Positions 1 through 64,000 of a stretch of 64,000 nucleotides of DNA are shown here, piece after piece; positions within the stretch are counted from its first letter, which is position 1; each line of letters starts with the position of its first letter. Location of the stretch: assembly GCF_016222945.1 (NCBI RefSeq), contig NZ_JACRPY010000003.1; one strand, written 5' to 3'. The notes below the pieces were generated by a model. It was given only the letters and a program-made list of their open reading frames with translations, was not told the origin of the DNA and did not search any database. Source of the DNA: Methanobacterium sp. GTDB taxonomy: Archaea; Methanobacteriota; Methanobacteria; Methanobacteriales; Methanobacteriaceae. The translations under genes were made by a program, and so were the position numbers.

Positions 1-599
1 CTTTTAAAAGAGTTCAAATAGATAACAATATACTAAGTTTTGAACCCCCAGCACCAAGTATAAGAGAATTAAGACTTTTATCTGATAAGGTTCGTGACCT
101 TCAAATCAGTGGTGTAAAGAACATAGGAAAGGTAGTTATAAGTAAGGAAGGCCTTGAATGGGTTATACATACTGAAGGTTCAAATCTTGGGTCCGTTTTA
201 AAAATGGAAGGTATTGATAAAGTTAGAACCACTACAAACGACATTCACGAAATAGAGAAAGTTCTGGGAATAGAAGCAGCCAGAAACGCAGTAATAAGAG
301 AAGCACAGAGTACAATGGAAGAACAAGGACTTACAGTGGATGTAAGGCATATAATGCTCGTTGCAGATATGATGACTGCAGATGGTTCTGTAAAATCCAT
401 AGGAAGACACGGTATAAGCGGTGAGAAAGCAAGTGTACTGGCAAGAGCTTCTTTTGAAGAAACTGGAAAACACCTCTTAAGAGCCAGCATAAGAGGAGAA
501 ATAGATCATCTCACTGGAATAATTGAAAATATTATAATTGGACAGCCAATACCACTTGGAACAGGTTCTGTTGGCGTCATTATGAAAGAAAGAAAATAA
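1..599 (+). CDS. rpoA2: DNA-directed RNA polymerase subunit A'' (C-terminal part; 5' end outside window)
   Basis: Frame 3 is open from base 3 and continues into the tracked ORF 204..599 (..IHEIEKVLGIEAARNAVIREA..GRHGISGEKASVLARASFEET..). This is typical of the archaeal RpoA'' C-terminus, and the position upstream of L30e-NusA-S12 matches conserved synteny. Confidence 0.85.
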   Translation, partial: FKRVQIDNNILSFEPPAPSIRELRLLSDKVRDLQISGVKNIGKVVISKEGLEWVIHTEGSNLGSVLKMEGIDKVRTTTNDIHEIEKVLGIEAARNAVIREAQSTMEEQGLTVDVRHIMLVADMMTADGSVKSIGRHGISGEKASVLARASFEETGKHLLRASIRGEIDHLTGIIENIIIGQPIPLGTGSVGVIMKERK

Positions 600-649
600 T
601 AGGTGAGACTTATCCAAACTTACCACAACGATACAATAGGAGGCAGCAC

Positions 650-946
650 ATGGACATAGATAGAGGAATTAGGGTTGCTGTAGACACAGGAACCGTCACA
701 TTAGGATCGGACAAGTCTGTTCAGGCTTTAAAGTTAGGTAAAGGAAAACTGGTGATCATTGCAGATAATTGCCCTGAAGAAGTAAGGGAAGATGTAATGT
801 ACTACTCAAAATTATCAGACATTCCTGTTTACACATATGAAGGAACAAGTGTAGAGCTTGGATCTGTATGCGGTAAACCATTTACAGTAGCTACACTTAT
901 AATAAAGGATCAAGGAGATTCTACAATATTAGAAGCTATGGGGTAA
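650..946 (+). CDS. rpl30e: 50S ribosomal protein L30e
   Basis: 98 aa, L30e-like sequence (GKLVIIADNCPEE..). SD-like AGGAGG lies upstream. Conserved position between rpoA'' and nusA. Confidence 0.9.
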   Translation: MDIDRGIRVAVDTGTVTLGSDKSVQALKLGKGKLVIIADNCPEEVREDVMYYSKLSDIPVYTYEGTSVELGSVCGKPFTVATLIIKDQGDSTILEAMG

Positions 947-951
947 TTTCT

Positions 952-1383
952 GTGACTATAAAATTTTCAACAAACGAAATAAGATATATAGCTTTATTTG
1001 AGAGCATGACTGGCGCAATGGTCAAAGACTGTATTGTTGATGACGAAGTCGGTAAACTAACATTCCTTGTAAAAAAAGGAGATATGGGACTTGCAATTGG
1101 AAAAAGAGGAAGTACAGTTACTAAAGTCCAAAAAACAGTTGATAAAGGTGTGGAAGTCATAGAACACTCAGAAGACCCTGTAGAATTTATAAGTAATTTA
1201 ATGGCCCCTGCTAAAATTAGAAGTATCAGAATACTTCAAAAAGAAAATGGGGAAAAAATCGCTACAATAGAGACAGATCCTAGAAATAAAAGGACTGCTA
1301 TTGGAAAAGGCGGTAAAAACATAGAAAGAGCTAGACTTTTAGCAAAAAGACAGCACAATATAAATAACATTGTGATAAAATAA
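952..1383 (+). CDS. nusA: Archaeal NusA-like transcription termination/antitermination factor (two KH domains)
   Basis: 143 aa with two KH GxxG motifs (IGKRGSTV, IGKGGKNI), GTG start, conserved synteny. Confidence 0.85.
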   Translation: MTIKFSTNEIRYIALFESMTGAMVKDCIVDDEVGKLTFLVKKGDMGLAIGKRGSTVTKVQKTVDKGVEVIEHSEDPVEFISNLMAPAKIRSIRILQKENGEKIATIETDPRNKRTAIGKGGKNIERARLLAKRQHNINNIVIK

Positions 1384-1468
1384 TTCAGATAATAAATTTT
1401 AGATTATGATCAAATTAATTCGTTATTTTGATAACAATAATTAAGGATGTATTAAGGAGAAATCACGA

Positions 1469-1894
1469 TTGCCAGGACTTTTTGCAGCAAAGAAACTTAA
1501 AAAGAATAGACAGAACTTCAGATGGAAGGATACAGAATATAAAAGGAAAGCATTAAGGTTAGATGTTAAAGCGGACCCATTGGAAGGCGCACCTCAAGCA
1601 AGAGGAATTGTAATTGAAAAAGTGGGAATTGAAGCAAAACAACCTAACTCTGCTATAAGAAAATGCGTTAGAGTTCAACTCATAAAAAACGGGAAGCAAT
1701 TAACAGCATTTGCTCCTGGAGATGGTGCTATCGGATTTATTGATGAGCACGATGAAGTAATGATTGAAGGTATTGGAGGACCATCCGGAAGATCTATGGG
1801 AGATATCCCTGGAGTAAGATGGAAAGTTACCAAAGTAAATAACGTGTCCTTAGAAGAAATGGTTAAAGGTAAAATAGAAAAGCCAGTTAGATAA
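1469..1894 (+). CDS. rps12: 30S ribosomal protein S12
   Basis: 141 aa, the [13 protein letters not shown] motif is typical of S12. TTG start preceded by AAGGAG. Confidence 0.93.
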
Positions 1895-1959
1895 ACTAAC
1901 TGAACTCTTTATAATAACAACTAGTAAAAAAAAATTAGGAAAACCAGTGAGGTAATTTG

Positions 1960-2520
1960 ATGAGTAAGGTTTTTGATAAATGGGATTTAGAAGAGGTGAA
2001 AGTAGAGGACTTGGGTCTTGTAAATTATATTTGCTTAGACGAAATATTAGTTCCACACACCTTAGGAAGACATGTCAAGAGACAGTTCGCCAAATCAAGA
2101 GTTTCAATAGTGGAAAGACTGATGAATAAAATCATGAGGACACATATAAACTCCGGTAAGAAAAATAAAGCTTATAACATCGTAAAAGACTCTCTTGAAG
2201 TCATAAATAAGAGATCAAAAGAAAACCCTGTCCAAATATTGGTTAAAGCAGTTGAAAATGCTTCACCAAGGGAAGAAATTACAAGGGTAAAATACGGTGG
2301 TATAGGATACCAGGTTGCAGTAGATATTGCTCCTCAAAGAAGAGTAGATTTAGCACTCGGATTTATAACAAGAGGCGCCATACAGTCCTCATTTAAAAGG
2401 AAACGATCTGCAGCAGAATGTTTAGCTGATGAATTGTTACTTGCAGCCGAATATGACACAAGAAGTTTTGCAATTGGAAAGAAAGACGAAAAAGAAAGAA
2501 TTGCAAGATCTGCACACTAA
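1960..2520 (+). CDS. rps7: 30S ribosomal protein S7
   Basis: S7-like sequence. The ATG at 1960 is preferred over the adjacent TTG at 1957 given by the ORF track. Confidence 0.92.
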   Translation: MSKVFDKWDLEEVKVEDLGLVNYICLDEILVPHTLGRHVKRQFAKSRVSIVERLMNKIMRTHINSGKKNKAYNIVKDSLEVINKRSKENPVQILVKAVENASPREEITRVKYGGIGYQVAVDIAPQRRVDLALGFITRGAIQSSFKRKRSAAECLADELLLAAEYDTRSFAIGKKDEKERIARSAH

Positions 2521-2644
2521 ATTTAAATTCAATTAAGCAGATAAGGCATATCAACCATTAATTATGCAAATTACATATAGATTAACCATCTAAATGCCTT
2601 TAAATATCTGCTTTTAACTATTTTATAATTACCAGGTGATTATA

Positions 2645-4837
2645 GTGAGTAGACGGACTAAAATGATTGATAAGATTAAAGAATTGATGTACCAACCTGA
2701 AAACATAAGAAATATAGGGATCGTAGCCCACATCGATCACGGGAAAACTACACTCTCAGATAATTTACTTGCCGGTGCAGGAATGATATCGGCTGAGCTT
2801 GCAGGAGATCAAAGATTCCTTGATTTTGACGAGCAAGAACAAGCAAGGGGAATTACCATTGACGCTGCAAACGTGTCCATGGTGCACAAATTCAAAGAAG
2901 ACGAATATCTAATTAACCTCATCGATACACCAGGTCACGTTGACTTTGGTGGAGACGTAACACGTGCAATGAGGGCAGTAGACGGCGCAGTAGTTGTAAT
3001 CTGTGCTGTTGAAGGAATCATGCCCCAAACAGAAACTGTACTAAGACAAGCTCTAAAAGAGAACGTAAAACCAGTATTGTTCATTAACAAGGTTGATCGT
3101 CTGATAAATGAGTTAAAATTAGATGATGCTGAACTACAACAGAGATTTATAAAAATCATCGCTTCTGCAAACAAAATTATAAGATCAATGGCTCCAGAAG
3201 AACTTAAAGCTGACTGGCTAGCCAAGGTAGAAGATGGAAGTGTTGCATTCGGTTCTGCATACCACAATTGGGCTATAAACGTTCCAATTATGCAGCAAAC
3301 AGGTATAACCTTCAAAAATATTTATGAATACTGTAAAGAGGAAAATCAGAAAGAATTAGCTCAAAAAGCACCAATTACTGAAGTTTTACTTGATATGGTT
3401 ATAGAACACTTACCAAGCCCTGACGTGTCACAAAGATACAGAGTTCCAGCAATCTGGAATGGAGATATCGAAAGTGAAGAAGGGCAAGGTATGGTCAATA
3501 CAAGTCCAGATTCACCGCTAGCGGTAATGGTTACAAACATCAGTATAGATAAACACGCTGGTGAAATTGCAACTGGTCGTGTATACGGTGGAACAATAGA
3601 AAAAGGTACTGAAATCTACTTCGTAGGTTCACATGGTAAAGCCAGGACCCAGCAGGTTGGAGTATACTTCGGTCCAGAAAGGATCAACACAGATAAGGTT
3701 CCAGCAGGAAACATTGTAGCAATAACCGGTGCAAGAAACGCTGTTGCAGGGGAAACAATTTCCGAACCTGGAAGAAAAATCAAAGCTTTCGAAGGATTGG
3801 AACACATATCCGAGCCAGTAGTTACAGTTGCTGTTGAAGCTAAAAACACTAAAGATCTTCCAAAACTTATAGAAGTTTTAAGACAGGTCGGAAAAGAAGA
3901 CCCAACAGTACGAATTGAAATTAACGAAGAAACTGGTGAGCACCTCATAGCAGGTATGGGTGAACTTCACTTAGAAATTATCACTTACAGAATTGATGAA
4001 AAAGGTGTGGAAATAGAGACATCACCACCTATTGTTGTTTACAGAGAAACCATTGCCGGTACAGCTGGACCAGTGGAAGGTAAATCACCTAATAAGCACA
4101 ACAGATTCTACATTGAAATTGAACCATTAAACGATGAAATGTTCCATGCGCTACAAGATAAAAAGATTAAAGAAGGTAAAGTAAAAGGAAAAGAAGATAT
4201 AGCAACATTCATGGAATACGGTCTTCCTAAAGAAGAAGCAAGAAAAGTTTGGGATGTATACGGGCGAAGTTTATTCATAAACATGACCCGTGGTATACAG
4301 TACCTGGATGAAATTAAAGAACTTCTACTTGAAGGTTTCGAAAGTGCATTAGATGATGGTCCAATCGCAAGAGAAAAGGTCATGGGTATAAAAATAAAGC
4401 TCATGGATGCAAAGATTCACGAAGATGCCGTGCACAGAGGACCAGCACAAGTTCTACCTGCAATAAGAAAAGCAGTATACGGATCCATCATGATGGCAAA
4501 CCCAACACTACTTGAACCTAAACAAAAAGTATTCATCAACACACCCCAAGACTACATGGGTTCAGCAACAAGAGAAGTACAAAACAGAAGAGGCCAAATT
4601 GTGGACATGCAACAAGAAGGGGACATGATGACCCTTGAATCAAAAGTACCTGTTGCAGAAATGTTCGGATTTGCAGGAGACATAAGATCTGCTACAGAAG
4701 GCAGATGTTTATGGTCAACAGAAAACGCAGGATTCGAAAGATTACCTACAGAACTTCAAAAACAAATTGTAAGGCAGATAAGAGATAGAAAAGGACTAAG
4801 TCCAGAACCATACGGACCAGACCATTACATTGGATAA
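2645..4837 (+). CDS. fusA: Translation elongation factor 2 (aEF-2)
   Basis: GTPase motifs [13 protein letters not shown] and NKVD, and a C-terminal HRG region that would contain the diphthamide histidine. Start set at GTG 2645 (VSRRTKMI..), 6 nt after AGGTGA. The track start at 2636 lies inside that SD. Confidence 0.95.
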
Positions 4838-4999
4838 AATAAATCCATATTCTCCTTTTTGGTTTTCAAAAAAAAATATTTTTTTTGCATGCCACAGGAG
4901 GATAATTGAAATCCAAACCATAAATTTTAATAAGTACTATCTCAAAATAATGATATTCTCAAACTAATCGAATACATGATTTAAATGGAGGTTAATTAA

Positions 5000-6241
<1,242 letters not shown>

Positions 6242-6246
6242 AAGTA

Positions 6247-6278
6247 TAGGAATATTCCTACTCTTCCTTTTTATTTTT
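6247..6278 (+). terminator. Palindrome TAGGAATATTCCTA followed by a T-rich run between tuf and rps10 (possible terminator/attenuator)
   Basis: Perfect 14-nt palindrome at 6247..6260, then CTCTTCCTTTTTATTTTT. Function is inferred only. Confidence 0.3.
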
Positions 6279-6293
6279 ATGGAGGAATATTAA

Positions 6294-6602
6294 ATGCATA
6301 AAGCAAGAATCAAACTTACAGGAACAGACCCAGAAAAACTCCAATTCGTATGCGACCAACTACAAAAAATCGCTGAAAGAACAGGAGTAGATCTTTCAGG
6401 ACCAATCCCACTACCCACCAAAAAATTAGTAGTGCCAACCAGAAAATCTCCAGACGGAGAAGGAAAAGCTACATGGGAAAAATGGGAAATGAGAATACAC
6501 AAAAGACTTGTAGGAATCGAAGCCGATGAAAGGGCAATGAGACAAGTCATGAAAGTAAACGTTCCTGATAATGTAAGCATAGAAATAGAATTAAGAAGCT
6601 AG
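6294..6602 (+). CDS. rps10: 30S ribosomal protein S10
   Basis: 102 aa, S10-like sequence, SD GGAGGA upstream, conserved position after tuf. Confidence 0.93.
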
Positions 6603-6735
6603 TTCCTTTTTTATAGCTTAAATTCATTTTGATTAGCTTAAATTAAGTTTTAAGCTTAAAACACTCTTTTTTGCCGGGATAGCCGGCCCAACCTTTTTAG
6701 AAAAAAGGTTGATCAAAAAGTAAAAATCCACATAT

Positions 6736-6820
<85 letters not shown>

Positions 6821-6990
6821 TTTAAAAATCTACGATTTTTTTTGACGCCTCCCAAACTGAAAGTTTTGTAGAACACTCATAAAACTTTCAATTTTATAGT
6901 TTCTCGAAACCTTGTTCCAATAACATTTAATAAATTTTTGATTTTGAATGAAACTCTCGAAATCTTCGATTTCGAAGCACGGATCGAAGA
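6821..6990. repeat. Array of short AT-rich stem-loops (hairpin-array repeat family, copy 1)
   Basis: AAAAATC-tac-GATTTTT at 6824-6840 and TCGAAATC-ttc-GATTTCGA at about 6957-6975, plus further 5-7 bp hairpins. Related arrays occur at 52975-53073 and 61150-61300. Confidence 0.4.
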
Positions 6991-7187
6991 TATTTATGCT
7001 TTATTTCCTGAAAGCAAAATTCATGATTTCATAAATCAAAATTATAAATTTTGATAGTGTTGAAATTTTAAATATGTTATAAAAAACTTTTTTTTTGATT
7101 TTATCTCAAGAATTAATCCAATTATTTTATATAAAATTATTTTTATATTAATTGTAATTATAATTTTAAGATAAAAGAGGCATAATA

Positions 7188-7877
7188 ATGAAAAATTATT
7201 TAATATTAATAGTATTTTTTCTAGTTATATCCACTTCAGGTTGTCTAAATTCAGGTTATGGAGAGGACAGTGAAATGAGAGATATTAGTGGATTCAACCA
7301 GATCATTGCAAGTGGAGATGGACCTACTGATATCCATATAAATCAGAGTGATAAAGAATCCCTGGAAGTAGAAGCAGGACCATATGCAACACCAAGTGTA
7401 AAAACAGAAGTAAAAGATGGTAAACTATATCTACATTCTTCACATCCAGTTACATATTATATTACTGTAAAAGATCTAAACTCTATTCAATTAAATGATA
7501 CGGGTCCCGGAGAGTTGAAAGCAGAGAATCTTAAAGTCACAAATTTGAATATTTATACTAATAGTATGAGTATTAATCTAGTCAATTTAAAAGCTGATAA
7601 ACTTGTATTCACTGGAAGTGAATCTATAGATATTTCTGGTGAAGTTAATGAGCAGAATATAAACATAGAACAAAATAATGAATATAATGGAACTAATCTT
7701 ATCAGTAAGATTGCAAATGTTAATGTTGAAAATAATGGAATGGCAACAGTACGTGTTTCAGATGTTTTAAATGCTATTGTTAAACATAATGGGGCCATAT
7801 ATTATATTGGTAAACCTCAATTAAAAAAACAGATAGATCATCCATCTGTTGGTAGAATAGAAGAAATAAAAGGATAG
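7188..7877 (+). CDS. Putative lipoprotein, DUF2807/GIN-domain-like (beta-helical)
   Basis: Signal peptide with lipobox-like ..ISTSGC. The body resembles the head GIN domain pattern (..SGDGPTDIHINQSDKESLEVEA..VKDGKLYL..). Family call is from memory only. Confidence 0.45.
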   Translation: MKNYLILIVFFLVISTSGCLNSGYGEDSEMRDISGFNQIIASGDGPTDIHINQSDKESLEVEAGPYATPSVKTEVKDGKLYLHSSHPVTYYITVKDLNSIQLNDTGPGELKAENLKVTNLNIYTNSMSINLVNLKADKLVFTGSESIDISGEVNEQNINIEQNNEYNGTNLISKIANVNVENNGMATVRVSDVLNAIVKHNGAIYYIGKPQLKKQIDHPSVGRIEEIKG

Positions 7878-7920
7878 AATAATAAGAACATTCCATTTTT
7901 ACGTTTATGACACAATTCTA

Positions 7921-8397
7921 GTGATAAAAATGTCCTTCAATCCACTCTACTCATTTTTAAATACCATAAAAAATATTATTTTTAGAAAAATTCACTTTCC
8001 TAAAAACAAAATTGGTAAAATTTTAATCACAGAAGATGGCCAGGAATTCAGCATATTCCGTGAAGTAAAAATAGATCACACAGATGACCCTAATGATTCT
8101 GCAGTCTTCAAAGTCAAATTCTTACTGGAGAATATGAAAGTACAGGATAATATTCGCTTTTCATGGATACCAGTACCCTTTTTTGTAGGACTTCCCGGAT
8201 TTCAGGCTAAAGTCTGGACCATTAACTATAAAAATGGATTTTTTCAGGGCATATATCAATGGAAAAACTCAGATTATGCTAAAAAATATTCCAAGTCATT
8301 TGCCTATAATTTCATGACCCGCAGATCAACGCCAGGGTCAGTTTCTTTTGAAATCATTACCCATACAAATTTAGAAGATTATTTAAAGACATTATAA
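7921..8397 (+). CDS. Hypothetical protein
   Basis: 158-aa ORF with GTG start at 7921 (alternative ATG at 7930). No recognisable motif. Confidence 0.45.
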   Translation: MIKMSFNPLYSFLNTIKNIIFRKIHFPKNKIGKILITEDGQEFSIFREVKIDHTDDPNDSAVFKVKFLLENMKVQDNIRFSWIPVPFFVGLPGFQAKVWTINYKNGFFQGIYQWKNSDYAKKYSKSFAYNFMTRRSTPGSVSFEIITHTNLEDYLKTL

Positions 8398-8466
8398 ACA
8401 TTTGAAAATTAAAATTTCATTTTAATTTTAACTGATTTTAACTGAACAAGTTCATTTAATGAAATT

Positions 8467-9087
8467 TTACTCCTTAAATAGAACCCGTTTGAGTTCTTTC
8501 AAGTTAAGTGTGATGAATGGCTCTGCATTGGGGTCTGCCAGTATTTCAAACTGCTCCAATTTAGTTTCCAAATAGATCTTATACAATAAACTCTGAAGCT
8601 CAGGGACAGGTGTTTCTATAATCTTCCTTATTTTTAAAAAGTCATCATCAGTCATTCGACTCTTAGCTTTCCTTAATTTTAAAATGCTTTCATCAGTCAG
8701 TTGAGTATTATAATCTTCCATTTGACTTTCAAAAGCCCCTACCGCATTTATATCCATAGACACGTACAAATTAACAACGAATGGGGGAAATCGCTCCAAC
8801 ATATCTAATAATCCTCTGATATCCTCTCCTTTAATTTCTATTTCTAATTCTTCATTCAACAACTTTGCCACATTGGACGCTCTTTCTTTGCTACCTCGAC
8901 CATAAACCATAGAAGCAAGCACTGCACTCGCTAAAATTGCAGAAAATACGTAAAGCTGATTTTGACCTTCCCAAATTGAAGAAATAGGTATTTTAGCAAG
9001 ATAAAAGATAATCCATGTAATTAAAATGCTTCCTAATATGAATGTTAAAACTGATAATATAATTGCAATCGCTTTATTTTTGATCAA
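8467..9087 (-). CDS. Hypothetical membrane-anchored protein
   Basis: 206-aa ORF with two N-terminal hydrophobic helices followed by a charged helical domain. Confidence 0.5.
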   Translation of the reverse strand: MIKNKAIAIILSVLTFILGSILITWIIFYLAKIPISSIWEGQNQLYVFSAILASAVLASMVYGRGSKERASNVAKLLNEELEIEIKGEDIRGLLDMLERFPPFVVNLYVSMDINAVGAFESQMEDYNTQLTDESILKLRKAKSRMTDDDFLKIRKIIETPVPELQSLLYKIYLETKLEQFEILADPNAEPFITLNLKELKRVLFKE

Positions 9088-9409
9088 ATTTATTCACCAA
9101 TTATTTTATCATTTGGCCATGCATTTATAGTTTTGAAACCTATTTTTTTTACACTTCATTTAGTATATTAAATGAAACTGTCAATGCTATACTTGAATTT
9201 CTTAAAAATCTATAAATTTAGAGATTTAAATGAATTCAAATTATTAATTCACCCATAACTAATAATGTTGAATAAGTTCAATTTTGTATTTTATTTTTAT
9301 TTTAAACTAAAAGATCGAATCAAATATACCGAAAAATAATTATAAAACCTCCACTGTAATGTTATTTAATAAAAATAATAGTAGATAAAAATTTAAGGGA
9401 GGAGATAAA

Positions 9410-9811
9410 GTGAAAAAACTTCAAATAGGTCTAATAGTCTTGGTTATTTGTTTTGTTGTGGCGCTATCAGGATGTACTTCAAATAATACTACTTCCAGCA
9501 ATAAATCGTTGAGTTCTAATGTATCCAGTTCAAATGCTTCAGCTTCTAGTGATGTTAACATTGTGGTAAGTTATTCTGGTAGTTGGGCGGTTGATGTAAG
9601 TGGTCCATTCGGATATCGTTCACTCGCAGGTACTGGGGATCAAACAACTGCTATAAATGGTGTAACCGGATCTGTAACTGCTGCTGCCCGTAAAACAGAT
9701 GGAGGTAATGGGGTTCTAACCGTTTCAATAACTAAAGGTGGAAAAACACTTGCTTCACAAAGTACCTCTGCTCCATGGGGAGGGGCTACTGCCGTCGCCA
9801 CAGGTATCTAA
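9410..9811 (+). CDS. Small secreted lipoprotein, Ser/Thr-rich linker
   Basis: GTG start 7 nt after GGGAGGAG. Signal peptide ending in ALSGC, then a Ser-rich linker. Confidence 0.55.
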   Translation: MKKLQIGLIVLVICFVVALSGCTSNNTTSSNKSLSSNVSSSNASASSDVNIVVSYSGSWAVDVSGPFGYRSLAGTGDQTTAINGVTGSVTAAARKTDGGNGVLTVSITKGGKTLASQSTSAPWGGATAVATGI

Positions 9812-9980
9812 TATCCATTATCTCTTTTTTTTATTTTTTTTATGTTTATAAATGGACAACTTCTGATTAAAAGTTTATAACTCCATTTCAAGCCTTCATT
9901 TTTATTTTAATAGAAAAATGCGTAAAAATTGCGCCTTGTAAGTTAAATGTCTTTATAGTTTGGCTTTCTATAGATAGTTC

Positions 9981-11240
9981 TCAACTCATTTCAATCTGAT
10001 CCATCTTCTGAAGGATAAATACTAATACTAGAAGTATTAGTCCATAGATAACTAGCATTCCAGCTACAACCTGGCCTGGAAGAAGACCTCCAGCAAGGGC
10101 GGAAAAACCAAAAACAATTGCTACAATATTCATTAAGGTCTGAGTAATTATTAGTTTTTTTACAATAGGGGGAATATTTACTTTTTTTACTTCAGAATCA
10201 TTGGTTTCATATGTTTGTGGCCGGAATCTTTTGATAAGTAATATAAATCCTCCGATGATACTTAAAAGTCCAATGAGTATTTTTATTATCCCGGTTAAAA
10301 TTCCAGGAACTATACATGAAAAAATTCCCAATGTGGCAAATACTAGTCCAATTATTATCATTAATCTGGAACGTTTATATTGGCCAATAGGGGTTTCTCC
10401 TAAAGCCATTATTTGAATGGCATAGATAAACAAAAGCAGTCCCAACTGACCATCTGGAGAAAAGGGTATTAGACCATTTGCCACTGGAAATAGGAGTATT
10501 CCTAGAAGTATTAGGAGAACTGCTAGTACTAATAGTATTGCAGACCCTAGTGGGAGAGTGGCCTCGTTAAAAAGGCTTAAAAGCCCTTTTGATTTATTTA
10601 ATGTAAGATTTCCTGGTTCTTCTGTAGGATATGCCTTTGAAACATTGTGAATACACCATGAAAGATAGAAAAAACTGATTCCATAAATAATAAGAATCAC
10701 TGCAGTTATTGAATCTGTTGTAATACTTGGAATAAGTGTTATCAGGCCTGAAATTATTGTTATTACATATACAATTCCACATGCAATGGTTAATTGCTGT
10801 AAGATACCTGGAATTTTAATCCAGGTTTTTGCCCTTTTTTTGGAGATAAATAACTGCAAAAGAAGGGTAATCCCCCCAGTAAAAAGGATTATTCCAACCA
10901 GTGTCTTGACAACTCCTGAAAGGTACCCTGGAATGAAACAAGCGACCATTCCAAGAATTGCTGTGCATATCCCAATTATAATAAGTGCCCATGAACGACG
11001 GAGATCTCCAAAGGGAGTTTTACCCATTGTTATAATTTGAAATGAAACAATTACTAGGAAAAGTCCGTATGTGCTGTCGGGAGTATAAGGCAAAGCTCCT
11101 GTATGAATTTCAAAAAGAAGAAAGCCAAATAGAAGCATAAATACTCCGAAAACCATTAAAATAACAACTTCCATAGAAAGATCAGATTCTTCAGTTATTT
11201 TAAAAAATGTTTTTTGTTTTTGCATATTATCTAATGCCAA
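9981..11240 (-). CDS. Polytopic membrane protein with internal tandem duplication (HdeD/DUF308-like)
   Basis: 419 aa, many TM helices. The N- and C-halves are clearly homologous (..LFEIHTGALPYTPDSTYGL..GKTPFGDLRRSWALIIIG.. versus ..LFPVANGLIPFSPDGQLGL..GETPIGQYKRSRLMIIIG..). TTG start after AGGAGGA. Confidence 0.6.
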   Translation of the reverse strand: MALDNMQKQKTFFKITEESDLSMEVVILMVFGVFMLLFGFLLFEIHTGALPYTPDSTYGLFLVIVSFQIITMGKTPFGDLRRSWALIIIGICTAILGMVACFIPGYLSGVVKTLVGIILFTGGITLLLQLFISKKRAKTWIKIPGILQQLTIACGIVYVITIISGLITLIPSITTDSITAVILIIYGISFFYLSWCIHNVSKAYPTEEPGNLTLNKSKGLLSLFNEATLPLGSAILLVLAVLLILLGILLFPVANGLIPFSPDGQLGLLLFIYAIQIMALGETPIGQYKRSRLMIIIGLVFATLGIFSCIVPGILTGIIKILIGLLSIIGGFILLIKRFRPQTYETNDSEVKKVNIPPIVKKLIITQTLMNIVAIVFGFSALAGGLLPGQVVAGMLVIYGLILLVLVFILQKMDQIEMS

Positions 11241-11308
11241 TTGATAATCCTCCTTATTATGCCTATGGATATAACAATTTAATCCTATAGATATCTATAT
11301 TCAATGCT

Positions 11309-13708
11309 TTACCAGACTTCCTGACCTTGGTTAAAATGAGCAGTAAATATTTTGCTGGGATCATTGGTTTCTTCTACATTAGGAATTTTAATATTATCCA
11401 TATTTCCAAGGCCTATTGGTACATAAAGGATAAAATCCAAAAGATCCGCTCCTTTAGAGATTGCATTAAAGTATGCATTTAAGGCTTCTGGATCAGATTC
11501 TCGCTGATCAACACTTCCAGTGTATAAACCGTTATTTCCAGTTTTATCTGCGTAACTGAATGCTAGGCCATAAAGAGAGCCAATATTGATCTTATCTAAA
11601 GATAAGGCACCGTATATGGAACTGAATATCATGGCATGTTTTGCAAGCTCCCAACTAGGCCATAAACCATTTCCCCAGCTCATACCTTGTATAAATGGGT
11701 CTTCACTTTGAATCTTCGATTTTGACATTTCATATGCCATATTAGCAATTCCCATTAACACATATTCCTGGGCAAAATTATGTCCATGAGGATTCCAGTT
11801 TTCGTTGCCATTTTTAAGGTAAAAATTTGCATTTTGATAAAAAGGCCCTTTAAGAGCTCCAAAATCTTCCGTAATCATAATATCCAGTGCATATGACATT
11901 ATACTGAATCCGGGAGTCCAAATGCCTTTTCGCCCATTCTCATCATAATCAATAATTCCATCATGATTCTCATCAAAACTATCAATGAATTCTTTGAAAA
12001 TTGAAGTCCCTGTTAATGTATCGTGTGCTTCTGCATAGCTCAAAATAGTTTTTTGCATGTCCCATAGCATGCAACTAGGATTATAGTACATGGTTTTAGT
12101 CATTAGTTCAACGAATTTTTCATTATCAATTCTACCGAGATGACCAGCAATAGAAGTTAATGGAGTACTGGTTACACTATCCCAACCTGTAACATAGTAC
12201 TTTTGCTGTCCTATTCCTCTTTTTTCAGCATATTCATATAGATTATACCTGAAAAGCGGTGAATCAAGCCCTTCTTCAGTTATTATATTTTTTCCATCTA
12301 TTCTGGCCACAGGGACGTGATGTACGAACTCGGTATTCCAGTTATTTTCTTCTTTGAGTCTCATTCCTTCAGACATGGGGACAGTTTTGAAGCAGTAACG
12401 TGCACATAAAAGATCCAGTGCAACACAGTCTAAAGATGACCAGATATATCCTTCAGGAATTCTAACAGCTATCCCCTCAGGATTATGGCTTAGATTGATC
12501 ATGTTGACAGAATCAGAAATATGCATCATAAAAACTCCCTGATTTTGCACTGCTTTGATAACATCTGCTTGAGTTCCTTTCATTCCTGCAGTTTTTGTAA
12601 CTATGTATGCCCCATTTTCATCCATGATAGGTAAGTTAGTATCTTCGTCTATTTCAGCGATCCATGGCATATGTGGTAGTTTGCCTTTGAAAGTCGGATT
12701 TTCTGTGGCAGGCATAGCGTATTCCCATGAATAATTACTTTCACTTGATGAAGCACATTGAGTAGGATAAAGACCAATACCAAGGTTTTTGATGGCATTT
12801 GTTATTAGATCCTGAGCATGGATTTTCATTTTAGGAACATTAATCAAGACACAGCCAGGGTAATCTTTGATATCATCAGCATTTTGAGGATCGCCTCCAA
12901 TAATGACTTTATGCAAAGTGATATCCTTGAAATTTTCTCCTCCTGGAACAGAAACAGTTCTACCTCTGAATGGATCTTCATCTATCTTGTTTAGATCGTA
13001 GACCATCAGCCGGTCATGAGCTTTACCAGGTGCGAAATATCTACCTTTTATGCTATCTTCATAGCCATTCATAGGGTCATCGACATGAGATGAAGGGTGA
13101 TGCTCTTTAAGGTATTTACGGACAAAATAAAAACCCCAACCCCCATAAAAGTCTCCACACCTCCCTTCAAAAACAGCTTCTGTGGTGACAGTTTTTTCTG
13201 AATTAAGACTGTAACTTGCCCCAACAAGAAGTGCAGAAGTGGAAGCTTCACCTAAGGCCATCTGATAGTAATCAATGTTTAATTTATCGTGGAACCATCT
13301 CATCAAAGCAGCGATCATCGACCAATCAGTACAGATAGGGGCACCCAGATCTTCACCATGGGTATCGGGGTCAATGACTTGTGGTCCGACCAGGTTAGGT
13401 TTGAAAAGTAATTTTTTTCCTGATTGTATTTCCGATTGCAGCTTACTGATAAAATCTGTCTCTTTGTCAAGAGAAACCAGGGAATAATCAATATGGTCAT
13501 ATATATAGTCGATTTTTTTAACAATTGTTGCCCAGGCAGCTTCATCATCTAAATTAATAACCTTTTGAAGTAATTCAGGAATTTCTGCATATGCTTTTGA
13601 AGCATCCATTTTTGCACCGCAAACAGGTGATCCCTGTGAATCGGTTTTTTTATTGTCTATATCTGAGTTTAAAGGGATATTTTTTCTACAAAAGTCATTA
13701 GGATTCAT
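11309..13708 (-). CDS. Large DUF362-like protein with canonical EF-hand loop
   Basis: 799 aa. N-terminal part carries DUF362-like motifs (LLFKPNLV; VLINVPKMKIHAQDLITNAIKNLG). The C-terminal part contains DENHDGIIDYDE, which matches the EF-hand loop consensus. Last gene of a tightly spaced three-gene operon. Confidence 0.55.
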   Translation of the reverse strand: MNPNDFCRKNIPLNSDIDNKKTDSQGSPVCGAKMDASKAYAEIPELLQKVINLDDEAAWATIVKKIDYIYDHIDYSLVSLDKETDFISKLQSEIQSGKKLLFKPNLVGPQVIDPDTHGEDLGAPICTDWSMIAALMRWFHDKLNIDYYQMALGEASTSALLVGASYSLNSEKTVTTEAVFEGRCGDFYGGWGFYFVRKYLKEHHPSSHVDDPMNGYEDSIKGRYFAPGKAHDRLMVYDLNKIDEDPFRGRTVSVPGGENFKDITLHKVIIGGDPQNADDIKDYPGCVLINVPKMKIHAQDLITNAIKNLGIGLYPTQCASSSESNYSWEYAMPATENPTFKGKLPHMPWIAEIDEDTNLPIMDENGAYIVTKTAGMKGTQADVIKAVQNQGVFMMHISDSVNMINLSHNPEGIAVRIPEGYIWSSLDCVALDLLCARYCFKTVPMSEGMRLKEENNWNTEFVHHVPVARIDGKNIITEEGLDSPLFRYNLYEYAEKRGIGQQKYYVTGWDSVTSTPLTSIAGHLGRIDNEKFVELMTKTMYYNPSCMLWDMQKTILSYAEAHDTLTGTSIFKEFIDSFDENHDGIIDYDENGRKGIWTPGFSIMSYALDIMITEDFGALKGPFYQNANFYLKNGNENWNPHGHNFAQEYVLMGIANMAYEMSKSKIQSEDPFIQGMSWGNGLWPSWELAKHAMIFSSIYGALSLDKINIGSLYGLAFSYADKTGNNGLYTGSVDQRESDPEALNAYFNAISKGADLLDFILYVPIGLGNMDNIKIPNVEETNDPSKIFTAHFNQGQEVW

Positions 13709-13718
13709 TTAACCATCT

Positions 13719-14591
13719 CTATAACAACATATGTTTTTCTTCATATTCTTCTGGGCTGAGGTTCATTTCTTTTAAGATTTTTTCATAATCTGCCCTGCGT
13801 TCACGTGCCAAGCTTAATAGGGATTCATCTCCTTTTCCAAGGACATAATCTCTCCATAATTCAGTATTAGGTTCCTCAGGTATGATAATAATGCCCTTAA
13901 GTTCTGAAACTTTGTCTAGACTGTCTATCGCTGCTTTATCTGCAGGATATGCATCTTTAGGGATTTTTAATTCTCCTCGAGGTTTGCCATCAATTCCTTT
14001 GTTTAAGATAGGTGTTGCAACAAAGGCAGGGCAGATAGTTGAAAAATGAAGGCCTTTATCTGCATATTCATATCTCAAGCATTCTGTAAGCCCAGTGACA
14101 CCATATTTTGTAAGGGAATAAAGTGCCTGAAATGGAGGCGGGACAATCCCTGCAATGGAGCTGGTGTTAACAATGTGACCAAATCCCTGTTTCAGCATGA
14201 TGGGTACTGCAGTATGAACACCATAAATGACACTCCAAAGATTGGTATCAATAATAGTTTTCCAATCCTCGAGGGTAGCAGTCGTAAAAGGTAGAGTACC
14301 TCCAACTCCAGCATTGTTGAATAACATATCCAACCTGCCAGTTTCTGCTACTGTATCTTCAATGGCCTTTTGTACCTGTTTTTGAACTGTAACATCCACA
14401 ATTAGAGTATGTAATTTATCTCCATATTCAGAGAGTTGTTCTGCAGCGTCGGCAACCTTTTTAGGGTTTCTTCCAGCCATGTAAACAACTGCTCCTCTTT
14501 TTAAAAGTTCTTCACATAATGCATATCCAATACCTGAATTTCCGCCTGTAACAATACATATTTTATCTTTATAATAATCTGAACTGCTCAT
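13719..14591 (-). CDS. Short-chain dehydrogenase/reductase (SDR)
   Basis: TGGNSGIG cofactor motif, NNAG, and a Ser..YxxxK catalytic pattern (SSIAG..YSLTK). Start moved to ATG 14591 (MSSSDYY..), preceded by GGAAGTGA. The longer track ORF overlaps the upstream gene. Confidence 0.85.
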   Translation of the reverse strand: MSSSDYYKDKICIVTGGNSGIGYALCEELLKRGAVVYMAGRNPKKVADAAEQLSEYGDKLHTLIVDVTVQKQVQKAIEDTVAETGRLDMLFNNAGVGGTLPFTTATLEDWKTIIDTNLWSVIYGVHTAVPIMLKQGFGHIVNTSSIAGIVPPPFQALYSLTKYGVTGLTECLRYEYADKGLHFSTICPAFVATPILNKGIDGKPRGELKIPKDAYPADKAAIDSLDKVSELKGIIIIPEEPNTELWRDYVLGKGDESLLSLARERRADYEKILKEMNLSPEEYEEKHMLL

Positions 14592-14610
14592 AATAATCAC
14601 TTCCACTTTT

Positions 14611-15405
<795 letters not shown>

Positions 15406-15626
15406 TTTATCTTCCCCTCTCTTAGCCTAAGTGATTAACTATTAACATCCATAATACTTAAACTTTGCACCAATAAATGGAGATAAGTGTTCTTTTATTT
15501 ATAAATCATTAAAATTAAATTATATTTAAAATAAAAGAATTAAAAAAAGAAACATTGAAAAATAAGGATGTTATAGCGCTCTTCAGGCAGGAATACCCTA
15601 AATAGTGATTTATTAAATTACATTTT

Positions 15627-16307
15627 TCAAATTACCACGATTGGTGAATGATCTGAAATTTTAGATTCCCGAATTTGAGAATCTGAGTAAATAGATACAT
15701 CCTCTAAAGTTGGAATAAGCTTCGGGGAAACGAATGCATAGTCCAATCTGAACCCCGTTCCTGAATGGTGAAACCAAGTATATCCATCAGAATCCTCTGT
15801 AGGGTTGTATTTCCACAGGTCAATGTACTCCAATTCCTCTAGTTTAATTAAATCATTAGCATTGTATTCTGTTTTATTTGAAGAATCATATTTGGTGCAG
15901 CTGTTGAAATCACCAGTTATGAGTACGTTCTTATCAAGGTTCTTCTCTGCGTAATCTAAAATTTTCTTCCAGAATAAATTCTTTTCAGTACCCGCCTGGT
16001 CTGGAACATAAACTCCCAGCACATATAAATCCATTTTTGGAATATAAACTTCAACCCACCTATCCATAACATTCTTTGTTACAAAATCATCCTTACAGGC
16101 AATAAATGATCCCATACCTCCTTTTTCATTGGAAGGTTGGGTCTTATAACCTTTATTAACTAATTTATGGATTATTTCCTGACCATTATCGTTTTTAATA
16201 AATTCTGTCAGGACAATCATGTCAAAATCATTTTTCAACAGATATTCCACTATTTTTGGGGTTCTTTTTTCCCCACCAAAACGAATGTTAAAATTAAGAA
16301 TTCTCAT
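15627..16307 (-). CDS. Endonuclease/exonuclease/phosphatase (EEP) family protein
   Basis: MRILNFNIRFGG.. N-terminus, ..ITGDFNS.., and C-terminal ..DYAFVS..SDHSPIVV, all typical of the EEP fold. Confidence 0.8.
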   Translation of the reverse strand: MRILNFNIRFGGEKRTPKIVEYLLKNDFDMIVLTEFIKNDNGQEIIHKLVNKGYKTQPSNEKGGMGSFIACKDDFVTKNVMDRWVEVYIPKMDLYVLGVYVPDQAGTEKNLFWKKILDYAEKNLDKNVLITGDFNSCTKYDSSNKTEYNANDLIKLEELEYIDLWKYNPTEDSDGYTWFHHSGTGFRLDYAFVSPKLIPTLEDVSIYSDSQIRESKISDHSPIVVI

Positions 16308-17055
16308 TTTCCTGTCTCCTTACCGTGAAATATAAGCTAATAAAAAATAATTTCGTTTTATAATGATTCATAAACAATAAATTCAGAAAATAATTTTTTT
16401 ATTATTGTTTAACAGCAAATAATATACATATGTTTTGCTTTACATAAAAAGAGGATGTATTATTTTGGCAGAAAAGATTTTTCTACTTCAGGAGGAAAAC
16501 GAGCTGGTGGAGACGGAAGAGAAGGAGTATATGTCTGAAAATATATTGCAGGACTGGAAAATATGCAAATAAATGCAACAAGACTAAAATTATGAAATCT
16601 TAAATTAACATTGAAGAAGTAAAAACAAAATAAAAAAATATAATTATTTTTTAATCTAAATTAATAAATGAGGTGAGATAATGACAGACAGAAAATGGAG
16701 AATAATAGATGAAAATAAAAAAAAATTCTATGACGCAGTAGCTGAATGTGAAGCACAAGGTTATACATTAATACCTGAAAGCTTTTCTTCATATCCCATA
16801 GCAAGTCAATATGCACATTATACATGTTTAATGAAAAAAGAATAACCAGGGAGTTAGTCTTTTGTTAAATCTATTGATAAAATTGACATATTACATCTTA
16901 AAAAAATTGGGGATCGCTTGGATACACTCACAGTTTAGATGGTTGAAATGGTTAAGCCTGACTAGAAAAGTAGTATGGCCTCTATTGATGATTTTAATGA
17001 GATGGTGAAAATAAAAAAAGAAAAATCAAAGTAAATAAATCTTAAACTGGCCAAT

Positions 17056-17226
17056 CTATGATTTAATTTCACTTATCATTTTTTCAACAGCTATTATTTC
17101 ATTTTTAAGTTCTCTTACATATCCTTCCAATTGTTTTATCTTCTCTTCTTTAGTAAAAAATCTTCTTCGATGTCCAGGGGAGTGTTCATTGCCTATTGAT
17201 GTCATACAGCAGCTATTTCCGCACAT
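17056..17226 (-). CDS. Small Cys-rich coiled-coil protein (possibly DUF5320-like)
   Basis: Start reassigned to ATG 17226 (MCGNSCCMTS..), 7 nt after a perfect GGAGGTGA. The track's TTG start lies inside that SD. C-terminal amphipathic helix. Divergent from the HxlR gene. Confidence 0.5.
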   Translation of the reverse strand: MCGNSCCMTSIGNEHSPGHRRRFFTKEEKIKQLEGYVRELKNEIIAVEKMISEIKS

Positions 17227-17331
17227 GTTTTTTTTCACCTCCTTCAATTTCTAAACTAACTATAAAAAATAAAGTATTTATAATACAAAGTTTATAGTAA
17301 TATAGTAAATATCTCGGGAGAAAGTGATAAC

Positions 17332-17715
17332 ATGGATAAATGCATAGAATTATGTCTCTGCCCTTTAGAAGGAGTAATTGACATTGTTAGTAAAAAATGG
17401 ACCCTTCTAATAATAAATTCCCTTGGAAATCACGGAAAACTCAGGTTCAATGAATTAATGAAAGAACTTGAAGGCGTTAGCCCTAAAACATTATCAGATA
17501 CCTTAAAGGTTCTTGAAGCTGAAGGATTGATTAAAAGGAAAAATTTTAAGGAAATACCTCCCCGAGTTGAATATTCACTAATAGAAGATGGAATTGAACT
17601 TAGAAAAGCTATATTGCCCCTTATTGAATGGGCTTCAAAAAGAGAAAACTTTAAAAAAGGTGAATGTTCAAGTTCATATCGTCCAGCCCATCACATAAAC
17701 GATTCAACACTTTAA
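17332..17715 (+). CDS. HxlR-family winged-helix transcriptional regulator
   Basis: CPLEGVIDIVSKKWTLLII..LRFNEL..VSPKTLSDTLKVLEAEGLIKR..VEYSLIEDG is the HxlR signature. Confidence 0.85.
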   Translation: MDKCIELCLCPLEGVIDIVSKKWTLLIINSLGNHGKLRFNELMKELEGVSPKTLSDTLKVLEAEGLIKRKNFKEIPPRVEYSLIEDGIELRKAILPLIEWASKRENFKKGECSSSYRPAHHINDSTL

Positions 17716-17884
17716 ATTGTAAAAAGGAATAAATAAGGATTTTTATTTCCTTTTTTTATTTCCCTGCAAAAGTATATATACTATTAGTTCGCATAATAAC
17801 GTACAGTTCGGATTTAAGCGAACCAATAATACAAATAAAAATTATTATTGATAATTTGATTAAATCAAATGGAGGCCTAAACCT

Positions 17885-18103
17885 ATGAAACCAGAAGAAA
17901 TGGCTAAAAAATGCCCTAAATGCGGCTGTCAGGATAAAAATAGATCCCAAATTAGAAAAGACGAAGGAGACGACACTATTTTTCTCATACCTCATGTACC
18001 TAAAAATGGTGTTGAAGTTATCCGCTGCAGCGAATGTGGACATATATTCGAATACTGTGAGGAATGTAAACCAGTATTAGAAGTAAAAAAGAAAGTTATT
18101 TAA
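17885..18103 (+). CDS. Small zinc-ribbon protein
   Basis: 72 aa with CPKCGC ... CSECG ... CEEC. SD GGAGG upstream. Confidence 0.5.
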   Translation: MKPEEMAKKCPKCGCQDKNRSQIRKDEGDDTIFLIPHVPKNGVEVIRCSECGHIFEYCEECKPVLEVKKKVI

Positions 18104-18276
18104 ATTCATCAGTGCAAATAACTGCTAAAATTAATTTTAAACTCTTAATTCATCTTTCTTTTTTTAATTTATATATAAAAAATAGAAATAAAAATAAAAT
18201 ATGAGATTTTGATCCAAAAAAAGCAGTTTTTTTAAATCATGCTTTATAATGGAAAAATCTCTTTTTAAATTATTTT

Positions 18277-18696
18277 TTATGACCAATACCTATCAGAGGT
18301 TCCTTTAGTCCATAATACAGTTTGCTGAGGTCTGTAAACCTTCCAATAATATTTCACTGCACTATATGTAGTGGTTTTGTATGTGTATATCCATCCACCT
18401 TCAATTGATTGTTCCTTAATCCGGAGCTTGTGTCTACTGACCTTTTTTAATTGAGTCCAAGAGCTGGAAACAAGTGCACCATTACTTTCATATCCTTTTA
18501 TATTTATCCATACAACATTGTTGCTGTATTTGTAGGTTGTAAACACATATTTTCCACTATTAAAATCTTGACTACCACTAGGACAGTTCAAAACTCTTTT
18601 ATCAATTACTTTTACTGCTGCAACAGGTTCTGCGATTTGAAGTCCCAAAACAACCACGGATAATATTGCAAATACAAACAGTAAGTTCTTATTCAC
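18277..18696 (-). CDS. Secreted hypothetical protein
   Basis: 139 aa, N-terminal signal peptide, GTG start after AAGGGGGATGA. Confidence 0.5.
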   Translation of the reverse strand: MNKNLLFVFAILSVVVLGLQIAEPVAAVKVIDKRVLNCPSGSQDFNSGKYVFTTYKYSNNVVWINIKGYESNGALVSSSWTQLKKVSRHKLRIKEQSIEGGWIYTYKTTTYSAVKYYWKVYRPQQTVLWTKGTSDRYWS

Positions 18697-18909
18697 GTTC
18701 TCATCCCCCTTTTAAAGTATATTAATAAACAATTTCAATGTTGGTTAGTACTTATTAATATATTTTTGTTGAAAGTTTTAAAAAATCAGCCGTTATGCTA
18801 ACCCTCTTTTCTAATTGAACCAATTAACCAGAGATCTAATAAATTTTCGAAAAAAAATGCGTAACTTCATTTGAAAATGCATTACCAATACCCCCTAAGT
18901 TGTTTTGAT

Positions 18910-18990
18910 CTACTTTTTCTTTAATTTATCACGCATAGCCAATGCTGGACTTATAAATTCAATCATTACATCTTTCGGATTTTTTTCCAT
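18910..18990 (-). pseudogene. 26-codon remnant homologous to the C-terminus of the 23862..24302 gene
   Basis: MEKNPKDVMIEFISPALAMRDKLKKK versus ..INQVAEFISQASAKRDKLKKEE. The nucleotide similarity is also visible (ttaatttatcacg...cttataaattc). Confidence 0.3.
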
Positions 18991-19095
18991 TTTTAATTGA
19001 AATCATACAGTTATAACCACTATAAAATAAATATCTCGGTGCAAATAACTACTAAAATTACTTTTAAACTCATAATCCATTTATTTTATTTTAAT

Positions 19096-19953
19096 CTACA
19101 AAAAAAATCTTCTAAGCTCCTGCGCTATGGGTTCCGGCTTGCCGTAATCTTGTGCCGAGTCATGGTTAAGACCCTTAAGTTCAACGAGATTTACATTCGG
19201 CAATACTTCATTCAATGCAATGAGACTATCTTTTATCAGGGATATAGTCTTACTGCCGATTAGCAATAATACTTCTGCAGATACATCTTTGTAGTCCTCA
19301 AGCGTTCCTTCAGTCTTCCTGACGATGTGTAATTCATTTTGCAGTGTGGGAACAAGATCCTGATACGCTACGTCATCTCCTTTGACATTTCTGGCATCTC
19401 TCCACAATACAAGTTTGACAAATGGTACCGCTATAAAATCTGGTATGATTCTAAACATTTTAACCGAATCCTTTGATAACCCGACCGTTGCTTTAGCTAC
19501 ATTGCCCTCAGCCATATTCTTGTCAAGATGACCTATGGCGGTTTTAAATTCATCCAGCCCTTCTTGTCCAACAAAAACAAGAGGTTCATAAGCAGCGACC
19601 TTATGAATAGAAGACAAAGAGATCGCTGCATGAAGTGCAAAAAGTGCGCCGTCTGCCGTTCCAAAGACATAGTGTGCACCTGTTTTCTTTAAAATGGCAT
19701 CAAGATCTTCATCTTCCTTTTCTATACTGTAGTTTTCGCCATATGGTCCGCTCATACCACGACCACGGCGATCTGGAATATAAACTGTAAATTCATCAGA
19801 TAGCATGGTGCCGAGCTTCATAAGGTTTTGAGAAGCATTTACCCCGCCGTGTAGTAAAATAATACCTGGCCCGCTTCCCATCTGTCTAAATCCGATGGTG
19901 GTGCCGTCTTTGGATATTACCGAATCTTTTGTGTATTCTTGTTTTTTACTCAT
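19096..19953 (-). CDS. Alpha/beta-fold hydrolase
   Basis: ..GIILLHGG.. oxyanion motif, GTADG nucleophile-elbow-like motif, C-terminal ..GLNHD... Start set to ATG 19953 (MSKKQEY..) after AAGGAGGAG. Confidence 0.75.
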   Translation of the reverse strand: MSKKQEYTKDSVISKDGTTIGFRQMGSGPGIILLHGGVNASQNLMKLGTMLSDEFTVYIPDRRGRGMSGPYGENYSIEKEDEDLDAILKKTGAHYVFGTADGALFALHAAISLSSIHKVAAYEPLVFVGQEGLDEFKTAIGHLDKNMAEGNVAKATVGLSKDSVKMFRIIPDFIAVPFVKLVLWRDARNVKGDDVAYQDLVPTLQNELHIVRKTEGTLEDYKDVSAEVLLLIGSKTISLIKDSLIALNEVLPNVNLVELKGLNHDSAQDYGKPEPIAQELRRFFL

Positions 19954-20264
19954 ATTAACTCCTCCTTTATTTGCCAAAATCAGGGCCAAACCAGTTAATC
20001 TTGTAATTTTTCCAGTAGTTGTCTCCACTCTGCATGATACTTTCCTCATATGTTTATTACTATTTTTAAACTTATTTAAAAAAATTTTTTTATATCAATA
20101 GTATTTCCTATATAAATTAGCAACAATTTAAATAAAGAACAAACTTTATTTGTATCTTGATAAATACTTTTTTTAATTGTCTTTGAATAATTATCAAATA
20201 ATAATCACCCATATTTAACGCTATCTAACCAAATTAGTCGTTTTTTAGTATTTAGGAGAAAAAA

Positions 20265-21653
<1,389 letters not shown>

Positions 21654-21821
21654 GCATGAATTTAAACTCCAGATCGGTTGTCCAATAGGTAAAATTGTCC
21701 GGATTCATCAAAGCATTTACTATAATGTCTACTGGTTGATTAATAACAGTGCTTACTTCAAAAGTCGTCATATTTTTCCTCTACCTATGCAATCTCTCAA
21801 AATACTCACAAATTACATTAA

Positions 21822-22514
21822 TCACCAGATTCCTGGCAAAATTCTGTATCTGGTTTTCTTTGTGTATTCTTTGTATCCTTCCAGTTCTCTTTGAAGAGTT
21901 TTATCCTCACAATAAGTACGTATAAGGAGCAGTAAAACGATTATAGCAGTGTAAATTAGAGTTAATCCAGAACCAATGATCATTGGAATAGCCAGATGCA
22001 ATAGAATTCCAGAAAGATAACCTGGATGCCTTACTAACCTGTAAGGGCCTGATTCAATGACTTTTTGACCACGATCTTTTTGTATTCTCACTGAAGGTTC
22101 AAAGTAAGGGTTCTTTATCAAAGCCCATACCGCAAGAACCATTGAACCCAGATATAAAATTAGGCCTAATACCATGTACTCTAAGCCAAGGGGCCAGAAA
22201 TTTATGTGGCCTAAATCCCATCCAGCAACAAAAAATTGACCATAAACCCCCAAAATAGTGTAAACTATGAGTATATATTTATCCCAAGTCTTAGTTCCTT
22301 CCTGAAATGCAGAGCCGCCCCTTTTTAAGATAACCTCCGGGTTTAACCGATAAACGATGATGAAACTGGAAATATAATAAATAAAAGTTAAAACGAAGAA
22401 ACCCCATGCTCTGAATATCTCTATCTGCCCTGCAGCAGCAAAGAAAATTATAGCCTGAGCAAGGAGACTTAAAAATAGCCTTAAATTGTAGCGGATAAGA
22501 TTTATTTTCACCAT
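21822..22514 (-). CDS. Isoprenylcysteine carboxyl methyltransferase (ICMT)/PEMT-family membrane methyltransferase
   Basis: ..GPYRLVRHPGYLSGIL.. motif and multiple TM helices. Tandem paralog of the next gene. Confidence 0.8.
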   Translation of the reverse strand: MVKINLIRYNLRLFLSLLAQAIIFFAAAGQIEIFRAWGFFVLTFIYYISSFIIVYRLNPEVILKRGGSAFQEGTKTWDKYILIVYTILGVYGQFFVAGWDLGHINFWPLGLEYMVLGLILYLGSMVLAVWALIKNPYFEPSVRIQKDRGQKVIESGPYRLVRHPGYLSGILLHLAIPMIIGSGLTLIYTAIIVLLLLIRTYCEDKTLQRELEGYKEYTKKTRYRILPGIW

Positions 22515-22592
22515 ATTTTTTATTCCTGATTACTATTGAATAAATTTTATGATACTGTTTTAATCTTTTATTAGTGAAATTAATCCACAATA

Positions 22593-23288
22593 TCACCAGA
22601 TTCCAGGTATTATTCTGTATTTTATTTCATTAGTATACTCTTTATATCCTTCTAATTCTTCCTGTAGAGTCTTATCTTCTAAATATGTTCTTATAAATAG
22701 CGTTACAACAGAAAGTAATGCTGGAATTAATCCCCAAAATGAAGCAAGAACAATTGGAGTAGCTATTGTGAAGATAATCCCTCCCAAATATCCGGGATGT
22801 CTAACAAACCCATAAGGCCCCTCTTTACAAACTGTTTGCTCTCTGTCTTTTTGAATACGCACAACTGATGAAAAGAACTTATTTTCCCTTTTAGCCCATA
22901 ACATGATTATTTGCCCTACAATATATACAAAAGCTGCAGAAATAACAACATAAATAGGAATATGTGGTTCCCATCCAAAACGCCCTGCATCCAAAGCAGA
23001 AATAATGATCATTGCAAAATAAAGAGGTACATTAATGATATAATATATTTTATCCCATTTTTTTGTTCCTTTTCCCGGTTTTAACCTTTCCTGGGTTAAT
23101 TCAGAAGGAATCATGAAATAACTTGCAAGTATAAAGATTACATTCAATCCAATATAAAGCCATCCCTGCCAGTAATAAAAACGCCCTGCACCTATGAAAA
23201 CAAGTGCAAATATTAAAATAAATGCGGAAATATTTCTAAAAAGTAATTTCCTATCTACTTCTTTTTGCTTTCTTTTTTGATTGGTCAT
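22593..23288 (-). CDS. ICMT/PEMT-family membrane methyltransferase (paralog)
   Basis: ..GPYGFVRHPGYLGGIIF... The C-terminus closely matches that of its neighbour (IRTYLEDKTLQEELEGYKEYT..PGIW). Confidence 0.8.
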   Translation of the reverse strand: MTNQKRKQKEVDRKLLFRNISAFILIFALVFIGAGRFYYWQGWLYIGLNVIFILASYFMIPSELTQERLKPGKGTKKWDKIYYIINVPLYFAMIIISALDAGRFGWEPHIPIYVVISAAFVYIVGQIIMLWAKRENKFFSSVVRIQKDREQTVCKEGPYGFVRHPGYLGGIIFTIATPIVLASFWGLIPALLSVVTLFIRTYLEDKTLQEELEGYKEYTNEIKYRIIPGIW

Positions 23289-23526
23289 AATATTGTATTA
23301 TATATTTTTTAATCTTTGAAAAATTTTTTTAATTACTGCGCAATAATTTCTGGCTTTGTAATCATCATCAATTGGCCCACTTAAACCACGGCCTCGGCAA
23401 CAGGAATACTCCTTAAAATACCTATATATCCAATTGTTTTTTTTATTTGAATTTATTGAAAACCATAAAGGGATTTGAAATTTAAACCGTGAAAATTAAA
23501 TATAATATCGGGCAAAATTTAAAACT

Positions 23527-23700
23527 ATGAAAGGAGTTGAACGAACACCGAAAAATATAGCATCTGTAGTGATATTTGCAATTATAATAATTACAGTAGA
23601 TTTACTTTTCTTAAGGCATTTATTCTGGGAACGATTAATTGTGAATATTGGAATTTTTGTAGTGTATTTAGTTATATTTTTCAAATTCATAAACAAATGA
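23527..23700 (+). CDS. Unannotated 57-aa two-helix membrane protein (paralog of 31249..31416)
   Basis: ORF below the track cutoff: MKGVERTPKNIASVVIFAIIIITVDLLFLRHLFWERLIVNIGIFVVYLVIFFKFINK. It shares the DL..(F/Y)(L/F)R...W.RLI.NI.I core with the second copy. The tracked 66-aa ORF on the opposite strand looks spurious. Confidence 0.45.
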   Translation: MKGVERTPKNIASVVIFAIIIITVDLLFLRHLFWERLIVNIGIFVVYLVIFFKFINK

Positions 23701-23861
23701 ATATGGAGAGGATTTATTCTCCATTTTGCCTGTAACCAATTTTAGTGCCGTCATAGAAGATTACAGAATCATTTAGGTATGTTTGATTCTTACTCAAATC
23801 AAATCCCTCCCTATTTCCCAAATCCATATTTCATATAGTCTGCAAAGTAATTTTTTCTAAT

Positions 23862-24302
23862 TCATTCTTCTTTTTTTAATTTATCACGTTTTGCTGACGC
23901 CTGGCTTATAAATTCTGCAACCTGATTGATGTCATCGTAAACATCCTCTAAATTGGTTTCTTCGCCTTTAACTGCCGGCGGTTTATAGTCTATGGCGCCT
24001 TCAGCTGAAAAATCATCCTCGCTAATCATGACCCCAAATTTACGCCCGATTTCAGGCTCAATCACATCATCTAAGGGATTTGAAAGCCTTTCCTTGACGT
24101 CAATTTCAAGGCCGGCCATGAGCTCTTCTAATTCTGATTCAACAAACCCTATAACCATGATTTCACGCGGATCGTTCACGTTAAGCGCGGTGTAGAGTTT
24201 GCTTGGAGCTCCAAAGCCCACTGTATGGTACCATGCCCTGCGGAAATCCTGGTATGTTTTACCTTCCCTAAGCCTTCTTGTTATTATGGATACGGTTATC
24301 AT
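23862..24302 (-). CDS. Hypothetical protein
   Basis: Start set at ATG 24302 (MITVSIITRRLREGKTYQDF..) after AAGGAGA. No recognised domain. Confidence 0.5.
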   Translation of the reverse strand: MITVSIITRRLREGKTYQDFRRAWYHTVGFGAPSKLYTALNVNDPREIMVIGFVESELEELMAGLEIDVKERLSNPLDDVIEPEIGRKFGVMISEDDFSAEGAIDYKPPAVKGEETNLEDVYDDINQVAEFISQASAKRDKLKKEE

Positions 24303-24379
24303 AGAATTATCTCCTTTACTGGAGCATATTATGTTTTTTAAATTATTACAACTCATTACAACTCCTATTCTGAATTTAA

Positions 24380-26836
24380 TTATTTTTTAATATTCCAGAA
24401 TATTTCTCCACAGCTACAGCTTAAAGTAGGATCTGATTTTCCTCTATTGACAGATATCATAGAATTACAAGAATTACACATAAATAATCCAAAAAGATTC
24501 TTATATGCTTCAACCACATCTTCAAAATCTTTTTTACTATATTCTGCCCAACGATTATAGTGAACATTTTCATTAATAACCCATTGCTCAATTTGAGCAT
24601 TATTAATTATTTCTTTAGAATTTTTTTCTAAATCTTTAAGATTTTCAAACTTTTCTTTATTTCCAATTTTCTCCGAATTGACTTTTGCTCGCTTAAGATA
24701 TTCCTTATATGTTGATATCGCAGAAGGGGCGAGATCACCTAATTCCCACTGGTGAGTTCCTTTATATGGTATTTTTGCGCTTAAAAAGTCACAAACATTT
24801 TCAAAATACCATTCAGAATTACGTCGAAGCTTATAAGCTGCAGCAGGAATATCGTTTCTATCTAAATCATTCCCAATCTGATCCCATAAATCTTCATCTA
24901 ATTCATAAATTGGCCCTGTATCTATATTCCAATTGAAAAAATGAAGCATATTTCTTTTTGACACTATACCTTGTGTATTTAATTGTTTAGCCCAAGAAGT
25001 ATCATGTGTAGTTATAATAAACTGTTCAGATTTGAAAAACTTGTTAATAAGGTCACAAATTGATTTTCGATGCTCTCTATCAATTGACATTACAACATCA
25101 TCTAAAGCTATGGTTTTAAGACCATTTGCCGAAAGATATTTATTTAGTGCAAAAAATAAGCAGAGCCCCATACTGTCTTGATGACCTTCACTGTGTAGTG
25201 CATTTGGTGGGAACATTCCCTTTCCATAAAAATCAACATCCAATAACAATTCAGCATCATTATGCGATAATTTAGATTTAAATGATTCTTCATCCTCTGA
25301 ATGGAGTTCTTTGTAAAATGTTACAAAGTTATCCTCCAAATCATTATATATTTCCCCAAGAATAATGTCTCTAGACTCATTAAAATATTCTAAAGCTTTT
25401 TGAGCTCTTTTACTAAATAATTGTGCGTTTTCTAATTTTTTAAGTTCTTCAATGTACTTTTTGACTTTTTCTTCCATTTTAGTGAGAGTATCCCACGCTT
25501 TTTGTTGTTCAGATAATTCATCGCCTTTCAATTTTAGAATCTTTTCTAACGGATTTATAATCTGTTCTTCCAAAAACAATTTATTAAATGCTTTTTCAAA
25601 ATCTTCTTTTGGCCATTTACCCTCTTCAAAGTATTTTAAAGGTTCTAACATTATTGTGGACCATTTATTGATGATTATGAAAAAATTTTCTATTTCTTTT
25701 TCATCTATTTCATCAATCTGGAACTGTTCACGTGCCTTTAACAACTTTTTAACATCATCTTTTAATAAATCAGTTTTTTTCTTTATATCTAAAGACAATT
25801 TGCTTATTTTGTCTTTGTTTTCTTTAGATAATTCCATTTCTTTGCTTCTATCTTCTAAATACGATTTAAAATCACCTTCTGTCCATTCTTTACCACATAA
25901 TGGACAGATATTTGTTTTATCAATAATACTGATCCCTGCTTCAAATAATTTTTTATACGCAGAGTAATATCTCAGTTTAGATTCTGTTTTTATGTCTTCA
26001 AAAAGTTTTTTTAACTCTAATTCTTTTAATAAAACATTCGATTTGTCTTCTAATATATTTCTCACACTTTTAATATAATTTTCAACTTGTTCATTTGTCA
26101 AAGCATCTTCTGTTGCTCCTGGAAGATATGGCTCTAAACTAGACTTAATTTCCTCAGGTTGAAGCGATATTATAGGAGTGCCTTTAAATAATGCCCTCAT
26201 ATGATTAATTTTTTCAATTATACTTTCTTCAGAGAACACCTCAACAGAAATAAGCACACATAAATCGTTTTTTGCGATCTCAAAATTACTGGTAGAATTT
26301 TTTAACTCTTTATCTGCTTCAGAATTAACTTTAACAAAATCACGCCTTAAATTACCAATATCATTTAAATCTAATAGGGCAAGTATCTGTTTTTCTCTTT
26401 TACCTGCCTCAGCATTGATAAATTTTAAAATTTCTCTTCTTGAAAGAATATGTTGACCCAGTTTTGCAGTTTCTAAATGTTCTTCTACAATTTTCTTATA
26501 AGAAGTTGGAGAAACCTTTAACGAAGAAGGTTTTGCAAAATTACGCTCTAATAAAACTTCAGAATCATTAAGTAAAATTTTTGCCTTTATAACTACTTTT
26601 TCCGGAGTTTTTATAGAATCAATATGGCCTCCATAACTTGTTATAGGTAAATATTTTGTCCCCTCTCCCATAAACCTAGTCATCTTACCTTTAAGTAAAA
26701 AATCTAGTGAGTCTATTACTGCACTTTTACCTGTTCCATTAGGTCCAAAAATTACTGTGTTGCTACCATTAAGTTCAATATTGGCCTTTTTTATTCCCCT
26801 TATGTTATTAATCTCTAGATTCAATATCTTCATCAT
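24380..26836 (-). CDS. Rad50/SMC-like ABC ATPase with coiled-coil CxxC zinc hook and about 200-aa C-terminal domain (RloC/PrrC-like architecture)
   Basis: 818 aa. Walker A GPNGTGKS (26723..26746). Long Lys/Glu-rich coiled coil with CPLCG at aa 311-315 (25895..25906 for CPLC). Signature-like HSEGHQ, Walker B IALDDV, H-loop ITTHD. C-terminal LRRNSEWYFENV resembles the RRilEnYF motif of AAA_13 anticodon nucleases. Terminal CNSC..CSCG zinc ribbon. Confidence 0.7.
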   Translation of the reverse strand: MMKILNLEINNIRGIKKANIELNGSNTVIFGPNGTGKSAVIDSLDFLLKGKMTRFMGEGTKYLPITSYGGHIDSIKTPEKVVIKAKILLNDSEVLLERNFAKPSSLKVSPTSYKKIVEEHLETAKLGQHILSRREILKFINAEAGKREKQILALLDLNDIGNLRRDFVKVNSEADKELKNSTSNFEIAKNDLCVLISVEVFSEESIIEKINHMRALFKGTPIISLQPEEIKSSLEPYLPGATEDALTNEQVENYIKSVRNILEDKSNVLLKELELKKLFEDIKTESKLRYYSAYKKLFEAGISIIDKTNICPLCGKEWTEGDFKSYLEDRSKEMELSKENKDKISKLSLDIKKKTDLLKDDVKKLLKAREQFQIDEIDEKEIENFFIIINKWSTIMLEPLKYFEEGKWPKEDFEKAFNKLFLEEQIINPLEKILKLKGDELSEQQKAWDTLTKMEEKVKKYIEELKKLENAQLFSKRAQKALEYFNESRDIILGEIYNDLEDNFVTFYKELHSEDEESFKSKLSHNDAELLLDVDFYGKGMFPPNALHSEGHQDSMGLCLFFALNKYLSANGLKTIALDDVVMSIDREHRKSICDLINKFFKSEQFIITTHDTSWAKQLNTQGIVSKRNMLHFFNWNIDTGPIYELDEDLWDQIGNDLDRNDIPAAAYKLRRNSEWYFENVCDFLSAKIPYKGTHQWELGDLAPSAISTYKEYLKRAKVNSEKIGNKEKFENLKDLEKNSKEIINNAQIEQWVINENVHYNRWAEYSKKDFEDVVEAYKNLFGLFMCNSCNSMISVNRGKSDPTLSCSCGEIFWNIKK

Positions 26837-26990
26837 GCTGTTTCCTCAATAATTCTTCAATTTCGGTTCTTTTTGGCTTTTTTTGGGTTACAACAGCAAT
26901 TAAATCACTAGAAATCCCTTTAAACGAAGCATCATTAATTATTTTATCTGCAAATTTATCAAAAATCATTTCCCCCACAGATTTCTTCAT
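26808..26990 (-). CDS. Small (60 aa) protein, translationally overlapping the ABC ATPase gene
   Basis: SD GAGGGA upstream. The 3' end overlaps the ATPase start by 29 nt. No recognised domain. Confidence 0.4.
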   Translation of the reverse strand: MKKSVGEMIFDKFADKIINDASFKGISSDLIAVVTQKKPKRTEIEELLRKQHDEDIESRD

Positions 26991-27362
26991 CTAATCCCTC
27001 TTTTTCACTTAATAGTAATATAATGATAATTCTATTATAATTTCAATATAATAATGTTTCTATTTACATATATTAAGAAAAATTTAGCTTCAAATAAGCC
27101 ATATAAATAGTTTTAAAATAAAAATATCATAGATTATTAGAATAAATATGCCTTAATTAATCTATTTATTTGTTTTAATCTTTTTTATTTACATTATTCT
27201 GTATTTTAGATATTCTTTTAATGTAATTCAGAATATGATAGCTTAATAGTACAATCTAAAATTGGTGATTATTTTATTTGATACGTTTATGGGTATGAAT
27301 AATCATGGCAATTTTATATGGATTAATAACAATAAATTAATAGTAAATTTTCAGGTGATTTT

Positions 27363-27896
27363 ATGAGCTTTAATTTAGAAAACTTAGATGAAGAAATAAG
27401 AGGGTTAATGTTAGAAGAATTAGACTTAGATATGAAAAATAAGAGATTATACTTAAGTGAAAGACTTAATAATTATGGAAAGTCTGAATATCCTGAAATA
27501 CTTAAAAACGGAATGCTAAAAGGAAACTGTGAAACCTTAGCAGCTGCATTAATACTTGAAAATTATTGGAATGAAAAAGAGCCAAGAAGATCAAAAAAAT
27601 ACGGTTTAAAATATGTAAAGGTTCCCAAAAATGCCCATGAAACACTTGCTGAGGGTGAATTTAATAGATTTTATATACGGGCACTTTGCAGAAAAGCAAT
27701 AATAAATAAAAATGAAATAGAAATTTATAGGGCTAAACAAGTTAGGAACCCACGTAAGGAATCTCAAATAATTATTGGAAAATCATTAGATCCTAAAAAA
27801 CTTTTAGAAGATTTAAGAGTAAAAATTGGAGTAGACACTGTTTTAGGAATGCCTCCAGGACCAAATTCTGGTTTGAGTATACGAATAAAAAAGTAA
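27363..27896 (+). CDS. Hypothetical protein (first gene of divergent two-gene module)
   Basis: 177 aa, AGGTGA SD. Followed 41 nt later by the HNH gene. Confidence 0.5.
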   Translation: MSFNLENLDEEIRGLMLEELDLDMKNKRLYLSERLNNYGKSEYPEILKNGMLKGNCETLAAALILENYWNEKEPRRSKKYGLKYVKVPKNAHETLAEGEFNRFYIRALCRKAIINKNEIEIYRAKQVRNPRKESQIIIGKSLDPKKLLEDLRVKIGVDTVLGMPPGPNSGLSIRIKK

Positions 27897-27937
27897 ATTT
27901 TTCAATAAAATACTTTTAATTCATAAGGAGAGATTCA

Positions 27938-29173
27938 ATGAAGGAATGCTGGTCATGCGGAAATAAAATTGACTCCCATAACACATCAAAAGAACATATA
28001 ATTCCAAACGCTCTTTTTGGCAAGTTAAGATCAAATTATATACTTTGTAAAACATGCAATAGTGAATTTTCTAAAATTGATGAATCTTTAGTAAATGATC
28101 TAGATTCTATATCTATCTTTCTAAATGCCAAAAGAGATAGAGGAGCTTCCAAGCCATTGGGTGCAATGTCTAAAGCTGGGGACCCCTACTTAATAAAACC
28201 CGGAGGCAAAGTAGAAATAAAAACTCAGGTTGATAGAAATGGGAATAATCTAAGTATAAAAGTTTCAAATAAAAAAAAGTTAAAAGAGATAAAAGAGGGA
28301 TTAGGGAAAAAATATACGATTCAGAGTGCTACTAATAAAGAAATAGAAGAATATTTGGGCCCATTAACACTCGAAAACAAGCAGATTTTATCAGATGAAA
28401 CTTTTAGGGCAGCTACAAAAATAGCAAGTAATTTTTATACATATAATGGTTTTTCTAAAGAAAATATTGAATCTATAATTGATTACGTAAAAAACAGCTC
28501 TAATCCAAAAGATATAGCGTGGATTTATTATGGTAAAGATATTTATATCTCAAAAGATAGCTGTGAAGTTTTACATTCAATAATATTAAAAGGAAGTAAA
28601 AAAGAAAGGATTTTATATTGTTATATTGAACTTTATGGTGCCCTTAATTTTTTGGTGTTATTATCTAATGGCTATAAAGGAGAAAATTTTGAAAAAACGT
28701 ATTTTTTTGACATTGAAATGAATAAAGAAGTTGATAAGAACTACGAAATATCTTTAAAAAGGAAAAAAATTGAAAAAATATTAAAAAATCAGAAATTATC
28801 CTCTGTTGAAATTAGTGAAAACATGGGGAAAATAGGAAATAAGCTATTATCAAAAAGAGCGCATGATTATCTCATAGAATTAATATCAGAAACTATGGAA
28901 AGTTACCCGGACCCTGATTTGAAAGATACTTGGGACAAAATCAAGCAAAAACTTGAAAAATATCCTCATTGGGATATTTATGGTTTATGCCCTTATCATG
29001 TAAAAACATGGGATCAAAATGGTCCAGAATGTTCATGTGGCTCTCGAAACTATGTATTTAATTTAATAGGTATGCATATTAAAGGAAACGTAATAGCTAT
29101 CCTTTTACAAACTATTTGTAAAAACTGTGAAAAAATGCTAATTTTTGAATTTAAGACATCTTTATCCATTTAA
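27938..29173 (+). CDS. HNH-endonuclease-domain protein (HNH_5-like N-terminus, C-terminal Cys clusters)
   Basis: N-terminus CWSCGNKIDSHNTSKEHIIPNALFGKLRSNYILCKTCNSEF fits the CxxC..EHiiP..CxxCN HNH pattern. C-terminal CPYH..CSCG..CKNC. SD AAGGAGAG. Confidence 0.6.
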   Translation: MKECWSCGNKIDSHNTSKEHIIPNALFGKLRSNYILCKTCNSEFSKIDESLVNDLDSISIFLNAKRDRGASKPLGAMSKAGDPYLIKPGGKVEIKTQVDRNGNNLSIKVSNKKKLKEIKEGLGKKYTIQSATNKEIEEYLGPLTLENKQILSDETFRAATKIASNFYTYNGFSKENIESIIDYVKNSSNPKDIAWIYYGKDIYISKDSCEVLHSIILKGSKKERILYCYIELYGALNFLVLLSNGYKGENFEKTYFFDIEMNKEVDKNYEISLKRKKIEKILKNQKLSSVEISENMGKIGNKLLSKRAHDYLIELISETMESYPDPDLKDTWDKIKQKLEKYPHWDIYGLCPYHVKTWDQNGPECSCGSRNYVFNLIGMHIKGNVIAILLQTICKNCEKMLIFEFKTSLSI

Positions 29174-29363
29174 TATGCATTTTAATTAATCAAATTATTT
29201 TATTTTTTTTAAGATGCAACACCTTTAAATTTATAGAATTTTCTAGTATATACTTCGTTATAGTCCTCTATAACGATCTAATATCAAGACATTTTTTTAG
29301 AATATTTTAATTAATATTAATCTATATTTATTAAACAAGCTAGTTTGATGGAGGAATTACAAT

Positions 29364-29855
29364 ATGGAATCATTTCCAGAATATATGCTTGAATATAGAA
29401 AACAGATAGAGAAGGGTTACATACAGGAGGCATATAAAGGATTGATGGAATATATAATGGGTTTAAGAGTGCATTTTAAAAATAAATATCCAAAATATTT
29501 CGTATCAAGTATTTATTATGGATATATGGACATGACCTATTTTTCTTTTTCCCCAGAATCATTAAAACGTCGGAAATTGAAAATCGCAATAGTTTTTATC
29601 CATGATACATTTAGATTTGAAGTCTGGTTGGCTGGATCTAATAAAAAGGTTCAAAATGAATACTGGAAATTTTTTAAAGACATGAATTGGGATAAATACC
29701 ACATTCCATCAACAATAAAAGGCATTGATTCTATTGTGGAACATATTCTAGTTGAAAATCCAGATTTCAGTGATTTAGATACTTTAACAGGACAAATAGA
29801 GACGGTTACATTGAACTTCATTAATGATGTTGAGAACTTCTTATCTAAACATTAA
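29364..29855 (+). CDS. Hypothetical protein
   Basis: 163 aa, SD GGAGGA, no recognised motif. Confidence 0.5.
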   Translation: MESFPEYMLEYRKQIEKGYIQEAYKGLMEYIMGLRVHFKNKYPKYFVSSIYYGYMDMTYFSFSPESLKRRKLKIAIVFIHDTFRFEVWLAGSNKKVQNEYWKFFKDMNWDKYHIPSTIKGIDSIVEHILVENPDFSDLDTLTGQIETVTLNFINDVENFLSKH

Positions 29856-30128
29856 AACGTACCTATACTGATAAAAACTTAATAATCTGTTCTTATTCAA
29901 TTCCTTTTTTTATAAATGTTTGGAATTTGATACCCTTTTAGCTAAAATTCGGATCAGGAAAGTTAAATTCGAATTATTAAATTAATACCATCAACAGTGT
30001 CAAAATATCCTAAATCATATACTATCTATTTAAATAGTAGATAATATCTATTCAAATTGACAAATACATGAAAAAATCATGGCATGTCAAGGTTAATTTA
30101 ATTAAGAGACATAACAGGAAGAAATCAG

Positions 30129-31211
30129 ATGAGAAAGTATTTTCTGGATAATTTACGCTGGATGGTAATTATAATTGTGGTTCTCTACCATGTCCTAATC
30201 ATTTATAACGATATTGGCGTTCAATATGTGATTAACGCAACAGGCAATGTCCTTGCCACTGTTTTCATTTTATCATTTTCTATGTGGTTTATGCAGTTAT
30301 TATTTGCAGTAGCGGGGATAAGTACCTTTTATTCATTAAAAAGAAGAAATTCAAAACAATATTTAAACGAAAGAGTAAAGAAAATCTTTATTCCCATGGT
30401 TGCAGGGATTATATTTGTTATACCTTTCCAGACCTACTTTAGTTTCCTTTATAATGGGCAAAATATAAGCTTCCTGAACTTCTGGTTTAATTTTTTAACA
30501 AACTGGTGGTATTATTTCGTTAATGGACTGGGTATAGGCCCATTATGGTTCTTACTGTACCTTTTTATAATATCTTTAGCGGCACTTCCTGTTATCATGA
30601 AATATAAAAAGAGTGAATGGAGAATACCCATCGAAAAAATAACCGTGCCTTATTTATTACTTTTAATCATTCCCTTGGCTATTGGAAGCATTTTTCTTAA
30701 TTTATCTCCTGAGAAAAGCGTGGTCCAGTTCTTTTTGCTGTTTATTTTTGGATACTTTTTGTTATCAGATGATGGTATCCAGCAGAAACTGGAAGATGCA
30801 AGATGGCCCTTATTCATAGCCTTCCTCCTTTTAATTGCAGTCTTAATAATCCTTTATTTATCAAATTTATTATCTTCCAAAACTATGTTAAGTACAATGA
30901 TTCCAGTGTATCTATTATACACCACTTCAATTGCATGGATTGGAATACTTGCTGTAATGGGAATGGGTAAACGTTATCTCGAATTTAAAACTCCGGCTAC
31001 ATTATATCTTTCAGGAGCATCATATCCCATCTATATTTTCCATATAGCCTGGATTACCATGGCAGAGTACTTATTTTTAACATTATTCCCCAATATGATA
31101 ATTCTTCAAGTAATACTCGTCTTTACAGTAGGTTTTACGCTAACACTAGCCACATATGAAATCACTAGGAGAATTAAGATTACAAGGTTCCTGTTTGGAA
31201 TCAAAGATTAA
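30129..31211 (+). CDS. Acyltransferase-3 family membrane acyltransferase
   Basis: N-terminus ..YFLDNLRWMVIIIVVLYH.. and about 10 TM helices are typical of acyltransferase_3/OpgC-like proteins. Confidence 0.7.
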   Translation: MRKYFLDNLRWMVIIIVVLYHVLIIYNDIGVQYVINATGNVLATVFILSFSMWFMQLLFAVAGISTFYSLKRRNSKQYLNERVKKIFIPMVAGIIFVIPFQTYFSFLYNGQNISFLNFWFNFLTNWWYYFVNGLGIGPLWFLLYLFIISLAALPVIMKYKKSEWRIPIEKITVPYLLLLIIPLAIGSIFLNLSPEKSVVQFFLLFIFGYFLLSDDGIQQKLEDARWPLFIAFLLLIAVLIILYLSNLLSSKTMLSTMIPVYLLYTTSIAWIGILAVMGMGKRYLEFKTPATLYLSGASYPIYIFHIAWITMAEYLFLTLFPNMIILQVILVFTVGFTLTLATYEITRRIKITRFLFGIKD

Positions 31212-31248
31212 ATAATAGAAGGGCTTATAAAAAACAATTGGTGTTTAA

Positions 31249-31416
31249 ATGGCAAATCTAATAATTAATATAATATATGTACTGATAGCAGTAGCTCTTA
31301 TAGTATTTTTAGATTTAAAATATTTTAGGGATAATCTTTGGAAAAGGCTGATAATAAATATAATAATTGTTTTAGTGTTTTGGGCTTTCTATTATTTGTT
31401 TTTAATTAATTTATAA
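31249..31416 (+). CDS. Unannotated 55-aa two-helix membrane protein (paralog of 23527..23700)
   Basis: MANLIINIIYVLIAVALIVFLDLKYFRDNLWKRLIINIIIVLVFWAFYYLFLINL. Conserved core shared with the other copy. Weak SD. Confidence 0.45.
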   Translation: MANLIINIIYVLIAVALIVFLDLKYFRDNLWKRLIINIIIVLVFWAFYYLFLINL

Positions 31417-31509
31417 AAAAAGAATACAAATAATGCCTTCTCGGAAATAGAAGCTCCATTATCCTGTAAAAAAATTTTAAAAATGGATAGTTACGACTAT
31501 TCCTGTATT

Positions 31510-31996
31510 TTAATTTAAATACATTGTCTCTAATAACTTCTTTCCACATTCAGTTTTAAATATTCGCTGCTGAATGTTTTTTACTGCTTCTATACCTATA
31601 TTATCCTCAAATATGTTAACCAGGAAATCGGCTTCAACAACTATCTGAAAATCAATCCCTTCTATCCTATTGTAAGAATGATGGTTTCCCACTATAAAAC
31701 ATACCCCGATCTACATGTTTTTCTGGAATATTCAGGCTTTTTAGGATTTCTCTTGCTACAATTGGACCTTCTAATTCCTGATATTTAGCTGCAGAGGAGC
31801 TATATTTCTCTTCAGCATTTTTAATACCAATATCATGAAGAATAGCCGAGTAGAAAATAATTTCTTTTGTTTCATTATCTAAATCTAGATCTTCTGCTAT
31901 TATCTGGGTAAAATCAAAGACTTTCAAGGCATGATTAATTCTTCTAACATCGCTCTGGAAGTATTCAATCATTTTTTCCATAACCATTATAACCAT
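31510..31996 (-). pseudogene. HD-domain phosphohydrolase, disrupted by a 1-nt frameshift
   Basis: Two tracked ORFs (31667..31996 with ..AILHDIG..; 31510..31692 with GNHHSYNRIEGIDFQ..) join into one HD protein (..HVDR|VCFIVGNHHSY..) if one base is removed from the CCCC run at 31704..31707. Confidence 0.7.
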
Positions 31997-32154
31997 GATT
32001 TCACCTTTAAACTAACTATAAATCTCCTATTCATTTTAAAAATATTTATTTTTTTTATAAATATAGTGACCATGTGGCTAAAGATAGTCGAGTTTAACGA
32101 AACAAAAAAATTATCAGTTTTCGCTCATCCCCCGAATAATCCCTATCCATATAT

Positions 32155-32946
32155 TTACTTTTTACAGATAATTCTACGGATAAATAATTCTTTCTCTTTA
32201 AGCGAATCATATAACAGGCTATATGCAAGAATATTATCTTGAATTTCTTTATCTGAAAATTTTCCTTTTAATTTATTTTGGATTTCATCTTTTTTTAGGT
32301 GATTGATGATTTCCTTATTATATTGGGCATACTTTTCACTTTCTTCGTCTATTGAAACTATTTTAAATCTTGCTTGGCGAAGCACATCACTATAGTCTTC
32401 TTCTGTGTTTGCAAAAAGGGTTATGCCATCTAATCTCATCATCTCCTTTAATTTATTCCCCCAATGGTCTTTAACCGGACTGAGCCAATCCACTATGATA
32501 AAATAGCTATCATTTTTTAAGATTCGGTAAATTTCTTTAAATAATATCAGTTTATCTTCCACATCTAAGTGAAGAAAAACCTCTTTACTGTAAACCAGGT
32601 GAAAATATTCATCCAGAAAGGGGAGATGATTTATATCATCATAATATAGAAATTTCACTCGACCTGTAAGTTTTTCAGGGACTCTGCGGTTAGCTTCATC
32701 AACCATCATCTCATTAATTTCCACACCGGTGGCTATTGCATTGTATTTTCCAGCAAAATGTATTGCTGCACCACCCAATCCTGAACCTATATCCAGTATT
32801 TTCTTATTATCCAATTGGAAACCCTTTACTGAATGATCAATAGCTTCACTTCCCCCTTCTGATAAGAAACCCTTACCATATGCTTCCTCCAGCAAAGTGC
32901 AAAAATCCTCGGAATATTCCTTTTGAGCCTGGTCAAAATTGTCCAT
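32155..32946 (-). CDS. Class I SAM-dependent methyltransferase
   Basis: ILDIGSGLGGAA motif I. Start set to ATG 32946 (MDNFDQAQ..), preceded by an AGGGGAGATGGAG SD-like stretch. Confidence 0.85.
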   Translation of the reverse strand: MDNFDQAQKEYSEDFCTLLEEAYGKGFLSEGGSEAIDHSVKGFQLDNKKILDIGSGLGGAAIHFAGKYNAIATGVEINEMMVDEANRRVPEKLTGRVKFLYYDDINHLPFLDEYFHLVYSKEVFLHLDVEDKLILFKEIYRILKNDSYFIIVDWLSPVKDHWGNKLKEMMRLDGITLFANTEEDYSDVLRQARFKIVSIDEESEKYAQYNKEIINHLKKDEIQNKLKGKFSDKEIQDNILAYSLLYDSLKEKELFIRRIICKK

Positions 32947-33344
32947 AATTACTCCATCTCCCCTAAAATTCATTGAATAATTTCCAACTTAATAATGCTC
33001 ATTTCCCCTATCTAACTTAAAAACTATCAATTTTTTTGAAAACGGCACAAGTTGTTTTTATTTATATATTAAGATAATTATTAACCTATTCCTCTTATTT
33101 CACATTAAAAAATATGCTGCAATGAATGCCAGAATACAGCTTAAAAGAAGAAATTACATCTTATTTTTAGTTCTATCCTTATGATAATATTTATTAGTTC
33201 GTTAAACATATTGTTATATAATTCTTTGTTGATGAGTCTTAATGTAGCGGTAATGATTTTCAAGAGATTTAAAAAATATTCTCTAAAATAGAAATGCTTT
33301 AGATTTCTAAAAGCAAATGCATCTTTAGATAAAGGTGGTATGAA

Positions 33345-34814
33345 ATGGGTTTTAACATGACCAAAACTGAAAAACTGGCAATAATAGATGTAAAAGCTGA
33401 ATTAAAGCTCTTACCCATGGTTCTTCATGCAGTTCGTGAAGTTAGCCAAAAATATGGGTTAGAAGAAAAATATGCCCGGGACCTTGAACTTGCCACAGAG
33501 GAAGCTTGCCACAATGTTATTGAACATGCATACCCTGATAATGAAAAGGGTTATTATCAAGTTGAAATTCATAAAGAACCCACCAAATTCGTAATCACCG
33601 TTAAAGATCAGGGAATACCTTTCAACCTCAACCTTTTAACCGATGAACAACCGACAGATCTTGGAATAAAGATAATGCGAGCTTATACTGACGAGATAAA
33701 CAGTAAATACTTGGGAAAGGAAGGTAAAGAAGTGGAACTGGTAAAATATCTTCCATTTGAACCCATAGAAGAGCCTGAGCATCCTATAGAAGAGGAGTTA
33801 CTTGCCCCTAAATCTGAAGAAATTTCACTTAGAATTATGCGACCTGATGAGACCGTGGCTTTAGCCAGATGCATCTACAAGGTTTATGGCTATACTTATC
33901 CCCATGAAGACATTTACTATCCTCAAAAGTTCAGTTCTCTCATTGAATCAGGATTGGTTACTTCTTGCGTTACAGTAAACTCAAAAGATGATGTTATTGG
34001 ACATTTAGGAGTTTTCTTGGAGAACCCAGATGATTTGGTAGGAGAATCAGCATTAGCTGCAGTGGATTCACGATATCGAGGTAGGGGAATCTTTCCAAAG
34101 ATGAAAAATTTGATGATGGAACATGTCCAAAAGAAAGGTCTTCTTGGACTTTATAGCCGTGCTGTAACTGTACATGTGGCATCTCAAAAGTCTAACGTAA
34201 AAATGGGGGCTAAAGAGACTGGTTTCGTGTTAGCACATTCACCACCCACTGCTATATTTAAAAAAATGGAAGCAAGTAGTGGAAGTAACCGAAGAACAGT
34301 AGCCCTTTTCTATGTGCCTGTTGCACCTGACCCTGGACATAATGTTTTTTTACCACTAAAACATGGAGATATCCTCAAAAAGATTTATAATCATGGAGAA
34401 TTAAAACGAACTTTCAATCAATCTTCTAATGAAGGATTATCTTTCCATTCACAAATACACTCCCATCTACTTCCAGAGATGAGTAGTGCTTTCCTTAGAG
34501 TAAATAAATTTGGAATAGATTTTCTTGATGAACTCAAGCTTCAAGTAAATGACCTGTGCTATCGTCATGTGGAATTAATTGTACTTGATCTTCCATTAAG
34601 CGATCCTGCCACTGCCCTCCTTTGTCCAGAAATAGAAGATCTGGGATTTTTCTTTAGTGGACTCATGCCAGAATACCTTGATGGAGATGCTCTGCGCCTG
34701 CAATACCTTAACAATGTGATCTTTAATCCAGAAGATGTACAGGTCTACTCAGAATTTGGAAAGGATATATTTTCATATGTAGTAGAAGAATGGAAATCAA
34801 AAAATTATTATTAA
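33345..34814 (+). CDS. Fusion protein: RsbW/SpoIIAB-like HATPase_c kinase domain + GNAT acetyltransferase domain + C-terminal extension
   Basis: The N-terminal roughly 140 aa carry the N-box-like ELATEEACHNVIEHAY and ..DQGIPF... The central region has a GNAT motif-A-like ..AAVDSRYRGRGIFPKMKNLMMEHVQKKG... Confidence 0.65.
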   Translation: MGFNMTKTEKLAIIDVKAELKLLPMVLHAVREVSQKYGLEEKYARDLELATEEACHNVIEHAYPDNEKGYYQVEIHKEPTKFVITVKDQGIPFNLNLLTDEQPTDLGIKIMRAYTDEINSKYLGKEGKEVELVKYLPFEPIEEPEHPIEEELLAPKSEEISLRIMRPDETVALARCIYKVYGYTYPHEDIYYPQKFSSLIESGLVTSCVTVNSKDDVIGHLGVFLENPDDLVGESALAAVDSRYRGRGIFPKMKNLMMEHVQKKGLLGLYSRAVTVHVASQKSNVKMGAKETGFVLAHSPPTAIFKKMEASSGSNRRTVALFYVPVAPDPGHNVFLPLKHGDILKKIYNHGELKRTFNQSSNEGLSFHSQIHSHLLPEMSSAFLRVNKFGIDFLDELKLQVNDLCYRHVELIVLDLPLSDPATALLCPEIEDLGFFFSGLMPEYLDGDALRLQYLNNVIFNPEDVQVYSEFGKDIFSYVVEEWKSKNYY

Positions 34815-34858
34815 TTTTAGGGATAAATTTAATTTAAAGGGGAAGGTGTGGTGAAAAA

Positions 34859-35194
34859 ATGGAAATAGGGAAAAAAAGTGTAGATAATGTGGAGATAATA
34901 CCTCTAAATGGTAGGCTTGATGCCTATTCATCCAGCCAGGTTGAAAAAACCATAAATTCGCTAATCGAGGATGGTAAAATCAAAATTGTGGTTAATTTTA
35001 AAGAGATAGAATACATAAGCAGCTCCGGTTTAAGGGTTATGCTGGCATCGCTTAAAAAATTAAAGAAAATTAACGGAGATATAAAATTAGCCTGTCTTAA
35101 ACCCTATGTACTGGAAGTTTTTGAAATAGCAGGTTTTACACACCTTTTTGATATTTATGAAAGTGAAGAAGAAGCAGTGAACAGTCTTCAATGA
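34859..35194 (+). CDS. STAS-domain anti-sigma-factor-antagonist-like protein (RsbV/SpoIIAA family)
   Basis: 111 aa. ..FKEIEYISSSGLRVML.. contains the conserved phosphorylatable Ser context (Ser55, 35021..35023). Confidence 0.85.
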   Translation: MEIGKKSVDNVEIIPLNGRLDAYSSSQVEKTINSLIEDGKIKIVVNFKEIEYISSSGLRVMLASLKKLKKINGDIKLACLKPYVLEVFEIAGFTHLFDIYESEEEAVNSLQ

Positions 35195-35209
35195 ATAAGG
35201 TGAAGACAT

Positions 35210-36931
35210 ATGAAAATCACCACTGCACAGCTTTTTTTACTTTATTTGGAAGGTGAAGGTGTAGAATACATCTTCGGAGTTCCAGGTACATCATTAGTCC
35301 CTCTATACGATGCTTTAAACAAGCAGGATGCAATTAAACCTATTTTAAGTAAACATGAAGAAGGCGCGGCTTTTATGGCTGATGGTTATGCCAGAGTAAG
35401 TGGTAAACTCGGCGTCTGTTATGCTACATCCGGTCCAGGTTCAACGAATCTTGTTACTGGTGTTGCCAATGCTTATATGGATAATATCCCTCTTCTGGTT
35501 ATAACTGGCCAGGTCCCTACCAATATTTATGGCAAAGGAACATTTCAAGACTCCACTAAAGAGGGTATTGATTCTGTAGCCATGTTCGATACAATGACCA
35601 AATTCAGTGAAATGATAATTTCCAGATATAAAATGCCCGAAACGTTAAGGGAAGCTATAAGAATAGCTTTTAGCGGTAAAAAAGGCCCTGTACATATAAG
35701 TTATCCTAAAGATATTATGCAAGAGGAGATTGAAGATACTCTGCTACCGCCCCGTAGTTATAGGGTAGAATCCAACTATTTCGATCGGAGATTAGTTGTT
35801 GAAACTTCCCAAAAGCTTATAAATGCAAAAAAACCTGCAATGTTGATTGGTTCTGGAGTTATAGCTTCAAATGCAACCATGGAGGTTTTTGAACTTGCAG
35901 AAATGCTCAATATTCCTGTGGCCACAACCCCCAAAGCAAAAGGGGCGTTCCCAGAAGATCATCCTCTTTCCCTGGGTGTTTTTGGATTCAGCGGATCTCC
36001 AGCAGCGACTGAATATTTAAAAAGCGATATAGACGTTCTTTTAGTAGTAGGCTCCAGTTTAAATCAGATGACCACCTTATCATGGGATCCTAAACTTCAA
36101 CCCAGTGAAACCATGATTCATATTAACATTGACCCTGCAGACATTGGAAAAAACTATGTTGCAGATATTGGATTGGTAGGAGACTGTCAAACCGTTTTAA
36201 ATGAAATTTCATTTCGTATTTTACGAGAATTACAAAAACATGACTTTCAAAAGGAAAGACCAACTGAAAACATTGTTAAATTCAAAGAAAGTGTGGGAAA
36301 GTATATTGATGAGGATAAAATGTTTTCTGAATCTGTGCCTATAAAACCCCAGGCTTTAACCAGGGAAATTCAAGAAAATCTGCCTGATGATGCCATTGTT
36401 TTCATTGATGTAGGTAACATCTTATGCTGGTCAATTCATTACATGCAATTTAAAAGTCCGAATATAATACCTCCATTTGGATTTCTTCCCATGGGATATG
36501 CAACTTCTGCTGCAATTGGAGGAAAGCTTGCAGCTCCCGAAAAACCTGTGATTGCCATTGTAGGAGATGGATGCTTCCAGATGAATGGAATGGAGATAGC
36601 AACTGCTGTAAATCATGATATACCTGTTGTTTGGATTGTTCAAAACAACTCCAAGTTGGGACTGGTGCATGAGCTTCAAAGATTTGATTTGGGAGATAAA
36701 ACTGTTTCTACAACATTTAAAGAAGTTAATCTGGCAAAAGTAGCTGAAGGATTAGGTGCTAAAGGATATAGAATAAAAAAACCCGGAGAAATATCCGATA
36801 TTCTTCCAAAAGCAATAGAAAGCCAGATACCTACAGTAATAGATGTAATCATCGACCCAGATGAAGTTCCACCCTTAGAAAGTTGGGTTAAAGGTGTAAG
36901 AGAGCTTGGCTCAAGATTAGACTATTTATAA
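35210..36931 (+). CDS. Thiamine-diphosphate-dependent enzyme, acetolactate synthase large-subunit-like
   Basis: 573 aa. N-terminal ..GVEYIFGVPGTS.., ..GPGSTNLVTGVANAY.., and C-terminal TPP-binding ..GDGCFQMNGMEIATA..N... Confidence 0.85.
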   Translation: MKITTAQLFLLYLEGEGVEYIFGVPGTSLVPLYDALNKQDAIKPILSKHEEGAAFMADGYARVSGKLGVCYATSGPGSTNLVTGVANAYMDNIPLLVITGQVPTNIYGKGTFQDSTKEGIDSVAMFDTMTKFSEMIISRYKMPETLREAIRIAFSGKKGPVHISYPKDIMQEEIEDTLLPPRSYRVESNYFDRRLVVETSQKLINAKKPAMLIGSGVIASNATMEVFELAEMLNIPVATTPKAKGAFPEDHPLSLGVFGFSGSPAATEYLKSDIDVLLVVGSSLNQMTTLSWDPKLQPSETMIHINIDPADIGKNYVADIGLVGDCQTVLNEISFRILRELQKHDFQKERPTENIVKFKESVGKYIDEDKMFSESVPIKPQALTREIQENLPDDAIVFIDVGNILCWSIHYMQFKSPNIIPPFGFLPMGYATSAAIGGKLAAPEKPVIAIVGDGCFQMNGMEIATAVNHDIPVVWIVQNNSKLGLVHELQRFDLGDKTVSTTFKEVNLAKVAEGLGAKGYRIKKPGEISDILPKAIESQIPTVIDVIIDPDEVPPLESWVKGVRELGSRLDYL

Positions 36932-36972
36932 TTTTTTCAAAAATTTAAAATACAATCAAAAATCCCCTAAAA

Positions 36973-38334
36973 GTGAAAAAAATGGATGTCACTATAGATT
37001 TCCTGCTAAGTCTCTTGGAAAAGATGTGTGTATTCATAGTTATAGCATATTTGATAACCCGCACGAAATTATTTACCAGAATATTAGACCGTGAATTCTC
37101 AATAAAAACCATGGTTATTTTTATATCCATCTTTGGGATTATCACCATATTTTCCATTGCCTCAGGAATAGATATATTTGATACCGAAGCTGACATGGCA
37201 GAGCTAGCTCCTATGGTGGCAGGTCTGGTGGGAGGCCCCATTATTGGCCTAGCAGTAGGTGTCATTGGAGGTATTTCCCGTTATTTGGCAGGTGGTCCTG
37301 CCAGTTTAATTCTTTCCATTTCAATCATGCTTTCGGGGTTGTTTGCTGGAATAATCTACATGTTAAATCAGCGAAAATTCATAGGGATGTTGGGTTCAGT
37401 TGTATATTCGCTTTTAATGGGCTCTTTAACTATCTTGCTTGTGGTTTATTACTATCCTGACGAGTTCAACTACATCATATATCTAGGTTTACCATTGGTT
37501 TTCTCTAATACGTTAGGAATACTTATATTTGGATTCATAATCTCCAATTTGATAAAAGAAATAGAAACATCCGGTGAACGCGATAAATACTTCAAAGAAT
37601 TGGAACAAAAGAAAAAAGAACTACAGATCGCCCGAAATATTCAAAAAAGTTTCCTTCCAAAGGAGATACCTCAACCCAAGAATTTTGACTTGGATGCAAT
37701 AAATATACCTGCTTTGGAGGTAGGGGGTGACTTTTATGATTTCATTCCCATAGGTAAAGAAGAAATGGGGCTAGTAATCGCAGATGTTTCAGGAAAAGGT
37801 GTACCTGCTGCGCTTTTCATGGCTTTTTCTCGAACTGTAATCAGGGCAAAGACAACTGAAACTCAAAAAGCCATTGATATTATAAAGAATGCCAATCGCC
37901 TCATCACTTCGGAAGCTGAGTCAGGTATGTTTGTAACGCTCTTTTATGGCATTCTAAATTGCATAGAAAGAACATTTACATATGTTAATGCAGGGCATAA
38001 CCCTCCCTTAATATTTAAATCAAAAACTGATCGCATTAAAATCCTTAAAACAGAAGGAATTGCAATAGGTGCACTTGAAGAAGTGATATTTGAAGAGAAG
38101 AAAATAAAACTTGAAACTGGTGATATGATAATATTTTATACTGACGGCGTAACAGAAGCCTTAAATAATGAAGAGGAACAATTTGGTGATAAAAGGTTAT
38201 TTAAGCTTTTAAAGGAGAATAAAGATTTATCCCCAAGTAAAATGGTAAGTAAAATAATAGATGAAGTAGAGGAATTCTCTGGAGGAAGAACACAGTTTGA
38301 TGACATTACCCTTATGGTTTTAAAAGCCACATAA
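36973..38334 (+). CDS. Membrane sensor PP2C phosphatase (5TM LytS-type receptor domain + SpoIIE/RsbU domain)
   Basis: N-terminal TM bundle with Gly-rich ..GLVGGPIIGLAVGVIGGISRYLAGG... The C-terminal part has ARNIQKSFLP..GGDFYDF..VIADVSGKGVPAALFMA..NAGHNPP..FYTDGVTEA..DDITLMVLK. The true start may be ATG 36982. Confidence 0.85.
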   Translation: MKKMDVTIDFLLSLLEKMCVFIVIAYLITRTKLFTRILDREFSIKTMVIFISIFGIITIFSIASGIDIFDTEADMAELAPMVAGLVGGPIIGLAVGVIGGISRYLAGGPASLILSISIMLSGLFAGIIYMLNQRKFIGMLGSVVYSLLMGSLTILLVVYYYPDEFNYIIYLGLPLVFSNTLGILIFGFIISNLIKEIETSGERDKYFKELEQKKKELQIARNIQKSFLPKEIPQPKNFDLDAINIPALEVGGDFYDFIPIGKEEMGLVIADVSGKGVPAALFMAFSRTVIRAKTTETQKAIDIIKNANRLITSEAESGMFVTLFYGILNCIERTFTYVNAGHNPPLIFKSKTDRIKILKTEGIAIGALEEVIFEEKKIKLETGDMIIFYTDGVTEALNNEEEQFGDKRLFKLLKENKDLSPSKMVSKIIDEVEEFSGGRTQFDDITLMVLKAT

Positions 38335-38386
38335 CTATTTAGAAAATCTTTTTGATTATAAATATGTAAAAATGGAGTGATTTTTG

Positions 38387-38818
38387 ATGAAATTAAATTT
38401 CCAACTGGAGACAGATGCAAAACTCGAAAATTTAGCCATGATTGCAGATTTCATCTTTCATTCCATGAATGATTTTGATTTAGATGAAAAAACAGTGCAT
38501 CAAATTCAAATAGCAGTTGATGAGGCCTGTACTAATATAATAAATCATGCATATCCTCAAAAAAAAGGAAAAATCCATATTATCTGCTTTAAAAAAGAAG
38601 AACAGATTCTAATAGTTATAGAAGACTGGGGGAAGTCATGGGACCCTCAATCAGTTAAACCTCCAGATCTTAAATCCGGTTTTAAAGAACGTCAAATCGG
38701 AGGTCTGGGAATACATTTCATCAAAACCTTTATGGATCATGTCAAATATCATGAGGAAAATGGTAAAAACGTTTTAACCATGATAAAATCATTTAATAGT
38801 AAAATTAAGCTTAAATAA
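38387..38818 (+). CDS. RsbW/SpoIIAB-like anti-sigma-type serine protein kinase (stand-alone HATPase_c)
   Basis: ..IAVDEACTNIINHAY..IEDWGKSWDP..GGLGIHFIKTFMD... ATG 38387 lies 6 nt after GGAGTGA (the track TTG at 38384 is adjacent). Confidence 0.8.
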   Translation: MKLNFQLETDAKLENLAMIADFIFHSMNDFDLDEKTVHQIQIAVDEACTNIINHAYPQKKGKIHIICFKKEEQILIVIEDWGKSWDPQSVKPPDLKSGFKERQIGGLGIHFIKTFMDHVKYHEENGKNVLTMIKSFNSKIKLK

Positions 38819-38873
38819 AGGAGTTAAAAAATAAATGATATTGATAATGGGAATTGAAATAGAGAGGGATTGA

Positions 38874-40175
38874 ATGTATCATAACCAATACCAAAAAAAA
38901 TTGACTAATCCTGATGATGCTGTAAAATCAATCAGAGAAGGTGATATGCTGGTTCACGGATTAACCATGGCTGAACCACCAGCATTATTAAGGGCAGTTG
39001 CTTCACGACTTAAATCAGGTGAAATTAAACATATGAAGGTCTTTTCTATACTTCCTTTGGCCCATGCTTGCTCCACAGTTCTAGCTTCAGATTTAGTTGA
39101 TTGCGTTGAGGCCTACAGTGGGTTTGTTGATGGAGGTACAAGAGGATTAGTAAGCACAGGACTTAATTATTATGTGCCAAATCATCTACACCAAGTTCCA
39201 AGACTTTTAGAAGAGTTCATTGGAGTAGATGTATGTATAACTACAGTATCCCCTATGGACGATTCTGGTTATTTCTCATTTGGAACAGCCAATGATTTCA
39301 CTTCAAAAGCAGCAAGGGCAGCAAGGGTTTTGATAGTTGAAGTAAATCGGAACATGCCTCGAGTTTTTGGTGAATCTCTTCTCCATATTTCAGAAGTAGA
39401 TGCCGTTGTAGAAAATCATGAGCCAATTCCAGACTTTCCAACCGGTAAAATGCTACCTGAAGCTGAAACCATTGGAAAAATCATATCCCAAATGGTTCCT
39501 GACGGTGCTACATTACAAATGGGAATAGGTGTTCTGCCAGATGCCGTTGCCAAATATCTGGATAACCACTCTGATCTTGGCATTCATACAGAGGTTTTTG
39601 GACCTGGAATGGTGGATCTTATAAAGAAAGGAGTTATCACTGGCGAGAGAAAAACGTTACATCCTCGAAAACATGTCTTCACCGTGGCTCAGGGGAATCA
39701 GGAGATGTTGGAGTTTATGGATAATAATCCAGCCATGGTCAGCTATCCTTGTTCTTATGTCAATAGCCCTGCAATAATAGCAAAAAATGACCGAATGATA
39801 TCTATAAATTCTCTTCTCCAGGTTGACTTGTTAGGGCAATGCAATGCAGAATATCTATCCGGCCACCAGTACAGCGGCACAGGAGGTCAACTAGACTTTG
39901 TAAGGGGTGCTTTTGACTCGAAAGATGGGAAGTCTATATTAGCTTTTTATTCCACCGCCAAAGGTGGTACTATTTCTAGGGTGGTAGACCGTTTAGATCC
40001 AGGAGCTATGGTAACAACGCCCAGAATGGACACGCATTATTTGGTAACTGAATTCGGCGTGGCTAATCTCAAGGGTAAGTCCACTAGAGACAGGGCACTG
40101 GCAATCATCGATATTGCACACCCCAAATTCCGGGATGACCTTATAAAGCGTGCCGAGGATATGTATTTGCTGTAA
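38874..40175 (+). CDS. Acetyl-CoA hydrolase/transferase family protein (4-hydroxybutyrate/butyryl-CoA:acetate CoA-transferase-like)
   Basis: 433 aa. ..INSLLQVDLLGQCNAE..YSGTGGQLDFVRGA.. is characteristic of the family. Confidence 0.85.
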   Translation: MYHNQYQKKLTNPDDAVKSIREGDMLVHGLTMAEPPALLRAVASRLKSGEIKHMKVFSILPLAHACSTVLASDLVDCVEAYSGFVDGGTRGLVSTGLNYYVPNHLHQVPRLLEEFIGVDVCITTVSPMDDSGYFSFGTANDFTSKAARAARVLIVEVNRNMPRVFGESLLHISEVDAVVENHEPIPDFPTGKMLPEAETIGKIISQMVPDGATLQMGIGVLPDAVAKYLDNHSDLGIHTEVFGPGMVDLIKKGVITGERKTLHPRKHVFTVAQGNQEMLEFMDNNPAMVSYPCSYVNSPAIIAKNDRMISINSLLQVDLLGQCNAEYLSGHQYSGTGGQLDFVRGAFDSKDGKSILAFYSTAKGGTISRVVDRLDPGAMVTTPRMDTHYLVTEFGVANLKGKSTRDRALAIIDIAHPKFRDDLIKRAEDMYLL

Positions 40176-40502
40176 AAACTTTATTTATAAAACCTCTTGA
40201 AAATCAATAAAATCAGTATTAAAAAAAAGGAACAATAAAACTAACATAAGATATTATAATACGAAGTATCCGGTTATTTCCGAATTAGTTAAGAAAAATA
40301 TACTAAGATTTATCCAAGTATATTTCTGTGAAAGACTCAAATGTAAAATATTCATTGGATGAGTTCCGAAAACTACAAAGACAAAACAACCGGCTATGTG
40401 ACATATTTTCTAAGATGAAAAAAGAGTTAAAAGAATTGAAAGGTAATATATAGTTTTTTTTGCGAATATTTTGATGTTCGATTTAATCTAAAGATGTTTA
40501 CA

Positions 40503-41711
40503 TTATACTACTTTTTCTTTAGTCTTAGCGTGTCGTAAGATTAATGCAATAAGCGGGAAAAGAATTACAGATATTATAGCTGCTCCAACAAGATCTGCAG
40601 CATTAGTTGGTTGCATTGCTCCGCTTTTTACTGCTAAAGTTGTTATGACAATTACAAGAGGTAGTTGAGTTGCAGAAAATAGAGCTAGGGGAACTTGTTC
40701 AGCTTTTGATAGTATTTTTCTGTAGATGACCATTGCTGGTAATCCTCTGGCAATTAAGAATGAGATAATGAATATTGGAACCATTAAAATGCTTGTGGGA
40801 CTAGTTAAAAATGCTATTAAATCGAAATTTATTCCACTTACAATGAAGAAAATTGGAATTAATAATCCAAAACCAATACCTTCAAATTTAATCCTCATAT
40901 TTTCAATGTCCTTATCTTCCTTATTTTTTGCCATTTTTATTATTTCTGAGAGAATAATTCCAGCTGTAAATGCCCCAAAGAGGAAATCTATTCCAGAATT
41001 CATGCTAATGAAAATTAAAGCAACTAATAGTAAAATTGAAAGTCTTAAAGCCAACTGACCACTGGTATTCATGGTTTTTCTCATTAAATCAACTATATAT
41101 GGAGGTTGCCATCGTCTTACTGTAATTAATATTAAAAATGCAATTATGATAAATAAAATAACTAATAACAAGCTACTGAAGTTATCATAAACTTTATTAA
41201 AAAATAAGGCCAGAATAGTCAAAGGTGCAAATTCACCTATTACTCCTGCTGCAAAAACAAATCTACCGAAATTAGAGTTTAATTCTCCTTCATCCCTTAA
41301 AATAGGAACCAATACCCCCACTGCAGTTGTGCTCATGGCTAAACCAATGAAAATAAATGAAATAACCAGTCCACTGGCCTGTAGAATGCCTCCAATGAGT
41401 AATGCAATTAATAATGATAAAATCCAGCCTATGAATGCATATTTCAGGGGCTTACCCTTTATAAGATCAATATCAATCTCAAAACCAGCCAGGAAAAATA
41501 GAAATGCCAGACCAAAGTAGCTTAAATCGGTTATGGTAGGATCAAGATGAACTAATCCCAGTACCTGTGGGCCAATAATGATACCTAAACAAATTTCAAG
41601 CACTACCACAGGTAATTTAAACCGAGGGATTGCACTGGCAATTATCGGGGCTAAAATAGCTACTATGAAAATAATTGAAAGATTATAAAAAGTACCAGTT
41701 AATTCTATCAT
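40503..41711 (-). CDS. Cation:proton antiporter (CPA2/Kef-NapA type)
   Basis: 402 aa, about 12 TM. N-terminal ..VVLEICLGIIIGPQVLGL.. is typical of the Na_H_exchanger family. Confidence 0.8.
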   Translation of the reverse strand: MIELTGTFYNLSIIFIVAILAPIIASAIPRFKLPVVVLEICLGIIIGPQVLGLVHLDPTITDLSYFGLAFLFFLAGFEIDIDLIKGKPLKYAFIGWILSLLIALLIGGILQASGLVISFIFIGLAMSTTAVGVLVPILRDEGELNSNFGRFVFAAGVIGEFAPLTILALFFNKVYDNFSSLLLVILFIIIAFLILITVRRWQPPYIVDLMRKTMNTSGQLALRLSILLLVALIFISMNSGIDFLFGAFTAGIILSEIIKMAKNKEDKDIENMRIKFEGIGFGLLIPIFFIVSGINFDLIAFLTSPTSILMVPIFIISFLIARGLPAMVIYRKILSKAEQVPLALFSATQLPLVIVITTLAVKSGAMQPTNAADLVGAAIISVILFPLIALILRHAKTKEKVV

Positions 41712-41956
41712 GCCATGCCCAACTTCTTACCGTTATTCTTTAAAATCCTTAATTTGATATTCAGTCCCCATGCTTAAATTAATTTCTAAAAAATAATAGA
41801 TATAATTTAAGAATTATAAAAGTTATTTAATGGAATAAGAGAGAATAATCTACTTTCTATTTCACTTTCTAAAATCATAGATTTTGACAATAATTTTTAG
41901 AATAAATAAAAACTTATTTAATTGAAAATTTAAACTCTTATTTGAGTTGATAAAAA

Positions 41957-42337
41957 ATGGACTTAAAACTTATAGGACTAACCGCTCTCGTAAATGCTGC
42001 TTTAACTATTGTCTTATCAATAATCTTCTTTCCTCTCTTAGTTTTAGGCCCGCTTATTGGAGGATTCTTAGCATCTTACCTTAGCAAAGGATTTGAAGAT
42101 TATGATAAAATGGATGAAAAAGATGGAATGGTTGTAGGGGCAATTTCAGGATTAATTGGTGGTTTAATAATAGGTTTATTATCTATTCTGGGCATTGGAA
42201 ATATAAGTAACGTCATAGAAGTAATGGCAATCAACAATATATTTATCAGCAGCTTTATTATCCTTCAATTGTCGTTAATCATTAGTTTTATTTTAGGATT
42301 AGTGGGAGGAGTCGTAGGGATCCTTATGAAAAAGTAA
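41957..42337 (+). CDS. Small Gly-rich membrane protein
   Basis: 126 aa with 3-4 TM helices. No firm family assignment. Confidence 0.45.
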   Translation: MDLKLIGLTALVNAALTIVLSIIFFPLLVLGPLIGGFLASYLSKGFEDYDKMDEKDGMVVGAISGLIGGLIIGLLSILGIGNISNVIEVMAINNIFISSFIILQLSLIISFILGLVGGVVGILMKK

Positions 42338-42425
42338 ATGTTCCAAAAAGAGACGGTTGTGTTAAATCACATCTCAAAACGTCTTATTTTGTTTATGATA
42401 ATTTATTTATATGGAACCATTTGCT

Positions 42426-42647
42426 CTATTCAATAGCGGTACATTCCCAAGGTTGAGCTTCCGTATCAATTGTGGCGTATAACTCTTTTTCTGTGTCTTT
42501 TAATAAATCCTCACAACTAAATTTTAAATCTGCAGCTTTTTTAACAGAATATATTCTGCCTCTTGCACTTTTAACAATTACATCGCCCTCTCGACTTATA
42601 CCAATTACCAATTGATTTATTTCTTTTGCCATATTGTTCAACTCCAT
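42426..42647 (-). CDS. Small hypothetical protein
   Basis: 73-aa ORF. The more likely start is ATG 42632 (MAKEINQ..). Confidence 0.4.
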   Translation of the reverse strand: MELNNMAKEINQLVIGISREGDVIVKSARGRIYSVKKAADLKFSCEDLLKDTEKELYATIDTEAQPWECTAIE

Positions 42648-42839
42648 TAATTTAATTTTTTACCGATTCACTAAATCTAAGAATATATCTAAAACTAAAA
42701 TATTTTCAATCTATATTTATTATACTTCACATTATAAGTGTACTATTATTTTTTCAATTATGATATAGGACCATGTGGCCAAATATAGTTGAGTTAACGA
42801 AGAATAGCCCTACCTTTTCTTTGTAGGTCAAAGTTAATT

Positions 42840-43295
42840 CTATATATTTTCTCCTATTTTTTCAATTATTTTCTTTCTAACACTTTTTGGAACTTCTCTA
42901 ATTTTTATTGGCCTTGGCTCCATAGAACCAAAGTACTTATCTTCAAATATTAATCCTTGAAAATGGATCTTTTCCTTATAACGAGGTATTAAATGCCAAT
43001 GCATATGCGGATCTGGATTCTCAACAAGATAGTCAGCATTCATTAATGCACCCCAATTGAACATAACGGGTTTAAATGCACTTTCAAGTGAACATTCTAA
43101 CTTTTTGACTATTTTTCCAAAGTCAAGCCATTCTTCCTCTTTTAAACCTTTTAAAGTATCGCAACGTCTTTTTAGGGCAATTACACAAGTTCCTATGTTG
43201 CTTTGGTTTGGTGCAAGAAAGATAGTCCAGTAAAGTGACTCAAATATTAAATCACCGTAATTCCGGTTCTTTAAATCAGTATTATAACTATTCAT
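42840..43295 (-). CDS. HIT-family (histidine triad) protein
   Basis: HMHWHLIPRY histidine-triad motif near the C-terminal third. Confidence 0.7.
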   Translation of the reverse strand: MNSYNTDLKNRNYGDLIFESLYWTIFLAPNQSNIGTCVIALKRRCDTLKGLKEEEWLDFGKIVKKLECSLESAFKPVMFNWGALMNADYLVENPDPHMHWHLIPRYKEKIHFQGLIFEDKYFGSMEPRPIKIREVPKSVRKKIIEKIGENI

Positions 43296-43569
43296 ATGAT
43301 TTATCCTAAGAGTTTTATCTATTCAATTTCCTTATTCTCAAATTTAGTCCATTTAAACTTTTCCTATCACATGTAATCTCATATTTTTTAAATTTCCATA
43401 CAAGAAAAATAATCTATAAATCTTTTAATTGATTTTCTAAAATATAGCAACTATATAACTAAAAATAGTTGGGTTTAGCGAAATTCTAATTAAATGATTG
43501 AATAATATAAATCAAGCCATATTAATTAAATTAGGGCTTATTAAACCAATACACATATTTCTCTTTTAC

Positions 43570-43793
43570 TTAGTTAAGTATTAATGATAGCAAAAACTAA
43601 CTCTTTTTGAATACACACTTACAAACTAATTAATCTGAGTATAAATGGAGTTATTTTCACTTCAATTATCTTCTTTGAGGTGCGCCATTAAAGTGAATTC
43701 CATTTAAAACTGAACTATTTTATTAACTAAACATGAAGGAGCCTACAAAATTTACAATTTTGTGGCCCAAAAAATTCAAAGAATTTTTAGGAG
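43570..43793 (+). promoter_or_regulatory. Conserved adhesin-gene leader, copy 1 (contains palindrome ACAAAATT-TAC-AATTTTGT at 43745..43763)
   Basis: A near-identical sequence block recurs upstream of all three adhesin-like genes (48931..49096 and 52793..53094). Confidence 0.5.
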
Positions 43794-46700
43794 GTGAAAA
43801 ACATAAAAAAACAAACAACTACAAAAATTCTCATTTCTATTATCTTTATCATCGCTTCATTAACATTAATAGGTGCTGTTTCGGCAGCAGATACAAATTT
43901 AACTGATAATCCATCTGATTCTGTTTCTTCAGATGACCTTGCCTTTATAGAAATTTCAGGTCAAGTCAACCAATGTTCTAATGGAGAACCTTTCCCCGGA
44001 GCAACAGTAAAAGTCCATGATAATGGGACAGAGATTGCCAGTACCACCACAAATCCCGATGGGACTTACAATTTTAATTTCCAAAGCAAAAAGCGAGTTT
44101 TCACAGTAACAGCCAATGCCAACGGACACAAACCATCAACTCAGGAAGTTACGGTTGTTGAAAACTCCGATGGTACTTACACAGGAACATCAGATTTCAA
44201 ACTGGGAGCTAACGACGCCTACGTCTGGAATGGATGGGCTTCAGATCCTACTCATGATATTACTTTCTCTGATACTACCACAATTAATGGAAATGCACCT
44301 AATGCTCGAACTACTATACAAGCAGGTATAGATCACGCTGAACTTACTGGAAGCACAGTATACATAGCACCCAGCACTTACTATGAACACAACTTGGTTA
44401 TCGACAACCCAGTTACAATACACGGTGAAAACATGGGCTCAACCATAATTGACGGCCAAAATGGACGTATATTCTATATAACTGCTTCAAATGTCAATAT
44501 ACAACAACTAACACTTACCCATGGAAATGCTCTTGCCTATGGTGGAGCTATCCTCACGGTTAGTGGAACCGTAAACATATCTAATACCATTTTTGATCGT
44601 AACTATGTAACTAACTATGGCGGAGCTATCTACAACAATGGTGGAACATTAACCATATTAAACAGTGCATTTTATAGTAATGGCGCAGGTGACTTTGGTG
44701 GAGCAATCTGCAACAATGGTGGAACAGTAACCATACCAGGCAGCACATTCGACAGTAACACGGCACCAAATGGTGGTGGCGGAGCCATCTACAACACAGG
44801 AACATTAGACATAAACACCAGCACATTCCAAAATAACGAAGCATTTAGTGGTAATGGCGGAGCCATCTACAATGATGGAGGAACAGTAACCATAGGTACA
44901 GGCAGCACATTCACAGGCAACAGAGTAAATAATCCGGGTTATAGCGGTGGAGCTATCTACAACACTAATGACGGGAGGGTGTTCATATCAGGCACCACAT
45001 TCAACAGTAATTATGCACAACATGGTAATGGTGGAGCCATCTACAACAATGATGGAACCGTAAACATATTCGAAAGCAGCACTTTCGACCATAACGAAGT
45101 ATCTGATGGTTATGGTGGAGCCATCTACAATTCTAATAGTGGAGCAGTAAACATACTTGACTATGGTATAATCAATAGGTTCATCAATAACAGCGCAGGG
45201 ATTGGTGGAGCGATCGCCAATTTTGGAATGATAGATATATCCCACTCTGCATTCGGCGATATATCTGAGGGTAACACCGCAAATTATGGTGGAGCTATCT
45301 ACAATAGTGGAACCGTAAACATGTCAGGCAGCACATTCACTGATAACACCGTAAACATTGATGGTGGAGCTATCTACAACAATGTTGGTGGAACCGTAAA
45401 CATAGGTGCAGGCAGCACATTCACACACAACTCTGCAAATTATGATGGGGGAGCCATCTACAATGTTAATGGTGGAACCGTAGAGATATACAGCGGCACA
45501 TTCGACAATAACCACACAAATGGTGGTGATGGTGGAGCTATCTACAATACTGGAACTGCAAACATATACGACAGCACATTCACAGACAACCATGCATATC
45601 ATGATTTTGGTGATTGTTATGGTGGAGCTATCTTCAACACTAGAACGTTAAGAATAGACAGCAGCACATTCACAGGCAACAGGGCTTCATTCGATGGTGG
45701 TGGTGGAGCTATCTACAATGCCGGGACAGCAGACATATTTGGCGGCACCCTATTCGACGGTAACACCGCATCAAGTGGTTATGGTGGAGCAATCTACAAC
45801 ACTAGTATAATGAACATATCATGCGCAACATTCACAGGCAACAGGGCAGTAGATGAGTTTATGGGGTGGCAGCTTTGTTATGGTGGTGCCATTTATAATA
45901 ATGGTGGAAACATCCTAATATGGAATTCCCCTAATTCATTTAACGGTAACAGCGCAAGTGGTGGTGGTGGAGCCATCTACAACAATGGTGGAACAGTAAC
46001 TATATTCGGCGGCTGCGCATTCAACGGTAACGCCGCAACTGATCCTATATCCGGGTATGGTGGAGCCATCTACAACAATCGTGGAACAGTAAACATAAGA
46101 GGCACTAGCGCATTCAACGGTAACACCGCAACACGTGATGGTGGAGCAATCTACAACACTGTTGGTGGAAATATAGACTTTTCATGCGACGAACTCACAT
46201 TTATTAATAATAGAGCAACAACTACTTATGGGGGAGCCATCTACAATAATGGCGGAACTGTAACCATATCTAGCGATGCACTCGGCACTAAATTTGAGGG
46301 TAACACTGCAGGAACTAATGGTGGAGCTATCTACAACACTGTTGGTGGAATAGTAACCATTTCAGACACAACATTTACCAGTAACTCCGCATTGAATGGT
46401 GGGGCTATCAACAACAATGCAGGTGGAACAGTAACCCTATCTAACACCTCATTTATCAATAATGCTGCAACGACAGGTTATGCTGGGGCCATCTACAATA
46501 GTGGAACACTAAACATATCCGGCAGCAGCACATTCACAGGCAACACTTCATTCGGTGGTGATGGTGGAGCCATCTACAATACCGGAACCGTCGGAATATC
46601 TGGCAGTACATTCACAAACAACCATACAAATATTCCTTTAACAAATACAGGTGGCGGAGCTATCTACAACACCAGTAGTGGAACCGTAAACATATCAAGC

Positions 46701-48890
46701 TCCAATTTCACAAGTAACACGTCAGATGGTGATGGTGGAGCTATCCACAACACCGGTAGTGGAACCGTAAACATATCAAGCACCAATTTCACAAGTAACA
46801 CGTCAGATGGTTTTGGTGGGGCCATCTACAACACCGGTAGTGGAACCGTAAACATAACAGGTACCAACACTTTCACCAGTAGCTCATCATCACAAGGAGG
46901 AGCTATCTACAATAATGGCGGAACTGTAACCATATCCGGAACCACATTCAACAGTAACACTGCCACATTCGGTCCTGGTGGAGCTATCCACAACTCAGGG
47001 ACAGTGAACATAACAGGTACCAACACATTCACAGGTAACACTGCAATAAATAGTTATGGTGGAGCTATATACAATATGGGTGGAACTGTAACCATATCCG
47101 GCAGCAGCATTCTCACCGGTAACTCCGCAATAAATGGTGGAGCCATATATAATGATGTTGGAGCCGTTACCTTATCAGGCACCGCATTTAATGGTAACAC
47201 TGCGACAAGTTACGGTGGAGCTATCTACAACCATGCTGGAACACTAAACATATCTGGCATAAATTCATTCAACACCAACAGCGCAACAAGCGGTGGAGGA
47301 GCAATCTACAACACGGGCACAGTAACCCTAACAGGCACTAACACATTCGCCAGTAACGATGCATATGGTTATGGTGGGGCTATCAACAATGCTGGAACAC
47401 TAAACATATCAGGCACCAACACATTCAATGGTAACACTGCAAATGTGGGTGGAGCCATCTGCAATGATGGTGGATCTGTAACCATATCCGGAACCACATT
47501 CAACAGTAACGGCGCATGGATAGCTGGTGGAGCAATCTACAACCGTTCAGGAAGATTAGATATAACTGACAGCACATTCACCAACAACAATTCTTCAAAT
47601 GATTGGTTGATAGCTGTTGGTGGTGGAGCAATCTACAACGAGGCTGGAATTGTAACCATATCTGGTACCACTTTCACCGGTAACTATGCAGGTATTCATT
47701 CTGGCGGAGCTATCTACAACCATGCTGGAACAGTAACCATATCAAACGCCACATTTATTAATAATAGAGCAACGAATGTTGGTAATGGTGGGGCTGTTTT
47801 TACCGATGGAAATGGAGATATACAGATACATTTCAGCCGCATCTTAAACAACCCCGGAGTTGACATTTACAGCACTGGAACCAATGTTGATGCCACCAAA
47901 AATTGGTTTGGTGATAACTTTATAGGAACCAACCCTATAGCAGAAGGAAGAGCAACATCCAACATAATTGTGGATCCATGGGTTATTCTAACCGTTACTG
48001 CAAACCCAACAACCATTACCAATGGTGGAACATCCATTATTACAGCTGATTTCAACCACATCAACGGTGGTGGCGCACTTACAGGCGGACACATTCCCGA
48101 CGGGCCCATAACTTTAGGCATACCATGGGGAAGCTTCCAAAACCCAGCAATCACCCATTCAATCACAGCAAATACTGTAGACGGCGCAATAACAACAACA
48201 TTCTACTCCAATGAAGGACCAGTAAACCCATTATACAATCCAGTTAAGGTAACAGCAGCAGCAGATGGTTACACAACAGACACAGAATCTGCATTTATCA
48301 ACATCAACAAAGACGTAAAATTAACAGTTACCCAGACAGTTAATAAACCAAGGCCACATGTTGGAGATAAAGTCACATTCACAGTCAAAGTTCAAAACAA
48401 TGGGATAGACGCTGGAACAAACATCCAGATACGAGATATAATGCCATCTGGCTTTAATAACGTTGTAATAACTCCATCTAAAGGAACATATGACAATACT
48501 TCTGGAATCTGGACACTATACCTTTTAAGTGGTGAAACAGCAACTTTAACCCTCACCGGTGAAGTCACAGAAGCTCTAGTTGGTAAAACCACAACTAACA
48601 TTGCAACAATCCCCGGAACAACAAGCTCAGCAAGTTCAAGCATCTACGTACCTAAAGCAGGAACTATAACAGTACATGCAGCAACAGTAAACAAAAACAC
48701 AGCAAACGGACTGATAACACCCAAAGACATAACATCTAAAGTAACTCCAGATCCATACAAAGATACACCACAAGAAACACTTGGAAACTGGTTACTCTCA
48801 TACTGGTGGATAATACTAGCAATTCTGCTTCTAATAGCAGGCAGGCTACTCTGGTTCTTGTTAGCAGCTAAAAGAGAAACCGAAGAATAG
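43794..48890 (+). CDS. Giant adhesin-like surface protein with PMP-type (GGAIYN) beta-helix repeats, DUF11-like domain and C-terminal TM anchor
   Basis: 1698 aa. Signal peptide, dozens of ..GGAIYN..G.. repeats, ..VGDKVTFTVKVQNNG.. (DUF11-like), and terminal ..GNWLLSYWWIILAILLLIAGRLLWFLLAAKRETEE. The start codon is uncertain: GTG 43794 lies inside the SD, and the in-frame ATA at 43803 is an alternative. Confidence 0.85.
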   Translation: MKNIKKQTTTKILISIIFIIASLTLIGAVSAADTNLTDNPSDSVSSDDLAFIEISGQVNQCSNGEPFPGATVKVHDNGTEIASTTTNPDGTYNFNFQSKKRVFTVTANANGHKPSTQEVTVVENSDGTYTGTSDFKLGANDAYVWNGWASDPTHDITFSDTTTINGNAPNARTTIQAGIDHAELTGSTVYIAPSTYYEHNLVIDNPVTIHGENMGSTIIDGQNGRIFYITASNVNIQQLTLTHGNALAYGGAILTVSGTVNISNTIFDRNYVTNYGGAIYNNGGTLTILNSAFYSNGAGDFGGAICNNGGTVTIPGSTFDSNTAPNGGGGAIYNTGTLDINTSTFQNNEAFSGNGGAIYNDGGTVTIGTGSTFTGNRVNNPGYSGGAIYNTNDGRVFISGTTFNSNYAQHGNGGAIYNNDGTVNIFESSTFDHNEVSDGYGGAIYNSNSGAVNILDYGIINRFINNSAGIGGAIANFGMIDISHSAFGDISEGNTANYGGAIYNSGTVNMSGSTFTDNTVNIDGGAIYNNVGGTVNIGAGSTFTHNSANYDGGAIYNVNGGTVEIYSGTFDNNHTNGGDGGAIYNTGTANIYDSTFTDNHAYHDFGDCYGGAIFNTRTLRIDSSTFTGNRASFDGGGGAIYNAGTADIFGGTLFDGNTASSGYGGAIYNTSIMNISCATFTGNRAVDEFMGWQLCYGGAIYNNGGNILIWNSPNSFNGNSASGGGGAIYNNGGTVTIFGGCAFNGNAATDPISGYGGAIYNNRGTVNIRGTSAFNGNTATRDGGAIYNTVGGNIDFSCDELTFINNRATTTYGGAIYNNGGTVTISSDALGTKFEGNTAGTNGGAIYNTVGGIVTISDTTFTSNSALNGGAINNNAGGTVTLSNTSFINNAATTGYAGAIYNSGTLNISGSSTFTGNTSFGGDGGAIYNTGTVGISGSTFTNNHTNIPLTNTGGGAIYNTSSGTVNISSSNFTSNTSDGDGGAIHNTGSGTVNISSTNFTSNTSDGFGGAIYNTGSGTVNITGTNTFTSSSSSQGGAIYNNGGTVTISGTTFNSNTATFGPGGAIHNSGTVNITGTNTFTGNTAINSYGGAIYNMGGTVTISGSSILTGNSAINGGAIYNDVGAVTLSGTAFNGNTATSYGGAIYNHAGTLNISGINSFNTNSATSGGGAIYNTGTVTLTGTNTFASNDAYGYGGAINNAGTLNISGTNTFNGNTANVGGAICNDGGSVTISGTTFNSNGAWIAGGAIYNRSGRLDITDSTFTNNNSSNDWLIAVGGGAIYNEAGIVTISGTTFTGNYAGIHSGGAIYNHAGTVTISNATFINNRATNVGNGGAVFTDGNGDIQIHFSRILNNPGVDIYSTGTNVDATKNWFGDNFIGTNPIAEGRATSNIIVDPWVILTVTANPTTITNGGTSIITADFNHINGGGALTGGHIPDGPITLGIPWGSFQNPAITHSITANTVDGAITTTFYSNEGPVNPLYNPVKVTAAADGYTTDTESAFININKDVKLTVTQTVNKPRPHVGDKVTFTVKVQNNGIDAGTNIQIRDIMPSGFNNVVITPSKGTYDNTSGIWTLYLLSGETATLTLTGEVTEALVGKTTTNIATIPGTTSSASSSIYVPKAGTITVHAATVNKNTANGLITPKDITSKVTPDPYKDTPQETLGNWLLSYWWIILAILLLIAGRLLWFLLAAKRETEE

Positions 48891-48930
48891 ATAAAATTCT
48901 TCCTCAATTTTTTTATTTTTTTTATTAATC

Positions 48931-49096
48931 TAGTTAAGTATTAATGATAGCAAAAACTAACTCTTTTTGAATAACACACTTACAAACTAATTAAACTAAA
49001 TTCCATTTAAAACTGAAATATTTTATTAACTAAACATAAAGGAGCCTACAAAATTTACAATTTTGTGGCCCAAAAAATTCAAAGAATTTTTAGGAG
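48931..49096 (+). promoter_or_regulatory. Conserved adhesin-gene leader, copy 2 (palindrome at 49048..49066)
   Basis: Matches copy 1 closely but lacks the roughly 60-nt internal segment present in copies 1 and 3. Confidence 0.5.
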
Positions 49097-52000
49097 GTGA
49101 AAAAGATAAAAAACCAAGTAATTACAATTAAAACTAACTTTTTAATTTTACCACTCCTTTTAAGCTTAACAATACTGTTTTGCGCAAGTAGTGTTTCTGC
49201 TGCAGATGGTGATATAATTTACGTGAATAACAACATCGGGGATGACTCATATGACGGTTTTAATTCAATATACGACCCCATAACCAATCACGGGCCAAAA
49301 TTATCCATTAAAAACGCAACAGGAACCGTAAACACAGATGGAACAGTTCAATTAGCTGATGGAGGATACACTGGAGTAAACAACACTGGAATCACAATTG
49401 ACAGGAGCATGAAAATCATTGGCGAAAGCCAGAGTGGAACTGTAATTAATGCCCAAAGATTAGGCCGTATATTCAGGATTGAACCTGGAATCACAGTCAC
49501 CCTGGAAAACATAACACTTGCAAACGGAGAGTCATCACGTGGCGGGCAAATCTGGAATAGAGGTACCTTAAACTTAATCAACTGCACACTCACAGGAGGA
49601 CGGGCAGATGGAGGCGGATCCATCCAAAATACAGGTGTTCTAAATGTCACCGACTGCACATTCACTGGAAACGACGCTGCAAAATATAGAGATGGAGGAG
49701 ACTATAAGGGTGGAGCTATCCTCAATTATGGAACATTAATCATCAATAACAGCACATTCACCGGTAATTACGCATGTTATGGTGGAGCTATCGAAAACTA
49801 CTGTACTTTTGGCACTACAACTGCTGATATAACTAACTGCACATTCACCGGTAACTACCTCTACTTAAGAACACCTACATTTGATTTTGGTGGTGGTGGT
49901 GAGGGTGGTGCCATCTACAATCATTGCAATTACGGCACTATCAATGTTAATTTAACCAACTGCACATTCACCCGTAATGAAGCATTATGTGGTGGAGCCA
50001 TCTGTAGCTTTAGTGAACATAGTGGTAGCACTATAAATCTTAACCTAAATAACTGCACATTCACAGATAACCGTGTAGGATTTGATTCGGATGGATTGGG
50101 AGGTCTTGGTGGAGCCATCAAAAATACTGCCCGTCAAGACGGTACTGCCACTTTAACTGTAATTAACAGTACATTCACCGGTACATCCATAGAATACAGC
50201 GCATTATATGGTGGAGCTATATTCAATTCAGGTGTAGATGGTGGAAATGCCCCTCTTACTGTAATTGGAAGCACGTTCAAAGACAACAAAGTTACATTTT
50301 TTGACCTTATAGGGGCAGGTGGCTTAGGTGGAGCAATATGCAATGAAGCTGATTATAGCGGTATTGCCAATATGGATATAACTGACAGCACATTCACAGG
50401 TAACTACGCAAGTTATGGTGGTGGGGCTATCTTTACCCATGCACTTGAGTTAGGCACCTCCATTGCCCATGTGAATTTCAACAGGTTCTTTGGTAATACC
50501 TTAGACCCTACATACGGTCATGGTACAACAATTTGTAAAGGCACCTACGGTACAGTCGATGCAGATAATAATTGGTGGGGAACTAACACTCCTGATTTCA
50601 GCCAGTTACTATATCAAATACCAGATCCTGATTCCTGGCTGGTGATGAACGCCATAGCAAACCCCCTATCAATTCAAGTGGGAGACACATCAACCGTAAC
50701 AGCAACTATAGAATCTTACAACAAAAATTCTGGCCTATATAGTCCTGTAGTGCATTGTGCGCCAATACCTGCAATTTTTACAGCAACTCTCGGAAATATG
50801 GATCCTGAATCCACATTAATAATACCTAACCTAGGTATTGATCAGGTTAAATCCATATTCACATCAACCCAGCAAGGTACAGCAGCTCTTACTGCAAAAG
50901 TTGATGATGAAACCGTTGCATTTTCAATACAAGCTGACATCACCCCAACAACCCTAACAGTAGGTGATGTAGTGGGTTGTTATGGTAACACTGCAACTTT
51001 TACCGCCATATTAAAAAATGATTTAGGCCAACCCGTAGTTGGTGAAGAAGTCAATTTCTCGGTAGATTTGGGTTATATAGGACACGGCACTACCGATAAT
51101 ACAGGGACAGCAACCCTAAACTATCCACTTAACTTCGGCATCGGCCATCACGCCATTACAGCAGTCTTCCATGATGACATCTACAAATACTTACCCAGCG
51201 GAGGAACAGGGAATCTAATTGTAAATATAAACCCTACAACAACTACTGTTGATAATGTACACAATTTCGCAGGTCAAAATGTGAATTTAGTGGCCCATGT
51301 AGTTGACAGCGAAAGTAAAGCAGTAAACAGTGGGCAGGTTAGATTCACTGTGGGCAGTGCTACTCCCATAGTTGCCAATGTTGTTGGCGGCTTAGCTACA
51401 GTTACTGGTTGGACTATTCCATCTGACTGGCTTCCAGGAACTTACAACATAGTTGCTGAATACCTTGGAAACACCAACTACACTGCATCAACCAATACAG
51501 GTGTTCTGACTGTGGATCAGACCCCTACTAACGTTGTTGTAGATAATACACACAACTTCGCAGGTCAAAATGTGAATTTGGTTGCTCATGTGACTAGTCC
51601 TTATGGTTCAGTTAACGAGGGACTGGTTAGGTTCACTGTAATCGGCCCTGATGATATCTCTGTTCCTGTAGGAGACATAAACGTTGCTAGCGGAGTAGCT
51701 TCCACCACTTGGACAATTCAGTCTGCTTGGAACACTGGAAACCATAGATTATACGCTGAATACCTTGGATCCCCCGTCTACCTTGGATCACTTAATTCAG
51801 GAACTCTAACTGTGGATAGGACTCCTACTACTTTAACTGTAAGCGATATAACCAGTGATAAAGGTATTAATGTAGATTTGAAGGCTACTTTGCTTGATTA
51901 CTATGGTAATCCTGTTTCTGGTAAATCTGTTACCTTTAAAGTGAATGGTGTGGATGTTCCGGGTTCTGCAATTACAGGTGCTGATGGTGTGGCTACAATG

Positions 52001-52690
52001 CCGTATACCATTAATCTTGTGGGTGGAACCTATAACATAGAAGCGACATTTGCTGATACAGACACTCAATATATCGGTTCTACTGGAACTGGCTCACTTA
52101 AAGTACCACAATCAAGCGTTTTCGTTAAAACCACAGTAAGCAACACTAACCCTATAGTAGGTCAAACAGTAACCATAACATTCAAATTAGGAAATAACGG
52201 ACCTGATGCAGCCAAAAATATAGTGTTTACTTATGTTTTACCTGCAGAAATGGAATTAGCGAACCTCAGCGGTGACAACAACTACTCATACGACCCAGCG
52301 ACTCGAACCATAACCTGGAAGATTGATGAAGTGCCAGCAGGCACTGATCCTTGGCTCTACGCCAATGTGAGGTTCTTAAACGCAGGAAACTTCAACATCA
52401 AACCAACCATAAACCTGGCAACATACGACCCAAACATAAACAGCAACATACAATCTGTAGTAATTAACGCAAAAGCTGTTCCTGTAAGAGTTAACGCAGC
52501 AACAGTAACAGGAAACGGGCGGACTGTAACATCTGGAGCCGCTCCATATTCCCCAGGAACCACACCTGAAGGAACATCTGGAAACTGGTTATTATCCTAC
52601 TGGTGGATAATACTACTACTGCTTCTGATAATCTTTGGAGCGTTGATATGGTTCCTATTAGCAACTAAACAAGGAGAAACTGAGGGATAA
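49097..52690 (+). CDS. Adhesin-like surface protein: PMP-type repeats, tandem Ig-like (Big) domains, DUF11-like domain, C-terminal TM anchor
   Basis: 1197 aa. Signal peptide, CTFTGN../GGAI.N repeats, repeated roughly 95-aa Ig-like modules (..HNFAGQNVNLVAHV.. twice), ..VGQTVTITFKLGNNGPD.., and terminal ..GNWLLSYWWIILLLLLIIFGALIWFLLATK... Confidence 0.85.
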   Translation: MKKIKNQVITIKTNFLILPLLLSLTILFCASSVSAADGDIIYVNNNIGDDSYDGFNSIYDPITNHGPKLSIKNATGTVNTDGTVQLADGGYTGVNNTGITIDRSMKIIGESQSGTVINAQRLGRIFRIEPGITVTLENITLANGESSRGGQIWNRGTLNLINCTLTGGRADGGGSIQNTGVLNVTDCTFTGNDAAKYRDGGDYKGGAILNYGTLIINNSTFTGNYACYGGAIENYCTFGTTTADITNCTFTGNYLYLRTPTFDFGGGGEGGAIYNHCNYGTINVNLTNCTFTRNEALCGGAICSFSEHSGSTINLNLNNCTFTDNRVGFDSDGLGGLGGAIKNTARQDGTATLTVINSTFTGTSIEYSALYGGAIFNSGVDGGNAPLTVIGSTFKDNKVTFFDLIGAGGLGGAICNEADYSGIANMDITDSTFTGNYASYGGGAIFTHALELGTSIAHVNFNRFFGNTLDPTYGHGTTICKGTYGTVDADNNWWGTNTPDFSQLLYQIPDPDSWLVMNAIANPLSIQVGDTSTVTATIESYNKNSGLYSPVVHCAPIPAIFTATLGNMDPESTLIIPNLGIDQVKSIFTSTQQGTAALTAKVDDETVAFSIQADITPTTLTVGDVVGCYGNTATFTAILKNDLGQPVVGEEVNFSVDLGYIGHGTTDNTGTATLNYPLNFGIGHHAITAVFHDDIYKYLPSGGTGNLIVNINPTTTTVDNVHNFAGQNVNLVAHVVDSESKAVNSGQVRFTVGSATPIVANVVGGLATVTGWTIPSDWLPGTYNIVAEYLGNTNYTASTNTGVLTVDQTPTNVVVDNTHNFAGQNVNLVAHVTSPYGSVNEGLVRFTVIGPDDISVPVGDINVASGVASTTWTIQSAWNTGNHRLYAEYLGSPVYLGSLNSGTLTVDRTPTTLTVSDITSDKGINVDLKATLLDYYGNPVSGKSVTFKVNGVDVPGSAITGADGVATMPYTINLVGGTYNIEATFADTDTQYIGSTGTGSLKVPQSSVFVKTTVSNTNPIVGQTVTITFKLGNNGPDAAKNIVFTYVLPAEMELANLSGDNNYSYDPATRTITWKIDEVPAGTDPWLYANVRFLNAGNFNIKPTINLATYDPNINSNIQSVVINAKAVPVRVNAATVTGNGRTVTSGAAPYSPGTTPEGTSGNWLLSYWWIILLLLLIIFGALIWFLLATKQGETEG

Positions 52691-52792
52691 GTAAATTCTT
52701 CCCCATTTTTTACTTTTTTTAAATTTTCTATAAATTTATTGAATATTCATCACTTTTTTATGTTTTCTGATTGTTTTTAGGAAATATTATAT

Positions 52793-53094
52793 AATAGCAA
52801 AAACTAACATTTTTTGGATGAATACACTTACAAACTAATTAATCCAAACATCAATGGAACCATTTCACCTCAATTACCTTTTTTGAAGTGCACCATTAAA
52901 CTGAATTCCATTTAAAACTCAACAATTTAATTAACTAAGCATGAAGGAGCCTACAAAATTTACAATTTTGTGGCTATCAAACACTTCGTGTTTGATGCCT
53001 GCAAAAACCTTTGGTTTTTGCGGTTGCAAAGCAAGCTTTTGCAAACATCAAAAATGTAATTTTCAAATGCTCTAAAAAATAAATTTTTTAGGAG
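52793..53094 (+). promoter_or_regulatory. Conserved adhesin-gene leader, copy 3 (palindrome at 52953..52971), interrupted by a hairpin-array insertion
   Basis: Aligns with copies 1 and 2 on both sides of a roughly 99-nt insertion at 52975..53073. Confidence 0.5.
52975..53073. repeat. Hairpin-array element (three 7-8 bp stem-loops) inserted into leader copy 3; MITE/REP-like
   Basis: ATCAAACA-cttcg-TGTTTGAT, GCAAAAAC-ctttg-GTTTTTGC and TTGCAAA-gcaagct-TTTGCAA. Absent from the otherwise colinear leaders 1 and 2. Confidence 0.45.
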
Positions 53095-53102
53095 GTGAAA
53101 AA

Positions 53103-54806
53103 ATAAGAAAACGCACAACTAAAAAAATTCTCATTCCTATAATCTTTATCATTGCTTCATTAACATTAATAAGCGCTGTTTCTGCAGTAAATATACATGT
53201 TAACACTACTGGAGACGATATTAATGGTGATGGTAGTGCTGATAAGCCATTCCAAACAATACAGAAGGGAGTAGATGGTATAGCAGATAGTGATACTGTT
53301 ATTATTGCTGATGGAACATACACTGGAACAGGCAACAACCACATTTTAATTGATCATTCCATTACTGTACAAGGTCAAAGTCAGACAGGAACCATTATAA
53401 ACGGGGCAGGGACCCGGATATTCAGTATATCATATGGATACAATGTTATAATCAAAAACCTCACGATAACCGCATCAAATAGAGCTATCGACAATTATGG
53501 TACTTTAACTGTGAATGACTGTACTTTAACTGGCAACACGGAACATGTTGGTGGTGCTATCTACAATGTGGGTACTTGTACTTTGAATGACTGTACTTTG
53601 ACTGGCAACACAGCAAATCATGATGATGGTGGTGCTATCTACAATTATTATGGTACTTTAACTGCTAATGACTGTAATTTCAATGGTAACACGGCACATT
53701 CTTCCTATTTTGGTGGTGGCGGTGCTATCTGCAATTATGATGGTACTTTAACTGCAACTAACTGTAATTTCAATGGTAACAGAGCAGGGGATCAAATGGG
53801 TAGTGGTGGTGCTATCTGCAATTATGATGCTGGTACCTTGTATGTTATTGGTTGTAATTTCAATGGCAACAGTGCAAGTGGTTCTGAGTATGGTAATGGT
53901 GGCGCTATATTCAATAGATACGGTTATTGCTCTGTTACTAACAGTATTTTCACTGATAACACTGCACATCTTACTACAACGCCTGGTGTAAACTTTATTA
54001 ATTATATCGATATGTACATGTTAGATGGATATGGTGGTGATATCTGTAATGGTGCTAATTTGGATGTGATTAACTGTATTTTCAATGGTAACCATGCAGT
54101 TGATATTCCCGGAGGCGTTTTCAATGTTTTTGGAGTTGTCACGAACTTTAATCTCAATCGCATACTCGGAAACACTAATATCCAATGCTGGGGTGCAGTA
54201 AACTGGGGAATTAATTGGTATGTTCCTGCCAGTTTAATTGTCACAATAACCGGACCAACAACTGTCAATGCAGGTAATACAATCACATACACCATAACCG
54301 TTACCAATAATGGTCAGGGTCATGCGGATAACGTGCAAATTCAGGATATTATCCCTACAATTCTACAGAATTTGGTCCATGACTCGTTTAATCTGGGAAC
54401 AATAAATGAAGGATCCTCTAAAACAGTTACTATAACTGGAACAGTCCCATCAAGCGTTACCCAGGGAACCATCATAGAAAATAGCGCTACTGTGACTTCC
54501 CGCACTCCTGCAACAATTACACCATCAAATATCATAAGAACCATAATCTATGTCATAAAAACAAACCCATTAATCAAAAAAACACTAAGCAATAACCTCA
54601 AAATCAGTCAAACATTTGCAATCATCAACAATGGATTATCCAGAGAAACCATAGCAAACCTCATAACCTTACAGGAATGGTTTAAAACAGGTAATAATTA
54701 TGGTGACGGCGGATGGAGTTACGTTTCAAACAATATGACAATAGCAGGATTAATAATTGCAATTCTAGCTGTTTTTGGAGTTTTAGTAGCATTAAAAAGA
54801 AAATAA
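53103..54806 (+). CDS. Adhesin-like surface protein (third paralog) lacking a canonical start codon
   Basis: The frame is open from 53076 and encodes a typical signal peptide (..RKRTTKKILIPIIFIIASLTLISAVSA) and beta-helix N-domain. The first ATG/GTG/TTG in frame is only at 53511. The in-frame ATA at 53103 sits 4 nt after AGGAGGTGA. The SD-embedded GTG (53095) is out of frame and hits TAA after 3 codons. Confidence 0.6.
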   Translation: MRKRTTKKILIPIIFIIASLTLISAVSAVNIHVNTTGDDINGDGSADKPFQTIQKGVDGIADSDTVIIADGTYTGTGNNHILIDHSITVQGQSQTGTIINGAGTRIFSISYGYNVIIKNLTITASNRAIDNYGTLTVNDCTLTGNTEHVGGAIYNVGTCTLNDCTLTGNTANHDDGGAIYNYYGTLTANDCNFNGNTAHSSYFGGGGAICNYDGTLTATNCNFNGNRAGDQMGSGGAICNYDAGTLYVIGCNFNGNSASGSEYGNGGAIFNRYGYCSVTNSIFTDNTAHLTTTPGVNFINYIDMYMLDGYGGDICNGANLDVINCIFNGNHAVDIPGGVFNVFGVVTNFNLNRILGNTNIQCWGAVNWGINWYVPASLIVTITGPTTVNAGNTITYTITVTNNGQGHADNVQIQDIIPTILQNLVHDSFNLGTINEGSSKTVTITGTVPSSVTQGTIIENSATVTSRTPATITPSNIIRTIIYVIKTNPLIKKTLSNNLKISQTFAIINNGLSRETIANLITLQEWFKTGNNYGDGGWSYVSNNMTIAGLIIAILAVFGVLVALKRK

Positions 54807-54820
54807 ATTATGTGATCAAT

Positions 54821-56245
54821 ATGAAAATCTTATTTGTGGAACCACCAAAGGTATTCTGGTTTGTAATGGGAGAGTACATGCCTCCACCTTTGGGAATACT
54901 TCAATTAGCTGCCTATTTAGAGTCTAAAAATCATAAATGGGATATTGAGGTTCTGGATTCCCAGGCTGAAGATTTTGGCTGGGACAAACTTCAAAGATAT
55001 ATTGAAAGAGCAGCGCCAGATATAATGGTTTCCAGTGCACTGGCAACCTGTAACACATTCACCATCCTCAGAACACTGGAAATAGCCAAAAAAATCGGCC
55101 CTAACATTAAAACAGTGGTTGGTGGTCAACATTTCACGGCCCTGGCAGATGAAAGTCTGAAAATGTATCCTGAAATCGATTTCGTGATTCGTGGAGAGGG
55201 AGAAGTTACCCTACATGAATTGGTCAAAAGTCTGGATGAAAACAGACCCCTTTTGGATGTTAAAGGACTTTCCTTTAGAAACGGCATGAAAATCGTGCAT
55301 AACTCTCCACGACCATTCATCAAGAACTTAGATGACCTACCTTTCCCTGGTTATCATTTTGTAGAAGACCATATGAATAAATATAACTTCAAAATGATGG
55401 CCCATTCTGGTTCAGGATATGCACTGGTTGAAGCATCCCGTGGGTGCCCTCATAAATGTACTTTCTGCTCACAGTGGAAACACTGGGGATGCAAATGGAG
55501 GCCAAAATCCCCTGAAAGAATTGCCGATGAAATGGAACAGCTTTACACCGAATATGGCATTAGTTTTTTATGGCTCACCGATGACAACCTGGGCCTAGGC
55601 AAAACAACCAGCAAACTATGTGATGAATTAATCAACAGGGGACTTTCAGAGGATATATCCTGGTTTGTTCAATCAAGAAGCGATGATATCATAAGACATC
55701 AAGATAACCTTCCTAAAATGAGAAAAGCAGGAAATTACTGGATAATGGCCGGATTGGAGCGCCATGATAATGATATCTTGAATAATTATCATAAAGGAAT
55801 TAAACCATCTGATTCCAAGCTTTCCATGGATCTGTTAAAAGAAAATGACATATTTTCCCAGGCTACATTGATAACTGGTGATAGGAACGATTCCCATGAA
55901 TCTATTCAGGGTTTAAGAGATTTCGTTAATTATGTGGATCCTGACATTGCAATTTTTATGATTCTAACTCCCTTTCCTGGAACCAAACTCTATGAAACCG
56001 CCAGGGAAAACGGGTGGTTGGAGGATGATAACTGGGCTAATTATGACATGGTCCATGCAGTTATGCCCACAGAATACCTTTCACGTAATGAAGTCCAGGA
56101 AGAGTTGTACCAATGCTACCGGAGCTTCTATGGGAGCATGAGGAGAAGAATTAGTGGTGTGTTATCACGGAATAAGTTTAAAAGGCAAACTTATCGTTAT
56201 ATGGCTGGTCAGGGACTCCTACATGCACTGAGGGATTTATATTGA
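54821..56245 (+). CDS. B12-binding-domain radical SAM protein
   Basis: Start at ATG 54821 (MKILFVEPPK..). N-terminal B12-binding-like domain and radical SAM CxxxCxxC (GCPHKCTFC). Begins 14 nt after the adhesin-3 stop. Confidence 0.85.
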   Translation: MKILFVEPPKVFWFVMGEYMPPPLGILQLAAYLESKNHKWDIEVLDSQAEDFGWDKLQRYIERAAPDIMVSSALATCNTFTILRTLEIAKKIGPNIKTVVGGQHFTALADESLKMYPEIDFVIRGEGEVTLHELVKSLDENRPLLDVKGLSFRNGMKIVHNSPRPFIKNLDDLPFPGYHFVEDHMNKYNFKMMAHSGSGYALVEASRGCPHKCTFCSQWKHWGCKWRPKSPERIADEMEQLYTEYGISFLWLTDDNLGLGKTTSKLCDELINRGLSEDISWFVQSRSDDIIRHQDNLPKMRKAGNYWIMAGLERHDNDILNNYHKGIKPSDSKLSMDLLKENDIFSQATLITGDRNDSHESIQGLRDFVNYVDPDIAIFMILTPFPGTKLYETARENGWLEDDNWANYDMVHAVMPTEYLSRNEVQEELYQCYRSFYGSMRRRISGVLSRNKFKRQTYRYMAGQGLLHALRDLY

Positions 56246-56955
56246 ACTTTAAGAAAAATAATATTGAATTTCAATCCATTTTTTTAATAATAGTTTCTTT
56301 TTTGGGCCTTTTTTTCCTCATTGCAATGTATCTATGGTCTCCTCCCTCAAAAACGTATTATTCTTTTCAAAACCCATTAATTCTATCTATTTTCATTGCA
56401 ATATGTCTTTTAGGAATTATGGCGGCTATTTATCCTTCATTATGCCAAGGTCTAATGAAATTTCAAAAAGAAATGGAGAAAAAGACTTCTAAAGTTGATA
56501 ATATACTATTTGAAGGCCACCACCCTGATTGTGGGAAGTTTGAATCCCACACATTTTGCATCAAAGGGAAAAAATACTGCCCTGGATGTTCAGGACTTTT
56601 TATTGGAGCTATTATTGCAGTAGTAGGAACTTTGCTTTATTATTTCGCTGGTTTACCCCGTATATATGGACAAACCTTTTTTTGGATGGGGGAAGTAATG
56701 GTTTTTCTCGCTTTGTTCCTGATTGTATTTTTAGAAACAGAAAAAAAACTGAAATTCATTTCTAACATAGCACTGGTTCTGGGATCCTTTCTTATACTGA
56801 TAGGTATTATGGCAGTTAAAGAGAATTGGATAATGGAAATTTACTTCTTATTTCTGGTTATATTCTGGATATTAACCCGTGTCAGTGTCTCTGAAAAGTA
56901 CCATGAAGATATATGCAGGGATTGCCAGAAAGAATCTATCTGTATTTACGAATAA
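56242..56955 (+). CDS. Cys-rich polytopic membrane protein (DUF2085-like)
   Basis: 237 aa. The TTG start overlaps the radical SAM stop by 4 nt. ..HHPDCGKFESHTFCIKGKKYCPGCSGLFIG.. resembles the DUF2085 H..P.RSF..CaRCtGiy.G pattern. C-terminal CRDC..C. Confidence 0.5.
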   Translation: MNFKKNNIEFQSIFLIIVSFLGLFFLIAMYLWSPPSKTYYSFQNPLILSIFIAICLLGIMAAIYPSLCQGLMKFQKEMEKKTSKVDNILFEGHHPDCGKFESHTFCIKGKKYCPGCSGLFIGAIIAVVGTLLYYFAGLPRIYGQTFFWMGEVMVFLALFLIVFLETEKKLKFISNIALVLGSFLILIGIMAVKENWIMEIYFLFLVIFWILTRVSVSEKYHEDICRDCQKESICIYE

Positions 56956-57015
56956 AAAAAAACCGTATTTGTGTGGAAAAAAGAGTAAAATAAGAAAAGG
57001 AGAATATTCACAGTC

Positions 57016-57348
57016 CTATCTTTTCCGTGTACCGTAAATTGCACCAAATATTATCAATAGACCCACTATGACAATAACTGCTGGCCATATATAGGTCCAA
57101 ATGTCTTTGAATCCTGTTAATGATGCCAGACCTATTAAAATAAATATAATACCTATAATCAGTGGCCCAATTATATTCCCATGAGGAAGACCAAAACATT
57201 CCTGTCTTTGACGATAGTAATGGTCATCATGGTGGCGGTGGTGATGCCTTCCCCCATAATCCGAAGTTTCTTTTAACGATTCTCCACATTTAGAGCAAAA
57301 CTCTGCGTCATCTGCGTTTTTAGTTCCACATTTATGACAATAAACCAT
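57016..57348 (-). CDS. Zinc-ribbon / His-rich / TM-anchored small protein
   Basis: MVYCHKCGTKN..FCSKCG zinc ribbon, a GGRHHHRHHDDHYY His-rich tract, two TM helices, SD AGGGGGT. Confidence 0.6.
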   Translation of the reverse strand: MVYCHKCGTKNADDAEFCSKCGESLKETSDYGGRHHHRHHDDHYYRQRQECFGLPHGNIIGPLIIGIIFILIGLASLTGFKDIWTYIWPAVIVIVGLLIIFGAIYGTRKR

Positions 57349-57510
57349 AGAATACCCCCTATATGCATTATAATTTCTTCAATTAATGTCCATTATATTA
57401 TATTTTGAGTAAATTAACGTTAATATTTTTCCCTACTCCGAATAGATGTAATGAACTATTTTTTGGTCTTATTTTTATTTGTCTCCAAAAAAAATGTAAT
57501 TTAAATCATA

Positions 57511-58020
57511 TCATTCATTAGGATATTTAACAGAATTCATATCTTCCATAAATTCTATCCCAATACTGGCATGACTATATTTAGCGTGTTTGGCGAGTTT
57601 TCTAAACCTTTGAAGACATTCTTCACCTTCATCAGTTATTTCATAATATTTTACTTTCCTTTTTCCTTGGTGTTCCCATGATCCTTTTATTAACCCATTT
57701 TTTTCTAGATCATGTAGTACGGGATAAATCTTACTGGCACTGGGCATTTTACTCTCATAAGGAGTAGATTCATGGAGTTTAGTCATTATTTCATACCCAT
57801 GCAGCCTTTTTTTGCTAATAAGCCATAGAATCATGATGTTACTGAAACTCCTTATTAAACCTCTAATAAGCTTTTTTTCGAATTTAGACAAACTTATACA
57901 GATTTCTGTATGTTTTTCCATATGTTTATGTCCTATTTCCGTGTTTACACCACTTTTTAGGCCATATCCATTTGAATCGTCCATCGGCTTACTTCCTTTA
58001 CTAATTCTATGATATATCAA
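57511..58020 (-). CDS. PadR-family transcriptional regulator
   Basis: ..LHGYEIMTKL....KIYPVLHDLEKNGLIKGSWE..GKRKVKYYEITDEGEE.. The true start is probably an internal Met (for example 57984). Confidence 0.8.
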   Translation of the reverse strand: MIYHRISKGSKPMDDSNGYGLKSGVNTEIGHKHMEKHTEICISLSKFEKKLIRGLIRSFSNIMILWLISKKRLHGYEIMTKLHESTPYESKMPSASKIYPVLHDLEKNGLIKGSWEHQGKRKVKYYEITDEGEECLQRFRKLAKHAKYSHASIGIEFMEDMNSVKYPNE

Positions 58021-58276
58021 ATTTCGATACTTAGTTATTTGATATATTTGATTTTATATAACTATTTTCGATATATCTAAAATGACACATTTAATTAGGA
58101 TATTAAAAGCATCATGAAAATAGGATTCAAAGAAAGTTTAATAATCATACTTTGACTTTAAAAATAAATTTGAAAAATTAGTATATATCAAATGCTAAAA
58201 TGAGGAGTATTCATGAGATAATCCTAATTTTAAGCCTCCTGAATTGTCCATGATTAAAGTAACTATAATTATTCCA

Positions 58277-58555
58277 TTATTGTCCGCTGTTATCTAATAA
58301 CCACTCTTCATTTAACTCTTTTCTTTTCTTATCTCTTGCACTTTCTAATCCTTTTTGTAATCCAAAGCTTGAATTAAGATGATCTGCCATTAATTCCATT
58401 GCTAATTCTTCATCATTAAGTTCTTCATCTGTAGTATATCCAATGATAGCAAATAATGATTCTTGCCATGCTTTATATTCTTCTGTAGTCTCAAGCGCTT
58501 TTATTAAATCATTATCAGCACGTTCTATCCCTTTACCTTGATTTTCATTACTCAT
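58277..58555 (-). CDS. Small acidic hypothetical protein
   Basis: 92 aa, SD AAGGAGA upstream. Confidence 0.4.
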   Translation of the reverse strand: MSNENQGKGIERADNDLIKALETTEEYKAWQESLFAIIGYTTDEELNDEELAMELMADHLNSSFGLQKGLESARDKKRKELNEEWLLDNSGQ

Positions 58556-58673
58556 TTTTTTTCTCCTTTTTTATGTTTCACAATACTCTTTATTTATATC
58601 AATGATACTAACAATTATTGATTTATCAATTATTTTTAAGGGATCTATGATTTATCCAATTGAATTAAAAAAT

Positions 58674-59108
58674 TTATTCTAAATTTGAACTTAATTTATT
58701 CAATAAAGAGTTAAATTGTTCCAGTTCGCTCTTACTAAAAATAGATTTAATTTCTTGAGCATTCTGGGACATTATTTTTGATGTTTCTTCATATAAATCC
58801 TTACCCTTATCTGTTAAATATATTAAAAACTCTCTCCTGTCATGATATGAATTCTTCCTATCAATAAGTTCTTTATACTCAAGTATATTTAAAATTCGTG
58901 TAATTGCTGCTCTATCTCTATGTGCTAATTCAGCCAGTTTCTTTTGATTACTTCCTTCAGATTGATATATAATACTTAAAATAATCCATTGATCCAATGA
59001 AATATTGTGTTTTTTAAGTTTATTTTGGAGTTTTCTTTTAACCAGGTATCTTAATTTAAAAGATGCCCATTCTATATCATTTTCATCAAAAACAACATAT
59101 ACAGACAT
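58674..59108 (-). CDS. MarR-family transcriptional regulator
   Basis: 144 aa. ..LDQWIILSIIYQSEGSNQKKLAELAHRDRAAITRILNILEYKELIDR..DRREFLIYLTDKG... Divergent from the CPBP protease gene. Confidence 0.8.
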   Translation of the reverse strand: MSVYVVFDENDIEWASFKLRYLVKRKLQNKLKKHNISLDQWIILSIIYQSEGSNQKKLAELAHRDRAAITRILNILEYKELIDRKNSYHDRREFLIYLTDKGKDLYEETSKIMSQNAQEIKSIFSKSELEQFNSLLNKLSSNLE

Positions 59109-59197
59109 TCATCTATTTTTAGCAGTTTGGTCTATATTAATATCAAGTTATAAATCTAATTCCAGATAACTATTGGATATTAAGGAGGGTATCAACT

Positions 59198-60274
59198 TTG
59201 AATACAGCAATTTTAGAAAAGGGACAGCTTAAAAAAGAATTGTTTGCATTTTTAATTATTACTTTTGCAGCGACCATCCTTCTTTCATTTGTTATCTATT
59301 TGATTTCAGGCCCTATATCATTTACACCATCTAGATTATGGTATATTTCATTTCAAGCTTGTATGCTAATACCTGCTACTGTTGCTATATTTTGTATGGT
59401 TTACTTCAAATCTAAAGCCTTAACCACGGAAACAAAAATTATATTTACTTTCTTCCTGATTTATACTGTTCTATTCATCTTTGAAAGCTATTTTCAGCCA
59501 ATTACAGGGACTGTGGGCATGCCTATCGTTGCATTACATCCAACTGATATGAATATACCTCTAATTTCAATGATTGTCGCCATTTTGGGAATTTTAACTG
59601 TAATTATTCTGAACTTAAAAAAGAAATGGAGAGAAGGTCTGGAACCTTCAAAATTAGTATTTGGAAAAAATTTAAGAAATTACCTGATTATACCTCTGAT
59701 TCTTTCTCTAATAATCATTCTTAATTATATTCTTAATTATATTTCAGGATTAGGCGTTCCCACAAAAGAATTTAACTTGAACCTGTTCTTTAGCACTTTA
59801 ATACCCAGTTTAATTTTGTCATTCTTCCTATTATGGCCCAACTATTTTGGAGAAGAATATGGATGGAGAGCGTACCTCCAGGACAGATTATTCCCTCTCT
59901 TTGGCAGTTATAAAGGTGTTTTATTACTAGGTATCATATGGGGTCTATGGCATGCTCCACTTATACTGGTTGGATTAAATTTTCCAGGTCAACCAGTACT
60001 CGGAATTGGTTTAATGATTGTTTCTACCATTATAATGGGCATTATTTTTAGTTACGCTGTTTTAAAGACTGGAAGCGTTTGGATAGCAGTAATGCTACAT
60101 ATGCTTGTAGATACAATCTTTCCAGTGGGCCAATATTTCATTGCTACATCCATTAATCCCATATTTTCATTTGGAACAGGAATCTATGGTTTTGCGATTA
60201 TGGCAGTATTTGCACTAATTCTATTAAAGTTTAAAGTCTGGAAAATAAATGAAAATATTACATTAACTGAATAA
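59198..60274 (+). CDS. CPBP-family intramembrane glutamic endopeptidase (CAAX protease/Abi)
   Basis: EEYGWRAYL (EExxxR), ..LWHAP.. and ..MLHMLVDT.. motifs. TTG start 8 nt after AAGGAGG. Confidence 0.8.
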   Translation: MNTAILEKGQLKKELFAFLIITFAATILLSFVIYLISGPISFTPSRLWYISFQACMLIPATVAIFCMVYFKSKALTTETKIIFTFFLIYTVLFIFESYFQPITGTVGMPIVALHPTDMNIPLISMIVAILGILTVIILNLKKKWREGLEPSKLVFGKNLRNYLIIPLILSLIIILNYILNYISGLGVPTKEFNLNLFFSTLIPSLILSFFLLWPNYFGEEYGWRAYLQDRLFPLFGSYKGVLLLGIIWGLWHAPLILVGLNFPGQPVLGIGLMIVSTIIMGIIFSYAVLKTGSVWIAVMLHMLVDTIFPVGQYFIATSINPIFSFGTGIYGFAIMAVFALILLKFKVWKINENITLTE

Positions 60275-60364
60275 TTACGGGAAAAAAGAAAACTGACTCC
60301 ATAAAAAACTTATATTTGAAAAAAGATAATATATTATAAATTAAAATAATATGGAGGTGAAATT

Positions 60365-60520
60365 ATGGAAACACAACAAGCGAGTGGTGGTTCGATGATA
60401 GCCCTTGCTATTATTATAGGAATCATCATCCTGATATTTCCATTCTTAGTATATTGGCTAGCTTGGTTTTCGGTATTTATGTTGTTCATTGGAGGCGTTG
60501 TTGCCTTAATGACAAAGTAA
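60365..60520 (+). CDS. Unannotated 51-aa membrane protein
   Basis: ATG lies 4 nt after a perfect GGAGGTGA. METQQASGGSMIALAIIIGIIILIFPFLVYWLAWFSVFMLFIGGVVALMTK. Below the track cutoff. Confidence 0.4.
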   Translation: METQQASGGSMIALAIIIGIIILIFPFLVYWLAWFSVFMLFIGGVVALMTK

Positions 60521-60600
60521 TTCCATCAATCTAACCTTGAATACAAAAAAAATCCCTTAAATTTTTTTTGATCATAATCCAAGGATAAATTTATATTTTT

Positions 60601-61149
60601 TTATTTACCTGCCATCTTTTTGCCTATCTCCCGAGCCTTTTTAATGTCTTCTTTGTCTTTAACAGCTCCAGGCATTTGATTTCCCTTTGAAGAAAGCAAA
60701 TCAGTGACATTGTAGCCAAGGAAATTGAACATGTTTCTAGTGTAATCAAAATACTCTGTAAACATGTTTTCAGAGTTACCCTGCGAAAACACAAGTGTCA
60801 TGTCTTTTTTACCGTATTTATCCTCAAAATCAGTTCCAAAAAAGGCGTAAAGTCTGTCTGTAAAGAGTTTTGTTTGGGCTGACATCTGCCACATGTAAAC
60901 CGGCGATCCTAATATAAATGCATCTACCTCTTTTATTTCACTGTAAATACTCTGCATATCATCATTTGTGGCGCAATCTCCCCCACTACCCTTACAATGT
61001 TGACATGCGTTGCATGGCGCTATGTTCATTTTATGTAAATTTAAAATTTTTGTCTCTGCTCAGGCATCACTTGCTCCTTTTAGAGCTTCCTCAACAAGTA
61101 TTTCAGTGTTACTACCTTTTCTTGGGCTGTAAAAGTCTATGACTTTGAC
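60601..61149 (-). pseudogene. Iron-sulfur flavoprotein / NAD(P)H-dependent FMN reductase-like gene with in-frame TGA and no start codon
   Basis: The same frame reads VKVIDFYSPRKGSNTEILVEEALKGASDA-TGA(61060..61062)[22 protein letters not shown]... The SPRKG.NT flavin-binding N-terminus lies upstream of the stop. No ATG/GTG/TTG precedes it. Confidence 0.6.
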
Positions 61150-61300
61150 ACCCCAAAAAATCGTAGATTTTTTGACGGCTTCCTGTAAATCCTATTACCC
61201 TAGGAAACTTTCGAAATCTTTGATTTCGATGCATCGAAACTGGAAGTTTCGAATGCTTTGTTTCCGGGACCTCAAAATCTTCGATTTTAAAGGCTTTCAT
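61150..61300. repeat. Hairpin-array repeat (copy 3 of the family) in the divergent intergenic region
   Basis: AAAAAATC-gta-GATTTTTT, TCGAAATC-ttt-GATTTCGA, TCGAAACT-gga-AGTTTCGA and AAAATC-ttc-GATTTT. Both strands give open frames (track ORFs 61112..61315 and 61139..61327), as expected for palindromic repeats. Confidence 0.4.
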
Positions 61301-61558
61301 TTCCTCAACCTCCAAAATTTAATTTGAAATATTGAATTATTTAAAAGATAAACCCTAATTGATCTTTTTTTTAAACCCCTTAATTTTTATCTCAATATAT
61401 TTATATCTTTATTAAGAGAATCTTATTAATTTATATTGATCCAAAAGATAGATATCATTGGTTTATCTTTATAAATTCCATTCCATTGTCTGTTTGGAAC
61501 TATTTAAGTAGATTTTGTAACTTTTAAGTGACTAAGTAACCATATGGTAACCTGGTGA

Positions 61559-61960
61559 GAATATAGGACCAATGAAACGTCTTGTGACAACCTTTGTCCT
61601 GTAAGCAAGGCTTTAGTGTTTATAAGTAAAAAATGGAGTGTTGAAATAATCAGAGACATGTTCTTTGGCAAGAAACGCTTCAAAGAATTTAAGGAATGAA
61701 ACCCTAATTTAAGTAATAAAGTTTTATCAGACTGCCTTAAAAATTTGGAGAACAATGGACTTATTGAAAAGAAAATAATAAATTCTAAACCGATTTCTAC
61801 TGAATATCATTTAACTGAAAATGGAAAATCATTAAATCGAGTTATATACGAACTTGCAGTTTTTGCTTTAAAAGAAAGTGTCGACGAAGAATATGCCAAT
61901 GAATCCACTCGTATGCAGATAAAACAAAATTTTAAGGAAACATTACAGATTAATGACTAA
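61559..61960 (+). pseudogene. HxlR-family regulator with in-frame TGA and no in-frame start
   Basis: A single frame reads ..CDNLCPVSKALVFISKKWSVEIIRDMFFGKKRFKEFKE-TGA(61697..61699)-NPNLSNKVLSDCLKNLENNGLIEKK..TEYHLTENG... The nearest upstream ATG (61572) is in another frame. Confidence 0.6.
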
Positions 61961-62003
61961 AAGGAATGCATAATTAAAGTTATAATTCTTCAAAGGTGCT
62001 ATT

Positions 62004-62648
62004 TTGACTCTTAAAAATGATTTAATCTCAAAAATATCTGATAAAAATGTTAATATCCATGAATTCGTTCAAATTGTGATTAATGACGGATCTATACGGG
62101 ATGAAATAGTAAATCAGATGTTGAATAACAAAAATATAATGGTGTACTATCATTCCTATTATATCATATCTAAAGCCAGTGAATTAAAGCCAGAAATGTT
62201 TTATAAATATTGGGATGAGTTTGTTTCACTGTTAAATCATGAAAATTCGTATCATCGAGATTTTGGCCTAACTTTAACTGCCAATTTAACAGAAGTGGAT
62301 AAAGAAAATAAATTTTCTTCTATATTTGAAGATTATTTTAAATGCATCAACGATTCAAAATTCATGACTGCCAGACATTGCATTCAAAATACAGCAAAGA
62401 TTCTTGCAAATAAACACGAATTAAAAGATGACGTAATAAATATGCTATTGGATATAGATAATCGATGCAATTTTCCCCAAAAACAAAAAGCTTTATTAAA
62501 ATCAGATGTTATAGGCGTGTTTGATGAATTTTATGGCAAAATAACCAGTAAAGAAAGAATAAATGAATTCGTGAAAACTGAATTAGATAGTATTAGCCCC
62601 AAAACTAAAAAAAGAGCCAGAGAATTTATTTTGAAGTATGAATTTTAA
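62004..62648 (+). CDS. Hypothetical protein
   Basis: 214 aa, TTG start 5 nt after AAGGTG, helical-repeat-like composition. Confidence 0.5.
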   Translation: MTLKNDLISKISDKNVNIHEFVQIVINDGSIRDEIVNQMLNNKNIMVYYHSYYIISKASELKPEMFYKYWDEFVSLLNHENSYHRDFGLTLTANLTEVDKENKFSSIFEDYFKCINDSKFMTARHCIQNTAKILANKHELKDDVINMLLDIDNRCNFPQKQKALLKSDVIGVFDEFYGKITSKERINEFVKTELDSISPKTKKRAREFILKYEF

Positions 62649-62687
62649 AATTTTTAATGGCTTTTTTAAAAATATGGCAGAGATAGT

Positions 62688-63386
62688 ATGAAAACTTGGA
62701 ATACCGAAAATTGCACAATCTACCAACTACTAAAAGATAGAAGCAATTCCTTCCTAATTAACCAGGGAAATAATTACATTCTTGTTGATACAGGCCATAA
62801 AAACTCATATAAAGGACTAAAAACCAAACTTGACGAACTTTTAGGCGAAAATAAATTATCATGTTTAATATTAACTCATACTCATTTTGACCATGCAGAA
62901 AACGCGTCCAGAATAAAAGAAATGTATAAATGCCCAATAATTGCCCATGAAAGCGAAGCAGACTATTTAAAACATGGAAATACTCCTTTACCGAAAGGAA
63001 CTAACATTCTAACCAGATTTTTAATAAAATCAGTTGTAAAACGTGTGAATCCACAATCTGAATATGAAACTGCTACTCCTGACATTCTTGTATGTGAAAA
63101 CTATGATTTATGGCCCTTAGGATTTAATGCATACATCATTCACACTCCAGGCCATACAATCGGCTCTATGAGCATTATTATTGATAGTGAAGTAGCTCTT
63201 GTGGGAGATACACTGTTCGGAGTGTTTAACTGGTCAACATATCCTCCTTTTGCTGATGATCCTAAAACTATGATTAAAAGCTGGGGAAAACTACTTAGTA
63301 CTGATTGTAGACTCTTTTTACCAGGTCATGGGAGAAAAATTAGTCGTAGACTGTTGGAAAAACAATATGAGAAACATAAAAGGTAA
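62688..63386 (+). CDS. Metallo-beta-lactamase-fold hydrolase
   Basis: ..LTHTHFDHAENA.. (HxHxDH), ..HTPGHT.., ..LPGHG... Confidence 0.85.
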   Translation: MKTWNTENCTIYQLLKDRSNSFLINQGNNYILVDTGHKNSYKGLKTKLDELLGENKLSCLILTHTHFDHAENASRIKEMYKCPIIAHESEADYLKHGNTPLPKGTNILTRFLIKSVVKRVNPQSEYETATPDILVCENYDLWPLGFNAYIIHTPGHTIGSMSIIIDSEVALVGDTLFGVFNWSTYPPFADDPKTMIKSWGKLLSTDCRLFLPGHGRKISRRLLEKQYEKHKR

Positions 63387-63435
63387 TAATAGAGAACCTA
63401 ATAAAAAAGATAAATACTATCTTTAAAGGGGTGAA

Positions 63436-64000
63436 ATGATGAAATTTCAAAGAGGAAGTTTATTTAAACCAGAAAAAGAGTATTATAAAATTGCTGGAAT
63501 TTTATTGTTAATAGGCAGTGTGCAGTTTTTTCTATCAGTTACTCTAGCAGAAGCATTATTTCCAGGTTATAGTGTCAGAAACAACACCTTAAGCCATCTT
63601 GGAGGATCAATACCTGTTTTAGAGCCATCTGCAGCCATATTTAACTTCAGTGTTATTTTACTTGGAATTTTAAGTCTGGCAGCCGTTTATCTAATCCTTA
63701 AAAGTGGTGGTTGTCGTCTTTTCTCATCATGCCTTGCAATTTCTGCTGTAGGCGCCCTTGGAGTTGGATTATTCCCTGCATATACTGGAAACCCTCACTT
63801 ATTTTTTGCCTCTTTAGCATTCCTCTTCGGAAGCTTAACAGCCATATTCAGTTACCGGTTGGGCCTTAACATTCCAATAGTTATAGTATCCATGGTAATA
63901 GGTTTAGTATCGCTTTTAAGTCTCCTCTCACTCTTCATTTTAGGTCCTGGAACCACTAACCCTCTTATATTATATTTGGGAATTGGAGGTACTGAACGGT
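63436..64000 (+). CDS. DUF998-like membrane protein (3' end outside window)
   Basis: The frame is open from ATG 63436/63439 to the window end. ..LAEALFPGYSVRNNTLSHLGG.. plus multiple TM helices. SD GGGGTGA. Confidence 0.55.
   Translation, partial: MMKFQRGSLFKPEKEYYKIAGILLLIGSVQFFLSVTLAEALFPGYSVRNNTLSHLGGSIPVLEPSAAIFNFSVILLGILSLAAVYLILKSGGCRLFSSCLAISAVGALGVGLFPAYTGNPHLFFASLAFLFGSLTAIFSYRLGLNIPIVIVSMVIGLVSLLSLLSLFILGPGTTNPLILYLGIGGTER

Follow-up and report, generated by a model that had tools for sequence, protein, structure and literature searches.

A zinc-hook ABC ATPase with a predicted RloC-like nuclease domain and its small acidic partner form a two-gene module in Methanobacterium sp.

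The stretch of DNA analysed here (64,000 nucleotides, hereafter the window) comes from Methanobacterium sp. and carries two overlapping ORFs of 818 aa and 60 aa on its minus strand. Both ORFs and their overlap had been described in an original prediction made from the sequence, and every motif named there was found where it had been placed. The motif features lie far beyond what chance would produce. We scored conservation across 62 diverse full-length homologues, to which the word invariant refers in the following list of features.

26808..26990, minus strand: small partner gene, encoding a 60-aa acidic helical protein, with a GAGGG Shine-Dalgarno sequence upstream and a 3' end overlapping the ATPase start by 29 nt
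24380..26836, minus strand: main gene, encoding an 818-aa ABC ATPase that carries a zinc hook and ends in a HEPN-like domain followed by a zinc ribbon
26723..26746, minus strand: Walker A (P-loop) GPNGTGKS, residues 31–38; G31, N33, G34, G36, K37 and S38 invariant
25301..26407, minus strand: coiled-coil insert splitting the ABC head, residues ~144–512, seen as helices in the AlphaFold model and in Foldseek matches to Rad50/SMC coiled-coil heads
25895..25906, minus strand: zinc hook CPLC, C311–C314, at the coiled-coil apex; C311, P312 and C314 invariant
25178..25195, minus strand: ABC signature HSEGHQ, residues 548–553; S549–D554 invariant
25079..25114, minus strand: Walker B and D-loop TIALDDVVMSID; D579, D580, S584 and D586 invariant; 'DD', not 'DE'
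25001..25015, minus strand: H-loop with switch histidine, ITTHD (H611); T609, T610 and H611 invariant
24482..24919, minus strand: C-terminal helical domain, residues ~640–785, predicted to be a divergent HEPN / RloC-type nuclease domain; AlphaFold pLDDT 85
24794..24829, minus strand: putative catalytic block 1 LRRNSEWYFENV, with R671 and E675 (R-x3-E), both invariant; aligns to RloC RRI[IL]ENYF
24602..24781, minus strand: helical insert of ~45–60 residues between the two blocks (model helices 699–723 and 727–747), absent from RloC
24548..24589, minus strand: putative catalytic block 2 EQWVINENVHYNRW, with W752, N755 and H759; W752 and H759 invariant
24383..24481, minus strand: C-terminal Cys4 zinc ribbon (CNSC...CSCG) with C787, C790, C807 and C809, all four invariant; three short beta strands in the model

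The GC content is 0.294 over 23.3–33.3 kb, compared to 0.348 for the window, and the module has orphan neighbours that include an HNH_5 gene. Apart from this gene, no classical defence gene flanks the module in this window, and no integrase or R-M system lies near it. The island context invoked previously was the weakest part of the original prediction, its basis being low GC and orphan neighbours. The prediction also held that no Mre11/SbcD, HerA or NurA gene adjoins the module, which is the case in the window.

The architecture of the 818-aa protein, a split ABC head separated by a coiled coil bearing CPLC mid-way, is as had been proposed, according to motif positions, conservation and an AlphaFold model. 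The model (pLDDT 83) contains a head, a long helical insert (coiled-coil helices 158–196, 248–292, 337–371 and 443–512), a hook loop at residues 305–320, a helical C-terminal domain and a small beta ribbon. Pfam profiles SMC_N and AAA_23 match above their gathering thresholds, and Foldseek ranks Rad50 first (E = 1e-12 to 1e-10), followed by SMC heads and then LmuB. A PDB search with the family profile likewise matches Rad50 heads and, weakly over residues 305–372, two crystal structures of the Rad50 zinc hook (1l8d and 6zff); weak Rad50_zn_hook Pfam matches appear in some homologues. The CP[LV]CG hook of the family resembles the Rad50 hook, and its CxxC, whose conservation bears on the original prediction, is invariant in the 62 homologues, with CPLC, CPVC or CPFC found in divergent branches.

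With its head and coiled coil structurally closest to Rad50/SbcC, the protein might be a housekeeping ATPase for DNA repair or chromosome maintenance (Rad50/SbcC, RecF or RecN-like), whose C-terminal domain would be DNA-binding or regulatory instead of a nuclease. The Rad50 and SMC structural matches favour this, as do source annotations of homologues as RecF or SbcC, weak NCBIfam matches to RecF, RecN and Rad50 P-loops, and the DD Walker B, which is found in RecF too. However, the NCBIfam scores are 40.8 against a cut-off of 172 for RecF and 16–20 bits against 700–1087 for Rad50, and at 81 loci neither the recurrent neighbour clusters nor the neighbours sampled include Mre11/SbcD, so that the homologues are not linked to Mre11-type repair genes there. 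Besides lacking this partner, the family differs from Rad50/SbcC in its shorter coiled coil, in a Walker B that reads DD rather than DE, and in its additional HEPN-like domain and zinc ribbon. A patchy distribution in bacteria and archaea (426 of 185,579 GTDB species representatives), plasmid-borne copies, integrase neighbours, a phylogeny that looks like horizontal transfer and an invariant R/E/H set fitting nuclease motifs also speak against a repair role, which we consider very unlikely.

The ATPase had been described as stand-alone. Instead, a homologous acidic ORF lies directly upstream of it, on the same strand, in 78 of the 81 loci, making the locus a two-gene module and answering the question of whether the small ORF is conserved beside homologues. 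These ORFs encode 58–80 aa (median 67 aa, median pI 4.9) and most frequently overlap the ATPase gene by 4 nt in an ATGA arrangement (29 loci). They are also present in divergent branches (L082, L083, L084 and L086). Searches of the small protein against Pfam, PADLOC and NCBIfam returned no match, and nothing similar to it was detected. The ATPase has this translationally coupled, ~65-aa acidic protein as its nearly obligatory partner.

This gene order, with the small acidic gene first and a translationally coupled overlap, is also expected of a toxin-antitoxin or addiction module of plasmids and islands, in which the small protein would be the labile antitoxin of a HEPN toxin, with no dedicated virus sensing. 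Plasmid-borne copies and AbiE toxin-antitoxin modules as neighbours are consistent with this reading, and HEPN toxins are common in toxin-antitoxin systems (PMC3710099). On the other hand, a simple toxin-antitoxin pair gives little reason for a 620-residue ATPase whose hook is invariant and whose catalytic motifs are intact, locus L085 is without the small gene altogether, and RloC is self-silenced without an antitoxin (PMC3458546). Overall, we regard an addiction module as unlikely.

Beyond the head, the protein continues into a domain of ~200 residues that ends in the Cys4 ribbon, as originally described. The ribbon has weak local fold matches to the RPB9/RPC10, TFIIB and eIF5 ribbons (~33 residues, rmsd 2.8 Å). 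For the C-terminal domain, no significant match was obtained to Pfam HEPN families, to the nuclease part of AAA_13 or to the PADLOC PrrC and PDC-S06 models, and the best Foldseek match to PDB and BFVD folds had E = 1.7; the HEPN protein 2q00 was listed only at E = 3.4 (TM 0.27/0.41). HEPN domains are four-helix up-down bundles, and HEPN RNases need no metal and usually act as dimers. The domain is modelled as an all-helical bundle, with a topology that agrees with the published HEPN rule placing an acidic residue in helix 2 and a His where helix 3 ends (PMC3710099). At H759 the query reads I-N-E-N-V-H and so lacks the Arg of the HEPN R-x4-6-H motif, in which this Arg is followed by a polar residue.

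A sister branch of the family does contain the classical R-N-x4-H motif. It comprises 51 sequences with R-N-x-V-G-[AC]-H aligned on H759 and a Gly at the R671 position, while E675, which sits in a long model helix (663–685), is conserved in both branches. R671 without the canonical Arg is found in 245 sequences, compared to 48 with the canonical Arg, and none has both; this strict complementarity suggests that an Arg is under selection there. The comparative evidence suggests that the helical domain is a divergent HEPN / RloC-type nuclease domain, in which the canonical Arg has shifted to the neighbouring helix, and that R671, E675 and H759 would form an R-x3-E...H triad as typical of RloC and PrrC. 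We infer RNase activity from this arrangement; as the query lacks the canonical Arg, its catalytic competence depends on the proposed relocation. Other ABC-HEPN fusions, the APECO1_4465 and ERFG_01251 families, are described as combining an ABC ATPase with a C-terminal HEPN domain in mobile or defence contexts (PMC3710099).

Alternatively, the domain could be HEPN-like but without catalytic activity, a scaffold that only binds RNA or protein, and the protein a sensor or regulator instead of a nuclease. Some HEPN domains are indeed non-catalytic (PMC3710099), the query branch is without the Arg of R-x4-6-H, and the domain has no fold or Pfam match. Nevertheless, R671, E675 and H759 are invariant across the 245 sequences, R671 and the canonical Arg replace each other strictly, and RloC, a proven nuclease, has the same R-x3-E...H, likewise without a proximal Arg. 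A dead scaffold is hardly probable in light of these observations.

RloC is a wobble-nucleotide-excising, bacterial anti-phage tRNA anticodon nuclease (ACNase), represented by Pfam AAA_13 and PADLOC PDC-S06. As a positive control we retrieved genuine RloC from Shewanella, which scored 594.9 bits over AAA_13 profile positions 1–713. The resemblance to 'RRilEnYF' noted in the original prediction was accurate, since genuine RloC proteins read RRI[IL]ENYF. The two blocks are colinear between the proteins, MRRIIENYF…WINDGSH in RloC corresponding to LRRNSEWYF…WVINENVH in the query, and block 2 aligns His-to-His with RloC sW[vi]NDGSH and with R-N-x-V-G-A-H of the sister branch. An HMM of the RloC ACNase domain gave the query 11.1 bits (P ~1.5e-5), more than any of the 3,020 shuffled decoys, and the best family member 20.9 bits (E = 1.4e-8), again with His aligned to His. 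Hhalign aligned block 1 with RloC at E = 0.017 but with a probability of 2.7%, the alignment stopping at the insert, and the reciprocal HMM search was weak, with one of 20 RloC sequences exceeding the decoy 99th percentile. Colinear blocks, the HMM score above decoys and the sister-branch R-N-x4-H motif together support the proposed C-terminal similarity to the RloC/PrrC nuclease region.

Profile databases place the protein differently. Of the Pfam families suggested for it, SMC_N and AAA_23 match, but AAA_13 gives no match to the query at E <= 1; homologues score 25–39.5 bits with AAA_13 (gathering score 36 bits), with coverage only up to profile position 602, the nuclease part occupying positions ~600–713. 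PADLOC similarly returned a match to an LmuB model and did not support membership in RloC (PDC-S06) or PrrC: the PrrC model gave no match to the query, and the PDC-S06 and PrrC models match the C-terminal half only in the signature/Walker B segment, the nuclease region not being reached. The spacing of the putative triad also differs from RloC. The E-to-H spacer is 83 residues in the query compared to 38 in Shewanella RloC, because of the ~45-residue helical insert, and falls outside the Arg-X3-Glu-X36-52-His of the RloC ACNase triad (PMC2610378).

In overall size and plan the two proteins are alike, with an ABC head, a CxxC hook near residue 300 in the coiled coil (CP[FL]C in genuine RloC) and a C-terminal nuclease domain of ~150–200 residues, predicted in our case. 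The likeness extends to the DD Walker B (VVVIDDPISSLD in genuine RloC), the SEG signature (LSEGE in genuine RloC, HSEGHQ in the query), the RRxxExYF and W-x-I-N-x3-H blocks, an R-x3-E...H arrangement (a putative triad in the query) with no proximal Arg, and a patchy, mobile distribution, often near R-M systems. PrrC, a tRNA-Lys anticodon nuclease that the type Ic R-M system EcoprrI keeps silent, has an ABC ATPase N-domain and a C-terminal HEPN-type ACNase with an R-x3-E...H triad, a plan like that predicted for the query, but it has no coiled coil or zinc hook, is ~400 aa long and always lies within an hsd locus. Its triad is R320, E324 and H356 (PMC2610378). In contrast to the query family, genuine RloC has no zinc ribbon (0–2 Cys in the last 70 residues, tail ...HYNMMMGE) and its loci have no small acidic partner; the query head, moreover, is matched less well by AAA_13 than by the SMC_N, AAA_23 and LmuB models. 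Our verdict is that the proteins probably constitute a distant RloC-like ABC–zinc-hook–HEPN family. It is set apart from RloC by the 45-residue insert, the zinc ribbon and the small partner.

The LmuB match raises the question of whether the module is a compact Lamassu-type (ABC-3C) system, in which the ATPase would be LmuB, the small protein LmuC-like, and the fused domain, perhaps acting on DNA and not RNA, would replace LmuA. The best PADLOC match is the LmuB model PDLC03859 (E = 1.7e-25, residues 1–617), LmuB structures 9hqx (rank 13) and 9uxh are among the fold matches, and LmuB has a zinc hook at which the small LmuC is bound (bioRxiv 10.1101/2025.03.14.643221). Like Lamassu LmuB/LmuC (also DdmABC), the module has a hook-bearing SMC-like ATPase and a small accessory protein, and would keep its effector inactive until DNA is sensed. 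However, PDLC03859 also matches genuine RloC (E = 4e-12) and is therefore generic, not specific. No LmuA-like gene is linked to the module among the ORFs flanking the 81 loci, where its only recurrent neighbour is the ~65-aa ORF; the putative effector is fused and HEPN/RloC-like by its C-terminal motifs, which fit RloC and HEPN RNases. The partner, with no detected similarity, is much smaller than LmuC and unrelated to it in sequence, and the Walker B shares its DD with RloC and differs from the E-to-Q variant reported for LmuB (bioRxiv 10.1101/2025.03.14.643221). We give a Lamassu-type system a small but appreciable chance of being correct.

At 50% identity the family comprises 831 clusters, with bacterial carriers spanning many phyla. 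Its presence in a methanogen had been thought unusual, but many Methanobacteriaceae carry the module, along with Methanomicrobia, haloarchaea, Bathyarchaeia and one Asgard MAG. The closest relatives of the Methanobacterium protein (55–62% identity) come from Planctomycetota, Omnitrophota and Bathyarchaeia, while other Methanobacteriaceae copies are merely 35–38% identical to it, indicating horizontal transfer. About 20 family members are plasmid-borne; the plasmid search returned no enterobacterial relatives. The 666 ORFs flanking the 81 loci fall into 599 clusters, of which the commonest, a phage integrase, occurs at only ten loci. Neighbours elsewhere include HsdM, D12 and N6_N4 methylases, AbiEi/AbiEii, AIPR, SNF2 helicases, DUF6079 and HEPN_Swt1 with DUF499.

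Taken together, we think it fairly probable that the two genes make up a self-contained conflict module that moves by horizontal transfer. Its likeliest role would be abortive infection against viruses or plasmids, in the manner of RloC. The defence ATPase originally proposed gains support from the RloC-type C-terminal similarity, the lack of Mre11 linkage and the invariant CxxC, with defence, abortive infection and tRNA targeting themselves suggested by analogy and context. In such a system, two protomers would dimerise via the zinc hook, and the ATPase head would sense a DNA cue (DNA ends, damage or invading DNA), as for RloC with its DNA-dependent ATPase (PMC2610378, PMC3458546). ATP-driven head engagement would then turn silenced HEPN domains into an active composite RNase, which would cut an essential RNA, plausibly tRNA anticodon loops, so that translation in the infected cell stops. 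Both the target RNA and the activating signal are proposed here purely by analogy. The small acidic partner may be antitoxin-like and keep the nuclease off, or it may stabilise the folded resting form at the hook and coiled coil, in the way LmuC does for Lamassu. Probable functions of the zinc ribbon are nucleic-acid binding or help in pairing the two nuclease domains.

The two-gene module was not found in the annotations, defence databases or literature that could be searched, and current tools miss the family, giving it generic names ('AAA family ATPase', 'RecF', 'SbcC') or an orphan 'LmuB' call. A broader reading, which we rate as slightly less likely than even, is that of a two-gene immune system, not named before and widespread in bacteria and archaea (methanogens, haloarchaea, Asgard), in which the small acidic protein and the zinc-hook ATPase gate the fused HEPN RNase on a DNA cue. 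The family would then be an evolutionary bridge, with sister branches carrying either the canonical R-N-x4-H or the RloC/PrrC-type R-x3-E...H. The occurrence of canonical and relocated Arg in sister branches makes it a natural experiment on the HEPN active site; if true, this would record how a catalytic arginine changed place and put the RloC/PrrC nucleases securely within HEPN.

To our knowledge, no characterised protein other than RloC links a Rad50-like sensor of DNA breaks directly to a nuclease that destroys tRNA. The family described here appears to be a distinct relative of RloC with a much wider distribution, reaching many bacterial phyla, several archaeal lineages and plasmids, and with two added parts, a translationally coupled mini-protein and a terminal zinc ribbon, that are directly testable. 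If active, the module would be among the few candidates for RNA-targeting abortive infection in methanogens, a group in which defence against viruses has been little studied.

Two overlapping genes on the minus strand make up the locus, each with a Shine-Dalgarno-like sequence ahead of it, the ATPase's copy falling within the small ORF:

24380-26836, minus strand: ORF of 818 aa, the zinc-hook ABC ATPase
25895-25906, minus strand: the CPLC zinc hook, from a motif check on the window sequence
26808-26990, minus strand: ORF of 60 aa, overlapping the ATPase start by 29 nt

Both ORFs and their 29-nt overlap were found in the window as originally predicted, and the motifs quoted in that prediction all lie where it had placed them, namely GPNGTGKS, CPLC (25895-25906), HSEGHQ, IALDDV, ITTHD, LRRNSEWYFENV and CNSC...CSCG. 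A Methanobacterium MAG protein that matches the ATPase with 100% identity is annotated solely as 'AAA family ATPase'. The NCBI protein P0001 has 814 aa and starts four codons 3' of the first ATG (window 26825-26836); because nearly all family members keep M2 and a GAGGA sequence precedes the first ATG of the ATPase gene by 6 nt, this deposited start is probably too short.

The head and hook of the protein resemble those of Rad50 and SMC proteins. Pfam SMC_N and AAA_23 both scored above thresholds with the query, and AAA_13, the family of the bacterial anti-phage anticodon nuclease RloC, gave no match. A family profile matched Rad50 heads in the PDB and, weakly, the Rad50 zinc-hook crystal structures 1l8d and 6zff, precisely at residues 305-372. 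In a full-length AlphaFold model (pLDDT 83) the head is split, and long helices, a loop at the hook, a helical domain at the C-terminus and a small beta ribbon can be made out. The top structural neighbours of the model are Rad50 complexes (E 1e-12 to 1e-10), followed by SMC heads, with LmuB at rank 13. The top PADLOC model was the LmuB model PDLC03859 (E = 1.7e-25, residues 1-617). This model also picks up genuine RloC (E = 4e-12) and is therefore generic for SMC-like proteins that bear a hook, which could give orphan 'LmuB' calls; this was among our reasons for rejecting membership of canonical Lamassu.

Both bacteria and archaea contributed to the more than 120 full-length homologues (~818 aa, 36-63% identity) recovered by searching about 5.8 billion proteins. 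Among 62 diverse members the invariant positions are the Walker A residues, S549-D554, D579/D580 and H611 in the head, C311, P312 and C314 in the hook, and R671, E675, W752, H759 and four cysteines in the last 200 residues; the hook CxxC (C311 and C314) is thus conserved among homologues. A profile of the C-terminal domain alone matched 831 clusters at 50% identity and, in the best 150 of these matches, the domain always formed the C-terminus of a protein of ~815-830 aa or the match was a fragment, so the architecture is fixed. Relatives occur in 426 genomes among the GTDB species representatives, and the family is not rare in archaea, which does not bear out the suggestion that such a protein would be unusual in a methanogen. 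The proteins closest to the Methanobacterium one belong to Planctomycetota, Omnitrophota and Bathyarchaeia, and the copies in other Methanobacteriaceae are just 35-38% identical to it; about 20 members are plasmid-borne, in Rhizobiales, Rhodobacterales, Sphingomonas and haloarchaea. A short form of 573 aa, on a linear plasmid of Streptomyces sp. CLI2509 (locus L081, 3101-4822), has neither the long coiled coil nor the hook and retains a canonical RNAVGAH motif and the Cys4 ribbon.

Direct searches with the C-terminal domain sequence gave no usable match in Pfam (E up to 10), PADLOC or PDB sequences; a sparse scatter of zinc-ribbon Pfam matches fits the terminal ribbon only, and only the last ~33 residues resemble zinc ribbons of the RPB9, TFIIB and eIF5 type. 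Foldseek comparison of the C-terminal model (pLDDT 85) with the PDB and BFVD gave no significant match; among natural small helical proteins, just the PaREP1-type HEPN protein 2q00 ranked near the top (E = 3.4, not significant). A search seeded with blocks of the G. kaustophilus RloC, taken from OCR text of the 2008 supplement, also returned no matches.

More distant relatives, collected by tblastn on plasmids and then by using one of them as the seed of a further homologue search, define a sister branch of 51 sequences that carry R-N-x-V-G-[AC]-H at the position aligned to H759. This is the HEPN R-x4-6-H motif, in which a polar residue typically follows the arginine, as it does here. At the position of R671 these sequences have a glycine ('A-G-[VI]-L-L-E'), and all 245 of the 245 sequences with R671 lack an arginine before H759; across both branches, no sequence has R671 together with the canonical arginine. 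Almost every sequence in either branch retains E675 and H759. Relocation of the catalytic arginine within one active site best explains this strict complementarity, which identifies the C-terminal region as a predicted, divergent HEPN nuclease domain. In the model, E675 lies in a long helix and H759 just past the following long helix, with an extra helical element between them, in agreement with the published HEPN topology rule (PMC3710099).

RloC is defined by ABC motifs, a coiled coil with a CXXC hook and an Arg-X3-Glu-X36-52-His triad, often with Ser before the His (PMC2610378). As a reference we used the 746-aa RloC of the Shewanella sp. ANA-3 plasmid (locus L093, 30255-32495), which is listed in Table S1 of PMC2610378; it matches the AAA_13 profile from end to end at 595 bits and reaches 884 bits with PADLOC PDC-S06. 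Compared with this protein, the query has CPLC instead of CPFC in the hook, HSEGHQ instead of LSEGE in the signature and IALDDVVMSID instead of VVVIDDPISSLD at the Walker B/D-loop, while the two nuclease blocks read LRRNSEWYF against MRRIIENYF and QWVINENVH against YWINDGSH. We next took 20 non-redundant sequences, out of 29 metagenomic RloC loci plus the Shewanella protein, and aligned their nuclease domains. With hhalign, the GP...LW...RRxxExYF block was aligned at E = 0.017 but with a probability of 2.7%, and a second colinear block paired AFKdLF with VFKkIF (E = 0.093). In HMMER, run alongside 3,020 composition-matched shuffled decoys, the RloC-domain HMM scored the query at 11.1 bits (P = 1.5e-5), above every decoy (maximum 9.2); 56% of 302 family C-termini exceeded the decoys' 99th percentile, and the best member reached 20.9 bits (E = 1.4e-8) with His placed on His. 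The reciprocal search, from the family to RloC, was weak. Homology of the two nuclease domains is therefore probable but not proven. The family falls outside the AAA_13, PDC-S06 and PrrC models, and it further differs from RloC in a ~45-residue helical insert (spacer of 83 residues versus 36-52), in an invariant C-terminal Cys4 ribbon that RloC lacks, and in a small partner with no counterpart at RloC loci.

This small partner is kept beside homologues: of 81 loci (the window and 80 fetched ones), 78 have an ORF of 58-80 aa on the same strand whose end reaches or runs into the start of the ATPase gene, most frequently through a 4-nt ATGA overlap (29 loci). The small ORFs are mutually homologous and acidic (median pI 4.9), with a helical pattern. 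Their likeness to armadillo repeats, seen when a profile (alignment A3) was compared with the PDB, was rejected: weak matches to designed proteins sum to E about 1e-5 with no single stretch significant, and probably reflect helical-repeat composition. The partner is probably under-annotated in public genomes; on a Hymenobacter plasmid (locus L083, 2662-2901), a 79-aa ORF with a 26-nt overlap with the ATPase start has no RefSeq annotation. A member of the canonical-HEPN branch (locus L085, 1162-5325) is without the small partner, its start being overlapped by AbiEii, with AbiEi_3 and an SNF2 helicase upstream. A three-gene variant on plasmid p195_2 of Bradyrhizobium sp. 195 (locus L086, 1904-5326) comprises a 75-aa small ORF, an 827-aa ATPase (CPVC hook, R-x3-E, G-S-H, Cys4) and an overlapping downstream 239-aa 'DCL family protein', flanked by a DNA methyltransferase, AbiEi/AbiEii and SbcD.

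Beyond the small ORF, the 81 loci have no conserved neighbour, their 666 flanking ORFs falling into 599 clusters, of which the largest, a phage integrase, occurs in only 10 loci. Sampled neighbours include HsdM, D12 and N6_N4 methylases, AbiEi/AbiEii, a serine recombinase, DUF6079, HEPN_Swt1 with DUF499, AIPR and SNF2 helicases. Neither the recurrent clusters nor the sampled neighbours include Mre11/SbcD, consistent with the originally noted lack of such linkage, and this was among our reasons for rejecting a Rad50/Mre11 repair role. Taken together, the conserved small ORF, variable neighbours, plasmid carriage and distant closest relatives mark the pair as a self-contained, horizontally mobile two-gene module. 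We asked whether a 164-aa ORF on the same strand, 24 nt downstream of the ATPase (23862-24356, minus strand), might be a third component; since it matches no family and no homologue has it as a conserved neighbour, it is probably not part of the module.

Within the window, the proposed island context holds as far as low GC (0.294 versus 0.348) and orphan neighbours, an HNH_5 gene and DUF7000, with no other island signal. Both neighbours lie in the same low-GC stretch, divergent from the module (27363-29855, plus strand), together with a 177-aa ORF; the HNH_5 endonuclease-domain protein has 411 aa and Cys-rich ends, and the three genes may form a defence or mobile set of their own. Elsewhere, two tandem paralogous membrane proteins of ~230 aa with a common '...VRHPGYL...' motif (21822-23288, minus strand) look by eye like isoprenylcysteine/phospholipid methyltransferase-type proteins and are unrelated to the module, and a part of the window with higher GC contains two very large ORFs, of 1698 aa and 1197 aa (43794-52690, plus strand).

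The original reading of an RloC-like defence ATPase is thus supported in the form of a distant relative, with function assigned by analogy: the query is predicted to be an ABC-zinc-hook-HEPN ATPase distantly akin to RloC and paired with a conserved mini-partner, outside AAA_13 as currently modelled, outside Lamassu and outside Rad50/SbcC. Its anatomy, conservation and mobile genomic context are established; for its mechanism we draw on RloC (PMC2610378, PMC3458546), HEPN biochemistry (PMC3710099) and Lamassu structures (bioRxiv 10.1101/2025.03.14.643221). Dimers joined by the zinc hook would sense a DNA cue through their ATPase heads, with the small acidic partner either serving as an in-built inhibitor or stabilising the resting state in the manner of LmuC, and the zinc ribbon helping nucleic-acid binding or pairing of the nuclease domains. 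ATP-dependent head engagement would then turn the HEPN domains into an active RNase, probably dimeric and metal-independent, which would shut down translation, with tRNA as its most likely target.

Follow-up and report, generated by a model that had tools for sequence, protein, structure and literature searches.

In Firmicutes, the RsbU-RsbV-RsbW and SpoIIE-SpoIIAA-SpoIIAB partner switches combine a STAS antagonist carrying a phosphoserine, a GHKL-type RsbW/SpoIIAB kinase, and a SpoIIE/PPM phosphatase that has a sensor at its N terminus, all encoded by clustered genes on one strand. Non-sigma partner switches include HsbR-HsbA of P. aeruginosa and SypE-SypA of V. fischeri. HenR/All4160 of Anabaena is a further example (PMC13555669). 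Rsb-like gene sets in Methanobacteriales are already in print (PMC2812497), as is the fusion of a 5TMR sensor to a PPM phosphatase, recorded as "prevalent in archaea" (PMC11109136). LytS/BtsS-type 5TMR-LYT domains are pyruvate receptors (PMC10653868). Among GNAT acyltransferases, regulated proteins form type III (cNMP-GNAT of mycobacteria, ACT-GNAT of actinobacteria, and NADP-GNAT of Myxococcus), and tandem GNATs such as Eis form type V (PMC8556138).

Here, we describe a six-gene cluster from a Methanobacterium sp. MAG, located in a 64,000-nucleotide stretch of DNA (the window) that carries archaeal EF-2, EF-1alpha, S12, and NusA genes at 1 to 6.3 kb. The cluster shares the features of the Firmicutes switches listed above, but it contains no sigma factor, and its anti-sigma-like domain is part of the same polypeptide as a tandem GNAT. 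It also differs in encoding two RsbW-like proteins, one with a shortened ATP lid, and a phosphatase that is itself a 5TMR receptor in the membrane and not one activated by RsbT or the stressosome. As in the non-sigma switches, the STAS phosphorylation state would act on an enzyme or other non-sigma target and not on transcription initiation, and RsbW-like modules occur within multidomain proteins. The fused element differs: All4160 joins a STAS domain to the enzyme, whereas in this cluster the enzyme carries the kinase-like (anti-sigma-like) domain and the STAS protein is free. The literature searched contained no characterization of a K1G-type RsbW-like/GNAT fusion and no report of acyl-CoA-dependent acylation as a partner-switch output, and the architecture is missing from the GNAT classification in PMC8556138. 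The original remark that no characterized system with this wiring was known is consistent with that search; its novelty does not extend to the Rsb-like sets or the 5TMR-PPM fusion, which had been published.

Components of the cluster

Table 1. Genes of the six-gene cluster, with positions in the window.
Gene product	Length (aa)	Position	Strand	Basis
K1G, RsbW-like + GNAT fusion	489	33345..34814	+	Pfam, family alignment, AF2 model
Single-domain STAS protein	111	34859..35194	+	Pfam, TIGR00377, motif
Acetolactate-synthase-superfamily ThDP-dependent (TPP) enzyme	573	35210..36931	+	TPP_enzyme_N/M/C
Membrane receptor-phosphatase (PP2C), 5TMR-LYT + SpoIIE/PPM	453	36973..38334	+	Pfam, TM windows, motifs
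K2, stand-alone RsbW/SpoIIAB-type serine kinase	144	38384..38818	+	HATPase_c_2, conserved boxes
CoAT, family I CoA-transferase	433	38874..40175	+	Pfam, PDB 4n8h, TIGR03948

The originally described arrangement of six same-strand genes with gaps of 15 to 55 nt was borne out, all six reading frames lying as in Table 1 with intergenic gaps of 44, 15, 41, 49, and 55 nt. An independent gene caller placed the ATG starts of the phosphatase and K2 at 36982 and 38387, which barely alters the gaps. A T6 run and a TATA-like TTTAAAATA in the gap between the TPP and phosphatase genes could break the cluster into two transcripts. The predicted domains were likewise recovered by a Pfam search (HATPase_c_2, STAS, TPP_enzyme_N/M/C, 5TM-5TMR_LYT, SpoIIE, and AcetylCoA_hydro/AcetylCoA_hyd_C).

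The STAS protein scored 73 bits against Pfam STAS and 82.9 bits against TIGR00377, for which the cutoff is 53.45. Its predicted phosphorylation site, Ser55 in the motif YISSSGLRV, had been proposed from the ISSSGL context; the codon is at 35021-35023, and 24 STAS proteins linked to K1G, archaeal and bacterial, all have the serine within the motif YISS[SA]GLRV. We take this position to align with Ser58 of SpoIIAA and Ser56 of RsbV. K2 (HATPase_c_2, 103.7 bits) has an N box (DEACTN), G1 (DWG), G2 (GGLGI), and a full-length lid that are conserved among 19 linked homologs. It is a canonical small RsbW-like kinase, and we propose it as the Ser55 kinase.

The phosphatase combines a 5TM-5TMR_LYT domain (85 bits; an S-component-type fold with approximately six TM segments) with a SpoIIE domain (178 bits) in which the catalytic motifs GGDFYDF, DVSGKG, NAGH, YTDGVTE, and DDITL are present. 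It has the same membrane sensor fold as LytS/BtsS (PMC10653868), but the output is a PPM phosphatase and not a histidine kinase. Alignment with E. coli BtsS indicated that pyruvate-binding residues R99 and S113 are retained, while R72 is replaced by Ala and C110 by Leu. Across this copy and its nearest relative (locus L007), Arg72 is Ala and Cys110 is Leu/Ile, whereas most K1G-linked 5TMR-PP2Cs retain all four residues. Replacement of two of the four pocket residues counts against the mechanism proposed below. Bacterial clusters carry extra PP2Cs with cNMP, dCache+HAMP, or ECF-S-like+HAMP sensors, the kind of multi-input pattern that typifies partner switches. Taken together, the STAS protein, K2, and the receptor-fused phosphatase look like a complete and catalytically intact set, as had been predicted.

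The TPP enzyme matched TPP_enzyme_N/M/C (143, 142, and 137 bits) and scored below the cutoff of every NCBIfam equivalog. Its best PDB relative is BbmA (8x3x, 498 bits; E. coli ALS I, 284 bits), and no ALS small-subunit gene is adjacent to it in the cluster. CoAT (AcetylCoA_hydro, 70 bits; AcetylCoA_hyd_C, 211 bits) matched PDB 4n8h with 480 bits and TIGR03948 with 328 bits, under the cutoff of 675; it is a family I CoA-transferase of the 4-hydroxybutyrate/butyryl-CoA:acetate type.

The K1G fusion and its neighborhoods

K1G comprises a HATPase_c_2 domain (residues ~9 to 135; 78.9 bits), a disordered linker (139 to 150), a GNAT domain (~161 to 300), and a C-terminal domain (~317 to 487). The original GNAT call was right, though not by the direct Pfam score for Acetyltransf_1, which was slightly below the cutoff (19.2 versus 20.7 bits). 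The weak call is rescued by the many homologs that pass the PF00583 cutoff, by an AF2 model (pLDDT 83.7) whose Foldseek matches were GNATs only (E ~1e-8), and by the acetyl-CoA motif R243-Y-R-G-R-G248. With this RYRGRG motif, the first GNAT is active-looking. The C-terminal domain had no match in a Pfam search. Modeled alone (pLDDT 88), its sole structural matches were GNAT folds (TM ~0.4), so it is predicted to be a degenerate, GNAT-like domain, and K1G thereby resembles the type V tandem GNATs (Eis), with the CoA motif in GNAT 1 and a degenerate GNAT 2.

In the full-length family alignment, E53, D88, G90, R245, and G246 are invariant. Of the kinase residues in the N-domain, the Glu and Asn of the N box and the Asp of G1 are retained, and the ATP lid is 13 residues shorter than that of B. 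subtilis RsbW (6m36). A profile search with the C-terminal domain yielded 2,023 representatives, mostly ~490 aa, and complete core-only tandem-GNAT genes of 337 to 378 aa were found. The tandem-GNAT core was also seen behind FHA domains, one protein being 2xFHA + RsbW-like + GNAT. Because the core occurs alone and behind FHA domains, the RsbW-like N-domain is an added regulatory module, and K1G is a tandem-GNAT catalytic core that gained it. A regulatory module N-terminal to the GNAT is also the type III layout, but in K1G it would be a protein-binding domain that reads a phospho-switch and not a small-ligand domain.

Neighborhoods within 6 kb of K1G were surveyed at 78 loci of K1G homologs in reference genomes. 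STAS, PP2C, and K2 genes were found at 22, 20, and 19 of these loci, respectively, in at least five lineages, a clustering with K1G that exceeds chance. Switch genes were present in 6/10 Methanobacterium, 9/12 Dehalococcoidia, 3/4 Ignavibacteriota, 1/2 Bacteroidota, and 1/18 Cloacimonadota neighborhoods, and one Dehalococcoidia locus holds all six families. When all K1G neighbors were clustered without bias, the three most recurrent families were STAS, PP2C, and CoAT. No partner-switching gene was found within 6 kb at 46 of the 78 loci, including all 14 from Desulfobacterota, which indicates that K1G can function without a linked switch or that its partners are encoded elsewhere.

The inclusion of both acetyl/acyl enzymes in the predicted system held for only one of them. 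CoAT is robustly linked to K1G (15/78 loci, three gene orders, four lineages), and some of these loci lack STAS, PP2C, and K2; pairs are divergent in Methanobacterium (L008-L010) and tandem in Rubrobacteraceae, the latter without any partner-switching genes. The K1G family thus resembles type III and type V GNATs in its genomic ties to acyl-CoA-forming enzymes. The TPP enzyme occurs at only two loci (L001 and L022), with a deletion remnant at a third (L028), and is an accessory metabolic passenger and not a core part.

Proposed mechanism and competing explanations

We hold with moderate confidence that the module is a sigma-independent partner switch with an acyltransferase as output. Its most likely target is K1G, which joins an anti-sigma-like domain to a putative acyl-CoA-dependent acyltransferase, in line with the original view of the kinase-GNAT fusion as the likely non-sigma output. 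The proposed input is the membrane receptor-phosphatase, which would sense a small carboxylate, through a BtsS-type pocket altered in the lineage of the window, and remove the phosphate from STAS-Ser55-P. Unphosphorylated STAS would bind the anti-sigma-like N-domain and turn the fused GNAT on or off, the "sequestered partner" being fused in cis. Rephosphorylation of STAS by K2, and possibly by the K1G N-domain too, would reset the switch. The linked CoAT would make or interconvert the acyl-CoA that the GNAT uses, and we propose CoAT as either acyl-CoA supplier or target of K1G.

If CoAT were the target, K1G would be a Pat-like protein lysine acyltransferase, and the switch would gate acylation of CoAT or, elsewhere, of AMP-forming acyl-CoA ligases, on the pattern of AcuA/AcsA or of type III GNATs regulated through cAMP, ACT, or NADP. 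Only the acceptor differs from the preferred account, and we regard this version as unlikely. In its favor, the recurrent metabolic neighbors of K1G make acyl-CoA: CoAT at 15 loci and an AMP-binding ligase at 7 loci of Cloacimonadota, besides a PaaK-like ligase whose gene overlaps a core-only tandem-GNAT gene. The divergent CoAT-K1G pairs (L008-L010) are also arranged much like acsA/acuABC. An N-terminal regulatory domain on a GNAT also fits type III logic (PMC8556138). However, no sirtuin or HDAC deacetylase was linked among the K1G neighborhoods surveyed, and the top-scoring folds belong to GNATs of the small-molecule or N-alpha kind (such as SpeG, Rim, and tabtoxin resistance), a point that does not discriminate. 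Regulatory acylation has, to our knowledge, no precedent among family I CoA-transferases.

Other neighbors suit small-molecule chemistry better. An M20 amidohydrolase (TIGR01891, 311 bits versus a cutoff of 154) directly follows the K1G homolog at L011 and L012, an NSAR/OSBS-subfamily enolase (TIGR01928, 234 versus 201 bits) does so at L050 and L055, and DHA2 MFS efflux genes occur in other neighborhoods. The AMP-forming and PaaK-like ligases can be counted among these small-molecule hints as well. Given these racemase, N-acyl-amino-acid amidohydrolase, and efflux neighbors, small-molecule N-acylation is equally indicated, and the predicted gating of protein acetylation is kept as one option; we lean slightly toward a small amine or amino acid as the acceptor. 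Each clue is lineage restricted (M20 at two loci, the NSAR-like enolase at two, and the AMP-binding ligase in one Cloacimonadota subclade). In Geobacillus kaustophilus, a GNAT succinyltransferase, NSAR/OSBS, and M20 desuccinylase form one pathway, as cited in bioRxiv 10.1101/2022.03.03.481873, and the K1G neighborhoods parallel it in their neighbor genes. The enolase and M20 never co-occurred at one K1G locus among those sampled, and the window contains neither.

Retention of the ATP-binding N-box and G1 residues means that K1G might be just a second STAS kinase. In a further alternative, K1G would be a STAS kinase under metabolite control, its GNAT serving as an acyl-CoA sensor, and the output would be unphosphorylated STAS acting on CoAT, on the TPP enzyme, or on some transporter or transcription factor. 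At L044 and L048, STAS-K1G pairs have no K2 or PP2C nearby, and the kinase at these loci may be K1G; direct action of a STAS protein on a nonkinase target is known from All4160 (PMC13555669). We nevertheless consider this improbable: most K1G loci have no STAS gene nearby, 19 have the dedicated canonical kinase K2, and the tandem-GNAT core stands alone and is enzyme-like, with an invariant RxxGxG unlike a degenerate sensor. Mere co-location, in which STAS, PP2C, and K2 serve a target encoded elsewhere while K1G, TPP, and CoAT are metabolic genes of no relation to the switch that share its transferred island, would suit the mosaic history of the cluster (identities to Dehalococcoidia copies range from 39% for K1G to 75% for TPP) and the gain and loss of the TPP gene between loci. 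Elsewhere in Methanobacteriales, the neighbors of Rsb-like sets are of a very different kind, NRPS among them (PMC2812497). Yet adjacency of K1G to the switch persists across several gene orders and distant phyla, and K1G itself contains an RsbW-like domain, a domain whose only known ligands are STAS proteins and sigma factors, which makes this explanation very improbable.

Origin of the module

Clusters of K1G, STAS, PP2C, and K2, variously with CoAT and TPP, also occur in Dehalococcoidia, Ignavibacteriota, Bacteroidota, and Cloacimonadota, and the archaeal K1G sequences form one monophyletic clade. The window TPP enzyme is 75% identical to a Dehalococcoidales copy, and CoAT is 61 to 69% identical to Dehalococcoidia copies. 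The argument that an archaeon without sigma factors needs a new output does not account for the wiring, as the same clusters are found in bacteria that have sigma factors. Methanobacterium looks to have received the whole module from bacteria by horizontal transfer. The presence of the kit in several bacterial phyla suggests that it was acquired and not invented by the archaeon, and its occurrence in sigma-bearing bacteria, together with the single archaeal K1G clade, suggests that it was imported ready-wired.

Components of the six-gene cluster

All six plus-strand open reading frames (ORFs) that the original prediction had placed in the cluster were recovered, separated by gaps of 44, 15, 41, 49, and 55 nt. 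With a second gene caller, the start moved slightly downstream to an ATG both in the phosphatase (36982) and in K2, the stand-alone RsbW-like kinase (38387). The predicted domains, including STAS, HATPase_c_2, and SpoIIE, were each found by Pfam search: HATPase_c_2 and a borderline GNAT in the RsbW-like/GNAT fusion (K1G), STAS in the STAS protein, TPP_enzyme_N/M/C in the acetolactate synthase (ALS)-like TPP enzyme, 5TM-5TMR_LYT and SpoIIE in the phosphatase (PP2C), HATPase_c_2 in K2, and AcetylCoA_hydro and AcetylCoA_hyd_C in the CoA-transferase (CoAT). NCBIfam concurred on the protein kinds, with the TPP enzyme and CoAT scoring below every equivalog cutoff.

Coordinates of features in the window and in numbered K1G-homologue loci (L) of other genomes
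Feature	Sequence	Position	Strand	Length (aa)
EF-2, EF-1alpha, S12, and NusA genes (archaeal)	window	1-6.3 kb		
DUF362 protein	window	11309-13708	-	799
Short-chain dehydrogenase	window	13719-14651	-	
Acetoacetate-decarboxylase-family protein	window	14611-15405	-	
SMC/AAA_23-type ATPase (-) and HNH_5 endonuclease protein (+)	window	24380-29173	-, +	818, 411
K1G, RsbW-like/GNAT fusion	window	33345-34814	+	489
STAS protein	window	34859-35194	+	111
Ser55 of STAS protein	window	35021-35023	+	
TPP enzyme	window	35210-36931	+	
TPP-PP2C gap	window	36932-36972		
PP2C, 5TMR-LYT + SpoIIE phosphatase	window	36973-38334	+	
K2, RsbW-like kinase	window	38384-38818	+	144
CoAT	window	38874-40175	+	
Three surface proteins	window	43794-54806		1,698, 1,197, 431
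B12-binding radical SAM protein	window	54713-56245		
Phosphatase orthologue in three ORFs	L005	11992-13360		
K2 in two ORFs	L007	11042-11480		
ECF-S-like second phosphatase	L016	13228-15078		
TPP remnant	L028	7458-7730		91

The STAS protein scored 73 bits against Pfam STAS and 82.9 bits against TIGR00377 (cutoff, 53.45). Ser55, singled out earlier as the phosphorylation site, proved to be invariant within the motif YISS[SA]GLRV in 24 K1G-adjacent STAS proteins, and it aligns with the serine at which SpoIIAA and RsbV are phosphorylated. K2 matched HATPase_c_2 with 103.7 bits and has a full lid and conserved DEACTN, DWG (DxG), and GGLGI boxes. The phosphatase scored 177.7 bits against SpoIIE, contains all of the PPM motifs (GGDFYDF, DVSGKG, YTDG, and DDIT), and has about six transmembrane segments. 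Like the Rsb/SpoIIA partner switch, the window cluster contains a single-domain STAS antagonist, a GHKL serine kinase, and a PPM phosphatase. Partner switching is the textbook route of sigma-factor control in Firmicutes. The Rsb/SpoIIA switch sequesters a sigma factor, whereas the module in the window, judged from its gene content, is partner-switch-like but probably regulates no sigma factor. There is no sigma-like gene within the window cluster, and the host is an archaeon. A scan for sigma-70 promoters, which is inapplicable to archaea, gave no more matches than shuffled sequence did.

The gap between the TPP enzyme and PP2C genes contains a T6 run directly after the TPP stop codon and TTTAAAATA some 24 nt ahead of the PP2C GTG/ATG start, without a Shine-Dalgarno-like purine run. 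These elements could be an archaeal terminator and an internal TATA box that produces a leaderless PP2C-K2-CoAT transcript.

The 5TMR-LYT domain of Escherichia coli BtsS binds pyruvate via Arg72, Arg99, Cys110, and Ser113 (PMC10653868). Alignment of BtsS with the K1G-linked phosphatases placed Ala, Arg, Leu, and Ser at these positions in the window phosphatase, which therefore lacks the BtsS-type pyruvate tetrad. Arg, Arg, Cys, and Ser/Ala were found in four Methanobacterium loci (L001 to L004), eight Dehalococcoidia loci, and one Cloacimonadota locus (L057). The closest relative of the window copy (L007) shares Ala at position 72, and position 110 is Leu/Ile across both. The ancestral signal was plausibly pyruvate or a close carboxylate, and the pocket is altered in the window's lineage. 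In the complete genome of Methanobacterium ferruginis NBRC 105197 (L005), the 5TMR-SpoIIE orthologue is broken into three ORFs, consecutive or overlapping, that span residues 5 to 143, 139 to 345, and 344 to 453, beside intact genes for K1G, STAS, and K2. Frameshifts or a pseudogene in a cultured strain are implied. At L007, where K1G is 82% identical to that of the window, K2 consists of two overlapping ORFs (residues 2 to 39 and 37 to 137), through a frameshift or else an error in the assembly.

An assignment of the TPP enzyme as biosynthetic ALS (IlvB) was rejected on its scores against TIGR00118 (458 bits versus a cutoff of 538) and PRK06276 (470 versus 866). No ilvN-like small-subunit ORF adjoins the TPP gene, and the enzyme is nearer to BbmA (8x3x), its best PDB relative, than to any ALS. 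By its domains (Pfam, 70 and 211 bits) and its similarity to a 4-hydroxybutyrate CoA-transferase structure (4n8h, 480 bits over residues 6 to 433), CoAT belongs to the 4-hydroxybutyrate/butyryl-CoA:acetate CoA-transferase family. With 328 bits against a TIGR03948 equivalog cutoff of 675, this is a family-level call that implies no substrate.

Elsewhere in the window, genes for an acetoacetate-decarboxylase-family protein, a short-chain dehydrogenase, and a DUF362 protein lie in a row, a set that is unusual for a hydrogenotrophic methanogen. The stretch encoding the SMC/AAA_23-type ATPase and the HNH_5 endonuclease protein, which has the lowest GC content of the window (0.27 at 26 to 30 kb), closely precedes the six-gene cluster and may represent a mobile or defence islet. 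The three large surface proteins are adhesin-like proteins typical of Methanobacteriales, encoded in a region of higher GC content (0.42 to 0.44). The largest has many short GGAIYN-type repeats, and the smallest, the sole one scanned, matched a Chlamydia PMP repeat and DUF11. The end of the DUF11 gene is overlapped by about 90 nt, in another frame, by the B12-binding radical SAM gene.

Architecture of K1G and its family

The N-domain of K1G aligned with B. subtilis RsbW (6m36, E value of 1e-12) and retains Glu/Asn in the N box and Asp in G1, but its ATP lid is shorter than that of 6m36 by about 13 residues, and the first G2 glycine has been lost in the archaeal clade. By the N, G1, and G2 boxes, K2 fully fits the RsbW/SpoIIAB kinase type and the K1G N-domain fits it partly. 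An AlphaFold2 model of K1G (pLDDT of 83.7) has three folded modules. The top 50 PDB matches of the middle module in Foldseek were all GNATs (E value of ~1e-8). This module contains the acyl-CoA motif (Q/RxxGxG/A type) as R243-YRGRG-248, in which R245 and G246 are invariant in the family alignment. K1G therefore has both the fold and the acyl-CoA-binding motif of a GNAT, although its Pfam score (19.2) is below the cutoff of 20.7; many homologues carry PF00583. Pfam search gave no match in the C-terminal 170 residues, and a sequence duplicate of the first GNAT was rejected for this domain (hhalign probability of 0.4%). Modelled alone (pLDDT of 88), it matched solely GNAT folds, weakly (TM of ~0.4). 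Because of the motif, the alignments, the modelled modules, and the fold matches, we read K1G as an RsbW-like domain followed by a probably active GNAT and a degenerate GNAT-like domain.

The window belongs to a Methanobacterium sp. metagenome-assembled genome, and its K1G is 100% identical to an NCBI Methanobacterium entry. The family is conserved over its full length of ~490 aa, with 58 to 87% identity within Methanobacterium and 33 to 48% identity in many bacteria, among them Chloroflexota/Dehalococcoidia, Cloacimonadota, Ignavibacteriota, Desulfobacterota, Sumerlaeota, Rubrobacteraceae, and Azospirillum. When the family-specific C-domain served as the profile in an exhaustive search, 2,023 representative proteins were recovered (246 with an E value of ≤1e-30), the majority with the 490-aa architecture. 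Core-only relatives are complete genes of 337 to 378 aa that begin directly at the GNAT. They lie on contigs of ~1.8 kb, on one of which the gene is adjoined by those for a PaaK-like ligase and a POR gamma subunit. In a metagenomic protein of 1,046 aa (P0227), two FHA domains at the N terminus precede the RsbW-like domain, which the GNAT core follows. As FHA domains bind phospho-Thr, this is a second tie of the acyltransferase family to Ser/Thr phosphorylation signalling. From the core-only genes and the FHA variant, we conclude that the tandem-GNAT core is the constant, enzyme-like part, to which the RsbW-like domain was added as a module at the N terminus. In outline this recalls the regulated protein lysine acetyltransferases of type III, in which a ligand-binding cNMP, ACT, or NADP domain precedes a GNAT that acetylates acyl-CoA synthetases, but the regulatory domain of K1G is of a different kind. 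The RsbW-like/GNAT type is missing from the published GNAT classification (PMC8556138), and family members are now annotated merely as "ATP-binding protein" or "GNAT family N-acetyltransferase."

Distribution and origin of the cluster

With one genome scanned for each species, 214 K1G loci were confirmed, of which the best 78 were searched with the six window proteins; separately, all neighbouring ORFs were clustered without prior assumptions. The most common neighbour families in these 78 of 214 loci were STAS (22 loci), SpoIIE phosphatase (20 loci), and CoAT (15 loci), and K2-like kinases were found in 19. The switch genes (STAS, PP2C, and K2) lie beside K1G in Methanobacterium (6 of 10 loci), Dehalococcoidia (9/12), Ignavibacteriota (3/4), Bacteroidota (1/2), and Cloacimonadota (1/18); no switch genes were found nearby in 46 of the 78. 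The expectation that the six genes would be conserved together stood in part. STAS, PP2C, K2, and CoAT recur in distant lineages, but among the best 78 of 214 loci the TPP enzyme was found only at L001 and L022, with a remnant at L028. It was therefore rejected as a core part and is considered an accessory passenger. The remnant, an ORF directly after K1G in a member of the Dehalococcoidales, matches only TPP residues 2 to 39 and 545 to 573, an apparent internal deletion, indicating that the TPP gene was formerly in that bacterial cluster and was later lost.

Gene orders vary among lineages. One Dehalococcoidales locus (L022) contains all six families along with a GlcD-like FAD oxidase and a cNMP-PP2C, and bacterial clusters often include extra phosphatases (with dCache plus HAMP, ECF-S-like plus HAMP, or cNMP sensors) and solute-binding proteins. 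In three Dehalococcoidales loci (L016, L023, and L039), the second phosphatase combines a membrane domain like the ECF riboflavin S component with HAMP and SpoIIE, so that both cluster phosphatases use S-component-fold sensors. STAS and K1G are paired without K2 at L044 and L048 and therefore constitute the minimal conserved pair. CoAT is linked to K1G without switch genes in divergent pairs in Methanobacterium (L008 to L010) and in tandem pairs in five Rubrobacteraceae/Actinomycetota loci.

Archaeal K1G sequences formed a single clade amid bacterial branches in a neighbor-joining tree. Identity to Dehalococcoidia copies varied from 39 to 40% for K1G through 43 to 48% for PP2C, 42 to 49% for K2, 53 to 56% for STAS, and 61 to 69% for CoAT to 75% for the TPP enzyme. 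Because of this clade and these varied identities, the archaeal cluster appears to be a mosaic of bacterial origin and not an archaeal reinvention. No sigma factor was found in the bacterial clusters, in which every intervening gene was identified. The original prediction had argued that a module in archaea, which lack sigma factors, needs a new output; this framing fails, as the same sigma-free wiring occurs in bacteria that possess sigma factors, and the cluster is less exotic than it suggested. Rsb-like gene sets in Methanobacteriales were ascribed to bacterial transfer in the Methanobrevibacter ruminantium genome paper (PMC2812497), and the 5TMR-PPM fusion has been called prevalent in archaea (PMC11109136).

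A candidate acyltransferase switch and its alternatives

We propose that the receptor-phosphatase and K2 would determine whether STAS Ser55 is phosphorylated. Unphosphorylated STAS would bind the RsbW-like domain of K1G and alter the activity of the fused GNAT, for which the linked CoAT would supply the acyl donor, and K2, perhaps together with K1G, would rephosphorylate STAS. Comparative genomics lends this phospho-switch hypothesis good support. The full proposal is that a STAS phospho-switch gates an acyl-CoA-dependent acyltransferase via a cis-fused anti-sigma-like domain, takes its input from a membrane receptor for a pyruvate-like carboxylate, is widespread in anaerobic bacteria (~2,000 representative sequences), and was exported to methanogens. 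We advance it tentatively, as slightly less probable than an even chance.

Neighbouring genes provide clues in favour of two kinds of acceptor, each restricted to certain lineages. A protein acceptor, as for Pat, is favoured by the recurrence of acyl-CoA-forming enzymes, namely, CoAT, an AMP-forming ligase in seven Cloacimonadota loci, and the PaaK-like ligase abutting a core-only gene; the AMP-forming ligase was rejected as a general neighbour, being confined to one Cloacimonadota subclade. A small molecule is favoured by an enolase of the NSAR/OSBS subfamily, which exceeds the TIGR01928 cutoff and is encoded directly downstream of K1G in Geobacteraceae; by an M20 N-acyl-amino-acid amidohydrolase, which exceeds the TIGR01891 cutoff and takes this position in two archaeal loci; and by DHA2 efflux pumps in about ten loci. 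The NSAR/OSBS and M20 neighbours recall, in outline, the Geobacillus GNAT-NSAR-M20 pathway. As alternatives, K1G could act as a STAS kinase that senses a metabolite, with the output elsewhere, or the cluster genes could be only loosely co-located; the 46 loci without nearby switch genes count against the favoured switch model. The module could also be a defence system, but none of the six proteins matched a PADLOC model, and an anti-phage or GNAT toxin system was rejected.

Partner switches that target enzymes have begun to be recognised, such as one that acts on a glycosyltransferase in Anabaena (PMC13555669). In the open-access literature, we found no paper on an RsbW/HATPase_c_2-GNAT fusion or on an acyltransferase as the output of a partner switch, in agreement with the original prediction, in which no characterised system with such wiring was known. 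If the model is true, an acyltransferase read-out would join the outputs of partner switching, with an anti-sigma-like domain turned into a cis regulatory module, and K1G would be a further type of regulated GNAT beside those regulated by cAMP, amino acids, and NADP. It would also be an undescribed tie of Ser phosphorylation signalling to acylation chemistry. A large uncharacterised protein family is flagged here for assignment, and the model offers a concrete, testable role for Rsb-like genes in archaea that lack sigma factors. The link of the module to a pyruvate-type receptor and to CoAT suggests that the use of short-chain acyl-CoA may be controlled in this way in methanogens and their syntrophic partners.
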